This document shows, piece after piece, positions 1-32,000 of a stretch of 32,000 nt of DNA. The stretch comes from Geobacter sulfurreducens PCA. Lineage in GTDB: Bacteria; Desulfobacterota; Desulfuromonadia; Geobacterales; Geobacteraceae. A program made the position numbers and the translations under genes. Position 1 is the stretch's first letter, and every line of letters starts with the position of its first letter. The stretch covers positions 3,780,001 to 3,812,000 of the forward strand of contig NC_002939.5 of NCBI RefSeq assembly GCF_000007985.2, written 5' to 3'. The notes beneath the pieces are model-generated. The model saw nothing but the letters and a program-made list of their open reading frames with translations, ran no database searches and had not been told where the DNA came from.

Positions 1-207
1 AACGGGACAGGCCGCGGAGCAGAGGTAGCAGGCCACGCAGCGCTCTCCGCCGTCCGGGTCGCGGGTGAGAACGATCCGCGCCCGGTAGCGGGGCGCCGGC
101 GTCCGCTTCACCTCCGGGTACTCCACGGTCACCGGCCTGCGGAAGATATGCTTCCAGGTCACGAAAAGCCCGGTGGCGATGGCTTTGAAATCGGTCAGTA
201 TCGGCAT
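1..207 (-). CDS. nuoI: NADH-quinone oxidoreductase subunit I, 5' part only; the gene runs off the left edge
   Basis: Manual reverse translation from ATG (205..207) gives MPILTDFKAIATGLFVTWKHIFRRPVTVEYPEVKRTPAPRYRARIVLTRDPDGGERCVACYLCSAACPV. The YPE..PRYRxRIVLTRDPDGxERCVACxLCxxACP block is the canonical NuoI N-terminus with the first 4Fe-4S motif. It is absent from the ORF track because it is truncated. Confidence 0.9.
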   Translation of the reverse strand, partial: MPILTDFKAIATGLFVTWKHIFRRPVTVEYPEVKRTPAPRYRARIVLTRDPDGGERCVACYLCSAACPV

Positions 208-218
208 GGTTCACGGGA

Positions 219-248
219 GTGGAGGGGCTCCGGCCAGAGCCCCTCCAC
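219..248 (-). promoter_or_regulatory. Intercistronic GC-rich stem-loop (12-bp perfect stem, 6-nt loop) between the ankyrin gene and nuoI, flanked by 8-bp direct repeats
   Basis: GTGGAGGGGCTC (219..230) and GAGCCCCTCCAC (237..248) are exact reverse complements around loop CGGCCA. GGTTCACG occurs at 208..215 and 250..257. No U-tract follows on the mRNA strand. Confidence 0.6.
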
Positions 249-263
249 CGGTTCACGCGGCGG

Positions 264-689
264 TCAGGCGGTGCCCGACTTGGCCCGTTGCGCCTTTTTG
301 ATCAGGTCCAGAGTGTCAGGGTGTCCGTTCGCTTCCGCATAGGTCAGGGCCGTATTGCCCAGCTTCATCTTGGCCAGGGGGTCGGCGCCGGCCGTCAGCA
401 GGTCTTCCACGCATTCGTTGCATCCGTAATTCGCAGCCAGCATGAGGGGGGTGTGCCATTCGAGATCCCGCGGGTCCACCTGCGCGCCCGCCTCAAGCAG
501 CGCCCGGATGGCTGCAGCCTGACCGTTGGCCGCCGCGTAGTGGAGGGCGGTCTTGCCCTTCTCGCTTTTGGCCTCCAGGTCGGCGCCACGGCCGATGAGA
601 TCCCTGATCGCATCCACATCCCCTGCCTTCGCCGCGTCGATGAGCGGCGTATGCCCGTGCTTGTCCTTGGTATTCACGTTCTCAACCAT
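264..689 (-). CDS. Ankyrin-repeat protein (about 4 repeats, no signal peptide)
   Basis: 141-aa ORF with repeated ankyrin consensus: GHTPLIDAAKAGDVDAIRDLIGRGADLEA, GKTALHYAAANGQAAAIRALLEAGAQVD, WHTPLMLAANYGCNECVEDLLTAGADP, GNTALTYAEANGH. ATG at 689 is preceded by AAAGGAGGA. Confidence 0.9.
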   Translation of the reverse strand: MVENVNTKDKHGHTPLIDAAKAGDVDAIRDLIGRGADLEAKSEKGKTALHYAAANGQAAAIRALLEAGAQVDPRDLEWHTPLMLAANYGCNECVEDLLTAGADPLAKMKLGNTALTYAEANGHPDTLDLIKKAQRAKSGTA

Positions 690-830
690 GACACGTCCTC
701 CTTTGCTTCGTTGCGTGTTGGATTCTCTTCTGCGGAACGATGACCAGTGTGCGTGTGTCAGACCGTGATGCGGTTGTGCGTGGTGCGAACGTTCTCTCCC
801 CCCTTTCTCTCGATGGTGTTTGTCTCTCCG

Positions 831-1820
831 TTACACGAACATCAGTACCCATCCGGTGATCAGGATGTTGAGCAGTGCCAGCGGCGTCAGCACCTTCCAT
901 CCCAGGTGCATGAGCTGATCGTAGCGCAACCGCGGCAGGGTTCCCCGCATCCAGATGAAAAAGAAGGCGAAGGCGAGAGTCTTCACCGAAAACCAGACGA
1001 AGGGAGGCAGCAGCGGCCCCTGCCAGCCGCCCAGAAAGAAGGTGGTTGCCAAACCGCCGAGGACGATGATGTTGATGTACTCGCCCACGAAAAAGAGGCC
1101 GAAACGCATCCCCGAGTACTCGGTGTGGAACCCCGCCACCAGCTCTCCCTCCGCCTCGGGGATGTCAAAGGGTATCCGCTTGCATTCGGCCGCGATGCTG
1201 ATGAGAAAGATCAGAAAGGCCACGGGCTGGTAGGCGATGAACCAGACCCCCTCCTGGGCCGCCACGATGTCCGACAGCCGGAGCGACCCGGCCAGCATCA
1301 CCGTGGGCACCAGGGACAGCCCCATGGAGAGCTCGTAGGAGATGAGCTGGGCCAGCCCCCGGATGGAGCCCAGGAGCGCGTACTTGGAGTTGGACGCCCA
1401 TCCCCCCAGGGCCACACCATACACCGCAATGGAGGAGAGTGCCAAGAAGAAGAGGAGCCCCACGTTCAGATCCGCCACCTGAAGCGGGATCTCACGGCCG
1501 AGAATCGTGACCGGCGCCCCGAAGGGGATCACCGCAAAGGTGAGGATCGCCGGGACGGCAGCCATGGCCGGGGCCAGATAGAAGAGCCACTTGTCGGCGC
1601 CGGCGGGGCGGAAATCCTCCTTGGTCAGGAGTTTGATGAGATCCGCCAGGGGCTGCAGCAGGCCGAAGGGGCCCACCCGGTTCGGCCCCTTGCGGTCCTG
1701 GATCCAGGCCAGGAGCCGCCGCTCGGCGAAGACCAGGTAGGCCGCCAGGGTGAGCACCACGAAGAAGATCAGGGCGATCTTGGCCCCGTGGATGGCTATG
1801 TCGAGAGCAACTCCGTTCAT
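831..1820 (-). CDS. nuoH: NADH-quinone oxidoreductase subunit H
   Basis: 329 aa, polytopic, with NuoH/ND1 signatures: ERRLLAWIQDRKGPNRVGPFGLLQPLADLIKL, ECKRIPFDIPEAEGELVAGFHTEYSGMRFGLFF, RGTLPRLRYDQLM. ATG at 1818..1820. Confidence 0.97.
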   Translation of the reverse strand: MNGVALDIAIHGAKIALIFFVVLTLAAYLVFAERRLLAWIQDRKGPNRVGPFGLLQPLADLIKLLTKEDFRPAGADKWLFYLAPAMAAVPAILTFAVIPFGAPVTILGREIPLQVADLNVGLLFFLALSSIAVYGVALGGWASNSKYALLGSIRGLAQLISYELSMGLSLVPTVMLAGSLRLSDIVAAQEGVWFIAYQPVAFLIFLISIAAECKRIPFDIPEAEGELVAGFHTEYSGMRFGLFFVGEYINIIVLGGLATTFFLGGWQGPLLPPFVWFSVKTLAFAFFFIWMRGTLPRLRYDQLMHLGWKVLTPLALLNILITGWVLMFV

Positions 1821-3418
1821 GACTCCCCGCCGGGTTCCGGCAACGTGAAGTAAAACGTGGCGCCGGCGCCGGGCGTTCCCTCCGCCCAGATGCGCCCTCC
1901 ATGGCGGTCGATGATCCGCTTGACCGTGGCAAGGCCGATGCCGGTCCCCTCGAACGCGCGCGCGTCGTGGAGGCGCTCGAAGGGCTGAAAAAGCTTGTCC
2001 TTGTGGGCCATGTCAAAGCCGACGCCGTTGTCGCGGATAAAGTAGAGCCGCTCTCCCTCGCCCTCGCAACGGCCGAACTCGATGACTGCGTTCTCCTTTG
2101 GGGCCGTATATTTCCAGGCGTTCCTAAGGATATTCTCCATGGCAGCCCGCAGCAACCCCGGATCCCCCTCGACCGTCAGGCCGTCGGCTATGATGAAATC
2201 CACTGCCCGACCGGGCTCCCCGTCACTCAGCTCACGGGCAATGCTCCGCGCCAGGCGGCTCAGGTTCACCGCCTCGTGGACGACCTCACCCTTCACGCTC
2301 CGGGAAAACCTGAGAAGATCGTCTATCAGCTGTTCCATCCGCGTTGCCAGCCGGATCATACGGATGAGGATGTCCCGCCCCTCCCCCTCCAGGCGGTCGG
2401 CGTAGTCCTCATAGAGCATGCGGCTGTACCCGTCCAGCCTCCGGAGCGGGCCGCGCAGGTCGTGAGAAACTGAAAAACCGAACGCCTCAAGTTCGCGGTT
2501 GGCGGTTTCCAGGGCCTCGGTGCGCTCCCGCACGCGCTGCTCCAAATCCGCGTAGACCCGCACATTTTCCATGGCCACCGACGTCGTGTCGGCAAGGGCC
2601 TGAATGACGCTGATCTCCTGCTCGGAGGGGCGATGGCGCCTGGCCCAGTAGGTGCCGATGGCGCCGATGGGGTCTTCCCCCCGGATGGGGACCATGGCAA
2701 GGCTCTGCACGAACGTAGGGCGATAGGCCTCCACGGGTATCCGCTGATCCTGGTAGATATCCTCGATGACCGCCGCCTGCCGGTTGAGCATGACCCACCC
2801 GCTGATGCAGCGCTCAAGGGGGAACCGGAGCCCCTTCCAGAGCGGGGCGATGGCATCTTCGTCCGCATAGAAGCAGTTACCGTTTTCCCGCAGGACAAAC
2901 GTGGCCCCGTCGGCGCTCACCAACTCCCGGGCGGCAGTCCGGACCACCGCCGTAATCTCGTCGAGGCTGCGGGCCCGGGAAAGCTCCTGCACTACGCGGA
3001 CAAGCCGCTCCATGAGCCCGCCGAGCCGCCGGTTCTCCTCCTGGGCCGCCATGCGGTCGGTAATGTCCCGATTGCTCCCCCGCCGGCCGAGAAACGTTCC
3101 GGCGCCGTCGTGCACCGGCTGACAGTGATGACTGATCCAACGCACCTCACCGGTGCGCGTGATGATGCGGAAGTCAATGGGGCAGACCCCCTCTCGATTG
3201 GCCAGAGCATCCGTCAGATGGCTCTCCACGGCCTCCCGGTCCTCAGGATGGACAATCCGCCGCAGCAGGCCCGCTTCACCCATGAACTCGTCGGGACGGT
3301 ACCCGGTAATCCGCTCGCAGGCCGGGGAGACATAGCGACAGGCCCCCTCGGGGTCGAGCCAGAACTCCCAGTCAGCTGCGAAATCGAGCAGCAATTTGCA
3401 GATGTGTTCGCTCTCCAT
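1817..3418 (-). CDS. Soluble sensor histidine kinase, PAS-GAF-HisKA-HATPase_c
   Basis: The track ORF starts at TTG 3430. I prefer ATG 3418 (MESEHICK..) behind GAGGAAG. H-box FGFSVSHDLRGPL, N-box ILRNAWKYT, G1 DNGVGFD, G2 GTGIGLATVKR. PAS and GAF-like blocks lie upstream and no TM segment is present. Stop TGA 1817..1819 overlaps the nuoH ATG (ATGA). Confidence 0.9.
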   Translation of the reverse strand: MESEHICKLLLDFAADWEFWLDPEGACRYVSPACERITGYRPDEFMGEAGLLRRIVHPEDREAVESHLTDALANREGVCPIDFRIITRTGEVRWISHHCQPVHDGAGTFLGRRGSNRDITDRMAAQEENRRLGGLMERLVRVVQELSRARSLDEITAVVRTAARELVSADGATFVLRENGNCFYADEDAIAPLWKGLRFPLERCISGWVMLNRQAAVIEDIYQDQRIPVEAYRPTFVQSLAMVPIRGEDPIGAIGTYWARRHRPSEQEISVIQALADTTSVAMENVRVYADLEQRVRERTEALETANRELEAFGFSVSHDLRGPLRRLDGYSRMLYEDYADRLEGEGRDILIRMIRLATRMEQLIDDLLRFSRSVKGEVVHEAVNLSRLARSIARELSDGEPGRAVDFIIADGLTVEGDPGLLRAAMENILRNAWKYTAPKENAVIEFGRCEGEGERLYFIRDNGVGFDMAHKDKLFQPFERLHDARAFEGTGIGLATVKRIIDRHGGRIWAEGTPGAGATFYFTLPEPGGES

Positions 3419-3582
3419 CGGCTTCCTCAATGGTGTGACGCAATGCCGGGAGATGGCCCCCGAATGTATGCACCGCCGCGCCGGGCTGTTTCTTCCACGC
3501 GGTTATGACGGCGGAACATGCCATTTACAGTGAACTGGTATTCCCGGGCGCCTGTTCGCTTTGCATGCCCGTTTCGCCTCAA

Positions 3583-3924
3583 CTATGCCTTTTTCACAAA
3601 TTCCGACTTCAACTGCATGGCACCGACGCCGTCGATCTTGCAGTCGATGTCATGGTCCCCCTCCACGAGCCGGATGTTCCGCACCTTGGTTCCGACCTTG
3701 ACAACCGAGGACGAGCCTTTGATCTTCAGATCCTTGATCACCGTGACGGAGTCGCCATCACTGAGCACGTTGCCGAAGGCATCGCGCACAACGCGCTGCT
3801 CTTCCGGGCTCTCTCCCGGCGCAGCCGTCGGCCACTCATGGGCGCATTCCGGGCAGACGTACATGGTCCCGTCTTCATAGGTGTATTCCGAACTGCATTG
3901 TGGGCATGCGGGTAAACTGCTCAT
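3583..3924 (-). CDS. yjdM: YjdM/PhnA-family zinc-ribbon protein
   Basis: From ATG 3924 (SD AAGGAG): [31 protein letters not shown]...[57 protein letters not shown]. This is near-colinear with E. coli PhnA/YjdM as I recall it. The upstream in-frame part of the track ORF (to 4011) overlaps nuoG and is discarded. Confidence 0.9.
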
Positions 3925-3949
3925 GGTGCTCCTTTTTCTGTTTGGTAAG

Positions 3950-5983
3950 TCAGACTCCAGGAGCCGCCGCGTAGTGCACGGTCCTCTGGAAGTACCTGTT
4001 GAGTAAACCACTCTTGCCAGTTATCGAGATGTGGTTCAGTTTCGCGCAACATTTTTCACTACAGCACCGTTTCCCCTCTCCCTTCCGGGTCGAGGTCCCG
4101 CAGCAGCTCCCACCGTCCGGCACCCCCCCCGTCACCGCTTCGCCCCCGAACCGCTCCACCAGCTCGGCCACGAACCGCCAAGCGGGGCGGAGTTCCCCGC
4201 CGGGGGGGGCGCTGCGGTGCACCCGCGGCGGATGGAACGGCGCCGGCTTGTCGGGGGAGGCGTGGTAGCGGGCCGGGAGCCCCCGAATCGGAAGTCCGGG
4301 CGCCATGACCTTCCGGAACCGCTGGGCGCGCCCTTCAAAGTTGACATAGGTGCCGTCCGTCTCCACCCAGGCGGCGGTGGGGATGACGATCTGGGCACGC
4401 CTGACCGTTTCCGTCGGAAGCCAGTCAGCGGCCACCACGAACGGCACGCCGGCCAGGAGCGCCTCGGGGATGTCGGCCTCTACAGCGATGATCCCCTTCA
4501 CTCTCCCCGAGGCAACGGCCTCGGCCAGGGTAACCGCTCCGTGCTCCTTCGCCAGAAGACCCGCCCCAAAGGCGTTGGGACCGGGAAAGAGGTACGCGAT
4601 TTTGGCATCAGTATGGGCAAGTAACTCAGTGGCTGCGGGAGGATTGTTCCTGGTGCCGCAGATGACCACAGCCCTCTCGAATATCGCCAGAGGCACCTCT
4701 TCAATAATGCTGAGCTCGATGGCCTCGATGGAAACGGCTCGGGCTTGCTCAAGGGGCGCATGCGTCCCCACCAGGAAGACCGGTGCGCCGCTGCGCCATG
4801 CCTGCCGGACCGCCAGAAGCATCATCGGCCCTTCGTCCCGGAGGTCCGACTCGAGGATGACAATGCAGTCGGCCTTCCGTACGTCCGCCATGGAGGCCGC
4901 CCTGCCGTCGGCAAGGAGGGAAACGGCGGCGGCTACCCGCTCCCCTTCGTCCCGCTCGGCAAAGTAACAAAGGTACTCCGTCCCGATGAGCCCGGCCAGC
5001 CGTGCCAGAAGGACACTCCCCTCCAGCGGGAGACGGGGTGAGCCGACCAGGGCCAAGCGGCCGGGGCCGTAGAGTTCCATGAACTCTTCAATCCGGAGCA
5101 TGGTGGCGTCGATGGCCGCGGCCCATGAAACCTCCTCCCCGTCCACCAGCGGCACCCTCGGCCGCACCGGGTCGTTCACGGCGGCATTGGAGAACCGCCC
5201 CCGGTCGCAGATGAAGTGGCCGTTCACGGCGGGGTTCTCCCGGGCCATGGTCTTGAGGAGTTCCCGGTAGCGGGCCGCCGGCACGGTGTTGCAGCCGAGG
5301 GAACACCAGGGGCAGACCGAAGGGGCCATCTCGTAGTCCCAGTAACGGGCCCGGAACCGGGCGGTCTTGTCGGTAAAGACCCCGGTGGGGCAGATGTCGA
5401 CGAGATTTCCCGAGAAGGGGGATTCGAGCTCCCCCTCCTCAAACCGGCCGTAGTAGACCCGCCGGGCGCTCCCCATGACCCCGAAGTCGCTGCCGCCGGC
5501 ATACTCCTGGTAGAAGCGGACGCACCGGTAGCACTGGATGCAGCGGTTCATCTCGTGCTGAATGTGCGGCCCCAGATCCTGGTTCACGTGGGTCCGTTTT
5601 TTCCCCTCAAAGCGGCGGATGCCGTGGCCGCCGGCCACGGTGTAGTCCTGAAGGAGGCACTCCCCCCCCTCGTCGCAGACCGGGCAGTCGTGGGGGTGAT
5701 TGGTCATGAGCCACTCGATGACCAGGCTCCGCATCTTCAAGGCCTCGGGGTCGGTGGTGGAGACCACCATGCCGTCCTGGGCCGGGAGCATGCACGACAT
5801 CTGGATCCCCTTCACAGGTCCGTCCAGCAGCTTCACGGCACAGAGCCGGCAGGCCCCCACGCTGCCGAGGGCCGGGTGATAGCAGAAGTGCGGAATCCAG
5901 ATTCCCGCGGTCTTGGCCGCCTCCAGCACGCTGGTGCCGGGAGGGACTTCGACCAGTATGTGATCGATGGTCAGTTTGGGCAT
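3950..5983 (-). CDS. nuoG: NADH-quinone oxidoreductase subunit G (short form with an atypical C-terminal tail)
   Basis: 677 aa. N-terminal 2Fe-2S ([15 protein letters not shown]), [33 protein letters not shown] and CPWCSLGC cluster motifs, then a molybdopterin-like domain. The last ~55 codons after a G8 run are unusual (see findings). Confidence 0.9.
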
Positions 5984-5992
5984 GGTTTCAGG

Positions 5993-6565
5993 TTACAGGA
6001 TAATCACCCGTGGTTGTTCCCCCTTGTCGTACTGGAGCGCCATGACGAGACTTCCCCAGCCAAGGGTGATGATGATGCCGATGCCGAGCAGGAGCGCCCC
6101 CACGGCTGTAAAGATGCTCCCCACGAGTACCGCTAGAATCCAGCCGGCCAGGTCTCCCCTTATGGTTTCGAGGCTCCACCGCAAGGCGTCCATGAACTTC
6201 ATCCGCCGGTCAATAATGCCGTACATGCCGGGCGCGACCACCACCGACAGGACGAACCCCGCCACCTGACCGATGACCGGCACGTGGTTCAGGGCGAACA
6301 TGGCCACGACCACGAGCAGAAAGTAGACGAAAAGATCGCCGAAGCAATCCCAGGCCCGGAAGATGTCCCCCGGCTCCGCCTTTCCCCCGCGGGCCACCTT
6401 GAGCACCGCGCGGATGTAGCCGGCCAGGAAGCCGATGTTGGCCACAGGAATCCACGCCACCAGGGAGAAGACCAGGGAGAGGACGAGGAGATTGCCGAAA
6501 TTGCCCGTCCAAAGCCTCGTGGCCCGGGTCACGAGGCCGCCGAAATCGTCAGATGGTGCCGTCAT
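5993..6565 (-). CDS. Integral membrane protein of unknown function (about 4-5 TM), embedded between nuoF and nuoG
   Basis: Only the last 190 aa of track ORF 5993..7438 are credible (MTAPSDDFGGLVTRATRLW...). ATG 6563..6565 overlaps the nuoF stop TGA 6562..6564 (ATGA). Long hydrophobic stretches: LLVLSLVFSLVAWIPVANIGFLAGYI, LFVYFLLVVVAMFAL, ILAVLVGSIFTAVGALLLGIGIIITLGW. Confidence 0.75.
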   Translation of the reverse strand: MTAPSDDFGGLVTRATRLWTGNFGNLLVLSLVFSLVAWIPVANIGFLAGYIRAVLKVARGGKAEPGDIFRAWDCFGDLFVYFLLVVVAMFALNHVPVIGQVAGFVLSVVVAPGMYGIIDRRMKFMDALRWSLETIRGDLAGWILAVLVGSIFTAVGALLLGIGIIITLGWGSLVMALQYDKGEQPRVIIL

Positions 6566-7833
6566 CCCTTTCCTCCGAGGGGGCAGCGCCCCATCACGAT
6601 GTGCTCCCGGATCTCGTCCTCGAAGAGCCGCAGGAGCCCCTCCACCGGCCCCATGGCACCGGGGGCCAGGGGACAGAAGGCGTAGTTCAGGTACTGGACA
6701 TGCTCCCGCAGGATGGCGATGTGCTCCTCCCGCCCGGCGCCCGCCTCGATCCGGGCCAGGACGTCCTTCACAAAGGGGAGCCCTTCCCGGCAGGGGGTAC
6801 ACCAGCCGCACGACTCCCGAGCGTAAAAGGACACCAGGTTCAGGGTTGCCGCCACCATGCAGGTGTTCCGGTCGAAGACCACGATGCCGCCGGTGCCGAG
6901 CCGGGAGCCGGCCCTTGCCACGGCATCGAAGTCCATGGGGACGTTCCAGTGCTCCCGGGTAAAGAACGGCGTGGACGCCCCGCCGGGTATGCACGCCTTG
7001 AACTCCCGCCCCGGCAGCATGCCGCCGCAGGGGCCGTCGATGATCTCGCCCAGGCTCATCCCCAGGGGAAGCTCGAAGCAGGCGGCGTTGTTCACATGTC
7101 CGCTCACGCAGAAGAGCTTGGTACCGGCCGCTTCGGAGATTCTCGCCAGCCCCTTGAACCAGGCGGCGCCGTTGGCCACGATAGCCGGGATGTTGGCCAG
7201 GGTCTCCACGTTGTTCACCACCGTGGGGCGCCCCCAGAGCCCTTTCACTGCCGGGAAGGGGGGTTTGCTCCGCGGGTTGGCCCGCCTCCCCTCCAGCGCG
7301 TTCATGAGGGCTGTTTCCTCGCCACAGATGTAACGCCCGGCGGACTGGTGGACGTCCAGGTCCAGGGAGAAACCGGAGCCGAGGATGTTCTTCCCCAGCA
7401 GGCCCGCTTCCTTTGCCTCGGCAATGGCGCGCCGGCAATTCTCCGCCGCCTCTTCGTAGCCGCGGCGGATGAAGATGAAGGCATGGGCCACACCGATGGC
7501 ATAAGCGGCCAGGGTCATCCCCTCCACCAGAGAATAGGGGTTCGCCTCCAGGAGTATCCGGTCCTTGTAGGTGCCCGGCTCCATCTCGTCGCAGTTACAG
7601 ATGAGATAACGGGGGCCTGGGATGTCCCGCGGCACGAAGGACCACTTCTTCCCGGTGGGGAACCCGGCCCCGCCCCGGCCCCGCAGATTGGCGTCGATCA
7701 CCACCTGCTGGACATCGTTGGGCGACATGCCGGAAAGGGCCTTCTCCAGGGCCGCGAAGCCTCCCTCCGCCCGGTACTCGGCAAAGGTTACGCACCGGCC
7801 GGGACGGTTATGTCGGAAGAGAACCTGTTCCAT
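6562..7833 (-). CDS. nuoF: NADH-quinone oxidoreductase subunit F (NADH/FMN-binding)
   Basis: 423 aa. GRGGAGFPTGKKWSF, CNCDEMEPGTYKDR, ESCGWCTPCREG (4Fe-4S). ATG 7831..7833. Confidence 0.97.
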   Translation of the reverse strand: MEQVLFRHNRPGRCVTFAEYRAEGGFAALEKALSGMSPNDVQQVVIDANLRGRGGAGFPTGKKWSFVPRDIPGPRYLICNCDEMEPGTYKDRILLEANPYSLVEGMTLAAYAIGVAHAFIFIRRGYEEAAENCRRAIAEAKEAGLLGKNILGSGFSLDLDVHQSAGRYICGEETALMNALEGRRANPRSKPPFPAVKGLWGRPTVVNNVETLANIPAIVANGAAWFKGLARISEAAGTKLFCVSGHVNNAACFELPLGMSLGEIIDGPCGGMLPGREFKACIPGGASTPFFTREHWNVPMDFDAVARAGSRLGTGGIVVFDRNTCMVAATLNLVSFYARESCGWCTPCREGLPFVKDVLARIEAGAGREEHIAILREHVQYLNYAFCPLAPGAMGPVEGLLRLFEDEIREHIVMGRCPLGGKG

Positions 7834-7907
7834 TTACCCCTTTGTTCACCCCCCTGCTTCGCTCTCGTTCGCTTCCCCCTACAAGGCAGGGGGGACCGAG
7901 GGGGGTC

Positions 7908-8252
7908 TTATTGCTCAACAAGAATGTCCTTCAGCACCACCGCGTTGTTGTGCTGTTCGTCCTTTGCCGCGAACAGGAGCGTTACCGTCCCGCCGGCCGC
8001 CAGTTTCCTGAGTCCATCCAGGAGTTCCGCCTTCGCGTCCAACTCCCGCCGGTACCGCTCCCGGAACTCGTCCCACCGGGCCGGGTCGTGGCCGAACCAC
8101 TGCCGCAGCTCGTCGCTGGGGGCGATCTCCTTCAGCCACTCGTCGATGCGGGCCTTGTCTTTCGCGATACCCCGGGGCCAGAGCCGGTCCACCAGGACGC
8201 GCGTGCCGTCCTCGGTTGCCGGTTCGTCGTAGATCCGCTTTACTCGCACCAT
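7908..8252 (-). CDS. DUF488 family protein (YeaO-like)
   Basis: 114 aa. VKRIYDEPATEDGTRVLVDRLWPRGIAKDKARIDEWLKEIAPSDELRQWF resembles E. coli YeaO as I recall it (KRVYD..DGYRILVDRLWPRGI..DEW.KEI.PS.ELR). ATG 8252 lies 3 nt after the nuoE stop, with SD GGAGGG inside the nuoE 3' end. Confidence 0.85.
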   Translation of the reverse strand: MVRVKRIYDEPATEDGTRVLVDRLWPRGIAKDKARIDEWLKEIAPSDELRQWFGHDPARWDEFRERYRRELDAKAELLDGLRKLAAGGTVTLLFAAKDEQHNNAVVLKDILVEQ

Positions 8253-8255
8253 CGT

Positions 8256-8753
8256 TCATCCCTCCGCGGCTGCAAGCTGCCGCCGCTCAGTCGCCAGGAT
8301 CTCCCCGGCCCGCTCCAGCGTCACCCGGCCGTGGAGGGTGTCGCCGACCATGAGCGTCGGGGCTTCGCCGCAGTTGCCAAGGCAGCAGCAGGGCAGAAGC
8401 GTAAAGAGCCCGTCCGCCGTGGTTCCCCCCGGTTCGATGTTCAGCGCCGCTGCCAGGTGCGCCATGAGGCTCTCGCCCCCCAGGGCCCAGCAAGAAATGG
8501 AGTCGCAGACGTGGATCACCCGCTTTCCCACGGGGCGGCGGTAGATCATCTCGTAGAAGGTGGCCAGCTCCTCCACCTGGAGGGGGGTGAGTCCCAGGAG
8601 CTCCGCCGCCTCCCCCACTGCCTCGTCGGTGAGCCAGCCGTAGTGGCGCTGCAGCGCTTTCATCACGTCCACGGCCGCCTCACGGCTGGTGACGGCGTGA
8701 GCGACGCGGGCCTGAAGTTCCTTTTTGAGAAGCTCCGAGATCATCGGCGTCAC
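8256..8753 (-). CDS. nuoE: NADH-quinone oxidoreductase subunit E (2Fe-2S)
   Basis: 165 aa. [13 protein letters not shown] ... [18 protein letters not shown] is a typical NuoE thioredoxin-like 2Fe-2S motif. GTG start 8751..8753 overlaps the nuoBCD stop (GTGA). Confidence 0.95.
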
Positions 8754-11128
8754 CTGTCCAAATCCGCCAGCACGAAGTCAATGGACCCGATGATGGCCAG
8801 AAAATCCGCCACGAGCCACCCCCGGCTCATGAGGGGGAGGGCCTGGATGTGCGGGAAGCTCGGCGTCTTGATCCGCACCCGGTACGGCACGTTGAGGCCG
8901 TCGCTCACCACGAAGTAGCCGTTCTCCCCCTTGGGCGCTTCGATGGCGCTATAGTTCTCCCCCTTCGGCGGCGCCATTCCCCGTGTGGCATTGATGAAAT
9001 GGTGAATCAGGGATTCGATGTCGTGGAGGGCGTCCCGCTTCTTGGGCAGCACGTAACGGTAGTCATCGGTGATCCAGCGCCCGGCCGGCATCTCCTTCCA
9101 GCACTGGCGGACGATGTGGAGCGACTGGCGGATCTCCTCGATCCGGACCCGATAGCGGGCCCAGCAATCCCCCCCCTCCTCGGTCGGAACCTCGAAGTGG
9201 AAGTGCTGGTAGCCGTTATAGGGGATCTTTTTCCGCAGGTCCCATTCCACGCCGCAGGCCCGCAGGTTCGGGCCGGTGATTCCCCACTCCAGGGCCTCGT
9301 CCCCGGTGATGACGCCCACCCCTTTCAGCCGCTCCCGGAAAATGGGGTTCCCCTTCAGGAGATCCTCGTACTCCTTGAGCCGGCCCGGCATCCAGTCAAG
9401 GAACGCCTTCACCGCCCCGTCCCACCCCTCGGGGAGATCGTCGGCCACGCCGCCGATCCGGAACCAGGAGGGGTGCATCCGGCCACCGGTGACCATCTCC
9501 ACAATGTCGAAGATCTTCTCCCGGTCGGTGAACGTGTAGAAGACTGGGGTCATGGCCCCCACGTCGGCGGCAAAGGTGCCGAGCCAGACCAGATGGTTGG
9601 CGATCCGGAAGAGCTCAGCCAGCATGACCCGGATGGCGATGCCCCGGTCCGGCACGGTGATGCCGCAGAGCCGCTCCACGCTGTTCACGTAGGCCAGGTT
9701 GTTCTGGACCCCGGCCAGGTAGTCGATCCGGTCGGTGTAGGGGATGAACTGGTTCCAGTGCTGGCGCTCGCCGATCTTCTCGGCACCCCGGTGGTGGTAG
9801 CCGATGTCGGTATCCATGTCCACGATCTCTTCGCCGTCCAGCTTGAGGACGAAGCGGATGATGCCGTGAGTGCCGGGGTGCTGGGGCCCCAGGTTCAGGA
9901 TCAGTGTTTCTTCGTCAATTCTATCGAAGAAATCAGAGGCAGGCAGGGCCTGATGGCGCCGGGCGTCGTCCGTGGTGTAGGGATGCATCTCCGTTGCCCG
10001 GAAGGGGTGATTTTTCCGCAGCGGGTGCCCCTCCCAGTCGGGTGGCATGAGGATGCGGCGCAGGTTCGGGTGGCCGGCGAACTGGATGCCGTACATGTCG
10101 AAGGCCTCCCGCTCGTACCAGTCGGCCGCCGGGAAGACGCTTGTCGCGCTCGGGATCTCCGGCGTATCCCCTCGCAACTCGGCCTTGATCCGCAGATGTC
10201 CGGGGATGTGGAAGTTCAGTAGGTGGTAATTGACGGTGAAGTCCGGGAACCGCGACCGCTCCCGGCGGCACGACTCATCCACGCAGGCCACGTCCTCCAG
10301 ACGCCGGAAAGGAGCGGCGCTCCGGGTTTTCAGGTGGCGCAGCACGTCCGGCAGCAGCTCCGGCGGGCAGCGGTAGGTGAGCATGTCGGTAGCGTGATCG
10401 TCCCGCACCACCCGGTGGCCGAAGGCCGTTTCCAGTTCGCCGGCAAGACCGAAGTCGGGGAACTGGTGCTTTGGGGCCGGCGGGCGCCACATCTCGTCCG
10501 AGCGGGGCATTGGGAAATGGGGGTGCTGCACCGAAGTCCCCCTGATGGCGATCCCCTCCATGCCGGGTCCCCGGGTGTCGCGGGACTTGGTCACCCCGTC
10601 CACCAGCACCGGCCGGGTGGTTCCCTCGCTCCCGCCGGCCAAGTGGAGGACCTTCCTGGCGGGGCGTTCTTCCCTCCTGATTTTTTCCTGGAGCAGCATC
10701 AGCCCCTGGAGGAATGCCTCGGGGCGCGGGGGACAGCCGGGGACGTGGACATCCACCGGGATGATCTGGTTCACCCCCTGGACCACGCTGTAGACGTCAT
10801 ACATGCCGCCGGAGTTGGCGCAACTCCCCATGGAGATGACCCACTTGGGCTCGGCCATCTGCTCGTAGAGCCGGAGGATTGACGGGGCCATCTTCTTGAA
10901 GACCGTGCCGGCGATGACCATGAGGTCCGCCTCCCGGGGGGTGCCCCGGAGCACCTCGGCCCCGAAGCGGGAAACGTCGTAGCGGGAGGTGAAGGAGGTC
11001 ATCATCTCGACGAAACAGCAGGAGAGCCCGAAGAACATGGGCCAGAGGGAATTGGCCCGGCCCCAGTTGATCAGGTCGTCCAGGCTGGCCAGAATGATGT
11101 TGTTCTGTGGGACCTCAGTCTCGGACAT
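8750..11128 (-). CDS. nuoBCD: Fused NADH-quinone oxidoreductase subunits B, C and D in one polypeptide
   Basis: One uninterrupted frame. NuoB part: [38 protein letters not shown]. About 100-aa linker. NuoC part: [32 protein letters not shown]. NuoD part: [38 protein letters not shown]. Preferred start is ATG 11128 (MSETEV..) behind GGAGGGG; the track start 11143 is also possible. Confidence 0.93.
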
Positions 11129-11543
11129 GGCCCCTCCGTGCACGGGACGGTCCCCAGTCGAGGCCCCCCTTCAGCCAGAGCCAGACGAGGCCGAGAAGGA
11201 GGATAACGATGAAGAAGGTGATATGGACGAGCCCTTGAAGGCCCAGTTCGCGCCAGGCCGTGGCCCAGGCGAAGATAAAGGCCGCCTCCACGTCGAAGAC
11301 GATGAAGAAGATGGCAATGAGGTAGAACGGGACCGGATAGGCGAGCCGGGCCGAACCGGTGGGGATTGCGCCCGATTCGTAGGGGAGTTCCTTGTTGCGG
11401 TTCGTGGTCTTGGCGCCGAGCCACCAGGCAGCCAGGAGAAGCACGCCGATCAGAATGGATGCCGCAAGGGTGTAGAGCGCCAGGGGAAGGAACTCGGGCG
11501 GCAACGAGGGGAAGAGGGAATGTGAAATGCCGGCTGGTTGCAT
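11115..11543 (-). CDS. nuoA: NADH-quinone oxidoreductase subunit A
   Basis: 142 aa, 3 [42 protein letters not shown] is the NuoA/ND3 signature. ATG 11543 behind AAGGAGAG. The 3' end overlaps nuoBCD by 14 nt. Confidence 0.95.
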
Positions 11544-11581
11544 TCTACTCTCCTTGGCGTCGAGTGAAATGCCGAGTTCAT

Positions 11582-11609
11582 ACTCTAGCGCAATCGGGAC
11601 TCATGTCAA
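11582..11609 (-). promoter_or_regulatory. Candidate sigma70-type promoter for the nuo locus
   Basis: Minus strand reads TTGACA (11609..11604), 16-nt spacer, TAGAGT (11587..11582). The predicted start is about 30 nt upstream of the nuoA ATG. Motif reading only. Confidence 0.45.
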
Positions 11610-11642
11610 CGGTTTTGAGGGAAACGCCGATGCCCGGCCACA

Positions 11643-12095
11643 TTAGCGCAGGGCATCGCGGACCCGGGAAAGCACCGCCTCTCTGGGTAGTGCACCGCTC
11701 CAGGTTGCGAGCACCTGCCCCCGTCGCAGGAGCACCAGGGCCGGAATCCCCCGGATGCCGAAGCGGGCTGCCAGCTGCGGGTTCTCCTGGGTGTTCACCT
11801 GAACCACTGCCGCCGTGCCGGCAAGCTCCCGCGCAACCTCCCGCACCACCGGTGCGAAGTCCCGGCAGTGGGGTCACCAGGGGGCCCAGAATTCAACCAG
11901 AACGGGGCCATGATAGCCAGCGACGAACGGGTCGAAACTCCGGTCGGTAAGCGGGACCGGCTGGAAATAGAGGGGCGGGAGCACACCGCGGCAGCTGCCG
12001 CAGCGGCCCGCAACCCCTTCCCTGGATGCCGGCACCCGGTTGCTCGTGCCACAGGCGGGGCAGGCAACGAGAAATGACTGGCCGCTCTCTGCCAT
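11643..12095 (-). CDS. trxC: Thioredoxin 2 (TrxC type with N-terminal Zn finger) containing an in-frame UGA at the first active-site position; candidate selenoprotein (WUPHC)
   Basis: Track ORFs 11874..12095 and 11643..11849 share a frame and are separated only by TGA 11874..11876. Joined product: ..ACPACG..CGSCRG..GPVLVEFWAPW-U-PHCRDFAPVV...FGIRGIPALVLL.., colinear with E. coli TrxC, with UGA in place of the first Cys of WCGPC. Confidence 0.75.
11840..11873 (-). promoter_or_regulatory. SECIS-like stem-loop immediately 3' of the in-frame UGA
   Basis: mRNA: UGA CCC CACUGCCGG [GACUUCGCA] CCGGUGGUG C GGG. Nine contiguous pairs (two G.U) plus three more after a 1-nt bulge. The 9-nt apical loop begins with G, 13 nt after the UGA. 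Confidence 0.55.
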
Positions 12096-12104
12096 GGGAG
12101 GTTC

Positions 12105-12572
12105 CTACCCCTGCTTGGCGAGGAACTCCGCCACCTGCGCCGGATGGGCCTCTGCCTTGGCCACCTTGGACCAGTGCTTCACCACCGTCCCGTCGGGACC
12201 CACCACCACTGTGGAGCGGATCGTGCCCATAGTAGTCTTGCCGTACTGGACCTTCTCGCCGAAGGCACCGTAGGCGGTCATCATGGCGGCGTCCGGATCC
12301 GACAGAAGCGTGAAGGGGAGGCCGAAGGCCTTGATGAACTTATCGTGGGACGCGAGGCTGTCTTTGCTGACGCCGAGAAGAACAACGCCGCGCGCCATCA
12401 GATCCTGGTGCAGATCCCGGAAGCCGCAGGCCTCCTTGGTGCATCCCGGAGTATTGTCCCGGGGATAGAAATAGATGACGACCGTTTTCCCTGCATAGTC
12501 TTTCAGGGAGTGTTTTTTCCCGTCACTTCCCTCCAGGGTGAAGTCGGGAGCTTTTTTGCCTTCCAGCGACAT
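12105..12572 (-). CDS. bcp: Peroxiredoxin, Bcp/PrxQ type
   Basis: From ATG 12572 (SD AAGGAGG): MSLEGKKAPDFTLEGSDGKKHSLKDYAGKTVVIYFYPRDNTPGCTKEACGFRD. The PGCTxExC motif is typical of Bcp. Stop is 9 nt before the trxC ATG. Confidence 0.93.
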   Translation of the reverse strand: MSLEGKKAPDFTLEGSDGKKHSLKDYAGKTVVIYFYPRDNTPGCTKEACGFRDLHQDLMARGVVLLGVSKDSLASHDKFIKAFGLPFTLLSDPDAAMMTAYGAFGEKVQYGKTTMGTIRSTVVVGPDGTVVKHWSKVAKAEAHPAQVAEFLAKQG

Positions 12573-12634
12573 GCCTGCCTCCTTGGTGAATCGAATCCGA
12601 CAGGAAAAACAGTTTACCCCATTCCCGGTCGTTG

Positions 12635-13846
12635 TCACCCCTGCCCATTCAGGAGCGCGGCCACCTCCTCGGCGTAAACCATTTCCTCATCGGTGGGAAT
12701 CACGTAGACCGCAACAGGCGAGTCATCGGCGCTGACCCGCTCCTCCCGGTCCACGGAACGGGCAGTTCGGTTCCGCTCCCGGTCGAGCCGGATGCCGAAG
12801 CATGCCATGTCGGCGAGGGCCTTTTCCCGCACGAGCCATTCCCCCTCCCCCGAGGCCGCGCTGAAGACCACGGCGTCGAGCCGGCCGAGGGCCGCGGCGT
12901 AGCCGCCGATGTGCTTCCGGAGTCGGTAGGCCTCCATCTCCAGAGCCAGGAGGCACCGCTCATCCCCCGCGATGGCCCGGGCCAGAAACGCCGACCGGTC
13001 CAGCTTGAGGCCGGTGATGCCCGCGGCACCGCTCCGCTGGTTGAGAATCCGGTCCAGATCACGGGGCGAGAGCTGTTCTTCCTGCATCATGAACGGGGGA
13101 ATGCCCGGGTCGATGGAGCCGCAACGGGTTCCCATCATGGTCCCTTCCAGCGGCGTGAGACCCATGCTCGTATCAATGGAGCACCCTCCCTCCACGGCGC
13201 AAAGGGAAATCCCATTGCCGATGTGGATGGTGACCAGATTACAGAGGGCCGGCTCGCGCCCCAGGAGCGCCGCCCCCCGCCGCGCCGCATGACAATGGGA
13301 GGCGCCGTGGAAGCCGTAGCGTCTCACGCCGTGCTGCTCGTACCACTCCCAGGGGAGAGGGTAGAGGTAGGCATGGAGCGGCATTGCCTGGTGGAATGCC
13401 GTGTCGAAGACTGCCACGTGGGGAATGCCGGGCAGAGTAGCCATGGCTCCCTCGATCCCCGCCAGGTTCGGGGGAATATGGAGCGGCGCCAGTTCCTCCA
13501 CGGATCTGACCGCCTCGATGACCTTCCCGTCGATGGGAACCGAGGAGGTAAACCGCTCCCCCCCGTGAACGACCCGGTGCCCCACGGCGGTGATCTGCTC
13601 GACCCGGGAGAGGGGACCCTCCAGGGGGTGGGTCAGGGTGGCGAGAATAAGGGCCACGGCTGCACCGAAACTGGAGCAGTCAGACTCCAGGTGATAGGGG
13701 TCCCGCCCCGGTACCTCCATAGAGATGAACGAGTCGCCCAGCTCGATCCGGTCCACGTCCCCCCGGGCGAGGACGGTCCGCGTAGACCAGTCGAAGAGCT
13801 GGAAGTGGATGGAAAAGCCCCGGCAATTGAGAATCAGGATAATCAT
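12635..13846 (-). CDS. Acetate/propionate kinase family protein, divergent paralogue
   Basis: From ATG 13846: MIILILNCRGFSIHFQL.., GHRVVHGG, APLHIPPN, VAVFDTAFH, YGFHGASH, HIGNGIS, DTSMGLTPLEG, GTRCGSIDP. The usual N-terminal GSSS and C-terminal GIGEN motifs are replaced by RGFS and SGEG. Confidence 0.85.
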   Translation of the reverse strand: MIILILNCRGFSIHFQLFDWSTRTVLARGDVDRIELGDSFISMEVPGRDPYHLESDCSSFGAAVALILATLTHPLEGPLSRVEQITAVGHRVVHGGERFTSSVPIDGKVIEAVRSVEELAPLHIPPNLAGIEGAMATLPGIPHVAVFDTAFHQAMPLHAYLYPLPWEWYEQHGVRRYGFHGASHCHAARRGAALLGREPALCNLVTIHIGNGISLCAVEGGCSIDTSMGLTPLEGTMMGTRCGSIDPGIPPFMMQEEQLSPRDLDRILNQRSGAAGITGLKLDRSAFLARAIAGDERCLLALEMEAYRLRKHIGGYAAALGRLDAVVFSAASGEGEWLVREKALADMACFGIRLDRERNRTARSVDREERVSADDSPVAVYVIPTDEEMVYAEEVAALLNGQG

Positions 13847-13878
13847 GTGTCTTCCCGTATCGTGGGATGTGTGGGCTG

Positions 13879-14067
13879 TTACCCCCAATGGATGCAGGAG
13901 ACCGGACAGGTGTCAACGGCCTCCTGGATCTTTTCCTCGGCAGCGCCGGCCGGATCGTACACCTCGGCCAGGTTGTCGTCGTCAAACCGGAACACCTCCG
14001 GAACCGTCTCAACACAAAGACCGCAGCTGATACAGACATCTTTCTCGACGTACAGATTACGGCTCAT
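13879..14067 (-). CDS. Small mono-cluster ferredoxin (62 aa)
   Basis: From ATG 14067 (SD AGGAGG): MSRNLYVEKDVCISCGLCVETVPEVF...DTCPVSCIHWG. The CxxCxxC...CP pattern fits a single [4Fe-4S]/[3Fe-4S] ferredoxin. Confidence 0.85.
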   Translation of the reverse strand: MSRNLYVEKDVCISCGLCVETVPEVFRFDDDNLAEVYDPAGAAEEKIQEAVDTCPVSCIHWG

Positions 14068-14101
14068 GGTCGTTCCTCCTTGCATCCTCAGGGGGATGCC
14101 G

Positions 14102-17100
14102 TCACTCGGTGCTCCTGGGGGTAACGATGTTCTTCTCCGGCACGATCTTAACGAAACAGCTCCGGGTGTCGGCAATGATCCCCTCCACGGCGTCGGCTTC
14201 TTCCTCCTGGTGGGAGTGGAGGAGCTCCCGGTGGTACTTCAGGAGGAGCTCCCCAATGCTTGCCACATCCTCTTCCTCAACGTCCCGGATCTCCACCCCG
14301 GCCCCTTTGGCCAGCCGCCGACGCAGGGCCTCACGGGTGAACCCCATGGCTCCGTCCAGGTGGCAGTACACCACGCCACCGGTCATGCCGGAGCAGATCC
14401 AGGGGCCCGGATCCCCCAGGACCACCACCCGTCCGGCGGTCATGTACTCGAAGGCGAAACCCTTAAGGTTTGCCCGGGAGGCGATGTCCCCTCGAAAGTC
14501 GTCAACCGGCTCGCGGATGCGGGAGCCGAAGACCACATCGGCCCCGGAGAGCCTGATGCAGGCCCTGCTGTCGGCATCTCCCTGGACAAGGAAGGTTCCT
14601 CCCTGGGCACCGTAGGCGAGCCCCTTGCCCACAGTCCCACCCACCCGGCGCCCCTCCCGGTTCTCACCCTTGAGGATGACGATTCTGCCGCCGGAGGTAC
14701 TCTTGCCCACGCCATCCTGAGCCCCTCCCTCTACCCGGATGGTGAGCCGGTCGATGGAAAAGGCGGCCAAGCCGTTGCCCGGGATGGAGTCGCGCCGGAA
14801 CTGGAGGAGCGCCCGCTGCCCGGTCCGAACGCGCCCCTCGGCCACACCGCGCTCCAAGGCACCGGCCAGATGGGTGCCGATGGCCCGGTCGGAGCTGGTG
14901 GCACTGTCGTCATCGTACCGGACCCGCTCCTCGCCCTTGGCGAAAGAGTCGGTCACGAGCCCGGAGATAAGAGAGGTCAGGTAATTGAGGGGCTTGCGGA
15001 TGATGCGCACCTCGGGTTCGAAGGGCTGATGCTCCTCCGGTCGGGCCGGGCGGAGCAACTCCGTCAGGTCCAGGCGGTCGAGGCCCCGGGCCTGGGCGAG
15101 GAGATCGCTCCGCCCCACCAGGTCCTGGGTGCGCCGGAAGCCGAGCTTGGCAGTGAGGATCCTGATTTCCCGACTCATCCCCCGGAAAAAGGTGCTCATG
15201 TAAATGACCCCGTTTTCCAGCACCCGGGGAACGAACCGCTTGAGTCCCCGGGCTTCGGCCTCCTCCGCGGTTTCGATCTGGGTGGCGATTCCCACGTGGC
15301 AGGTCCCGAGATGGCAGCCCCGGCAGGCGGTGCAGCCGATGACCACCATGGCCATGGTGCCGAAACCGACCCGGTTGGCGCCGAGGAGCATGAGTTTTAC
15401 CACGTCCCGGCCGGTGCGGGCGCCGCCGTCGGCCCAGATCTCCACTTTCTGGCGCATCCCGGCCGCCACCAGCGCCTTGTGGGCCTCTGAGACCCCGATC
15501 TCCGCGGGCAACCCCACGAACTTGATGGCGTGCTTGCGGGCCGCGCCGGTGCCGCCGTCGTAGCCGCTGATGGTGATGATGTCGGCCCCGGCCTTGGCCA
15601 CGCCGAGGGCGATGGTGCCGATTCCCGCCACCGCTGGCACCTTCACCGACATGCGGGCCCAAGGGTTGGCGGTACGGAGTTCCTCGACGATCTGGGCCAG
15701 ATCCTCGATAGAGTAGATGTCGTGGTTGTTGGAGGGGGAAATGAGGCTGACGCCGGGCGTGGCGTGGCGAGCTGCAGCGATCTTGGCCGTCACCTTGAAG
15801 CCGGGGAGATGCCCCCCCTCGCCGGGCTTGGCCCCCTGCCCCACCTTGATCTCCAGAAAGTCGGCGGAGTTGAGGAATGCCATGTTCACCCCGAAGCGCC
15901 CCGAGGCGATCTGCTGCCCCCGGTTCTTCCGGTACTGCCCCAGCATGTCGGCGATTTCGCCCCCCTCGCCGTTCATGCAGATGATGTTAAGGCGCTTTGC
16001 CGCTTCGGCGTAGATCCTGAAAGGAGTCTCCCCCTGAGAACCGAAGCTCATGGCGGAAATCAGGATCGGCAGGTTATGGTCCCCCACGGTGGTGTCCACC
16101 TCGTCCGGGTCCACGGTCAGTTCCTGGGTGTAGCGGAGGTCGAGCAGGTGCCGGATGGCCAGGGGGTTCTCCGCCTCGTACTGCTGGATGAGGCGGGAGA
16201 GGTCCGCGTAGGTCTCCTCCATCTTGGCCACGGCCCCCACCATCTTCCAAATTTTGGGATAGAGCCGGAACTGGACCGGCACCGGTTGTTTTTCGCGGCT
16301 GCGGGCCACGGAGCTGCGGGAGCGGTTTTCCTCCTCCAGCCGCTCAAGGGTGAGCCCGCCCTGCCCCGAGCCGCAGAAGTTGGGGGTTTCAAATATCTCC
16401 GCCAGATGCCGGCAAAGGCCGATGGATGCGAAGTACTTGCCGTAGCCGCCGATCTCGTGGGTCCCCATGGTGGAGATGACCTTTTCGAGACCCTTGGCAA
16501 CGACCGAGAAGAGGTTCTTCATCCCCGGACCATCGCCGGCCCCTTCCCACATGAGATAGGGACAAAGGGCATCGGCCCCCATGCCGAGAGCGAATATGAG
16601 GTCGTGGAGGCTGCGGAGCGCCCCGGACCGGACCACCAGGGCGGTCCGCCGCCGCAGACTTTCCCCCGAGGCGTCGGTGGCCTCCTTGAGCCCCTTGTGG
16701 AGGACCGCCGTCACCAGAAACGGGTCGATGAAGCTCTTCCCCGGGGCGAAGCAGTCGCTGTCGTCCAGCAGGAGCACCGCAGCCCCCCGGGACACTGCCT
16801 CCACAGCCTCGCGGGTCAGGCGCGCCAGGGCGGCTCCCAGACATTCCTCCTTTGCCATGTGGCACGGAATTACCCGACACCGCCCCTTGCCCTCGCCAAA
16901 GGCGGCCACGAGCGCCTCCAGGCTGGCGGTGCCGAACTCCCGGGCCACGGCGGCGTCGGCCGCTTCGATGCCGGTACGGCGGCCACCGGTCAGCAGCGGC
17001 ACCTCCAGCGTCACCGCCAGGCGGGCGGGGCCTCGGAACAGGGGCCGCGGCCCCAGGTAGACCCTGGTGGAAAAATGCTCTGCCTCCCGTTCCCGGTCAA

Positions 17101-18634
17101 TGGCCGGATTGGTCACCACAGCCACCTGTTCCTTGAAGTAGTCGGAGAGATTCTGACGCCGGCTGGAAAGCGACGCCAGGGGGCCGTCGTACCCCAGGGA
17201 CGCAATAGGGTCCGAGCCGCTGCCGGCCATCTCTCGCAGAATGGACAGATCGCTGGACTTCCAGGCAAAGGCGGACATGAGGTTGTCCTGGTGGAGTTTG
17301 GCGCTCCGGCCGAAGCGGACCGCCAGGGACGGCAGCCCGTCCCCCAGTGCCGCCCCCTGCGTTACCCACTTCTCCTGGGACGCCAGGTTCGTCCGCTTCC
17401 GGAAGCTCTGGTAAACCTCCCCCCGCAGGGCCGGGTGCCCGATGATCTCCACCTGTTGCCCCGCCACGATCCGCACCCCCACCTTCTCGCCGGGGGCCAG
17501 GGGCTTCGGGTCGCTCAGGATCTCCTCATGGGGGACGACGCCCAGTTCCGACGAGGCAAATATCTCCCGGTCGGTCTCACCCACCCAGAGAGGGCGCAGC
17601 CCCATGGCGTCCACGCTGAAGATGCAGAGATTGCGATGGCGGGCAATGATGGCCGCGGGCCCTTGGGCTGACGCCTTCAGAAAGCGGCGGAACCAGGTAT
17701 ACATGGCCTTCAGCTCCGGCCCCATGCCGTCCATGGCGCTGAAAATGGGCGGGAAAACCACCTCCATCGCCTCGAACAGGGTGAGACCATAGCGGAACAT
17801 GAGCCCTTCCAGGGTCCGATTCAGGTCCTGGGAGTCGGAGCCGTCGGCGAAGAGAGGAATTCCCATCATCCGAGCCTCTTCCCGAAGCCGGGCGATGGTG
17901 TTGATCTCGCCATTGTGCCCCAGAAGCGAAAAGGGCTGGGCCCGGAGCACTGTGGGGAGCGTGTTGGTGGAATAACGGCTGTGACCGATGGTAACTGAGG
18001 AGAGAAAGTCGCGGCGCCGCAATTCGGGATAGTAACGGGGAAGGAGTTCCGGTGCGCCGTGAACCTTCCAGGCGGTCACATCGGTGGAGAGAGACGCCAC
18101 GTGGACCGTGAAATCCCGCTCGATGGATGTTTGGAGTTCGAACAGGAGCTTTGGTGCTGCCACCTTCTCCGGGCAGAGGAGCGCCACCTGCCAGAAGAGG
18201 GGCTCCCCTTCCCTTGCGCGGCTGGAGAGGACTTCGCTCCGGACAATCCCGGGCCGCTCCACAAGCAACTGGACGCCGGCGGCGGAGAACCGGCCAAGGA
18301 TTGCCGCCTGCAGCTGCGGATCGGCGACAATGGCCTCCTTCGGCAGAAGCAAATGCCCCACGGCAAAGCCGGGAGCTTCGGCCAGATCGGGGTCGGCGCC
18401 TGCGCCAGCCAGGACCTCCCGCCAGATCGTTCGGGGGATGTCGGTCAGGACGCCACACCCGTCTCCTTCGCCGTTGATTTCACCGGCCCGGTGCCCCATC
18501 TTCACCAGGGCCTCGATGGTCCGTTGGACGTTGCCGTGGGTGGGACGGGCTTCCTTGTTGATGTGACAGATGATGGCGCAGGCGTCCCGCTCGGGGGGGA
18601 CGAGGCCGGAGGGGTCGATGGTCTTGTCGGCCAT
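14102..18634 (-). CDS. gltB: Glutamate synthase large-subunit-like protein (amidotransferase, central, FMN and GXGXG domains)
   Basis: From ATG 18634 (SD GAGGAG), 1510 aa. N-terminal Ntn-type block ERDACAIICH..MGHRAGE..GDGCGVL, FMN block GEGGE..GQGAKPGEGGHLPG..SPSNNHDIYSIEDLAQ, Fe-S Cys block CTACRGCHLGTCHVGIATQ, C-terminal beta-helix GGAQDGVGKSTSGGRIVILKG. No gltD-like gene in the window. Confidence 0.92.
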   Translation of the reverse strand: MADKTIDPSGLVPPERDACAIICHINKEARPTHGNVQRTIEALVKMGHRAGEINGEGDGCGVLTDIPRTIWREVLAGAGADPDLAEAPGFAVGHLLLPKEAIVADPQLQAAILGRFSAAGVQLLVERPGIVRSEVLSSRAREGEPLFWQVALLCPEKVAAPKLLFELQTSIERDFTVHVASLSTDVTAWKVHGAPELLPRYYPELRRRDFLSSVTIGHSRYSTNTLPTVLRAQPFSLLGHNGEINTIARLREEARMMGIPLFADGSDSQDLNRTLEGLMFRYGLTLFEAMEVVFPPIFSAMDGMGPELKAMYTWFRRFLKASAQGPAAIIARHRNLCIFSVDAMGLRPLWVGETDREIFASSELGVVPHEEILSDPKPLAPGEKVGVRIVAGQQVEIIGHPALRGEVYQSFRKRTNLASQEKWVTQGAALGDGLPSLAVRFGRSAKLHQDNLMSAFAWKSSDLSILREMAGSGSDPIASLGYDGPLASLSSRRQNLSDYFKEQVAVVTNPAIDREREAEHFSTRVYLGPRPLFRGPARLAVTLEVPLLTGGRRTGIEAADAAVAREFGTASLEALVAAFGEGKGRCRVIPCHMAKEECLGAALARLTREAVEAVSRGAAVLLLDDSDCFAPGKSFIDPFLVTAVLHKGLKEATDASGESLRRRTALVVRSGALRSLHDLIFALGMGADALCPYLMWEGAGDGPGMKNLFSVVAKGLEKVISTMGTHEIGGYGKYFASIGLCRHLAEIFETPNFCGSGQGGLTLERLEEENRSRSSVARSREKQPVPVQFRLYPKIWKMVGAVAKMEETYADLSRLIQQYEAENPLAIRHLLDLRYTQELTVDPDEVDTTVGDHNLPILISAMSFGSQGETPFRIYAEAAKRLNIICMNGEGGEIADMLGQYRKNRGQQIASGRFGVNMAFLNSADFLEIKVGQGAKPGEGGHLPGFKVTAKIAAARHATPGVSLISPSNNHDIYSIEDLAQIVEELRTANPWARMSVKVPAVAGIGTIALGVAKAGADIITISGYDGGTGAARKHAIKFVGLPAEIGVSEAHKALVAAGMRQKVEIWADGGARTGRDVVKLMLLGANRVGFGTMAMVVIGCTACRGCHLGTCHVGIATQIETAEEAEARGLKRFVPRVLENGVIYMSTFFRGMSREIRILTAKLGFRRTQDLVGRSDLLAQARGLDRLDLTELLRPARPEEHQPFEPEVRIIRKPLNYLTSLISGLVTDSFAKGEERVRYDDDSATSSDRAIGTHLAGALERGVAEGRVRTGQRALLQFRRDSIPGNGLAAFSIDRLTIRVEGGAQDGVGKSTSGGRIVILKGENREGRRVGGTVGKGLAYGAQGGTFLVQGDADSRACIRLSGADVVFGSRIREPVDDFRGDIASRANLKGFAFEYMTAGRVVVLGDPGPWICSGMTGGVVYCHLDGAMGFTREALRRRLAKGAGVEIRDVEEEDVASIGELLLKYHRELLHSHQEEEADAVEGIIADTRSCFVKIVPEKNIVTPRSTE

Positions 18635-18674
18635 GGTGTTCTCCTCGGCACGGCAGGGTAGTCGAACGGTGTTA

Positions 18675-18704
18675 ACTATCGCACACAATTTTAGCAGGCC
18701 GCAA
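18675..18704 (-). promoter_or_regulatory. Weak candidate sigma70 promoter for gltB
   Basis: Minus strand reads TTGCGG (18704..18699), 18-nt spacer, TGcGATAGT extended -10 (18680..18675), about 40 nt upstream of the gltB ATG. Motif reading only. Confidence 0.25.
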
Positions 18705-18725
18705 GGGATAGCTCCCGACGACCGC

Positions 18726-18763
18726 CGCAAAAACAAGAGGGACGCGGCCATGCCCGTCCCCTC
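18726..18763 (-). terminator. Intrinsic terminator-like hairpin plus U-tract on the minus strand, about 100 nt upstream of the gltB start
   Basis: Minus strand: GGGACG-GGC-AUG-GCC-g-CGUCCC (6 + 3 bp, one bulge) followed by UCUUGUUUUUG. Confidence 0.55.
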
Positions 18764-18816
18764 GCCATTGGTGTCTCCCTATTCGATGCAACTCAACCAT
18801 TTTAGTGCGATCCAAC

Positions 18817-18858
18817 AAAAAAAAACAGCCTGGAATTTTTCCCGCCGGGAGCTATAGT
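18817..18858 (+). promoter_or_regulatory. Candidate plus-strand promoter with upstream A-tract
   Basis: A9 tract 18817..18825 (UP-element-like), CTGGAA (18830..18835), 17-nt spacer, TATAGT (18853..18858). This is the only plus-strand signal in a window where all genes are on the minus strand. Confidence 0.4.
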
Positions 18859-18864
18859 TTACTC

Positions 18865-19048
18865 AGGTAGCTACCTGAACCAGCACTGCCAAAAGGAGGG
18901 GCGAAACCTATCGAGGAAGTTTCAGCCGAACCACAACTTAGGCAGTACGAATCCGGCTGCCGTTGATGCCGGAAGATCCCGTGAAACGGGAACTCGGAAA
19001 TATGAATGAGCAGGGGCCCGCCGCAGAGTGGCGGGCCTTTCATTTTCT
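18865..19048 (+). ncRNA. Candidate ~180-nt small RNA of unrecognised family
   Basis: Bounded by the promoter above and a strong plus-strand terminator. No credible ORF. Local hairpins at 18864..18877, 18903..18923 and 18977..18991. Five GGA motifs within 18895..18998. GGCAG (18941..18945) has two alternative CUGCC partners. Confidence 0.4.
19015..19048 (+). terminator. Rho-independent terminator, better on the plus strand
   Basis: GGCCCGCC (19015..19022), loop GCAGAGT, GGCGGGCC (19030..19037), then TTTCATTTTCT. On the minus strand the same hairpin is followed by CCUGCUCAUUC, a poor U-tract. The U-tract overlaps the last codons and stop of the hydrolase gene. Confidence 0.6.
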
Positions 19049-19867
19049 CCCCGACACCCCTTCCTGCTCCAGAAATCCCTCAATGATCCGCCAGAACTCC
19101 AGCCAGTCGGGGGGGCAGTCATTATGGCCGCAGCGAAGCTCTATCAGGCACCCGCGCCGGACGGTACGGGCCAGTTCGCGCCCGTGGCCGACGGGGATGA
19201 TGTCGTCTTCCGTGCCGTGCAGGATGAGGACCGCTCCGCCGTAGGATTCCAGGGCCTTACGGTTGTCGAAGACATCGCGTGCCAGAAATCCGGGGAGGAG
19301 CATCTGCCGGGCAAAGGGACGGGTCGAGGTGAACGGCGACTGGAGGATAAGGGCCGCCAGCGGGCGTCTGAGGCTCAGGGCACAGGCGGCCCCGCATCCG
19401 AGCGACCTGCCGAAGGCGATCATGCGGCCGGAATCCGTGTCGCTCCTCCGCACAAGTTCATCATAGGCGGCCACGGCCGCAGCCGTGATTCCCTCCTCTG
19501 ACGGCGACCCGCCGGAACGGCCGTATCCCGGATACTCCACGAGCATGACGTGCATCCCCATCCTGCGAAACCCCTCGGCCTGGTCCGGCAGAACGTCGAT
19601 CACCTCGCCGTTGCCGTGAAAAAAGAGTACCACCGGACGCCTGTCTCCGGCAACGCTCCCCGTGGCCGGCAGAAACCAGGATTCGACGTGGCCGTATGGG
19701 GTTGTGAGCCAGAGGGGATGGATGTCGGGCAAATCGGGAGGCTGGCCGGCCACGGAAAGGGAACGGCCGGGATAGATGATGGTGCGCTGGACCAGGAAAC
19801 AGAGCAGTGCGTACCCCACATAGGCGAGCACGGCCAGGATGACGATCCGGATGAGGGGATGCTCCAT
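19040..19867 (-). CDS. Membrane-anchored alpha/beta-fold serine hydrolase
   Basis: From ATG 19867: MEHPLIRIVILAVLAYVGYALLCFLV (TM anchor), HGNGE, nucleophile elbow GRSLGCG, HGTEDDIIP, CGHND. The 385-aa track ORF extends upstream across slyX and is trimmed. Confidence 0.85.
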   Translation of the reverse strand: MEHPLIRIVILAVLAYVGYALLCFLVQRTIIYPGRSLSVAGQPPDLPDIHPLWLTTPYGHVESWFLPATGSVAGDRRPVVLFFHGNGEVIDVLPDQAEGFRRMGMHVMLVEYPGYGRSGGSPSEEGITAAAVAAYDELVRRSDTDSGRMIAFGRSLGCGAACALSLRRPLAALILQSPFTSTRPFARQMLLPGFLARDVFDNRKALESYGGAVLILHGTEDDIIPVGHGRELARTVRRGCLIELRCGHNDCPPDWLEFWRIIEGFLEQEGVSGRK

Positions 19868-19887
19868 GGGGCCCCCATGAATGGCTG

Positions 19888-20091
19888 TCAGTAGTGGGGA
19901 GGCGGCGTTTCCTCGTCGGGCGGGCGGGTTGGCGACGGCGCCACCGCCAGGAACTGCGTCCGCAGGGCCTTCAGCTCGTCTTCCAACCGGTCGATGGCCT
20001 GCTGCTGGCGGTAGACCACCTCGTTCAGTTCCTGGATGGTGTGCTCCAGGTGCGAAAGGTGGATCTCGATGTCGGTGATGCGGTTTTCCAT
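19888..20091 (-). CDS. slyX: SlyX family protein
   Basis: 67 aa. MENRITDIEIHLSHLEHTIQELNEVVYRQQQAIDRLEDELKALRTQF is the typical SlyX coiled coil. Confidence 0.85.
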   Translation of the reverse strand: MENRITDIEIHLSHLEHTIQELNEVVYRQQQAIDRLEDELKALRTQFLAVAPSPTRPPDEETPPPHY

Positions 20092-20120
20092 GGCTGGTTC
20101 GATGCTTGGGCCGGAATGAG

Positions 20121-20150
20121 GAAAAGGCAGCGCCGGGCTGCCTTTTCCTT
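20121..20150. terminator. Bidirectional intrinsic terminator downstream of hemE
   Basis: AAAAGGCAGC (20122..20131), loop GCCGG, GCTGCCTTTT (20137..20146). A- and T-tracts flank a 6-bp GC core, so it works in both orientations. Confidence 0.7.
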
Positions 20151-20169
20151 GTCCAGGCAGGTAATCGGG

Positions 20170-21192
20170 CTACTTCTGGGACAGCCGGTGCACGCACTCC
20201 ACCATGTGGATGGCGTTTTCCGGCGGCACTGTCGGCAGGATGCCGTGTCCCAGGTTGAAGATGTGTCCGGGACGGCCGGCATTCTCGTCGAGCACCCGCT
20301 TCACCTCGGCCTCGATGACCTCTTTGGGGGCGTAGAGGACCGTGGGGTCCAGGTTCCCCTGCACGGCCATGTTCTGACCGAGCACGTCCCTGGCCTTCCC
20401 AAGATTCACGTGCCAGTCGAGCCCCATGACGTCGCCGCCGGCCTTCTGCACCGTCTCCAGCATGGTGCCGGCGCCCTTGACAAAGTGGATCACCGGCGTG
20501 TTCTGACGGTTCAGGCCGTTGATGAGCTTGGTGGTGTAGGGCAGAACGTACTTCTCGTAATCGGTGGGGGAGAGGACCCCGCCCCAGGTGTCGAAGATCT
20601 GGATCGCCTGGGCACCGGCCTTGATCTGGGCGTTCAGGTACTCCATGTCCATCATGGTAACCTTGTCCATGAGGGCGGCATAGACGTCGGGAGCGGCATA
20701 CATCATCCGCTTGATGTTTGCCCAGTCCTTGGAACCCTTGCCTTCAACCATGTAGCAGGCCAGGGTGAACGGCGCTCCGCCGAAGCCGATCAGGGGAACC
20801 CTGCCGGCCAGTTCCCGACGGAGGATCTTGATGGTGTCCAGTACGTAGGGGACATCTTCCTCGGGGTTGGGAATGCGCAGCTTCTCCACATCGGCCATGG
20901 TACGTACGGGGTGCTCGAAGACCGGGCCGGGCACGAAGTCGAGCTTGAGCCCCATGGGCTCAACCGGAGTGAGGATGTCGGAGAAGAGGATCGCCGCGTC
21001 GACATTCAGAATGTCGATGGGCTGAATGGTCACCTCTGCCGCCAGTTCCGGGGTCTTGCAGAGTTCCAGGAAGGTGCACTTGGAGCGTACTGCCATATAT
21101 TCGGGGAGATAGCGGCCCGCCTGGCGCATGAGCCACACGGGAGTACGGTCAACGGGCTTGCCCCAGCAGGCGTCGAGAAAACGATTATTCAT
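20170..21192 (-). CDS. hemE: Uroporphyrinogen decarboxylase
   Basis: 340 aa. PVWLMRQAGRYLPEY, IQPIDILNVDAAILFSDIL, IGFGGAPFTLACYMVEG, NLGHGILP are canonical HemE blocks. Confidence 0.97.
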   Translation of the reverse strand: MNNRFLDACWGKPVDRTPVWLMRQAGRYLPEYMAVRSKCTFLELCKTPELAAEVTIQPIDILNVDAAILFSDILTPVEPMGLKLDFVPGPVFEHPVRTMADVEKLRIPNPEEDVPYVLDTIKILRRELAGRVPLIGFGGAPFTLACYMVEGKGSKDWANIKRMMYAAPDVYAALMDKVTMMDMEYLNAQIKAGAQAIQIFDTWGGVLSPTDYEKYVLPYTTKLINGLNRQNTPVIHFVKGAGTMLETVQKAGGDVMGLDWHVNLGKARDVLGQNMAVQGNLDPTVLYAPKEVIEAEVKRVLDENAGRPGHIFNLGHGILPTVPPENAIHMVECVHRLSQK

Positions 21193-21230
21193 TGAAAACC
21201 CTCCTCAGAGAAATTGTCTTTGGAATTTCG

Positions 21231-21236
21231 ATTATA
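21231..21236 (-). promoter_or_regulatory. Candidate -10 box for hemE
   Basis: Perfect TATAAT on the minus strand about 40 nt upstream of the hemE ATG, in an AT-rich patch of an otherwise GC-rich sequence. No convincing -35. Confidence 0.3.
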
Positions 21237-21364
21237 AAAACCCAGAAGCGTGAGATTTGCATCAAATTGCTGCACCCGCAGTAACCCCGGCGGAGGCGTA
21301 GCCCGGCTACGCCGCACAAGGGGGTGACGAGGACGACGCCAACACGGCGTAACTATCGCGTTCC

Positions 21365-22435
21365 TTACGCCTTCTTCTGAAGGCGTATCGGCACGTAATT
21401 ACAGAACGGCTCCTCTTCCATGTAATCCCCATAGACCGCGTCGGCCCGGGCCCGGCAGCCGCCGCAGACGTTGATGAACTCACACTCGCCGCATTTCCCC
21501 TTGTATGCCTTGAAGTTACGGAGATCCTTGAAGATTTCCGAGTTCTCCCAGATTTCCCGGAAGGGGATTTCCTTCACGTTGCCGGCAGTACGGTGGAAGT
21601 AGGAGCAGGGCTTTACGTTGCCGAAGCAGTCGATGAGACAGATGGTCTGGGCCGCGATGCATCCTTTGCCGCCGCCGGTGGAGAAGGTCAGGGAGCGGCG
21701 TTCGAACTTGACCCCTTCCTGCTTGGCCCGCATGGGGACCATCCGGTAGTAGTGGGGGGCACAGGTGGGGCGCATGAGAATTTCGTCCTCAAGCTTCTCC
21801 TGCTGGTAGTGCCACTCCAGGATCTCCTCGTAGTCCTCCTTGGAGATGAGCTCGTTCATGATCTCCTCGCCCCGGCCCGTGGGGACGATCATGAACATGT
21901 ACCAGGCAGTGGCGCCCAGGCTCTTGGCCAGCTTGAAAGTGTTGGCGATATCGTGCTGGTTCCGTTTGGTAAAGGAAGAATTTATGAGGAATTTCTGGCC
22001 GTTACGCCGGAAGATTTCGGCGGCCCGCACCACTCCCTCGAAGGCACCGGGACACTGGCGGAAATCGTCGTGGACCTCGGCGCTGCTGCCATCCAGAGAG
22101 AGGGACACCATCTTGATGTCCGCCTTCCTCATTTTGGCGCAGATTTCGTCGGTGACCAAGGCGCCGTTGGTGGCCATGCACATCCGCAGCCCCAGAGAGG
22201 TGCCGTACTCGGCCAACTCAAAGATATCCTGGCGCATGAGGGGCTCACCGCCCGAAAGAACGATGACCGGTTTTGAGAAATCGGCAATCTCCTTCAGGAG
22301 CTTCTTCCCTTCCTCGGTGGTGAAATCACCTTCGGAGGAGGTCAGGTCAGAGGAACAGCGACAGTGGACGCACTTGAGGTTGCATTTCTGGGTGGTTTCC
22401 CAGGCAACCCACTTGGGAATGAATTCTTCGGCCAT
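21365..22435 (-). CDS. Radical SAM/SPASM-domain enzyme, AhbD/NirJ-like
   Basis: 356 aa. CNLKCVHC (CX3CX2C) near the N-terminus, SGGEPLM, and a C-terminal Cys-rich auxiliary-cluster region ([34 protein letters not shown]). Confidence 0.85.
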
Positions 22436-22519
22436 GGATTCTCCGTTCGTGTGACAATCCTGTAAATCCTACTAAAATAACCTCGACAGCACAAGAAGTT
22501 TAGCGGCCGGGGGCCGGTA

Positions 22520-23275
22520 CTACTCTGCCATCTTTCGATTGAAGATGGCCACCGTGGCGACGAAGGCGGCCAGAGCGGTAATGGCGAGGATGGCAATCAG
22601 GCCGGCATCGAGAGCACCTGCCAGGAGAGCCCTGCGGGATCCCTCGAACAGGGCCGTGGTGGGGATGAGCATGACCGTGGCTCGCAACGCCTCGGGATAG
22701 GACGATACCGGGAAGAAGACCCCTGACAGGAAGATGAGGGGCATAATGACCACTGCCTGAACCTTGCCTATGGTCTCGGGTTTGTCCAGGAGCGTCCCGC
22801 AGACCGTCCCGGCACAGGAAAAGACCATGGAACCAAGAATGATGAAGGAAAGATAGGCCACCAGGTGGGTGGGGTCGAACCGGACGCCGGTGAGAAGGAA
22901 GATGACCGCAGCCACGGCCACCCCCTTGAGGGCGCCCTGGGTGAAACCCGAGAATATCTTGCCGATGACGATATCGTAGACGGTGATCGGGGTGACCCGG
23001 TAAGCCTCGATGGTCCGCTGAACCTTACGGTGAAACCACATGCTCCAGGCGCTCTCGTCGAAGGCGGCAGAAACGGCGGTCATGGTGATGAGCCCCGGCG
23101 CCATGAACACGGTGTATGGCACCCCTTCCACATCGGCAATGTAGCCGCGAAGGCCGAAGCCGAAGGCGAGGTAAAAGGTGAGGGGAGCGGCCACCACCGC
23201 CGCCAGTTCCGAGAAGAGGCTGCGGCGGAGCACCAGCATGTCGCGCTTCCAGATGGAAAAGGCGCCTGTCAACAC
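22520..23275 (-). CDS. ABC-2 type transporter permease
   Basis: 6-TM ABC-2 (YadH/NodJ-like) pattern: FSIWKRDMLVLRRSLFSELAAVVAAPLTFYLAFG ... The start is placed at GTG 23275, 9 nt after AGGAGG. The track start ATG 23350 adds an Arg-rich 25-aa extension with no SD. Confidence 0.8.
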   Translation of the reverse strand: MLTGAFSIWKRDMLVLRRSLFSELAAVVAAPLTFYLAFGFGLRGYIADVEGVPYTVFMAPGLITMTAVSAAFDESAWSMWFHRKVQRTIEAYRVTPITVYDIVIGKIFSGFTQGALKGVAVAAVIFLLTGVRFDPTHLVAYLSFIILGSMVFSCAGTVCGTLLDKPETIGKVQAVVIMPLIFLSGVFFPVSSYPEALRATVMLIPTTALFEGSRRALLAGALDAGLIAILAITALAAFVATVAIFNRKMAE

Positions 23276-23374
23276 GGTTCCCCGCCTCCTGCGGCGCAGA
23301 TCACCCCCGGACCGGCGGAATGCCGACGCTGCTGCGCGTTCAGCCGCCATGGCGGTCCGTAGCCTGGCTGGCCG

Positions 23375-23884
23375 TTACTTATAATTTTTCCGCCGGAAGA
23401 GGCCCGTTTTGATCGAGACAATCCGGTCGAGGAACAGGATGCCGTCCAAGTGGTCCATCTCGTGCTGGATTGCGACGGCCTCGAAGCCGGAGGCCGTGAT
23501 CTCCCGCTCCGAGCCATCCGCGCCGTCCAGGAAGCGGACCCGGACCTCGGTGGAGCGCTCCACGTCTCCCGTGTAGTCGGGGACGCTCATGCATCCTTCG
23601 CGCATGACCGCATTGCCCGACCGGTCAACGATCTCCGGGTTGACCATGAGGAGCAGCCCGTGGTTGTTGTCCTTGCCGTGGCGGCTGCCCGAGACGTCAA
23701 TGACGCAGACCCGCAAGGTGACGCCGATCTGGGGGGCGGCAACGCCCACGGAGCCGGGACCTTCACGCATGGTCTCGATCAGGTCGTCGATCAGCCCCCT
23801 GATGGCCTCGTCGATGGCCGTGACAGTATGACATACCTTCTTCAGGACGGGATGGGGATACTGCAGTATGGTCTGTGCTGGCAT
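23375..23884 (-). CDS. def: Peptide deformylase
   Basis: 169 aa. GVAAPQIG, EGCMSVP, HEMDHLDG are the three Def motifs. Confidence 0.95.
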   Translation of the reverse strand: MPAQTILQYPHPVLKKVCHTVTAIDEAIRGLIDDLIETMREGPGSVGVAAPQIGVTLRVCVIDVSGSRHGKDNNHGLLLMVNPEIVDRSGNAVMREGCMSVPDYTGDVERSTEVRVRFLDGADGSEREITASGFEAVAIQHEMDHLDGILFLDRIVSIKTGLFRRKNYK

Positions 23885-23888
23885 GGCG

Positions 23889-24446
23889 TCAGAGGGAAAC
23901 CGGTGTGATTGAGCGCACCGAGATCTCCACGTTCAGCTCCTTCCTGATTTCTTCGAGCATGGCCGACACCTGGTCCACCGAGATCCCCTCCGGCAGCGCG
24001 GCCTCGATCATCATCACATAGACCGGTTCACCTTTTTTCCCTACCAACTTTGTGTTGAGGTCGGTGATATTGATGCTGCGCTCGGCCAGCTCCTTGGTCA
24101 CCCGGTAGACGATGCCCGGCTTGTCCGACCCGTAGACCGACAGCATGCAGATTTCCCCTTCGGGGGCGCGGTACTCGGCCTCGTCGGGGGTCATTGTACG
24201 GGCGGAGACGGTGAGGCCCATATCCTCGCCAAGCACCCGGAATTCTTCGAGCAGCCTGCTCTTGGTGAACGGCTTGGGGTGGGAGATGATGAGGATCATG
24301 GCGAACTCCCCTCCCAGCATGGTGGAGCTGGAGTCCTCGATGTTGCAGCCGAGTCGGTAGAGAATGCCGGTAGTCCCGGCGACGATGCCGGGCCGGTCCT
24401 TGCCGACGACGGAAAGGGCGAAGTGGACAACTGAATCCTTGGTCAT
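23889..24446 (-). CDS. Tandem ACT-domain protein (GcvR-like)
   Basis: From ATG 24446 (SD GGGAGG). Two repeats of the ACT pattern: VVGKDRPGIVAGTTGILYRLGCNIED and VYGSDKPGIVYRVTKELAERSINITD. Confidence 0.8.
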   Translation of the reverse strand: MTKDSVVHFALSVVGKDRPGIVAGTTGILYRLGCNIEDSSSTMLGGEFAMILIISHPKPFTKSRLLEEFRVLGEDMGLTVSARTMTPDEAEYRAPEGEICMLSVYGSDKPGIVYRVTKELAERSINITDLNTKLVGKKGEPVYVMMIEAALPEGISVDQVSAMLEEIRKELNVEISVRSITPVSL

Positions 24447-24502
24447 GGTGTGCCTCCCGGGGTCGATGCCCGGCAAAAGTGTCTGCCGATTTGGTTCATT
24501 AA

Positions 24503-24531
24503 TCTATAGCAGATGCGGGAGGCCATGGCAA
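24503..24531 (-). promoter_or_regulatory. Candidate sigma70 promoter for the ACT-def-permease unit
   Basis: Minus strand reads TTGCCA (24531..24526), 17-nt spacer, TATAGA (24508..24503), about 55 nt upstream of the ACT gene ATG. Confidence 0.4.
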
Positions 24532-24537
24532 GACCGG

Positions 24538-24840
24538 CTACCCGAGCCCCAGCCGCTCCCGGGCCGTCTCCACGAGGCAGTCGAAGACCATCTCGCGGCT
24601 TTCGATGAAGCGTGGCATGTCCTGGTGCATGATGTCTTCGAGCAGGTTAAGGACCCGGCCATCGCTGGAGCCCAGTTCGTTCATCACCGCTTCCATCATC
24701 GCCACAACTTCATAGAGGTCGTCCCGGTTGAAGGGGGACGGATCGGGCTTGCACCGGAACTTGGGCTGGTCGCGGTTGACCACGTCCTTGGGATATTTGT
24801 AAAAGAGGTCAGACGCCTTGAGCTTTACCGGCATGGCCAT
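24538..24840 (-). CDS. Hypothetical 100-aa protein, family not recognised
   Basis: From ATG 24840 (SD AAGGAGA): MAMPVKLKASDLFYKYPKDVVNRDQPKFRCKPDPSPFNRDDLYEVVAMMEAVMNEL.. Codon style is coding-like. No motif I can name. Confidence 0.6.
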   Translation of the reverse strand: MAMPVKLKASDLFYKYPKDVVNRDQPKFRCKPDPSPFNRDDLYEVVAMMEAVMNELGSSDGRVLNLLEDIMHQDMPRFIESREMVFDCLVETARERLGLG

Positions 24841-24888
24841 TGTTCTCCTTCCGCTTTGATCAATCCCGCGCGCACCACTGGCCACCGC

Positions 24889-25896
24889 TCAAGTGACGCA
24901 GACGAAATCCTCTCCCTCACGCAAGCCCGCCCTGCGGGCCCAGGCCCGAACTCCATCCCGCGCCCCCCGGGTTCCCACGGTAACGAGGATCTTTTCAGCG
25001 CCCGCCCTGACGTCATCCGGTGCCGTCACCGGCGCCCCGTGGAGGATTCGACCCTGTTTCCGCGGGTCCACGTCGAGCCATCGGCCCACCCGCACCCCCT
25101 CCCGCGCCAGGGCTCGTTGCCACGCCCTCCCCTCCAGCCCGGCCCCGGCCAGGGTGACGTTGTCCACACCCAGCAGGAACCCCTGACACAGGTGATGGAT
25201 CTTGCAGGCGCGGAAGGCATCGGCGGCATATTCCCCCATGGTGCGGGTCGCGCGCTCGGGGCGCTCCCGCCAGAAGAACAGCACCTCCGGCAGCCGCGTG
25301 AACCTGACCCCCCCGGCTGCAAGCCTCAGCCAGAGGTCGTAATCTTCTGCCCATCCGGTCTTCCGGTAGCCTCCGGCATCTGTCAGAGCCTGCCGGCGAG
25401 CCATGACACTCGGGTGGACGACCGGCGACTCCACAAAGCGGTCACGCATGATTTCCTCGTGAGTCAGCAGGCCGTTTTGCCACTCTTCATAGGCACGCAT
25501 GCCGAGTCCCACCGAGTGTCGGGGAAAGTGGCGAAACCGGGTGGCCACGAGTCCCAGGCCGGGATCCGCGTCAAGGGCAGCGGCCTGGCGTTCCAGCCTC
25601 TGCGGGTGGGATATGTCGTCACCGTCCATGCGGGCCACGAGTTCCGCACGGCAGTGGGCGAGGCCGTAATTCAGGGCATCTACCAGTCCCGCGCCCGCGT
25701 TGTTGAACACCCTCACCCGCCGGTCTCGGGCCGCGGCCACGCGCAACAGCTCCGGCGTGTCGTCGGTGGAGCCGTCGTCCACGACAATGAGTTCCCATGC
25801 CGTCAGGGACTGCCGGCACAGGGAGGCCAGGGCAGCGGGCAGGAAGCGCTCTTCGTTGCGGACCGGCATGAGAATCGACACGCGGGGTGCGCTCAC
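24889..25896 (-). CDS. Family 2 glycosyltransferase with a C-terminal extension
   Basis: 335 aa. VSILMPVRNEERFLPAALASLCRQS..ELIVVDDGSTDDT..ARMDGDDISHPQRLERQ are GT-A/GT2 signatures (DDGS, DxD-like DGDD). GTG start 25894..25896 overlaps the thioesterase stop (GTGA). Confidence 0.9.
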   Translation of the reverse strand: MSAPRVSILMPVRNEERFLPAALASLCRQSLTAWELIVVDDGSTDDTPELLRVAAARDRRVRVFNNAGAGLVDALNYGLAHCRAELVARMDGDDISHPQRLERQAAALDADPGLGLVATRFRHFPRHSVGLGMRAYEEWQNGLLTHEEIMRDRFVESPVVHPSVMARRQALTDAGGYRKTGWAEDYDLWLRLAAGGVRFTRLPEVLFFWRERPERATRTMGEYAADAFRACKIHHLCQGFLLGVDNVTLAGAGLEGRAWQRALAREGVRVGRWLDVDPRKQGRILHGAPVTAPDDVRAGAEKILVTVGTRGARDGVRAWARRAGLREGEDFVCVT

Positions 25897-26285
25897 GGCA
25901 TCTCCGGCATCAAGGCTTGGATCAGCTCGGCGGGGAGACGTTTGGGCTTCATCCCCGGCCCGACGCAGACGAGGGTCACCTTGCCCCCAACCAGCAGCTT
26001 GCCGTCCAGGCAGCGCACCACCTGCTGTCCCACGGTAAATGAGGTTTTGCCCACCTCAAGCACCTCGGTCTCAACCCGGACAAGATCGTCCAGCACTGCC
26101 GGGGCACGAAAGTCGATCTCCATCCGCACGACCGGAAAAATGCAGCCTCGGTCGGCCAGCTCCCGGACCGAAAGTCCGCGTTCCCGCAGGAACTCGCATC
26201 GTCCCCGCTCGAAAAAGCCCAGGTAGCGCGCATGATAGACTACGCCGCCGGCGTCGGTGTCCTCATAGTAGATACGGAATTCCAC
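25893..26285 (-). CDS. YbgC/4HBT-type acyl-CoA thioesterase
   Basis: 130 aa from GTG 26285 (SD GAGGAG): MEFRIYYEDTDAGGVVYHARYLGFFERGRCEFLRERG is the hot-dog-fold YbgC signature. Confidence 0.88.
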   Translation of the reverse strand: MEFRIYYEDTDAGGVVYHARYLGFFERGRCEFLRERGLSVRELADRGCIFPVVRMEIDFRAPAVLDDLVRVETEVLEVGKTSFTVGQQVVRCLDGKLLVGGKVTLVCVGPGMKPKRLPAELIQALMPEMP

Positions 26286-26300
26286 TCTGGCTCCTCACGA

Positions 26301-26328
26301 AAAAAAAGAGGCTGTGAGCCTCTTTTTA
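26301..26328. terminator. Strong intrinsic terminator after the lipoprotein gene
   Basis: Minus strand: AAAAAGAGGC-UCACA-GCCUCUUUUUUUU. It lies 20 nt after the lipoprotein stop and ends only 15 nt upstream of the thioesterase GTG. Confidence 0.8.
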
Positions 26329-26347
26329 ATGGCAGATGGGGCTGCGG

Positions 26348-27088
26348 TTACTTGAATCTCAACACCACGTTGGAGGTCACGCCGGTCTCACGCTCCCGCA
26401 GCTGCAGGCGCAATTCCTTTGCACTTCCGGCTTCGGCAGGGAAGAACAGGAAGCCGCTGGCAATGCTGTCTGCCGGCAGAGCTTTCCCCTCAAGCCCCTT
26501 GTTACGGATATCTTCGATAATGGTGCGCTCGCGCTCGCCCGACGTCCCTTCGGAAACACCGCCGGCAATGGCTCCGCCGGCTGCGCCGACGGCTGCCCCC
26601 TTGCCCACCGCCTCGGCAACGCTGTGCCCCGAGACGATGCCGATGGCCGCACCGAGAATCGCACCGCCGGCCGCACCGAGCAGTGCTCCCTTCCCAGCTC
26701 CCTTGCCGAAAAAGGAGGCGAACTGGGTCGACTTCTCGATTCGGTCAACGGCGGTCGTGTTGGGGATCACGGGGAAGTAGCGGTTCTGATCATTCACCAA
26801 AAAGGTCTGGCTGGAAACGATCTCAAGGCTTCTAGGACCCTTGTTGCTCATGACCACCTGCACCGGCATGACCCCGGTCCCGATCACGTCGAATCCGAAA
26901 GCGTCGGTGGCGGAGGCCGTGTCGGCAAAGGCCTCGCCGCCGATGGTCACGCCGTTCACCACCTGACTGTTTATGTAGTCCTCAGCGGGCCTAAACCCGA
27001 CATACTGGCTCCGATAGGAGGTGCAGGCCGTGAGGATGAGTGTCGGCAGCAGCACGGCAGCTATGATTTTGAGGATGCGAATTTTCAT
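26348..27088 (-). CDS. Lipoprotein with a central glycine-zipper region
   Basis: From ATG 27088: MKIRILKIIAAVLLPTLILTAC (lipobox L-T-A-C). Glycine-zipper segment GKGAGKGALLGAAGGAILGAAIGIVSG...GKGAAVGAAGGAIAGGV. Confidence 0.85.
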   Translation of the reverse strand: MKIRILKIIAAVLLPTLILTACTSYRSQYVGFRPAEDYINSQVVNGVTIGGEAFADTASATDAFGFDVIGTGVMPVQVVMSNKGPRSLEIVSSQTFLVNDQNRYFPVIPNTTAVDRIEKSTQFASFFGKGAGKGALLGAAGGAILGAAIGIVSGHSVAEAVGKGAAVGAAGGAIAGGVSEGTSGERERTIIEDIRNKGLEGKALPADSIASGFLFFPAEAGSAKELRLQLRERETGVTSNVVLRFK

Positions 27089-27379
27089 TATTTTAATCTC
27101 CCCTTTCCTCGACTGGCTAGCAGCGGGACTCCGCGGCACCTTACGGTTCACGGGCACCGCGTTTTAATGATATCACCTGCTGGTCGGCACGCAACAGCAG
27201 GGCTGACTGTACGGGAGGCGGGTCCATGGGCGAAAAACCCCGTGAAGGGCTGCAGAGGGGCGGCTTTCAAATTTTAGCTTTGAGCGGCTTTTAAGGGACC
27301 ACCAAGGCCGCCTCCTCCCCCGGCAGCAAAAACCGGCGAGAAGGCTGTTTCGCCCACCAGATTGTTAGATTGTGTAAAA

Positions 27380-28033
27380 TTAACAAAAACCAATCTCAAC
27401 CAGGGTGCGGGCGTCGCCTGAAAAGGGAAGGCGGTACTCTGTCACCCGGACAACAGTGAGGCCCATCTCCTCCAGGGCCCCGCGCGCGGCATCAGCCTCT
27501 TCCGCGCCCCCCCTCCCCTTCATGGCGATGATCGTCCCCTGGGGCATCAAAAGCGGCAGCGCCATTCTCGCAAAGGAGGGAATGTCACTGAAGGCGCGCG
27601 ATACGATCCGATTGAAGCGACGCTCGAGCATGCGAGGCAGATCCTCGCCCCTGGCGTGAATGGCCTCGAACCTCCGGCACCCCAGCAAACGGGCCGCGTG
27701 GCGCTGAAAGATGATCTTCTTTTCAACGGCGTCAACCGACACCGCTGTCATAGTCGGGAACACCAACGCCAGGGGCAAAACGGGAAAACCGCCACCAGAC
27801 CCCAGATCAAGCAGTTCGTCGTCACCGCTCACCAGCCGACACAAGGCCAGCGAGTCGACAAAGTGCTTCAGGGCGATCTCTTCGTCGCCGGTGATGGCTG
27901 TGAGGTTAATTTTCCGGTTCCACTTTTTCAGCTCGTCGGCAAAGAGGGAAAATAACGTGACCAGTTCGTCACTGATCTCGACACCCAGCTCGGCAGCACC
28001 TTCCTGCAGTATCCGGCAGGCCCGGCCGTTCAC
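27380..28033 (-). CDS. rsmG: 16S rRNA (guanine527-N7)-methyltransferase
   Basis: 217 aa. NLTAI..HFVDSL, LLDLGSGGGFPVLPLAL, GRGG.. are the GidB family pattern. GTG start overlaps the mnmG stop (GTGA). Confidence 0.92.
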   Translation of the reverse strand: MNGRACRILQEGAAELGVEISDELVTLFSLFADELKKWNRKINLTAITGDEEIALKHFVDSLALCRLVSGDDELLDLGSGGGFPVLPLALVFPTMTAVSVDAVEKKIIFQRHAARLLGCRRFEAIHARGEDLPRMLERRFNRIVSRAFSDIPSFARMALPLLMPQGTIIAMKGRGGAEEADAARGALEEMGLTVVRVTEYRLPFSGDARTLVEIGFC

Positions 28034-29913
28034 GACGACGCGCTCCTGGATTTGATGGCCACGGAAAGGATACCGACGGCGGCAGGGGTGACCCCCTGGA
28101 TGCGTGAGGCCTGCCCCAAGGTATCGGGGAGAAAGCGAAGGAGCTTTTCCCTCACCTCGGCGGAGAGACCGGGGATGACGGTGTAGTCCAGGTCGTCGGG
28201 GATACGGGTCCCTTCCAGCTTGCGCGCCCGCGCCACCTGGTCCAGCTGCCGCTCGATGTAGCCCTGATATTTGATCTGGATCTCCACCTGTTCCTTCACC
28301 GACGGCGGAACCATACCCGCAACCGGGTCAATCTGCGAAAGCTCTTCATAGGTGATGTCGGGCCGCCGCAAGAGCTGCTCAAACGTCAAAGCATTGCGCA
28401 GATCGGTCATGCCGTAGGTTTCGAGGAACGACGGATCCGCCTCGGACGGCAGGAGTTTCGCGGTGCGCAACCGTTCCAGCTCCGCACCGATCCGCTCACG
28501 TTTTTCCAGGAACAGCCGGTACTCCTCGTCCCGAACGAGACCAACAGCGTGGCCACGTTCCCGAAGGCGCAGGTCGGCGTTGTCCTCCCGCAGCAGCAAC
28601 CGGTATTCGGCCCGCGACGTGAACATCCGGTAGGGTTCGCGGGTCCCCAACGTTACCAGATCGTCGATCATGACCCCGATGTAGGCCTCGTCGCGGCCGA
28701 GCACCAGGGGCTCCTCACCCTGCACTCGCAACGCCGCGTTGATGCCCGCCATGAGCCCCTGCCCCGCCGCCTCCTCGTAGCCGGATGTGCCGTTGATCTG
28801 GCCGGCGTGATAGAGGTTGCGGATGAGCTTTGTTTCAAGTGACGTATGGAGTTGAATCGGATCCACGTAGTCGTACTCGATGGCGTAGGCCGGCCGCATG
28901 ATCTCAACGTTTTCCAGCCCCTCGATGGAGCGGTAGAGGCGATACTGGATATCGATGGGAAGAGAGGTGGAGAGGCCCGACGGATAGTATTCCACCGTAT
29001 CGCGCCCCTCTGGCTCAAGAAAACTCTGGTGGCGGTCCTTGTCCGGGAACCGCATGACCTTGTCCTCGATGGACGGGCAATACCGGGGACCAACCCCTTC
29101 AATAACGCCCGAATAGAGAGGTGAACGGTCAAGACCGCTCCGGATGATTTCGTGGGTACGTTCGTTGGTGTAAGCAATGTAGCAGGGAAGCTGGGGCCGA
29201 TCGATCCGTTCGGTAGAAAAGGAAAACGGCACTGGCGGATCATCTCCGTACTGGGGTTCCAACCGGGAAAAATCGATGGTGTTCCCGTCCAGGCGCGCCG
29301 GGGTTCCCGTCTTGAGGCGGCCGACCGTGAAGCCGAGATCGCGCAACTGGTCAGACAGCCCCACCGAAGGCAGGTCTCCCGCCCTGCCGCCCGGGTAGTT
29401 GGTGAGACCCACGTGGATCAGTCCGCGCATGAAGGTCCCGGTGGTGAGAATAACCGTTTTACCCAGAAAGCGAACCCCGACCTTGGTCACCACTCCCCGC
29501 ACCCGACCATCTTCAACCACGAGGCCCGTGACCTCACCCTGCTTGAGCGAGAGATGTTCCTGTTCCTCCATTACGTGCTTCATCCGGAGGCGATAGAGCT
29601 GCTTGTCAGCCTGGGCGCGGGAGGCCCGTACCGCAGGCCCCTTGCGGGTATTGAGAATGCGGTACTGGATGCCGGTGGCATCGATGTTCTTTCCCATCTC
29701 GCCGCCCAGCGCATCGATCTCCTTCACCAAGTGCCCCTTGGCGAGTCCGCCGATGGCCGGATTGCACGACATGAGGGCGATGGCATCCAGGTTGATGGTG
29801 AGAAGCAGGGTCTCGCATCCCATCCGCGCCGCGGCCAGGGCCGCCTCGCAGCCCGCATGGCCGGCTCCCGCCACGATGACGTCGTACTGCTTTTCGTAAT
29901 CAATGAGATTCAT
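28030..29913 (-). CDS. mnmG: tRNA uridine 5-carboxymethylaminomethyl modification enzyme MnmG (GidA)
   Basis: 627 aa. YDVIVAGAGHAGCEAALAAARMG, SCNPAIGGLAKGHLVKEIDALGG, GPRYCPSIEDK, AGQINGTSGYEEAAGQG. Confidence 0.98.
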   Translation of the reverse strand: MNLIDYEKQYDVIVAGAGHAGCEAALAAARMGCETLLLTINLDAIALMSCNPAIGGLAKGHLVKEIDALGGEMGKNIDATGIQYRILNTRKGPAVRASRAQADKQLYRLRMKHVMEEQEHLSLKQGEVTGLVVEDGRVRGVVTKVGVRFLGKTVILTTGTFMRGLIHVGLTNYPGGRAGDLPSVGLSDQLRDLGFTVGRLKTGTPARLDGNTIDFSRLEPQYGDDPPVPFSFSTERIDRPQLPCYIAYTNERTHEIIRSGLDRSPLYSGVIEGVGPRYCPSIEDKVMRFPDKDRHQSFLEPEGRDTVEYYPSGLSTSLPIDIQYRLYRSIEGLENVEIMRPAYAIEYDYVDPIQLHTSLETKLIRNLYHAGQINGTSGYEEAAGQGLMAGINAALRVQGEEPLVLGRDEAYIGVMIDDLVTLGTREPYRMFTSRAEYRLLLREDNADLRLRERGHAVGLVRDEEYRLFLEKRERIGAELERLRTAKLLPSEADPSFLETYGMTDLRNALTFEQLLRRPDITYEELSQIDPVAGMVPPSVKEQVEIQIKYQGYIERQLDQVARARKLEGTRIPDDLDYTVIPGLSAEVREKLLRFLPDTLGQASRIQGVTPAAVGILSVAIKSRSASS

Positions 29914-29960
29914 GACGTCCCGCCGCCTCCTTTCCCCTTCGTTTCACATCAGAGCTTCAA

Positions 29961-29973
29961 GGATACTGTATCC
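29961..29973. promoter_or_regulatory. Perfect 13-bp palindrome in the mnmE-mnmG spacer (candidate operator)
   Basis: GGATAC-T-GTATCC, about 50 nt upstream of the mnmG ATG. Confidence 0.35.
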
Positions 29974-30012
29974 CAGCTTTTTTATCACTACATTCGCAAT
30001 GTTACAGCAAAC

Positions 30013-30026
30013 GTTTCACGTGAAAC
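30013..30026. promoter_or_regulatory. Perfect 14-bp palindrome in the mnmE-mnmG spacer (candidate operator)
   Basis: GTTTCAC-GTGAAAC. A third GTTTCAC half-site lies at 29941..29947. Confidence 0.35.
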
Positions 30027-30119
30027 ATGATGCCGACATCGGACCAATTTTGAGCTGACCCCTACACCGTGTGGCACGGGGAACCCGCGTCAGCCATGCC
30101 CCTCACGTGGCGTTTCGGG

Positions 30120-31490
30120 TCACTTGCCAATGCAGAATCGGTCAAAAATGACGTCCAGGATGTCGTCCGGGGTTGTCTCACCCGTGACCTCACCGACAGC
30201 GGCCAGAGCGTCGCGCAACTCAACAGCCAGCAACTCAAGAGTGAACCCCGACGCAAGTCCCTGCTCGAACGCGGTCAAGTGCATCGTTGAACGGGACAGC
30301 AGATCGCGGTGACGAACCCGGGAGACAGCAACATACTCACGACTGTCAATAGCAGCTCCGTGAATAAAGGTCTGGAAAATTGACTCCTTCAGCTCATCAA
30401 TGCCGTCGCCTCGCGAGGTGGAAACCGTGACCCTAGGCATCAGGACAAGTTCATCGGGAATCTGCACGGCCCGCGGCAGATCGCATTTGTTCTCCACGAG
30501 AATGAGTCGCTTGCCGGCAAGGGCAGAAAGGATCATCCGGTCGTCCTCATCAAGAGGTCGCGAACCGTCGATCACCAGCAGTACCAGATCCGCCTCGGGG
30601 ATCTTTTCAAGGGTGAGGCGGACCCCTTCTTTTTCCACAATGTCTTCAGTGTCGCGAATACCGGCGGTATCGATCATCCGGAGCGGCAGACCGCGGATAT
30701 TGACCACCTCCTCGATAATGTCTCGGGTGGTGCCGGGTACCGAGGTGACGATGGCCCGCTTTTCCTGAAGAAGGGTATTCAGAAGACTAGACTTTCCCAC
30801 GTTCGGTTTGCCTGCGATAAGGACAGCCACCCCTTCTCGCAGGACCCGTCCCTCGTCAAATCCGGCAATTAGTTCTCCAACCGTTTCGGCGGCTTTCCTC
30901 ACATGGACCGTTAATGCATCCTGAGCAGCTGGGTCGATGTCGTCTTCGGGAAAGTCGATGAACGCTTCTACCAGTGCTAGAGCCTGACGCAACTCGGCCA
31001 TAACCGTGTCGAGCCGTTGGGATAGCCGACCCTGGCGCTGGTGCTGAGCCAAGGCAAGGGCAGCGTCGGTCTTGGCCCTGATCACGTCGATGACAGCCTC
31101 TGCCTGAACCAGATCGATGCGGCCATTGAGAAAGGCTCGACGGGTAAACTCACCGGGTTCTGCGAGACGCGCCCCGGCGGCAAGCACGAGTTCCAGGACG
31201 CGTCGGGTGACGAGATATCCCCCGTGGCACTGGATCTCCAGGACGTCTTCACGGGTGTAGGACCGTGGGCGTACCATGAGGACCGCCATTGCCTCGTCCA
31301 CGGCCTCGCCAGTGACAGCATCAACAACCGACCCATAATAAAAACGGTGACTTTCGAAGTCACCGTTGGAACCGCGCCTGAAAACGCGGCGGGCAATCGA
31401 GGGGGCGTCCGGTCCGCTAACGCGGACGATCCCGACCCCACCCTCCCCTGCCGCCGTGCTGATGGCGGCTATGGTATCTTCCACGTACAT
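30120..31490 (-). CDS. mnmE: tRNA modification GTPase MnmE (TrmE)
   Basis: 456 aa. DTIAAISTAAGEGGVGIVRVSG, GKPNVGKSSLLN, DTAGIR, NKCD, C-terminal FCIGK. Confidence 0.98.
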   Translation of the reverse strand: MYVEDTIAAISTAAGEGGVGIVRVSGPDAPSIARRVFRRGSNGDFESHRFYYGSVVDAVTGEAVDEAMAVLMVRPRSYTREDVLEIQCHGGYLVTRRVLELVLAAGARLAEPGEFTRRAFLNGRIDLVQAEAVIDVIRAKTDAALALAQHQRQGRLSQRLDTVMAELRQALALVEAFIDFPEDDIDPAAQDALTVHVRKAAETVGELIAGFDEGRVLREGVAVLIAGKPNVGKSSLLNTLLQEKRAIVTSVPGTTRDIIEEVVNIRGLPLRMIDTAGIRDTEDIVEKEGVRLTLEKIPEADLVLLVIDGSRPLDEDDRMILSALAGKRLILVENKCDLPRAVQIPDELVLMPRVTVSTSRGDGIDELKESIFQTFIHGAAIDSREYVAVSRVRHRDLLSRSTMHLTAFEQGLASGFTLELLAVELRDALAAVGEVTGETTPDDILDVIFDRFCIGK

Positions 31491-31496
31491 GGTCCG

Positions 31497-32000
31497 CTAC
31501 TTGGCCTCCGCCGTACTGATGCTGCGGTTGATGTAGTACTGCTGAATGATGGTAAGCACGTTGTTGACGAGCCAGTAAAGCACAAGGCCCGACGGGAAGT
31601 TGAGGAACATGAACGTAAAGACCACCGGCAGCGCCATCATCATCTTCTGCTGCACAGGATCCATTTGGGAAGGCGTCATCTTCTGCTGGATGACCATTGT
31701 CACACCCATGATGATGGGAGTCACGTAGTAGGGATCCTTGGCGGCCAGATCGGTGATCCAGAGCATGAAGGGCGCGTGGCGCAACTCAATGGAGAACATG
31801 AGCGCCTTGTAGAGCGCGAAGAAGACGGGAATCTGTACGAGCATGGGGAGACACCCGCCCACAGGGTTCACCTTATGGGTCTGGTACAGTTCCATCATGG
31901 CGCGGTTCATGGCCTCACGGTCATTCTTGTACTTTTCGCGCAACTGCTGCATCTTCGGCTGGAGCTTCTGCATCTCCTTCATGGACTTGTAGCTGGAGTG
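31497..32000 (-). CDS. yidC: Membrane protein insertase YidC, 3' part; the gene runs off the right edge
   Basis: The frame is open to the window end (..[64 protein letters not shown]). These are conserved YidC/Oxa1 C-terminal blocks. Confidence 0.95.

Follow-up and report, generated by a model that had tools for sequence, protein, structure and literature searches.

In the E. coli nuo operon only C and D are fused, and there are no inserts. In Paracoccus denitrificans and Rhodobacter capsulatus the nqo/nuo clusters hold unrelated ORFs, and disruption of these interspersed ORFs leaves complex I assembly and activity unaffected (PMC1959517); the premise of the original prediction for the present locus, that nuo operons are contiguous, was thus too strong. 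The nuo operon of Mycobacterium smegmatis also contains the gene of the orphan response regulator MSMEG_2064, a protein visible in the cryo-EM structure of complex I (PMC10068793). In the second nuo cluster of Geobacter sulfurreducens, five unrelated genes lie at the junctions between structural genes. Are they parts of the enzyme? Our analysis indicates that in nuo-2, a clade E cluster with a fused NuoBCD, they are probably functional genes hitch-hiking at the junctions and not enzyme parts.

The window analyzed here is a stretch of 32,000 nt from G. sulfurreducens PCA (NC_002939.5:3780001-3812000). Its positions 1-11543 are the nuo-2 cluster, GSU3434-3445, with all genes on the minus strand. 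The predicted nuo order with five interleaved non-nuo genes was borne out by gene calls together with Pfam and NCBIfam matches, which support all gene assignments; the membrane protein is the sole gene without a family match. Core complex I homologues are found in the order A, B/C/D, E, F, G, H, I ... N. Those of A, BCD, E, G and H were identified by Pfam/NCBIfam matches in the window genes, those of F, I, J, K, L and M on an identical public locus (L004), in which nuoI is entire and followed by nuoJ, K, L and M, and that of N from the published locus-tag table. nuoA-2 (GSU3445, 11115..11543) matches PF00507 (E 3e-31). It is followed by nuoBCD (GSU3444, 8750..11128), in which the B, C and D domains lie on one polypeptide (three Pfam domains in order; NCBIfam NF009808 over residues 4-792, 1633 bits with a cut-off of 1156). 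nuoE-2 (GSU3443, 8256..8744; PF01257, E 6e-43) encodes 162 aa in public gene calls, nuoF-2 (GSU3441, 6562..7833) has Complex1_51K, SLBB and NADH_4Fe-4S on the identical public gene, nuoG-2 (GSU3439, 3950..5983) is 677 aa as read in the window and matches TIGR01973 (500 bits), and nuoH-2 (GSU3436, 831..1820) matches PF00146 (E 2e-128). For nuoI-2 (GSU3434), the 5' part, recognized by translation, occupies <1-207 and the rest lies beyond the window. These nuo names and locus tags are those of published tables, and the five gaps in the published numbering are the five inserted genes. Chan et al. classed GSU3429-3445 as type E.

What are the inserted genes? The gene between nuoE and nuoF (GSU3442, 7908..8252) encodes a DUF488 protein with a full-length family match (PF22752, 149 bits; PF04343, 124 bits) and a dN/dS of 0.12-0.17. 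Between nuoF and nuoG lies the gene of a 190-aa polytopic membrane protein (GSU3440, 5993..6565), for which no match was found in Pfam or NCBIfam. Its sequence matches exactly in G. sulfurreducens genomes, e.g. CP002031.1, and it has about 90 homologues, the longer of which carry an N-terminal zinc ribbon and are outside nuo clusters. Its AF2 model is all-helical (pLDDT 85), and the sole match in PDB is a weak one to CysZ (3tx3, TM 0.50). Two inserts lie between nuoG and nuoH. One encodes a YjdM/PhnA zinc-ribbon protein (GSU3438, 3583..3924; TIGR00686, 168 bits, cut-off 80.2), with an N-terminal zinc ribbon and a C-terminal PhnA domain that also match PF08274 and PF03831. The other encodes a cytoplasmic histidine kinase (GSU3437, 1817..3418), in which PAS and GAF domains are followed by HisKA (PF00512, E 2e-9) and HATPase_c (PF02518, E 4e-23), so that it belongs to the sensor kinases. 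No cognate response regulator lies beside it, its neighbours being yjdM and nuoH, and the cluster genes contain no Response_reg domain. The nearest homologues of the kinase are 100% and 93% identical, after which identity falls to 54-62%, and the 93%-identical one has the same yjdM-kinase-nuoH arrangement. The last insert, between nuoH and nuoI (GSU3435, 264..689), encodes a 141-aa ankyrin-repeat protein (Ank families), which has been seen by proteomics. Purifying selection acts on all five genes: their dN/dS is 0.05-0.17, compared with 0.04-0.26 in the flanking nuo genes. A mobile gene cassette, integron-like or transposon-borne, was also considered but is not supported: within window 1-12700 none of the inserts is flanked by direct or inverted repeats, and the G. 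sulfurreducens cluster has no transposase or integrase, transposases being found only in the clusters of other species.

Most of the junctions described in the original prediction were confirmed in the sequence. nuoA overlaps nuoBCD by 14 nt, ATGA overlaps join nuoF to the membrane protein gene and the kinase gene to nuoH, and spacers of 3, 74, 9 and 56 nt lie at nuoE-DUF488, DUF488-nuoF, membrane protein-nuoG and ankyrin-nuoI, respectively. The yjdM-kinase spacer, given as about 160 nt, is 164 nt, and the nuoH-ankyrin spacer, given as 140 nt, is 141 nt. The GTGA overlap of nuoBCD and nuoE holds if nuoE starts at GTG 8753, while with ATG 8744, the start in public gene calls, there is a 5-nt gap instead. 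The 25-nt spacer between nuoG and yjdM was not upheld. It arises because a run of eight C at 4123..4130 (G8 on the coding strand), recognized by alignment with L002, L004 and L005, shifts the 3' frame of nuoG. In KN400-type and other strains the run is nine bases long; the eight-base allele of the window also occurs in an independent assembly (L001). In the nine-base reading, NuoG has 641 aa, which fits the 642-643 aa of NuoG in sister species, and ends at 4059, leaving the canonical nuoG-yjdM spacer of 134 nt.

No terminator-like site turned up when the intergenic spacers of the cluster were scanned. Together with the tight or overlapping spacing, this agrees with the claim that the operon architecture includes the five genes, and the closeness or overlap at three junctions implies selection for expressing inserts along with the nuo genes. 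Upstream of nuoA, a σ70-like candidate on the minus strand (TTGACA-16-TAGAGT, 11582..11609, 10/12 matches) is the sole such site upstream of the cluster in a consensus scan, and it may act as the promoter. Between the ankyrin gene and nuoI, MFE folding predicts a GC-rich hairpin without a U tract (221..246, minus strand); the spacer, taken as 62 nt, has an MFE of -32 kcal/mol (z -3.4), and a 13-bp stem forms the hairpin core. Six relatives (L009, L010, L015, L016, L037 and L044) also have a hairpin in this place, there with a U tract after it. Between G. sulfurreducens and the sister species, about 90% of the yjdM-kinase spacer is conserved, unlike the spacer between nuoG and yjdM.

Is the presence of inserts a general property of nuo clusters? 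In the same genome it is not. The nuo-1 cluster (GSU0338-0351) has 14 consecutive locus tags and zero inserts in the published locus-tag table, as had been predicted for a second cluster. nuo-1 is essential, whereas nuo-2 is dispensable in Tn-seq and not required for growth with fumarate (PMC5585712). The dispensability of Nuo-2 is likely the reason why its cluster tolerates insertions while the essential nuo-1 stays uninterrupted. For other genomes, 80 fused-nuoBCD loci, the best-scoring of 509 matches, were compared, and an insert was counted where a junction gap exceeded 250 nt; since these loci were selected by score and many are MAG contigs, the insert frequencies are approximate. Among the best 80 of 509, 17/45 clusters with the full nuoA-to-nuoI stretch have no insert. 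Inserts in this set are commonest at the E|F (24/53), H|I (21/46) and F|G (14/47) junctions and rarer at BCD|E (8/57), G|H (5/47), I|J (1/42) and J|K (0/42). Again among the best 80 of 509, the ankyrin gene lies at H|I in about 20/47 related clusters, DUF488 at E|F in about 12/47 and the membrane protein gene in five, and yjdM with the kinase occurs at the nuo-2 position in two loci only, those of G. sulfurreducens and one sister species (L090). A G. metallireducens-type locus has V4R+GGDEF and lacks yjdM and the kinase. The proposed positional conservation among relatives therefore fails. An accessory subunit should be conserved with its complex across the clade of the isozyme, and the five inserts are not.

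The junctions E|F, F|G, G|H and H|I hold cargo that varies by lineage in Geobacteraceae. Monohaem cytochromes c, V4R with HAMP-GGDEF, DUF456, NDH-2 and 8xMP are found at related junctions, as are PIN, PD-(D/E)XK nuclease, AAA/DUF4143 and IS1595 and IS66 transposases; histidine kinases are also among the recurring signalling and redox cargo, and a ParE-like protein gives a weak match just under the Pfam cut-off. The ankyrin gene is at nuoH|nuoI in 61/80 ank-anchored metagenome loci, and its orthologues also stand alone, with no nuo gene beside them, in other genomes or contigs. What happens to the passengers when the complex is lost, as an accessory subunit should then be lost too? In metagenomic ghost loci (L105, L117, L119, L103, L107 and L114), DUF456, cytochrome c, V4R, GGDEF and ankyrin are kept in the original order, and in the first three of these, 30-63-aa remnants of NuoBCD, E, G, H, I and J lie between intact passengers. 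The ankyrin gene in ghost loci is under purifying selection (dN/dS 0.07-0.18). Retention after nuo deletion indicates that ankyrin, V4R/GGDEF, DUF456 and cytochrome c function independently of Nuo-2. By analogy, the DUF488 protein, the membrane protein, YjdM and the kinase may be independent of it as well.

These results bear on the suggestion that a specialized complex I has the five proteins as accessory, assembly or regulatory subunits, physically or functionally part of Nuo-2. The tight or overlapping junctions and the purifying selection on all five genes would fit such a role, as would the conservation of ankyrin at H|I across Geobacteraceae, the detection of its protein by proteomics and the mycobacterial operon-encoded response regulator that acts as a subunit. 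However, 17/45 related clusters (among the best 80 of 509) are insert-free, only one species group has yjdM and the kinase there, and the distant membrane-protein homologues show no linkage to nuo; transposases, toxins and nucleases sit at the same junctions elsewhere, and ankyrin, which also stands alone, outlasts nuo deletion together with other passengers. The suggestion is thus mostly unsupported and we consider it very unlikely. Might the passengers instead form a co-regulation module, not subunits but genes for which expression along with Nuo-2 is adaptive? The PAS-GAF kinase (and V4R/GGDEF in relatives), for instance, might sense redox or NADH state during Nuo-2 production, and the ankyrin protein might chaperone or tether a partner under those conditions. 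The recurrence of histidine kinases, GGDEF, cytochromes c and NDH-2 in the cargo is consistent with this, and so are the overlapping kinase/nuoH and nuoF/membrane-protein junctions and the conservation of the yjdM-kinase spacer but not of the nuoG-yjdM one. Yet selfish elements are also among the cargo, no response-regulator gene is included in the cluster, and Geobacter genomes are rich in signalling genes, so that random draws of cargo would include them. The literature on GSU3435, 3437, 3438, 3440 and 3442 yielded no expression data for the passengers, nor transcript, co-purification, knockout or biochemical reports. Such a module seems rather doubtful.

There is a further concern that the inserts are artefacts, since the window is 63-67% GC and has many long spurious ORFs. 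Spurious reading frames or decaying pseudogenes are refuted by the matches of 4/5 inserts to curated families above cut-offs, by the homologues and confident predicted fold of the membrane protein, by the low dN/dS of the inserts and by the mass spectrometry of the ankyrin protein, and the chance that they explain the locus is negligible. The best reading is that the five genes are replaceable passengers carried in a long, weakly constrained and dispensable operon, and the original prediction as a whole is partly supported. It should be noticed against hitch-hiking that ankyrin lies at nuoH|nuoI in most loci carrying it, beyond the expectation for a random passenger, that its protein has been seen by proteomics, that the tight or overlapping junctions imply selected co-expression, and that the mycobacterial nuo-operon signalling protein is a true complex I subunit (PMC10068793). 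The ankyrin gene, as the most widely conserved insert, is the sole plausible candidate for a link to Nuo-2.

How might such a cluster have formed by hitch-hiking? The ancestral cluster would have been compact, and in Geobacteraceae genes may have built up stepwise at a small number of junctions that tolerate them (E|F, F|G, G|H and H|I). Ankyrin is the most widely distributed of them, with cytochrome c and DUF488 widespread too; the spread of the membrane protein and of the V4R+GGDEF pair is narrower, and yjdM with the kinase is confined to the G. sulfurreducens lineage. The passengers probably share a transcript with the nuo genes, started in the promoter region 5' of nuoA, and three of them may have gained tight or overlapping junctions permitting translational coupling, the junctions themselves being read from the sequence. 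In some lineages the nuo genes would later have been deleted and the passengers kept.

The clusters of Paracoccus and Rhodobacter resemble nuo-2 in having unrelated ORFs, none of them a known subunit, among the structural genes. However, they belong to Alphaproteobacteria and have other cargo, while nuo-2 belongs to Geobacteraceae and encodes a second, dispensable isozyme with fused NuoBCD; its inserts, moreover, can be ranked by their spread among relatives and survive nuo loss. M. smegmatis shares with nuo-2 a two-component signalling protein encoded within the nuo operon. MSMEG_2064 lies 5' of nuoA and has orthologues in several pathogenic mycobacteria carrying the nuo operon, whereas the Geobacter kinase lies between nuoG and nuoH and is restricted to one species group. 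The canonical clade E nuoA-N operon of the E. coli type has the same gene order as nuo-2 and likewise fuses adjacent peripheral-arm subunits, but in nuo-2 the fusion extends to B, C and D (NF009808) and five junctions are occupied.

The second complex I cluster of G. sulfurreducens, nuo-2, occupies the minus strand of the window at 1-11543 with twelve genes, which bear out the gene order of the original prediction. NuoA, the fused NuoB/C/D (NF009808, 1633 bits against a cut-off of 1156), NuoE, NuoG and NuoH were verified by Pfam and NCBIfam, and so were the DUF488 protein (GSU3442), the YjdM/PhnA zinc-ribbon protein (TIGR00686; GSU3438), the PAS-GAF-HisKA-HATPase kinase (GSU3437) and the 141-aa ankyrin-repeat protein (GSU3435). 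The 190-aa membrane protein (GSU3440) matched no family in Pfam or NCBIfam; its exact sequence is held by Geobacter sulfurreducens genomes such as CP002031.1, and in genomes of this type nuoI, J, K, L and M come next in the cluster. The published locus tags are GSU3434 (nuoI-2), 3436 (nuoH-2), 3439 (nuoG-2), 3441 (nuoF-2), 3443 (nuoE-2), 3444 (nuoBCD) and 3445 (nuoA-2), and the five gaps in this numbering are the five inserted genes.

The predicted junctions hold on re-reading from the sequence, with the exception of the start choice at nuoBCD/nuoE and the nuoG-yjdM spacer. The GTGA overlap of nuoBCD and nuoE stands if nuoE starts with GTG, but disappears in public calls, which use an ATG 5 nt past the stop. 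The 25-nt spacer between nuoG and yjdM is an effect of a C8 homopolymer (4123-4130) at the 3' end of nuoG, where KN400-type and other G. sulfurreducens strains have nine bases. The nine-base reading gives a NuoG of 641 aa ending at 4059 and a spacer of 134 nt, while the C8 allele gives a NuoG of 677 aa with an odd Cys-rich tail. NuoG of the sister species has 642-643 aa, and the nuoG 3' end in the sister-species locus L090 is in the same frame as the nine-base reading. Because the eight-base allele is also found in the independent assembly L001, it is probably real in the window's strain lineage.

Are the inserts real genes? They are. Compared with three relatives and one sister species, the five inserts have dN/dS of 0.05-0.17, and the nuo genes flanking them 0.04-0.26. 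The ankyrin protein is represented in a published proteome supplement by 7 peptides with 59% coverage. A literature search by locus tag (GSU3435, 3437, 3438, 3440, 3442) and by topic found no discussion of the inserts, the five genes are absent from the text of Tn-seq supplements, and the DUF488 literature gave no function of relevance to nuo-2. A sigma-70-like sequence occurs at 11582-11609, upstream of nuoA, and scans of the intergenic spacers of nuo-2 found neither internal promoters nor terminator-like sites. The whole window has no Rfam match, thus the spacers contain neither a riboswitch nor another known RNA element. We infer transcription of the inserts together with the nuo-2 genes, and their co-expression is likely. 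Directly upstream of nuoA there is also a thioredoxin gene with a zinc ribbon (11643-12095, minus strand), broken by an in-frame TGA (11874-11876) at precisely the first position of the active site (W-*-P-H-C); in some public annotations it is one 150-aa protein, and it is probably a selenocysteine thioredoxin.

A repeat search for cassette or transposon boundaries found nothing that flanks the inserts on both sides. A hairpin follows the ankyrin gene in many species and looks terminator-like in several; that of the window (221-246) has a 13-bp stem without U tract, in a 62-nt spacer with a fold of -32 kcal/mol. The 141-nt nuoH-ankyrin spacer (690-832, minus strand) is rich in purines, and 199 of 200 shuffles fold better than it does (z +2.5). 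Close relatives conserve its 3' part and Shine-Dalgarno sequence; it could be a leader without structure. Elsewhere in the window, mnmG (gidA) and mnmE (trmE) at 28030-31490 (minus strand) fit a locus near where the chromosome numbering ends (in KN400, about 3.68 of 3.71 Mb). For two plus-strand ORFs at 24364-26226 (620 aa) and 26336-27277 (313 aa) Pfam gave nothing at E 1e-5; both overlap with long ORFs of the minus strand and, in DNA this rich in GC, could be spurious.

Is there any pattern in the insertions among related clusters? With NuoBCD as an unbiased anchor, the best 80 of 509 matches were fetched, all with fused nuoBCD at 76-92% identity; they come from Geobacterales, Desulfuromonadales and Desulfobulbales genomes, many of them MAG contigs, and G. 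sulfurreducens itself lies outside the set. Among these best 80, 17 of the 45 loci complete from nuoA to nuoI have no junction above 250 nt, gap thresholds and tblastn boundaries being approximate; uninterrupted clusters include those of Desulfopila, Desulforhopalus, Desulfocapsaceae and many Desulfuromonadaceae. In the same 80 loci the insert-rich junctions are E|F (24/53), H|I (21/46) and F|G (14/47). Poorer ones are BCD|E (8/57), G|H (5/47, with gap values about 110 nt too small since the length reference was the frameshifted 677-aa NuoG) and A|BCD (3/79), and inserts are almost absent from I|J and J|K. Eighteen loci have nuoA-nuoBCD alone (L048, L049, L053, L055, L057, L058, L061, L067, L069, L070, L073-L075, L077, L078, L080, L083, L085), and the 3-10 kb covered downstream of it lacks nuoE, F, G, H, I, J and K. 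Several of them have a terminator-like hairpin directly 3' of nuoBCD, so the cluster has also been split in some lineages.

The inserts were scored by tblastn with family representatives in 47 clusters. The ankyrin gene is the most widely conserved of them (about 20 of 47), followed by monohaem cytochrome c genes (about 15), which are not among the G. sulfurreducens inserts, DUF488 (about 12), a V4R and HAMP-GGDEF pair (7-8), the membrane protein (5) and DUF456 (3), while yjdM and the kinase occur only in G. sulfurreducens and the sister locus L090. Homologues of the kinase reach 93% identity in the same arrangement, and the next best, at 54-62%, are distributed across many phyla. A locus of the G. 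metallireducens type has the order nuoF, membrane protein, V4R, GGDEF, nuoG, nuoH, without yjdM and the kinase. The remaining cargo of related clusters is heterogeneous: type II NADH dehydrogenase, PD-(D/E)XK nuclease, AAA/DUF4143 ATPase, a ParE-like protein (a weak match, just under the Pfam cut-off), a PIN toxin, IS1595 and IS66 transposases, an 8xMP membrane protein and an opposite-strand hybrid kinase. The type II NADH dehydrogenase gene of Geomobilimonas luticola (Pyr_redox_2 and NDH2_C; L015:18110-19402) lies between nuoG and nuoH of a type I operon.

There is a further question of concern, whether the passengers depend on Nuo-2. In six metagenome 'ghost' loci (L103, L105, L107, L114, L117, L119) they stand in their original order with the nuo genes gone. 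L105 reads NuoBCD fragment (51 aa), NuoE fragment (48 aa), cytochrome c, V4R, GGDEF, the N-terminal 35 aa of NuoG, ankyrin, NuoI fragment (47 aa) and NuoJ fragment (63 aa); L117 and L119 read DUF456, V4R, GGDEF, NuoH fragment (30 aa), ankyrin and NuoI fragment (55 aa). The remnants between the passengers of these three loci, 30-63 aa long, are recognisable Nuo pieces, for example the C-terminal cluster motif of NuoE. L103 keeps DUF456, V4R, GGDEF and ankyrin, and L107 and L114 keep DUF456 and ankyrin. In such loci the ankyrin genes are intact (dN/dS 0.07-0.18, dS up to 1.7), and therefore these passengers are still selected where Nuo-2 is absent. The families shown not to depend on Nuo-2 are ankyrin, V4R/GGDEF, DUF456 and cytochrome c; we infer the same for DUF488, YjdM, the kinase and the membrane protein.

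Passengers are also found outside nuo clusters. When the ankyrin family was used as anchor in metagenomes, nuoH and/or nuoI adjoined it in 61 of 80 loci, an EngB-like GTPase gene lay upstream in 6, and about 13 had other contexts, such as a place downstream of hemB with a universal stress protein gene on one side and efp on the other. The L052 genome has an uninterrupted nuo cluster and its ankyrin orthologue alone about 75 kb off, a stand-alone context repeated on a second contig. In Pelotalea chapellei (L092) a nuoH-ank-nuoI-J-K-L-M cluster is bordered by the same GTPase neighbourhood. This PNP/DUF2064/GCHY-1/EngB-like GTPase neighbourhood is common to L092, L091 and the P0286 contig, and borders either nuoH-ank-nuoI-J-K-L-M or an ankyrin gene that stands alone ahead of panDCB, a hint that the ankyrin gene stayed in place while the nuo genes around it disappeared or relocated. 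Among homologues of the membrane protein, the longer ones have a zinc ribbon at the N terminus and adjoin an alpha-2-macroglobulin gene or an integrase gene, with no nuo neighbours. Its AF2 model is confident (pLDDT 85), and the fold search gave a weak resemblance to CysZ as the sole one, and no similarity to any complex I subunit.

The interleaved architecture is therefore real, but the evidence favours operon hitch-hiking, which is probably the right account, over the proposal that the five genes encode accessory, assembly or regulatory subunits of a specialised complex I. An ancestral uninterrupted cluster would have gained genes stepwise at a few junctions, and in some lineages the host genes would then have been lost and the passengers kept. 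It seems unlikely that the GSU3435-family ankyrin protein genuinely belongs to the Geobacteraceae fused-NuoBCD complex I as a supernumerary subunit or assembly factor, docking near NuoH/NuoI where the membrane and peripheral arms meet, with survival in the ghost loci reflecting a second role, and that, more broadly, the junctions of the nuo-2 operon are a previously undescribed type of insertion hot-spot, recruiting genes into a respiratory operon and able to outlive it. If hitch-hiking holds, passenger status guards against annotating the five genes as Nuo subunits in a model organism of extracellular electron transfer, leaves the ankyrin protein as the single plausible candidate for experiments, and makes the comparative pattern a clean natural example of operon gene gain followed by decay.

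How does nuo-2 compare with known systems? During growth with fumarate GSU3429-3445 (type E) is not required, whereas insertions in GSU0338-0351 cause major defects (Chan et al., PMC5585712). The inserts are absent from this essential cluster, nuo-1, which has 14 consecutive locus tags from nuoA to nuoN; this difference is in keeping with a relaxed constraint on how nuo-2 is organised. The comparative pattern also suggests a greater tolerance of insertion in dispensable operons than in essential ones. Precedents from other bacteria point in opposite directions. In the nuo clusters of Paracoccus and Rhodobacter capsulatus, disrupting unrelated ORFs leaves complex I unaffected (PMC1959517), while in mycobacteria the nuo operon encodes an orphan response regulator that forms part of the complex as a structural subunit (PMC10068793), and it is because of the latter that some probability is kept for the ankyrin protein as a subunit.

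Follow-up and report, generated by a model that had tools for sequence, protein, structure and literature searches.

Here, we conclude that GSU3446 of Geobacter sulfurreducens very probably encodes a zinc-finger (Trx2-type) thioredoxin with selenocysteine (Sec) at its nucleophilic position, UGA codon 74 being decoded as Sec within a U-P-H-C motif. This is based on the alternation of TGA with TGC and TGT at this codon among orthologues, on the recurrence of the interrupted gene on about 170 contigs, on a covarying SECIS stem-loop downstream of the UGA, and on the experimentally proven Sec-insertion system of the organism (PMC13510729). A preliminary description of the locus had read the UGA in the same way and had offered the gene as a candidate selenoprotein; we uphold the reading, but the candidate is not a new one, since the selenoprotein status of GSU3446 is already known and has been catalogued since 2004-2007.

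Positions are those of the window, by which we mean the whole 32-kb stretch of DNA that was analysed. The gene and its parts are the following:

11643..12095, minus strand: Sec-thioredoxin gene of the Trx2 type (GSU3446), from translation, Pfam and locus identity.
11874..11876, minus strand: UGA codon 74, assigned to Sec from translation and from orthologue and metagenome comparison.
11865..11879, minus strand: active site W73-U74-P75-H76-C77, from translation; aligns with WCGPC, WCGYC and WCPHC of Cys homologues.
11991..12062, minus strand: N-terminal zinc ribbon, CPAC (residues 12-15) and CGSC (residues 32-35), from sequence and Pfam PF21352 (residues 11-36).
11742..11744, minus strand: conserved cis-Pro of the thioredoxin fold (G-I-P118), opposite the 'SVP' of Thermus thioredoxin 1v98 in the alignment.

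Read from 12095..11643 on the minus strand, the frame holds 150 sense codons followed by TAA and is broken by one internal stop only, the TGA at 11876..11874 (context VEFWAPW-TGA-PHCRDFAPVV); the product consists of 149 standard residues and Sec74. As had been proposed, the UGA stands exactly at the first Cys of the CxxC motif when aligned with Cys homologues, and the protein is a zinc-finger thioredoxin of the Trx2 type. With Cys put at codon 74 in place of the stop for the Pfam and NCBIfam profile searches, residues 11-36 match Zn_ribbon_Thio2 (PF21352) at 28.7 bits (cut-off 27.1) and residues 47-145 match Thioredoxin (PF00085) at 94.1 bits (cut-off 23.5). Besides the PF00085 score, GSU3446 has the W-C/U-x-x-C motif and the cis-Pro loop of that family, along with the two N-terminal CxxC pairs of the Thioredoxin 2 zinc ribbon, and it can be aligned over its full length with zinc-finger thioredoxins of solved structure (1v98, E 9e-31; 7d6l; 2ppt; 3p2a). 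The NCBIfam TrxC model (NF008229) matches residues 11-143 with an E-value of 1e-32 and 112.7 bits, under its equivalog cut-off of 125, and we therefore regard GSU3446 as a relative of TrxC and not as an equivalog.

The Bcp protein encoded next to the gene has exactly the sequence of AAR36837.1 and ADI86202.1 from G. sulfurreducens. In this organism GSU3447 is a peroxiredoxin (PMC10582990) and GSU3429-GSU3445 form a proteobacterial-type complex I cluster (PMC5585712). Because of the Bcp identity and the order GSU3447, GSU3446, GSU3445 (complex I), we identify the gene as GSU3446; organism, gene order and in-frame TGA thioredoxin are all shared with the published locus, and the gene itself shows no difference from it. 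The GSU3446 Sec-thioredoxin is reportedly among those catalogued by Kryukov and Gladyshev in 2004. It appears as 'Thioredoxin, TGA' in a table of known selenoproteins (Fujita et al. 2007; PMC1914089 Table 1), and a Sec-thioredoxin is entered in the tabulated selenoproteomes of G. sulfurreducens, G. metallireducens and G. uraniumreducens (Zhang et al. 2006; PMC1794560). More broadly, thioredoxin (PF00085, UxxC) is an established family in a 2026 review of prokaryotic selenoproteins (PMC13188914). The papers on GSU3446 list the gene and do not show its SECIS, whereas the covariation-backed stem-loop at 11858..11840 comes from the present analysis.

A scan of orthologues with one genome per species found TGA at codon 74 in 8 Geobacteraceae genomes of several genera (Geotalea toluenoxydans, Geobacter sp. 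AOG1, Geomobilimonas luticola, Geotalea sp. SG265 and four MAGs) and TGC or TGT in 3, the latter encoding WCPHC or WCTHC. The preliminary description had suggested looking for just such an alternation. More distant relatives carry WCGYC, WCGPC or WCGHC, and about 50 CPHC Cys forms are present in the protein database. A metagenome scan for the pattern FWAPW-TGA-PHC returned at least 120 loci, and at least 96 distinct Trx2-type TGA forms are among the matches listed; two loci (L108 and L149) that matched the pattern by chance, with stops on both flanks of the TGA, were left out.

Two hairpins can be drawn downstream of the UGA, and they overlap and are mutually exclusive:

11840..11858, minus strand: SECIS stem-loop UUCGCACC-GGU-GGUGCGGG, from covariation and fit to the bSECIS consensus.
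11840..11873, minus strand: hairpin CCC-CACUGCCGG [GACUUCGCA] CCGGUGGUG-c-GGG of the preliminary description, the minimum free energy (MFE) fold; not conserved.

The first of these has an 8-bp stem, whose two outer pairs are G-U in G. sulfurreducens, and a GGU loop (11850..11848) that lies 23 nt from the UGA; its fold has an energy of -10.5 kcal/mol (z = -2.8). Structure pairs were counted on an ungapped alignment (A2) of 96 TGA-form sequences, with 500 column shuffles as control. In this alignment 99.2% of the 768 cells pair, two-sided changes occur in five of the eight pairs (38 cells), and no shuffle out of 500 matched the pairing or the covariation score; with the partner slid by 1-3 columns, pairing was 37-62%. 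One pair is C-G in 76 sequences and U-A in 20, with no mismatches, and it couples position 3 of a Phe/Leu/Tyr codon (C/U) to position 2 of an Arg/Gln/His codon (G/A). Elsewhere in the stem, C-G becomes A-U in 6 sequences, a Pro-to-Gln replacement (CCG to CAG) occurring together with GUG to GUU, and A-U becomes G-C in 1 sequence.

The published bSECIS consensus has a loop of 3-9 nt, a stem of 4-16 bp and 16-37 nt from UGA to loop, with G in the first two loop positions, then G or U, and an MFE of -7.5 kcal/mol or lower (PMC13188914). The stem-loop at 11858..11840 agrees with every one of these items in its 3-nt loop, 8-bp stem, G-G loop start, spacing of 23 nt and energy of -10.5 kcal/mol, although the triloop of the GSU3446 type (GGU or GGC) is at the small end of the range, and no bulged U like that of E. 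coli fdhF is evident in it. Rfam gave no match to a SECIS family, either at the gathering threshold over the window or at a permissive E-value over 11600..12150, where its matches were chance miRNA only; Rfam thus seems to be without a model that detects the GSU3446 SECIS. Folded alone, the 66 nt around the UGA, a GC-rich sequence, have a z of -0.44.

The preliminary description had taken the second hairpin, 11873..11840, for the SECIS and had placed it, with a loop starting 13 nt after the UGA, at the short end of the bacterial spacing range. It exists as drawn and is the MFE fold in G. sulfurreducens, at -20.9 kcal/mol (z = -3.0); moreover, 90-96 of the 96 sequences are able to form the six inner pairs, CAYUGY with GYGGUG. 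It is not conserved, however, since only 65.1% of its cells pair in the 96-sequence alignment, which 177 of the 500 shuffles do equally well; its outer pairs are mostly missing, and the only frequent changes in the inner six are one-sided C-to-U changes that leave G-U, with no compensation. The 6 sequences with the C-to-A and G-to-U double change keep the stem at 11858..11840 and break this one. Neither does the spacing hold, as its loop is 12 nt from the UGA, outside the 16-37 nt, and reads GA instead of G(G/U). The ribosome footprint covers the nucleotides just past the A-site codon, and with the UGA in the A site the 5' arm of this hairpin would sit inside the ribosome. We reject it as the SECIS because its pairing is no better than that of shuffles, and consider it very unlikely to be the functional element. 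Because this competing fold is about 10 kcal/mol more stable in G. sulfurreducens, formation of the SECIS at 11858..11840 would depend on unwinding by the ribosome.

As a control for the SECIS at 11858..11840 we used DNA of Cys forms (n = 10), namely relatives picked for a near-identical peptide (FAPAVR or FAPVVR) and three genomic Cys forms. The first loop base, a synonymous third position of a Pro codon, is G in 96 of 96 TGA forms versus 4 of 10 Cys forms, and all eight stem pairs are kept in 90 of 96 TGA forms (the other 6 keep seven) versus 4 of 10 Cys forms. At the protein level, the codon at the centre of the stem encodes Ala in 96 of 96 TGA forms versus 30 of 54 Cys forms (23 have Glu). 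The G-first loop, the stem pairs and this Ala show that the hairpin is constrained specifically with the UGA codon; part of the pairing is nonetheless favoured by the peptide itself, given that 4 of the 10 Cys forms retain the complete hairpin. Several of the Cys forms (among L207, L211, L208 and L010) retain a complete SECIS-like hairpin, two of them with a GGU loop, and they resemble SECIS remnants left behind where Sec was recently converted to Cys.

Could the UGA be passed, or bypassed, without selenium? Termination at UGA leaks slightly in bacteria, which would allow read-through by near-cognate Trp or Cys decoding, and a GTG at 11849..11847, from which an ORF is called, could start the second of two polypeptides. 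Against read-through, homologues have nothing but Cys opposite this codon, the pattern that Sec would give, and a TGA-specific, G-first loop at the canonical SelB distance has no role in such a process. As for two polypeptides, the product from GTG 11849 would be without the entire U/CxxC motif and without the opening strand and helix of the thioredoxin fold, and the GTG overlaps both the SECIS loop and the first 3'-arm base, with no ribosome-binding site context. Either selenium-independent route is very unlikely, and we retain Sec insertion at codon 74.

Gene finding calls two ORFs here, 11874..12095 and 11643..11849, in the same frame, and the expectation that gene callers would split the gene is borne out in strain YM18, where the halves were deposited separately as BBA71867.1 ('hypothetical protein') and BBA71866.1 ('Thioredoxin'). 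A full-length protein with X at position 74 is absent from the protein collection. The GTG at 11847..11849, spanning the SECIS loop and the first 3'-arm base, is the called start of a spurious 68-residue 'Thioredoxin' ORF, and such a GTG-start 'Thioredoxin' is a systematic annotation artefact in Trx2-type Sec-thioredoxins.

The deposited halves are also what a pseudogene would give, in which a nonsense mutation in a Cys-thioredoxin leaves a 73-residue zinc-ribbon peptide or no product: the split is exactly the one that gene callers make, and protein-level evidence for GSU3446 was not found in the searchable literature. However, the TGA is shared by the 8 genomes of several Geobacteraceae genera and by the at least 96 distinct metagenomic sequences, and the covarying hairpin is specific to TGA forms. 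Decay downstream of the stop in orthologues, which the preliminary description had named as a ground for giving up the Sec reading, is not what we see, as 74-82 codons separate the UGA from the next stop in 99 of 100 TGA-form genes. Pairwise differences among TGA forms at codon positions 1:2:3 are 57,471:40,991:108,112 downstream of the UGA and 23,760:20,628:50,809 upstream of it, the same pattern on both sides. The open frame and the third-position-biased divergence past the UGA indicate that this part is translated in frame and is under purifying selection. GSU3446 thus has what defines a selenoprotein, an in-frame UGA opposite the Cys of homologues and a conserved frame downstream, and its being a pseudogene is highly improbable.

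In one TGA form (L095, Ga0316617_100083185) there is an extra in-frame stop about 65 codons past Sec ('..SRVVD*LSGAQ..'), the result of decay of this copy or else of a mistake in assembly.

A sequencing or assembly error hiding a true TGC or TGT, only one base away, has a probability close to nil and can be set aside, because the same cut-off 73-aa N-terminal fragment is called, as an exact match, on about 170 independent contigs (200 data blocks) from many sequencing runs, and the TGA also recurs in independent species. We reject the pseudogene, sequencing error and two-gene readings on this recurrence and on the downstream coding signal; even taken together, all rivals (pseudogene, error, selenium-independent read-through or two polypeptides, and the hairpin at 11873..11840 as SECIS) are unlikely.

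The machinery that decoding of codon 74 as Sec calls on would be encoded elsewhere, as the 32-kb window contains none of selA, selB, selC and selD and no tRNA (ARAGORN), tRNA-Sec included. G. sulfurreducens is classed as Sec-decoding, and its SelD is itself a selenoprotein (PMC1794560). Crystallography has verified Sec in MccSep (U325), a protein made by strain PCA, and the Sec-insertion system of the organism is thereby experimentally proven (PMC13510729). Selenium in the GSU3446 protein itself, by mass spectrometry or 75Se labelling, was not found in the searchable literature.

The gene lies between a peroxiredoxin gene and the complex I cluster:

12105..12572, minus strand: bcp, PrxQ-type thioredoxin-dependent peroxiredoxin (GSU3447), from Pfam AhpC-TSA (1e-40) and identity to AAR36837.1.
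11582..11609, minus strand: sigma-70-like promoter site TTGACA-16-TAGAGT, a consensus match only (10/12).
11115..11543, minus strand: nuoA, first gene of the complex I cluster (GSU3445..3429), from Pfam Oxidored_q4 and PMC5585712.
8750..11143, minus strand: fused nuoBCD, 797 aa, from Pfam Oxidored_q6, Complex1_30kDa and Complex1_49kDa.

The bcp stop (12107..12105) is followed by a gap of 9 nt and the GSU3446 ATG at 12095, the spacing given in the preliminary description, which had also placed a promoter shortly after the thioredoxin stop; the sigma-70-like site, as a match to the consensus, is indeed 33 nt past the TAA and before nuoA, and 2 such sites were found versus 0.2 expected in shuffles. 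Against the NCBIfam PrxQ/BCP models GSU3447 scores under both cut-offs (173.5 bits versus 260, and 121 versus 140). The order trx-nuoA-nuoBCD is seen in many orthologous loci, with bcp upstream in a subset only, and in another large group of TGA forms the gene is next to neither bcp nor nuoA, the family thus occupying two genomic contexts. It is plausible, judging from adjacency, that Bcp and the Sec-thioredoxin form a functional pair with Bcp as the client.

The slot between bcp and nuoA is conserved while its occupant is not: in two Geobacteraceae loci (L048 and L050) it is held by a different, short Cys-thioredoxin, which in L048 has WCHHC, no zinc ribbon and about 37% identity. The complex I cluster (3950..11543, minus strand; L081 10553-18146) is itself interrupted, between the nuoF-like and nuoG-like genes, by a DUF488 gene together with an ORF of 190 residues for which Pfam gave no match.

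How does GSU3446 compare with other thioredoxin-fold proteins? The zinc-ribbon and thioredoxin architecture is that of Thioredoxin 2 (E. coli TrxC; 1v98, 7d6l, 2ppt, 3p2a), but GSU3446 has Sec for the first Cys and UPHC instead of CGPC. The x-x dipeptide tunes the redox potential in thioredoxin-fold proteins, and the preliminary description had called the motif DsbA-like. The P-H dipeptide is indeed identical to that of DsbA (CPHC), but the likeness stops at these two residues: GSU3446 has neither the helical insertion domain nor a signal peptide, and it has the fold and length of a thioredoxin. We reject DsbA membership, as no DsbA family is among the Pfam and NCBIfam matches and the 150 residues correspond end to end to Trx2 structures. 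Among Sec-thioredoxins, that of Treponema denticola, which we take to be a short Trx1-type protein, is reportedly about 10-fold more active with Sec than with Cys, a result that is said to come from Kim and colleagues in 2015. This UxxC protein is the experimentally characterised Sec-thioredoxin (PMC13188914) and shares with GSU3446 the PF00085 fold, Sec at the attacking position of UxxC, and Sec insertion by a SECIS just past the UGA; the Geobacter protein differs in its N-terminal CxxC...CxxC zinc ribbon (Trx2 type) and its P-H dipeptide.

The same W-U-P-H-C motif was also seen in the metagenomes in a second, unrelated family, which is TlpA/redoxin-like ('..LWFWAPW-U-PHCKAxAPAV..'; L103, L118, L127, L133, L135, L144, L146, L160, L164, L165 and L198). 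This family has a hairpin of its own, CUGC-GGUC-GCAG, at the equivalent distance, with a compensatory variant CCAC-GGUC-GUGG, and its GGUC loop presumably matches that of the E. coli fdhF SECIS. In one TlpA-like sequence (L143, Ga0316202_10164890, pattern match 385-410) the codon of the resolving Cys is also TGA (TGA-CCG-CAT-TGA, or U-P-H-U), which from its sequence makes it a candidate UxxU diselenide active site, or could be an error in a 1-kb contig.

In light of GSU3446 being a Trx2-type selenoprotein, how might its UGA be decoded? Following the established bacterial pathway, a ribosome with the UGA in its A site would already have unwound the first 12-15 nt or so downstream, thereby removing the stable, non-conserved hairpin that starts right after the UGA. 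The CCGGUGGUG segment thus freed would pair into the conserved 8-bp stem with its GGU loop at 11858..11840, and this SECIS would bind SelB·GTP·Sec-tRNA(Sec), which would outcompete release factor 2 and insert Sec. The product would be a cytoplasmic disulfide reductase with a selenolate as its attacking residue, and the Bcp/PrxQ peroxiredoxin, whose gene ends 9 nt before that of the thioredoxin, would be among its likely clients. Where selenium is limiting, a stop at the UGA would leave only a 73-residue zinc-ribbon fragment.

Beyond this, the stable, lineage-specific hairpin at 11873..11840 would tie up the 3' arm of the SECIS, so that the SECIS could form strictly with the help of a ribosome; it would then act as a kinetic switch that sets the balance between Sec insertion and termination. 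A cell short of selenium would on this view deliberately make the free 73-residue zinc-ribbon peptide, which might have a role of its own. The placement of the Sec-Trx2 gene directly upstream of nuoA, conserved across many Geobacteraceae, could in turn stem from a redox connection with complex I. This reading, with its switch, its deliberate and perhaps functional peptide and its complex I connection, is very unlikely, and we put it forward as speculation.

Sec-thioredoxins are a recognised family, and to have come upon GSU3446 adds no new biology in itself; the gene is, however, a recoded one that automatic annotation still splits, as in YM18, into a 'hypothetical protein' and a truncated 'Thioredoxin'. 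What is added here is a covariation-backed definition of the SECIS for Trx2-type UPHC selenoproteins, which turns out to be a hairpin other than the most stable one nearby, along with a large Sec-Trx2 family of at least 96 distinct TGA forms in two genomic contexts.

What the first reader, a model, noticed from the sequence alone, without database searches (positions are those of the whole stretch)
18817..19048. Candidate ~180-nt plus-strand sRNA in an otherwise all-minus-strand window: UP-like A9 tract, promoter, structured GGA-rich body, strong terminator
Signals on the plus strand, in order:
- A9 tract (18817..18825), then CTGGAA, 17-nt spacer, TATAGT (18830..18858).
- A perfect 14-bp palindrome CAGGTAGCTACCTG (18864..18877) at the predicted 5' end, either a 5' hairpin or an operator.
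- Hairpin GAAAC/GUUUC (18903..18923) whose loop displays AGGA.
- GGCAG (18941..18945), with two mutually exclusive perfect partners CUGCC (18886..18890 and 18957..18961).
- Self-complementary CCGG at 18953..18956 and 18969..18972, giving pseudoknot potential.
- Hairpin UCCCG-UGAAA-CGGGA (18977..18991).
- Terminator GGCCCGCC/GGCGGGCC plus UUUCAUUUU (19015..19048).
There are five GGA motifs within about 104 nt (18895..18998). This recalls CsrA/RsmA-titrating sRNAs, but that link is speculative. No plus-strand gene follows, so this is not a riboswitch leader. No ORF with a start codon follows the AAGGAGG at 18893..18899. The RNA is convergent with, and its terminator overlaps, the 3' end of the hydrolase gene. 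I could not match it by eye to 6S, SRP, TPP, c-di-GMP or fluoride motifs.
Basis: seen in the sequence. Interest (0 to 1): 0.65.

Follow-up and report, generated by a model that had tools for sequence, protein, structure and literature searches.

The report
Conserved orphan small RNA gene in Geobacter
Between a hydrolase gene and the glutamate synthase gene of Geobacter sulfurreducens lies a roughly 184-base non-coding RNA gene with its own promoter and terminator; it is strongly conserved in four close lineages, matches no known RNA family, and shows no special sign of being a CsrA sponge.

Summary
The window is Geobacter sulfurreducens. The element lies between a 275-aa alpha/beta hydrolase (the last gene of a radical-SAM, hemE, slyX, hydrolase operon) and gltB.

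I recovered orthologous intergenic regions from four lineages:
- PCA-type.
- subsp. ethanolicus.
- The G. soli/anodireducens type.
- An unnamed Logan lineage.

The unit from A-tract to terminator is kept in all four. This includes the soli/anodireducens type, where gltB is deleted.

- **Conservation:** against the most distant lineage, neutral (4-fold) identity is 0.63, the RNA is 0.88, and its 5' domain is 0.98 with a 70-nt identical run.
- **Structure:** substitutions avoid the core helices (5 of 42 variable columns, Fisher p = 3e-7).
- **Strand:** four of those five changes keep or improve pairing on the plus strand. Three are new G.U wobbles that would be mismatches on the minus strand.
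- **Promoter:** the -10 and A-tract are conserved while the spacer varies.

An independently transcribed, structured plus-strand sRNA is therefore well supported, though expression is untested.

Not supported:
- GGA enrichment: 5 observed against 5.3 expected.
- The alternative CUGCC pairing or pseudoknot.
- A sigma-54 promoter.
- A riboswitch.
- Any coding potential.

Rfam and the phage, plasmid and metagenome searches found no relatives. I rate it a new, lineage-restricted sRNA candidate of an ordinary kind.

The parts
18817..18825 (+). A9 tract, a candidate proximal UP element about 40-48 nt upstream of the predicted start
   Evidence: Sequence read. The run is retained in all four lineages: A9/A10 in the window and the L021 group, GA8 in L043, GAAAAATAA in L046. 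The 50 nt immediately upstream (18767-18816) are only 50% identical between the window and L021. The UP-element role is inferred from E. coli knowledge.
18830..18835 (+). Weak -35-like hexamer CTGGAA. The invariant block is ACAGCCTGGA.
   Evidence: It matches TTGACA at only 3 of 6, so the promoter scan does not call it. A sigma-54 reading (GG-N10-GC) is rejected because the -12 GC is GA in the L021 lineage.
18852..18858 (+). -10 element (C)TATAGT, which is TATACT in the soli/anodireducens type
   Evidence: The pattern T-A-T-A-x-T is invariant in four lineages, while the 17-nt spacer carries 3-4 changes. The C at -13 and the poor -35 resemble sigma-S-type promoters of E. coli; that comparison is inference only.
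18863..18878 (+). P1: a 16-bp perfect palindrome that could be a 5' hairpin (AGGUAGCUACCU from the predicted +1 at about 18865), a protein operator overlapping the start site, or both
   Evidence: The core 18865-18876 is invariant. The only changes flank it: 18862 C>T in L043 and 18877 G>A in L046. No second copy occurs in the window at up to 3 mismatches. It does not resemble the HgtR site TTGTATACAGTATACTAA.
18879..18947 (+). Nearly invariant 5' domain, an irregular stem-loop. P2 pairs ACUGCC (18885-90) with GGCAGU (18941-46). P2b pairs GG (18898-99) with CC (18931-32). P3 pairs GGC-GAAAC (18900-07) with GUUUC-A-GCC (18919-27). An 11-nt loop carries (A/G)GGA. An SD-like AAGGAGG sits at 18893-99.
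   Evidence: MFE and consensus folds. The 5' domain 18865-18947 is 97.6% identical to L021 against 63% at neutral sites, with a 70-nt identical run ending at 18930. A18904G (L043) gives A-U>G.U and C18931U (L021) gives G-C>G.U. Both are mismatches on the minus strand.
18953..18972 (+). P4 hairpin CCGGC-N10-GCCGG
   Evidence: The stem is kept while the loop varies (UGCCGUUGAU, AGUCGUUGAU, UACCGUUGAC). C18969U in L046 gives G-C>G.U on the plus strand only.
18977..18991 (+). P5 hairpin UCCCGU-GAA-ACGGGA
   Evidence: Invariant in four lineages, while the flanking bases vary and L046 has a 1-nt insertion just upstream.
18992..19011 (+). Variable A/U-rich linker before the terminator
   Evidence: 55% identity to L021, which is about neutral. 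There is no conserved antiterminator sequence, which argues against a switchable expression platform.
19012..19048 (+). Intrinsic terminator: stem core GGCCCGCC/GGCGGGCC extended by G.U pairs, then UUUCAUUUU. It overlaps the hydrolase stop codon (19040-19042, minus strand).
   Evidence: The scan calls it on the plus strand with 13 pairs. The stem is invariant and the loop differs in every lineage. G19014A in L043 turns a G.U into an A-U. The G.U pairs at the base and apex exist only on the plus strand.
18730..18766 (-). Neighbouring minus-strand intrinsic terminator (hairpin plus UUGUUUUU), located just past the sRNA promoter. It probably stops read-through from the hydrolase operon, which would then be antisense to the whole sRNA gene.
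   Evidence: 97% identical to L021. Kept in all four lineages, including the type that lacks gltB. Fold energy -25 kcal/mol, z = -2.6. C>U changes in L021 and L043 keep G.U on the minus strand only.

Best explanation
This is an independent gene for a structured, non-coding small RNA of about 184 nt on the plus strand, running from about 18865 to about 19048. It is restricted to the Geobacter sulfurreducens clade.

**Transcription (inferred).** Transcription starts from a sigma-70-family promoter with a good -10 (TATAGT), a poor -35 and an upstream A-tract. This architecture is possibly sigma-S-like. It ends at a strong intrinsic terminator that abuts the stop codon of the convergent hydrolase gene.

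**Structure (predicted, with comparative support).** The RNA folds into five successive elements:
- a 5' hairpin, P1;
- a nearly invariant irregular stem-loop domain, P2-P3;
- two small hairpins, P4 and P5;
- a freely evolving linker;
- the terminator.

**Function (inferred).** I take it to be a trans-acting regulatory RNA. Its invariant 5' domain, both paired and unpaired bases, would be the recognition surface for mRNA or protein partners. P4, P5 and the terminator would serve as structural and stability modules.

**What is shown and what is not.**
- Shown: strong purifying selection, structure-respecting substitutions, plus-strand bias of wobble changes, absence of coding potential, and independence from gltB.
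- Inferred: transcription itself, the start site, trans action, and the targets.
For: **Organism and context**
- The organism is G. sulfurreducens and the genes are as described.

**Orthologs**
- Four distinct lineages carry the unit next to the hydrolase gene.
- It persists when gltB and its promoter (window 13870-18705) are absent.

**Selection**
- Against L021, 4-fold-site identity is 0.61-0.69 (pooled 0.63), the RNA is 0.88 and the 5' domain is 0.976.
- The probability of a 70-nt identical run is about 1e-14.
- The conservation profile is modular. The spacer is 0.50, the promoter 0.90, the linker 0.55, and the stems are kept.

**Structure**
- z = -3.0 and -3.6.
- Of 42 variable columns, only 5 fall in the 86 core-helix columns (Fisher p = 3e-7).
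- Four of those five keep or improve pairing.

**Strand**
- 98.2% of cells pair on the plus strand, against 92.1% for the mirrored structure on the minus strand.
- Five substitutions at paired positions keep or improve pairing on the plus strand: four new G.U wobbles and one G.U to A-U. On the minus strand, the four wobble changes become mismatches. At the fifth pair (154-178), three of the four lineages are mismatched.
- Two substitutions show the reverse pattern: broken on the plus strand, paired on the minus strand.
- The terminator U-tract and the conserved -10 lie on the plus strand.

**Not coding**
- The antisense 63-aa ORF is frameshifted or stopped in two lineages.
- Plus-strand frames lack start codons and change mostly non-synonymously.
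- No gene caller recorded these ORFs.
Against: - No expression data could be consulted. The one tiling-array and TSS study of this genome (Qiu et al. 2010, PMC2928509) is not held.
- The -35 is weak and the promoter scan finds nothing.
- There are no fully compensatory (double) substitutions among the 57 predicted pairs, because the four lineages are too close.
- The consensus structure was derived on the plus strand, which biases the strand comparison.
- Folding energy is equally good on the minus strand.
- A conserved minus-strand terminator lies beyond the gene (18730-18766). This suggests minus-strand transcripts also cross the region, so part of the constraint could act on that strand.
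- The U-tract is interrupted (UUUCAUUUU) and overlaps coding sequence.
- No target could be predicted from a 32-kb window (one search was uninformative).
Confidence: 0.6

Rival explanations
1. Cis-antisense or 3'UTR reading. The radical-SAM, hemE, slyX, hydrolase operon reads through the shared hairpin and ends only at the conserved minus-strand terminator (18730-18766). The conserved sequence would then be, or would also be, a roughly 310-nt 3'UTR. The plus-strand RNA, if made, would act in cis by pairing with that 3'UTR or by transcriptional interference, tuning the heme-biosynthesis operon.
For: - On the minus strand the shared hairpin is followed by a poor U-tract, CCUGCUCAUUCAUAUUU.
- A canonical, conserved minus-strand terminator sits just past the sRNA promoter. 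It stays with the hydrolase side when gltB is lost.
- The RNA is linked to this operon in all four lineages.
- The minus strand folds equally well.
Against: - Wobble-type substitutions in P2b, P3, P4 and the terminator base fit the plus strand and are mismatches on the minus strand.
- The promoter-like conservation pattern is on the plus strand.
- Relatives in which hemH follows the hydrolase gene directly have no such element, so the operon does not need it.
Confidence: 0.17
2. CsrA-titrating sponge RNA of the CsrB/RsmZ type. GGA motifs in loops and linkers would sequester the Geobacter CsrA.
For: - Three GGA sites outside the P5 stem are retained in all four lineages: AAGGAGG in an internal loop, (A/G)GGAA in the P3 loop, and the CGGAA junction after P4. 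A fourth conserved GGA lies inside the P5 stem.
- A GGA appears in the variable linker of three lineages, at different positions.
- G. sulfurreducens has a functional CsrA and no validated antagonist sRNA (PMC11934962).
Against: - GGA is not enriched: 5 observed against 5.3 expected.
- No CsrB, CsrC or Rsm family match at E<=10.
- No GacA/UvrY-type upstream box.
- The consensus fold can bury the loop GGA in a CCU/AGG helix.
- A dedicated predictor placed the three CsrB-like candidates of this species at other loci. In addition, its CsrA carries the FliW-partner signature.
Confidence: 0.08
3. A DNA-level element rather than an RNA. The conserved block would be a cluster of protein-binding sites, such as the 16-bp palindrome acting as an operator, or a nucleoid or replication-related site. 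The hairpins would be incidental.
For: - The palindrome is perfect through its centre, which an RNA hairpin does not require.
- The 5' domain is conserved in paired and unpaired bases alike.
Against: - In the 3' half, stems are conserved while loops vary.
- Wobble substitutions are strand-specific.
- A canonical terminator closes the unit.
- These are RNA-level signatures.
Confidence: 0.06
4. A small protein-coding gene. Candidates are the 63-aa antisense ORF overlapping the hydrolase stop by ATGA, or a short plus-strand ORF behind AAGGAGG that uses a non-canonical start.
For: - The ATGA overlap with the hydrolase stop. The ORF is open in two lineages.
- A strong SD-like AAGGAGG.
Against: - The antisense ORF is frameshifted in L046 and has a premature stop in L043. 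Changes are overwhelmingly non-synonymous.
- No ATG, GTG or TTG follows the SD.
- The ATC frame changes at 8 of 18 codon positions across the four lineages.
- None of these ORFs is in the 15-billion-protein collection.
Confidence: 0.02

Closest known systems
Orphan, genus-restricted trans-encoded bacterial sRNAs, the class that includes Hfq-dependent sRNAs of Proteobacteria
   Same: - An own promoter and a Rho-independent terminator in an intergenic region.
- Length of 50-300 nt.
- Several stem-loops.
- One very conserved module, with the remainder conserved only in structure.
- Narrow phylogenetic range.
   Different: - No anti-SD (C/U-rich) seed. Instead there are purine-rich, SD-like stretches.
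- The 3' U-tract is interrupted.
- Hfq dependence, targets and even expression are untested.
CsrB/RsmY/RsmZ family of CsrA/RsmA-sequestering RNAs
   Same: - A string of hairpins.
- Some GGA motifs in loops and junctions.
- Ends in an intrinsic terminator.
   Different: - GGA is not enriched over chance.
- Only about three of the conserved GGA motifs lie outside helices.
- No covariance-model match.
- No GacA box.
- The host CsrA appears to be FliW-partnered.
Convergent sRNA/3'UTR overlaps and excludon-like antisense arrangements, such as long 3'UTRs overlapping a convergent transcript in Listeria and Staphylococcus
   Same: - The sRNA gene lies between the stop codon of a convergent operon and a conserved terminator for that operon's strand.
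- The two transcripts could therefore be fully complementary.
   Different: - Read-through of the operon is only inferred from a weak U-tract.
- No expression data.
- The element shows RNA-structure constraints on the plus strand, beyond what mere antisense overlap would need.
Rare Geobacter-only structured RNA motifs reported by the GC-IGR pipeline (yjbM, nifV, nifB, lldP, mrcA motifs; PMC11109978)
   Same: - Narrowly distributed, GC-rich, structured intergenic elements known from only 3-5 Geobacter representatives.
   Different: - Those motifs are 5' leaders of co-oriented genes, that is, riboswitch candidates.
- This unit has no downstream gene and carries its own terminator.
- It is not mentioned in that paper's text or in its held supplement.

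Membership tests
Any Rfam 15 family | Covariance-model score at or above the family's gathering threshold | tested here: not met
   There were 0 matches in the whole window at gathering thresholds. Only noise appeared at E<=10, all driven by the terminator hairpin, with a best score of 15 bits against thresholds of 42-65. There were 0 matches at E<=1 in three ortholog loci.
CsrB/Rsm-type CsrA sponge | Many GGA motifs, enriched over composition and displayed mostly in loops and linkers | tested here: not met
   5 GGA observed against 5.3 +/- 1.6 in dinucleotide shuffles. Between 7% and 14% of all 104-nt windows of this sequence have at least 5. Only about three of the conserved GGAs lie outside helices.
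CsrB/Rsm-type CsrA sponge | GacA/UvrY upstream activating sequence TGTAAG-N6-CTTACA | tested here: not met
   No match at up to 3 mismatches anywhere near 18600-18860. The three matches in the window are at chance level and elsewhere. Whether Geobacter would use such a box is unknown.
CsrB/Rsm-type CsrA sponge | Direct high-affinity binding of several CsrA dimers | not testable with these tools
   Needs RIP-seq or EMSA.
Trans-encoded base-pairing sRNA | Free-standing transcription unit with its own promoter and intrinsic terminator and no ORF | tested here: met
   The -10 and A-tract are conserved while the spacer varies. The terminator is called and its stem conserved. No conserved ORF exists. 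Transcription itself was not observed.
Trans-encoded base-pairing sRNA | Conserved accessible seed complementary to target mRNAs | not testable with these tools
   Invariant unpaired stretches exist: 18878-18884, 18890-18897, and the P3 loop in part. Only 32 kb of genome is available. The duplex scan against 21 start regions was uninformative.
Trans-encoded base-pairing sRNA (Hfq class) | 3' terminator with an uninterrupted U-tail of at least 6, plus an adjacent A/U-rich Hfq site | tested here: inconclusive
   The tail is UUUCAUUUU, which is interrupted. The linker is A/U-rich but not conserved in sequence. ARN repeats occur only in L021.
Riboswitch or cis-regulatory leader | Lies upstream of, and co-oriented with, the regulated gene | tested here: not met
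   Everything downstream on the plus strand is antisense to hydrolase, slyX, hemE and the radical-SAM gene.
Riboswitch or cis-regulatory leader | Conserved alternative pairing (antiterminator) competing with the terminator | tested here: not met
The linker before the terminator evolves neutrally at 55% identity.
Sigma-54 promoter | Invariant GG at -24 and GC at -12, 10 nt apart | tested here: not met
   The window has TGGAAT-N5-CCGC with correct spacing, but the -12 GC is GA in the L021 lineage.
Sigma-70-family promoter with UP element | TATAAT-like -10, TTGACA-like -35 at 16-18 nt, A/T-rich tract at -40 to -60 | tested here: inconclusive
   The -10 matches 5 of 6 and is conserved. The -35 matches 3 of 6. 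The A-run (A9 in the window) is at the right distance and is retained in all four lineages with small changes. The consensus scan does not call the promoter.
Intrinsic (Rho-independent) terminator | G+C-rich hairpin immediately followed by a U-rich tract | tested here: met
   13-pair stem with 9 G-C pairs, then T-rich CATTTTCTCC. It is called on the plus strand. The stem is invariant and the loop free.

The most novel reading that the evidence does not exclude
The RNA is the founding member of a new functional class in Geobacter. One version is a structured protein-binding RNA, for example the missing sRNA antagonist of a FliW-type CsrA or a partner of another global regulator. The other is one half of a convergent sRNA/3'UTR pair that couples the heme-biosynthesis operon (hemE) to growth phase through antisense pairing. 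Heme supply is central to the cytochrome-based extracellular electron transfer of this organism.
Probability: 0.1. Interest if true: 0.55.

Novelty: new member of a known kind. Interest (0 to 1): 0.3.

Why it matters
G. sulfurreducens is the model organism for extracellular electron transfer. I found no functionally validated trans-acting sRNA for it in the papers I could consult.

This locus is a clean candidate that is easy to test. It has defined ends, four orthologs, strong selection and no overlap with other genes except a shared terminator. It is physically tied to a heme-biosynthesis operon.

If expressed, it would be a sensible first target for sRNA genetics in Geobacter. It is not, in itself, a surprising kind of element.

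Tried and rejected
**Searches that found nothing**
- Rfam at gathering and at permissive thresholds, on the window and on orthologs.
- Synteny through gltB. In 17 Geobacter genomes the region upstream of gltB is unrelated: no match by blastn, nhmmer or covariance model. This used the only genome-contig scan.
- An exact 27-mer in viral contigs: none.
- A degenerate motif in metagenome contigs: 16 hits, all chance.
- BLAST against plasmids and phages: none.
- Looking for homologs through spurious ORF calls: the ORFs are not in the protein collection.
- RNAduplex against 21 translation-start regions in the window. Energies are dominated by unrealistic long duplexes and gltB ranks near the bottom, so the scan was uninformative.

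**Readings rejected**
- Sigma-54 promoter: the -12 GC is not conserved.
- HgtR operator: the motif is unrelated.
- GnfR/ANTAR antitermination of gltB: gltB is not among the reported targets, and the motif CAGGCAANGGCGCC is absent from the region read.
- Small-protein readings.

**Literature**
- Qiu et al. 2010 is not held.
- The G. soli sRNA list gives no candidate assignable to this locus.
- Papers mentioning GSUR features and the Breaker-lab 50-genome paper do not mention this element.
Full report
**1. The observation.**
The palindrome is two bases longer than described: it is a perfect 16-mer, TCAGGTAGCTACCTGA, at 18863-18878.

- The terminator scan calls a 13-pair plus-strand terminator at 19012-19040 followed by a T-rich tail.
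- The promoter scan calls nothing, because the proposed -35 (CTGGAA) matches TTGACA at only three positions.
- The 185-nt stretch 18864-19048 folds at -69.8 kcal/mol with z = -3.0. The reverse complement does as well, at z = -2.8, so folding energy does not choose a strand.
- The GGA-rich claim fails. There are five GGA against 5.3 +/- 1.6 in dinucleotide-preserving shuffles.

**2. Context.**
The flanking genes on the minus strand are as follows:

| Gene | Coordinates |
|---|---|
| gltB (glutamate synthase large subunit) | 14102-18634 |
| alpha/beta hydrolase, 275 aa | 19040-19867 |
| slyX | 19888-20091 |
| hemE | 20170-21192 |
| radical-SAM/SPASM gene | 21365-22435 |

The 385-aa ORF that seems to span slyX and the hydrolase gene is an artefact. 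Cluster names identify the organism as Geobacter sulfurreducens.

**3. Known families.**
- Rfam 15 gives no match at gathering thresholds in the whole window.
- At E<=10 there are only sub-threshold hits driven by the terminator hairpin.
- Three ortholog loci give nothing at E<=1.
- No similar DNA turned up in phage or plasmid collections, in viral contigs or in a motif scan of metagenome contigs. That scan returned 16 hits, none homologous.

**4. Orthologs.**
Synteny through gltB failed. In 17 other Geobacter genomes the DNA upstream of gltB is unrelated. In G. hydrogenophilus and a relative, the hydrolase gene is followed directly by hemH.

Going through the hydrolase protein and its 90% clusters gave four distinct lineages that carry the element, convergent with the hydrolase gene:
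- PCA-type: the window, with identical copies in L018-L020 and L040.
- subsp. ethanolicus type: L046, L047.
- G. soli/anodireducens type: L043-L045.
- An unnamed lineage known only from Logan assemblies: L021, L041, L042.

In the soli/anodireducens type, window positions 13870-18705 are absent, which removes gltB and its promoter. The order there is hydrolase, RNA, minus-strand terminator, acetate kinase. The RNA unit therefore does not depend on gltB and travels with the hydrolase side.

**5. Selection.**
Between the window and L021, identity at 4-fold degenerate sites of three flanking genes is 0.61-0.69, pooled 0.63. The intergenic region is modular:

| Segment | Identity to L021 |
|---|---|
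| gltB-proximal promoter/leader | 0.89 |
| Minus-strand hairpin plus T-tract (18730-18766) | 0.97 |
| Spacer (18767-18816) | 0.50 |
| A-tract to -10 | 0.90 |
| RNA 5' domain (18865-18947) | 0.976 |
| P4-P5 | 0.89 |
| Linker (18992-19011) | 0.55 |
| Terminator | 0.84 |

- The longest identical run is 70 nt. Its probability at neutral identity is about 1e-14.
- RNA identity is about 0.89 in all pairwise comparisons, whatever the neutral distance (0.61-0.85).
- This is what one expects if a small set of free sites (loops and linker) is saturated and everything else is fixed.

**6. Structure.**
Single-sequence folds of two orthologs and the consensus folds agree on the following elements:
- P1: 18863-18878.
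- P2: 18885-90 with 18941-46.
- P2b: 18898-99 with 18931-32.
- P3: 18900-07 with 18919-27.
- P4: 18953-57 with 18968-72.
- P5: 18977-82 with 18986-91.
- The terminator.

Across four lineages, 42 of 190 columns vary. Only 5 of these lie in the 86 core-helix columns (Fisher one-sided p = 3e-7). Four of the five keep or improve pairing:

| Change | Lineage | Effect on the plus strand |
|---|---|---|
| A18904G | L043 | A-U to G.U |
| C18931U | L021 | G-C to G.U |
| C18969U | L046 | G-C to G.U |
| G19014A | L043 | G.U to A-U |

The fifth, G18877A in L046, affects a pair whose partner (C18864) probably lies upstream of the start site.

There are no double compensatory changes, because the lineages are too close. 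The structure is supported by substitution avoidance rather than by covariation.

The two CCGG blocks are the arms of P4, so neither a switch nor a pseudoknot is supported.

**7. Strand.**
- The same structure counted on the plus strand pairs 98.2% of cells. Its mirror on the minus strand pairs 92.1%.
- Five substitutions at paired positions keep or improve pairing on the plus strand. On the minus strand, four of them become mismatches. At the fifth pair (154-178), three of the four lineages are mismatched. Two substitutions show the reverse pattern. One of those lies in a doubtful 2-bp helix and the other at the base of P1.
- The structure was derived on the plus strand, which biases this comparison somewhat.
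- The promoter footprint is independent support. ACAGCCTGGA is invariant, the A-run is retained with small changes, and TATA(G/C)T is conserved, while the spacer between them carries 3-4 changes. The orientation of the U-tract is a second independent line.
- A sigma-54 reading is excluded because the -12 GC is not conserved.
- The C at -13, the poor -35 and the TATACT-like -10 resemble sigma-S promoters of E. coli. That is my inference only.

**8. Coding potential.**
- The antisense 63-aa ORF, which overlaps the hydrolase stop by ATGA, is frameshifted in L046 and has a stop in L043. Its substitutions are almost all non-synonymous.
- No canonical start codon follows AAGGAGG. The ATC frame changes at 8 of 18 codon positions across the four lineages.
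- None of these ORFs exists in the protein collection.

**9. What it most likely is and does.**
The best-supported reading is an independent, structured plus-strand sRNA gene of about 184 nt, restricted to the G. sulfurreducens clade.
- The 5' domain is invariant in paired and unpaired bases alike, so it looks like the recognition module.
- P4, P5 and the terminator are constrained only in structure.
- The linker is free.
- I therefore favour a trans-acting regulator, base-pairing or protein-binding. Expression, ends and targets remain untested.

The main rival is a cis-antisense relationship with the hemE-slyX-hydrolase operon.
- The shared hairpin has a poor U-tract in the minus direction.
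- A canonical, conserved minus-strand terminator (18730-18766) lies just beyond the sRNA promoter. Its fold energy is -25 kcal/mol, and C>U changes keep G.U on the minus strand only.
- Operon read-through would thus be fully complementary to the sRNA.

The CsrA-sponge idea is weak.
- There is no GGA enrichment.
- No Rsm or Csr model hits.
- There is no GacA box.
- Published CsrB-like predictions for this species lie at other loci, and its CsrA looks FliW-partnered (PMC11934962).

**10. Comparison and novelty.**
It works like an ordinary orphan bacterial sRNA. It belongs to no described family that I could test. I found no mention of it in the literature I could read. The genome-wide transcript map of Qiu et al. 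2010 was not available and may already list a transcript here.

I rate it a new member of a known kind. It is a solid, experimentally tractable candidate in an important model organism, but it is not surprising.

Noticed in passing
window 18730-18766 (minus strand): A conserved intrinsic terminator sits on the minus strand, between the sRNA promoter and the gltB promoter: hairpin GGCGAGGGGACGGGCAUGGCCGCGUCCCUC followed by UUGUUUUU. It is 97% identical to L021. It is kept in all four lineages, even where gltB is missing. C>U changes preserve G.U pairs on the minus strand only. It probably stops read-through from the hydrolase operon after that transcript has crossed the sRNA gene in antisense.
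   Followed up: partly
window 13870-18705; L043-L045: Genomes of the G. soli/anodireducens type lack this 4.8-kb segment, which holds gltB and its promoter. The junction lies right after the minus-strand terminator, so acetate kinase follows the sRNA unit directly. The more distant L021 lineage has gltB there, so this looks like a deletion.
   Followed up: partly
L022, L023 and L001-L017: This is a synteny breakpoint. In G. hydrogenophilus and a relative, the hydrolase gene is followed within 26-73 nt by hemH (ferrochelatase). The region upstream of gltB differs in the loci inspected: short ORFs that looked like a toxin-antitoxin pair in L001 (my reading only, not checked against any protein family library), and unrelated DNA in L002. 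The sRNA gene sits exactly at the rearrangement junction of the G. sulfurreducens clade.
   Followed up: partly
window 19040-20197 (minus strand): The 385-aa ORF listed mechanically is not a gene. It merges the 67-aa slyX gene (19888-20091, a different frame) region with the 275-aa hydrolase, which starts at ATG 19867.
   Followed up: yes
window 18690-18698 and 18799-18804 (minus strand): gltB has an extended -10, TGCTAAAAT, about 55 nt upstream of its start codon, and it is conserved in L021. A second -10-like hexamer lies back-to-back with the sRNA promoter and could share the A/T tract. It reads TAAAAT in the window, TACAAT in L021 and L046, and TACACT in L043. It has no recognisable -35.
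   Followed up: no
L019 3838-3924: A public MAG assembly (GCA_003488685.1) has a run of N, that is a scaffold gap, exactly inside the terminator hairpin. Presumably the assembly broke at the G+C-rich stem.
   Followed up: yes
L020 2-829: One Logan contig (ERR9765744) has a 275-aa gene call upstream of slyX, where hemE is expected.
   Followed up: no
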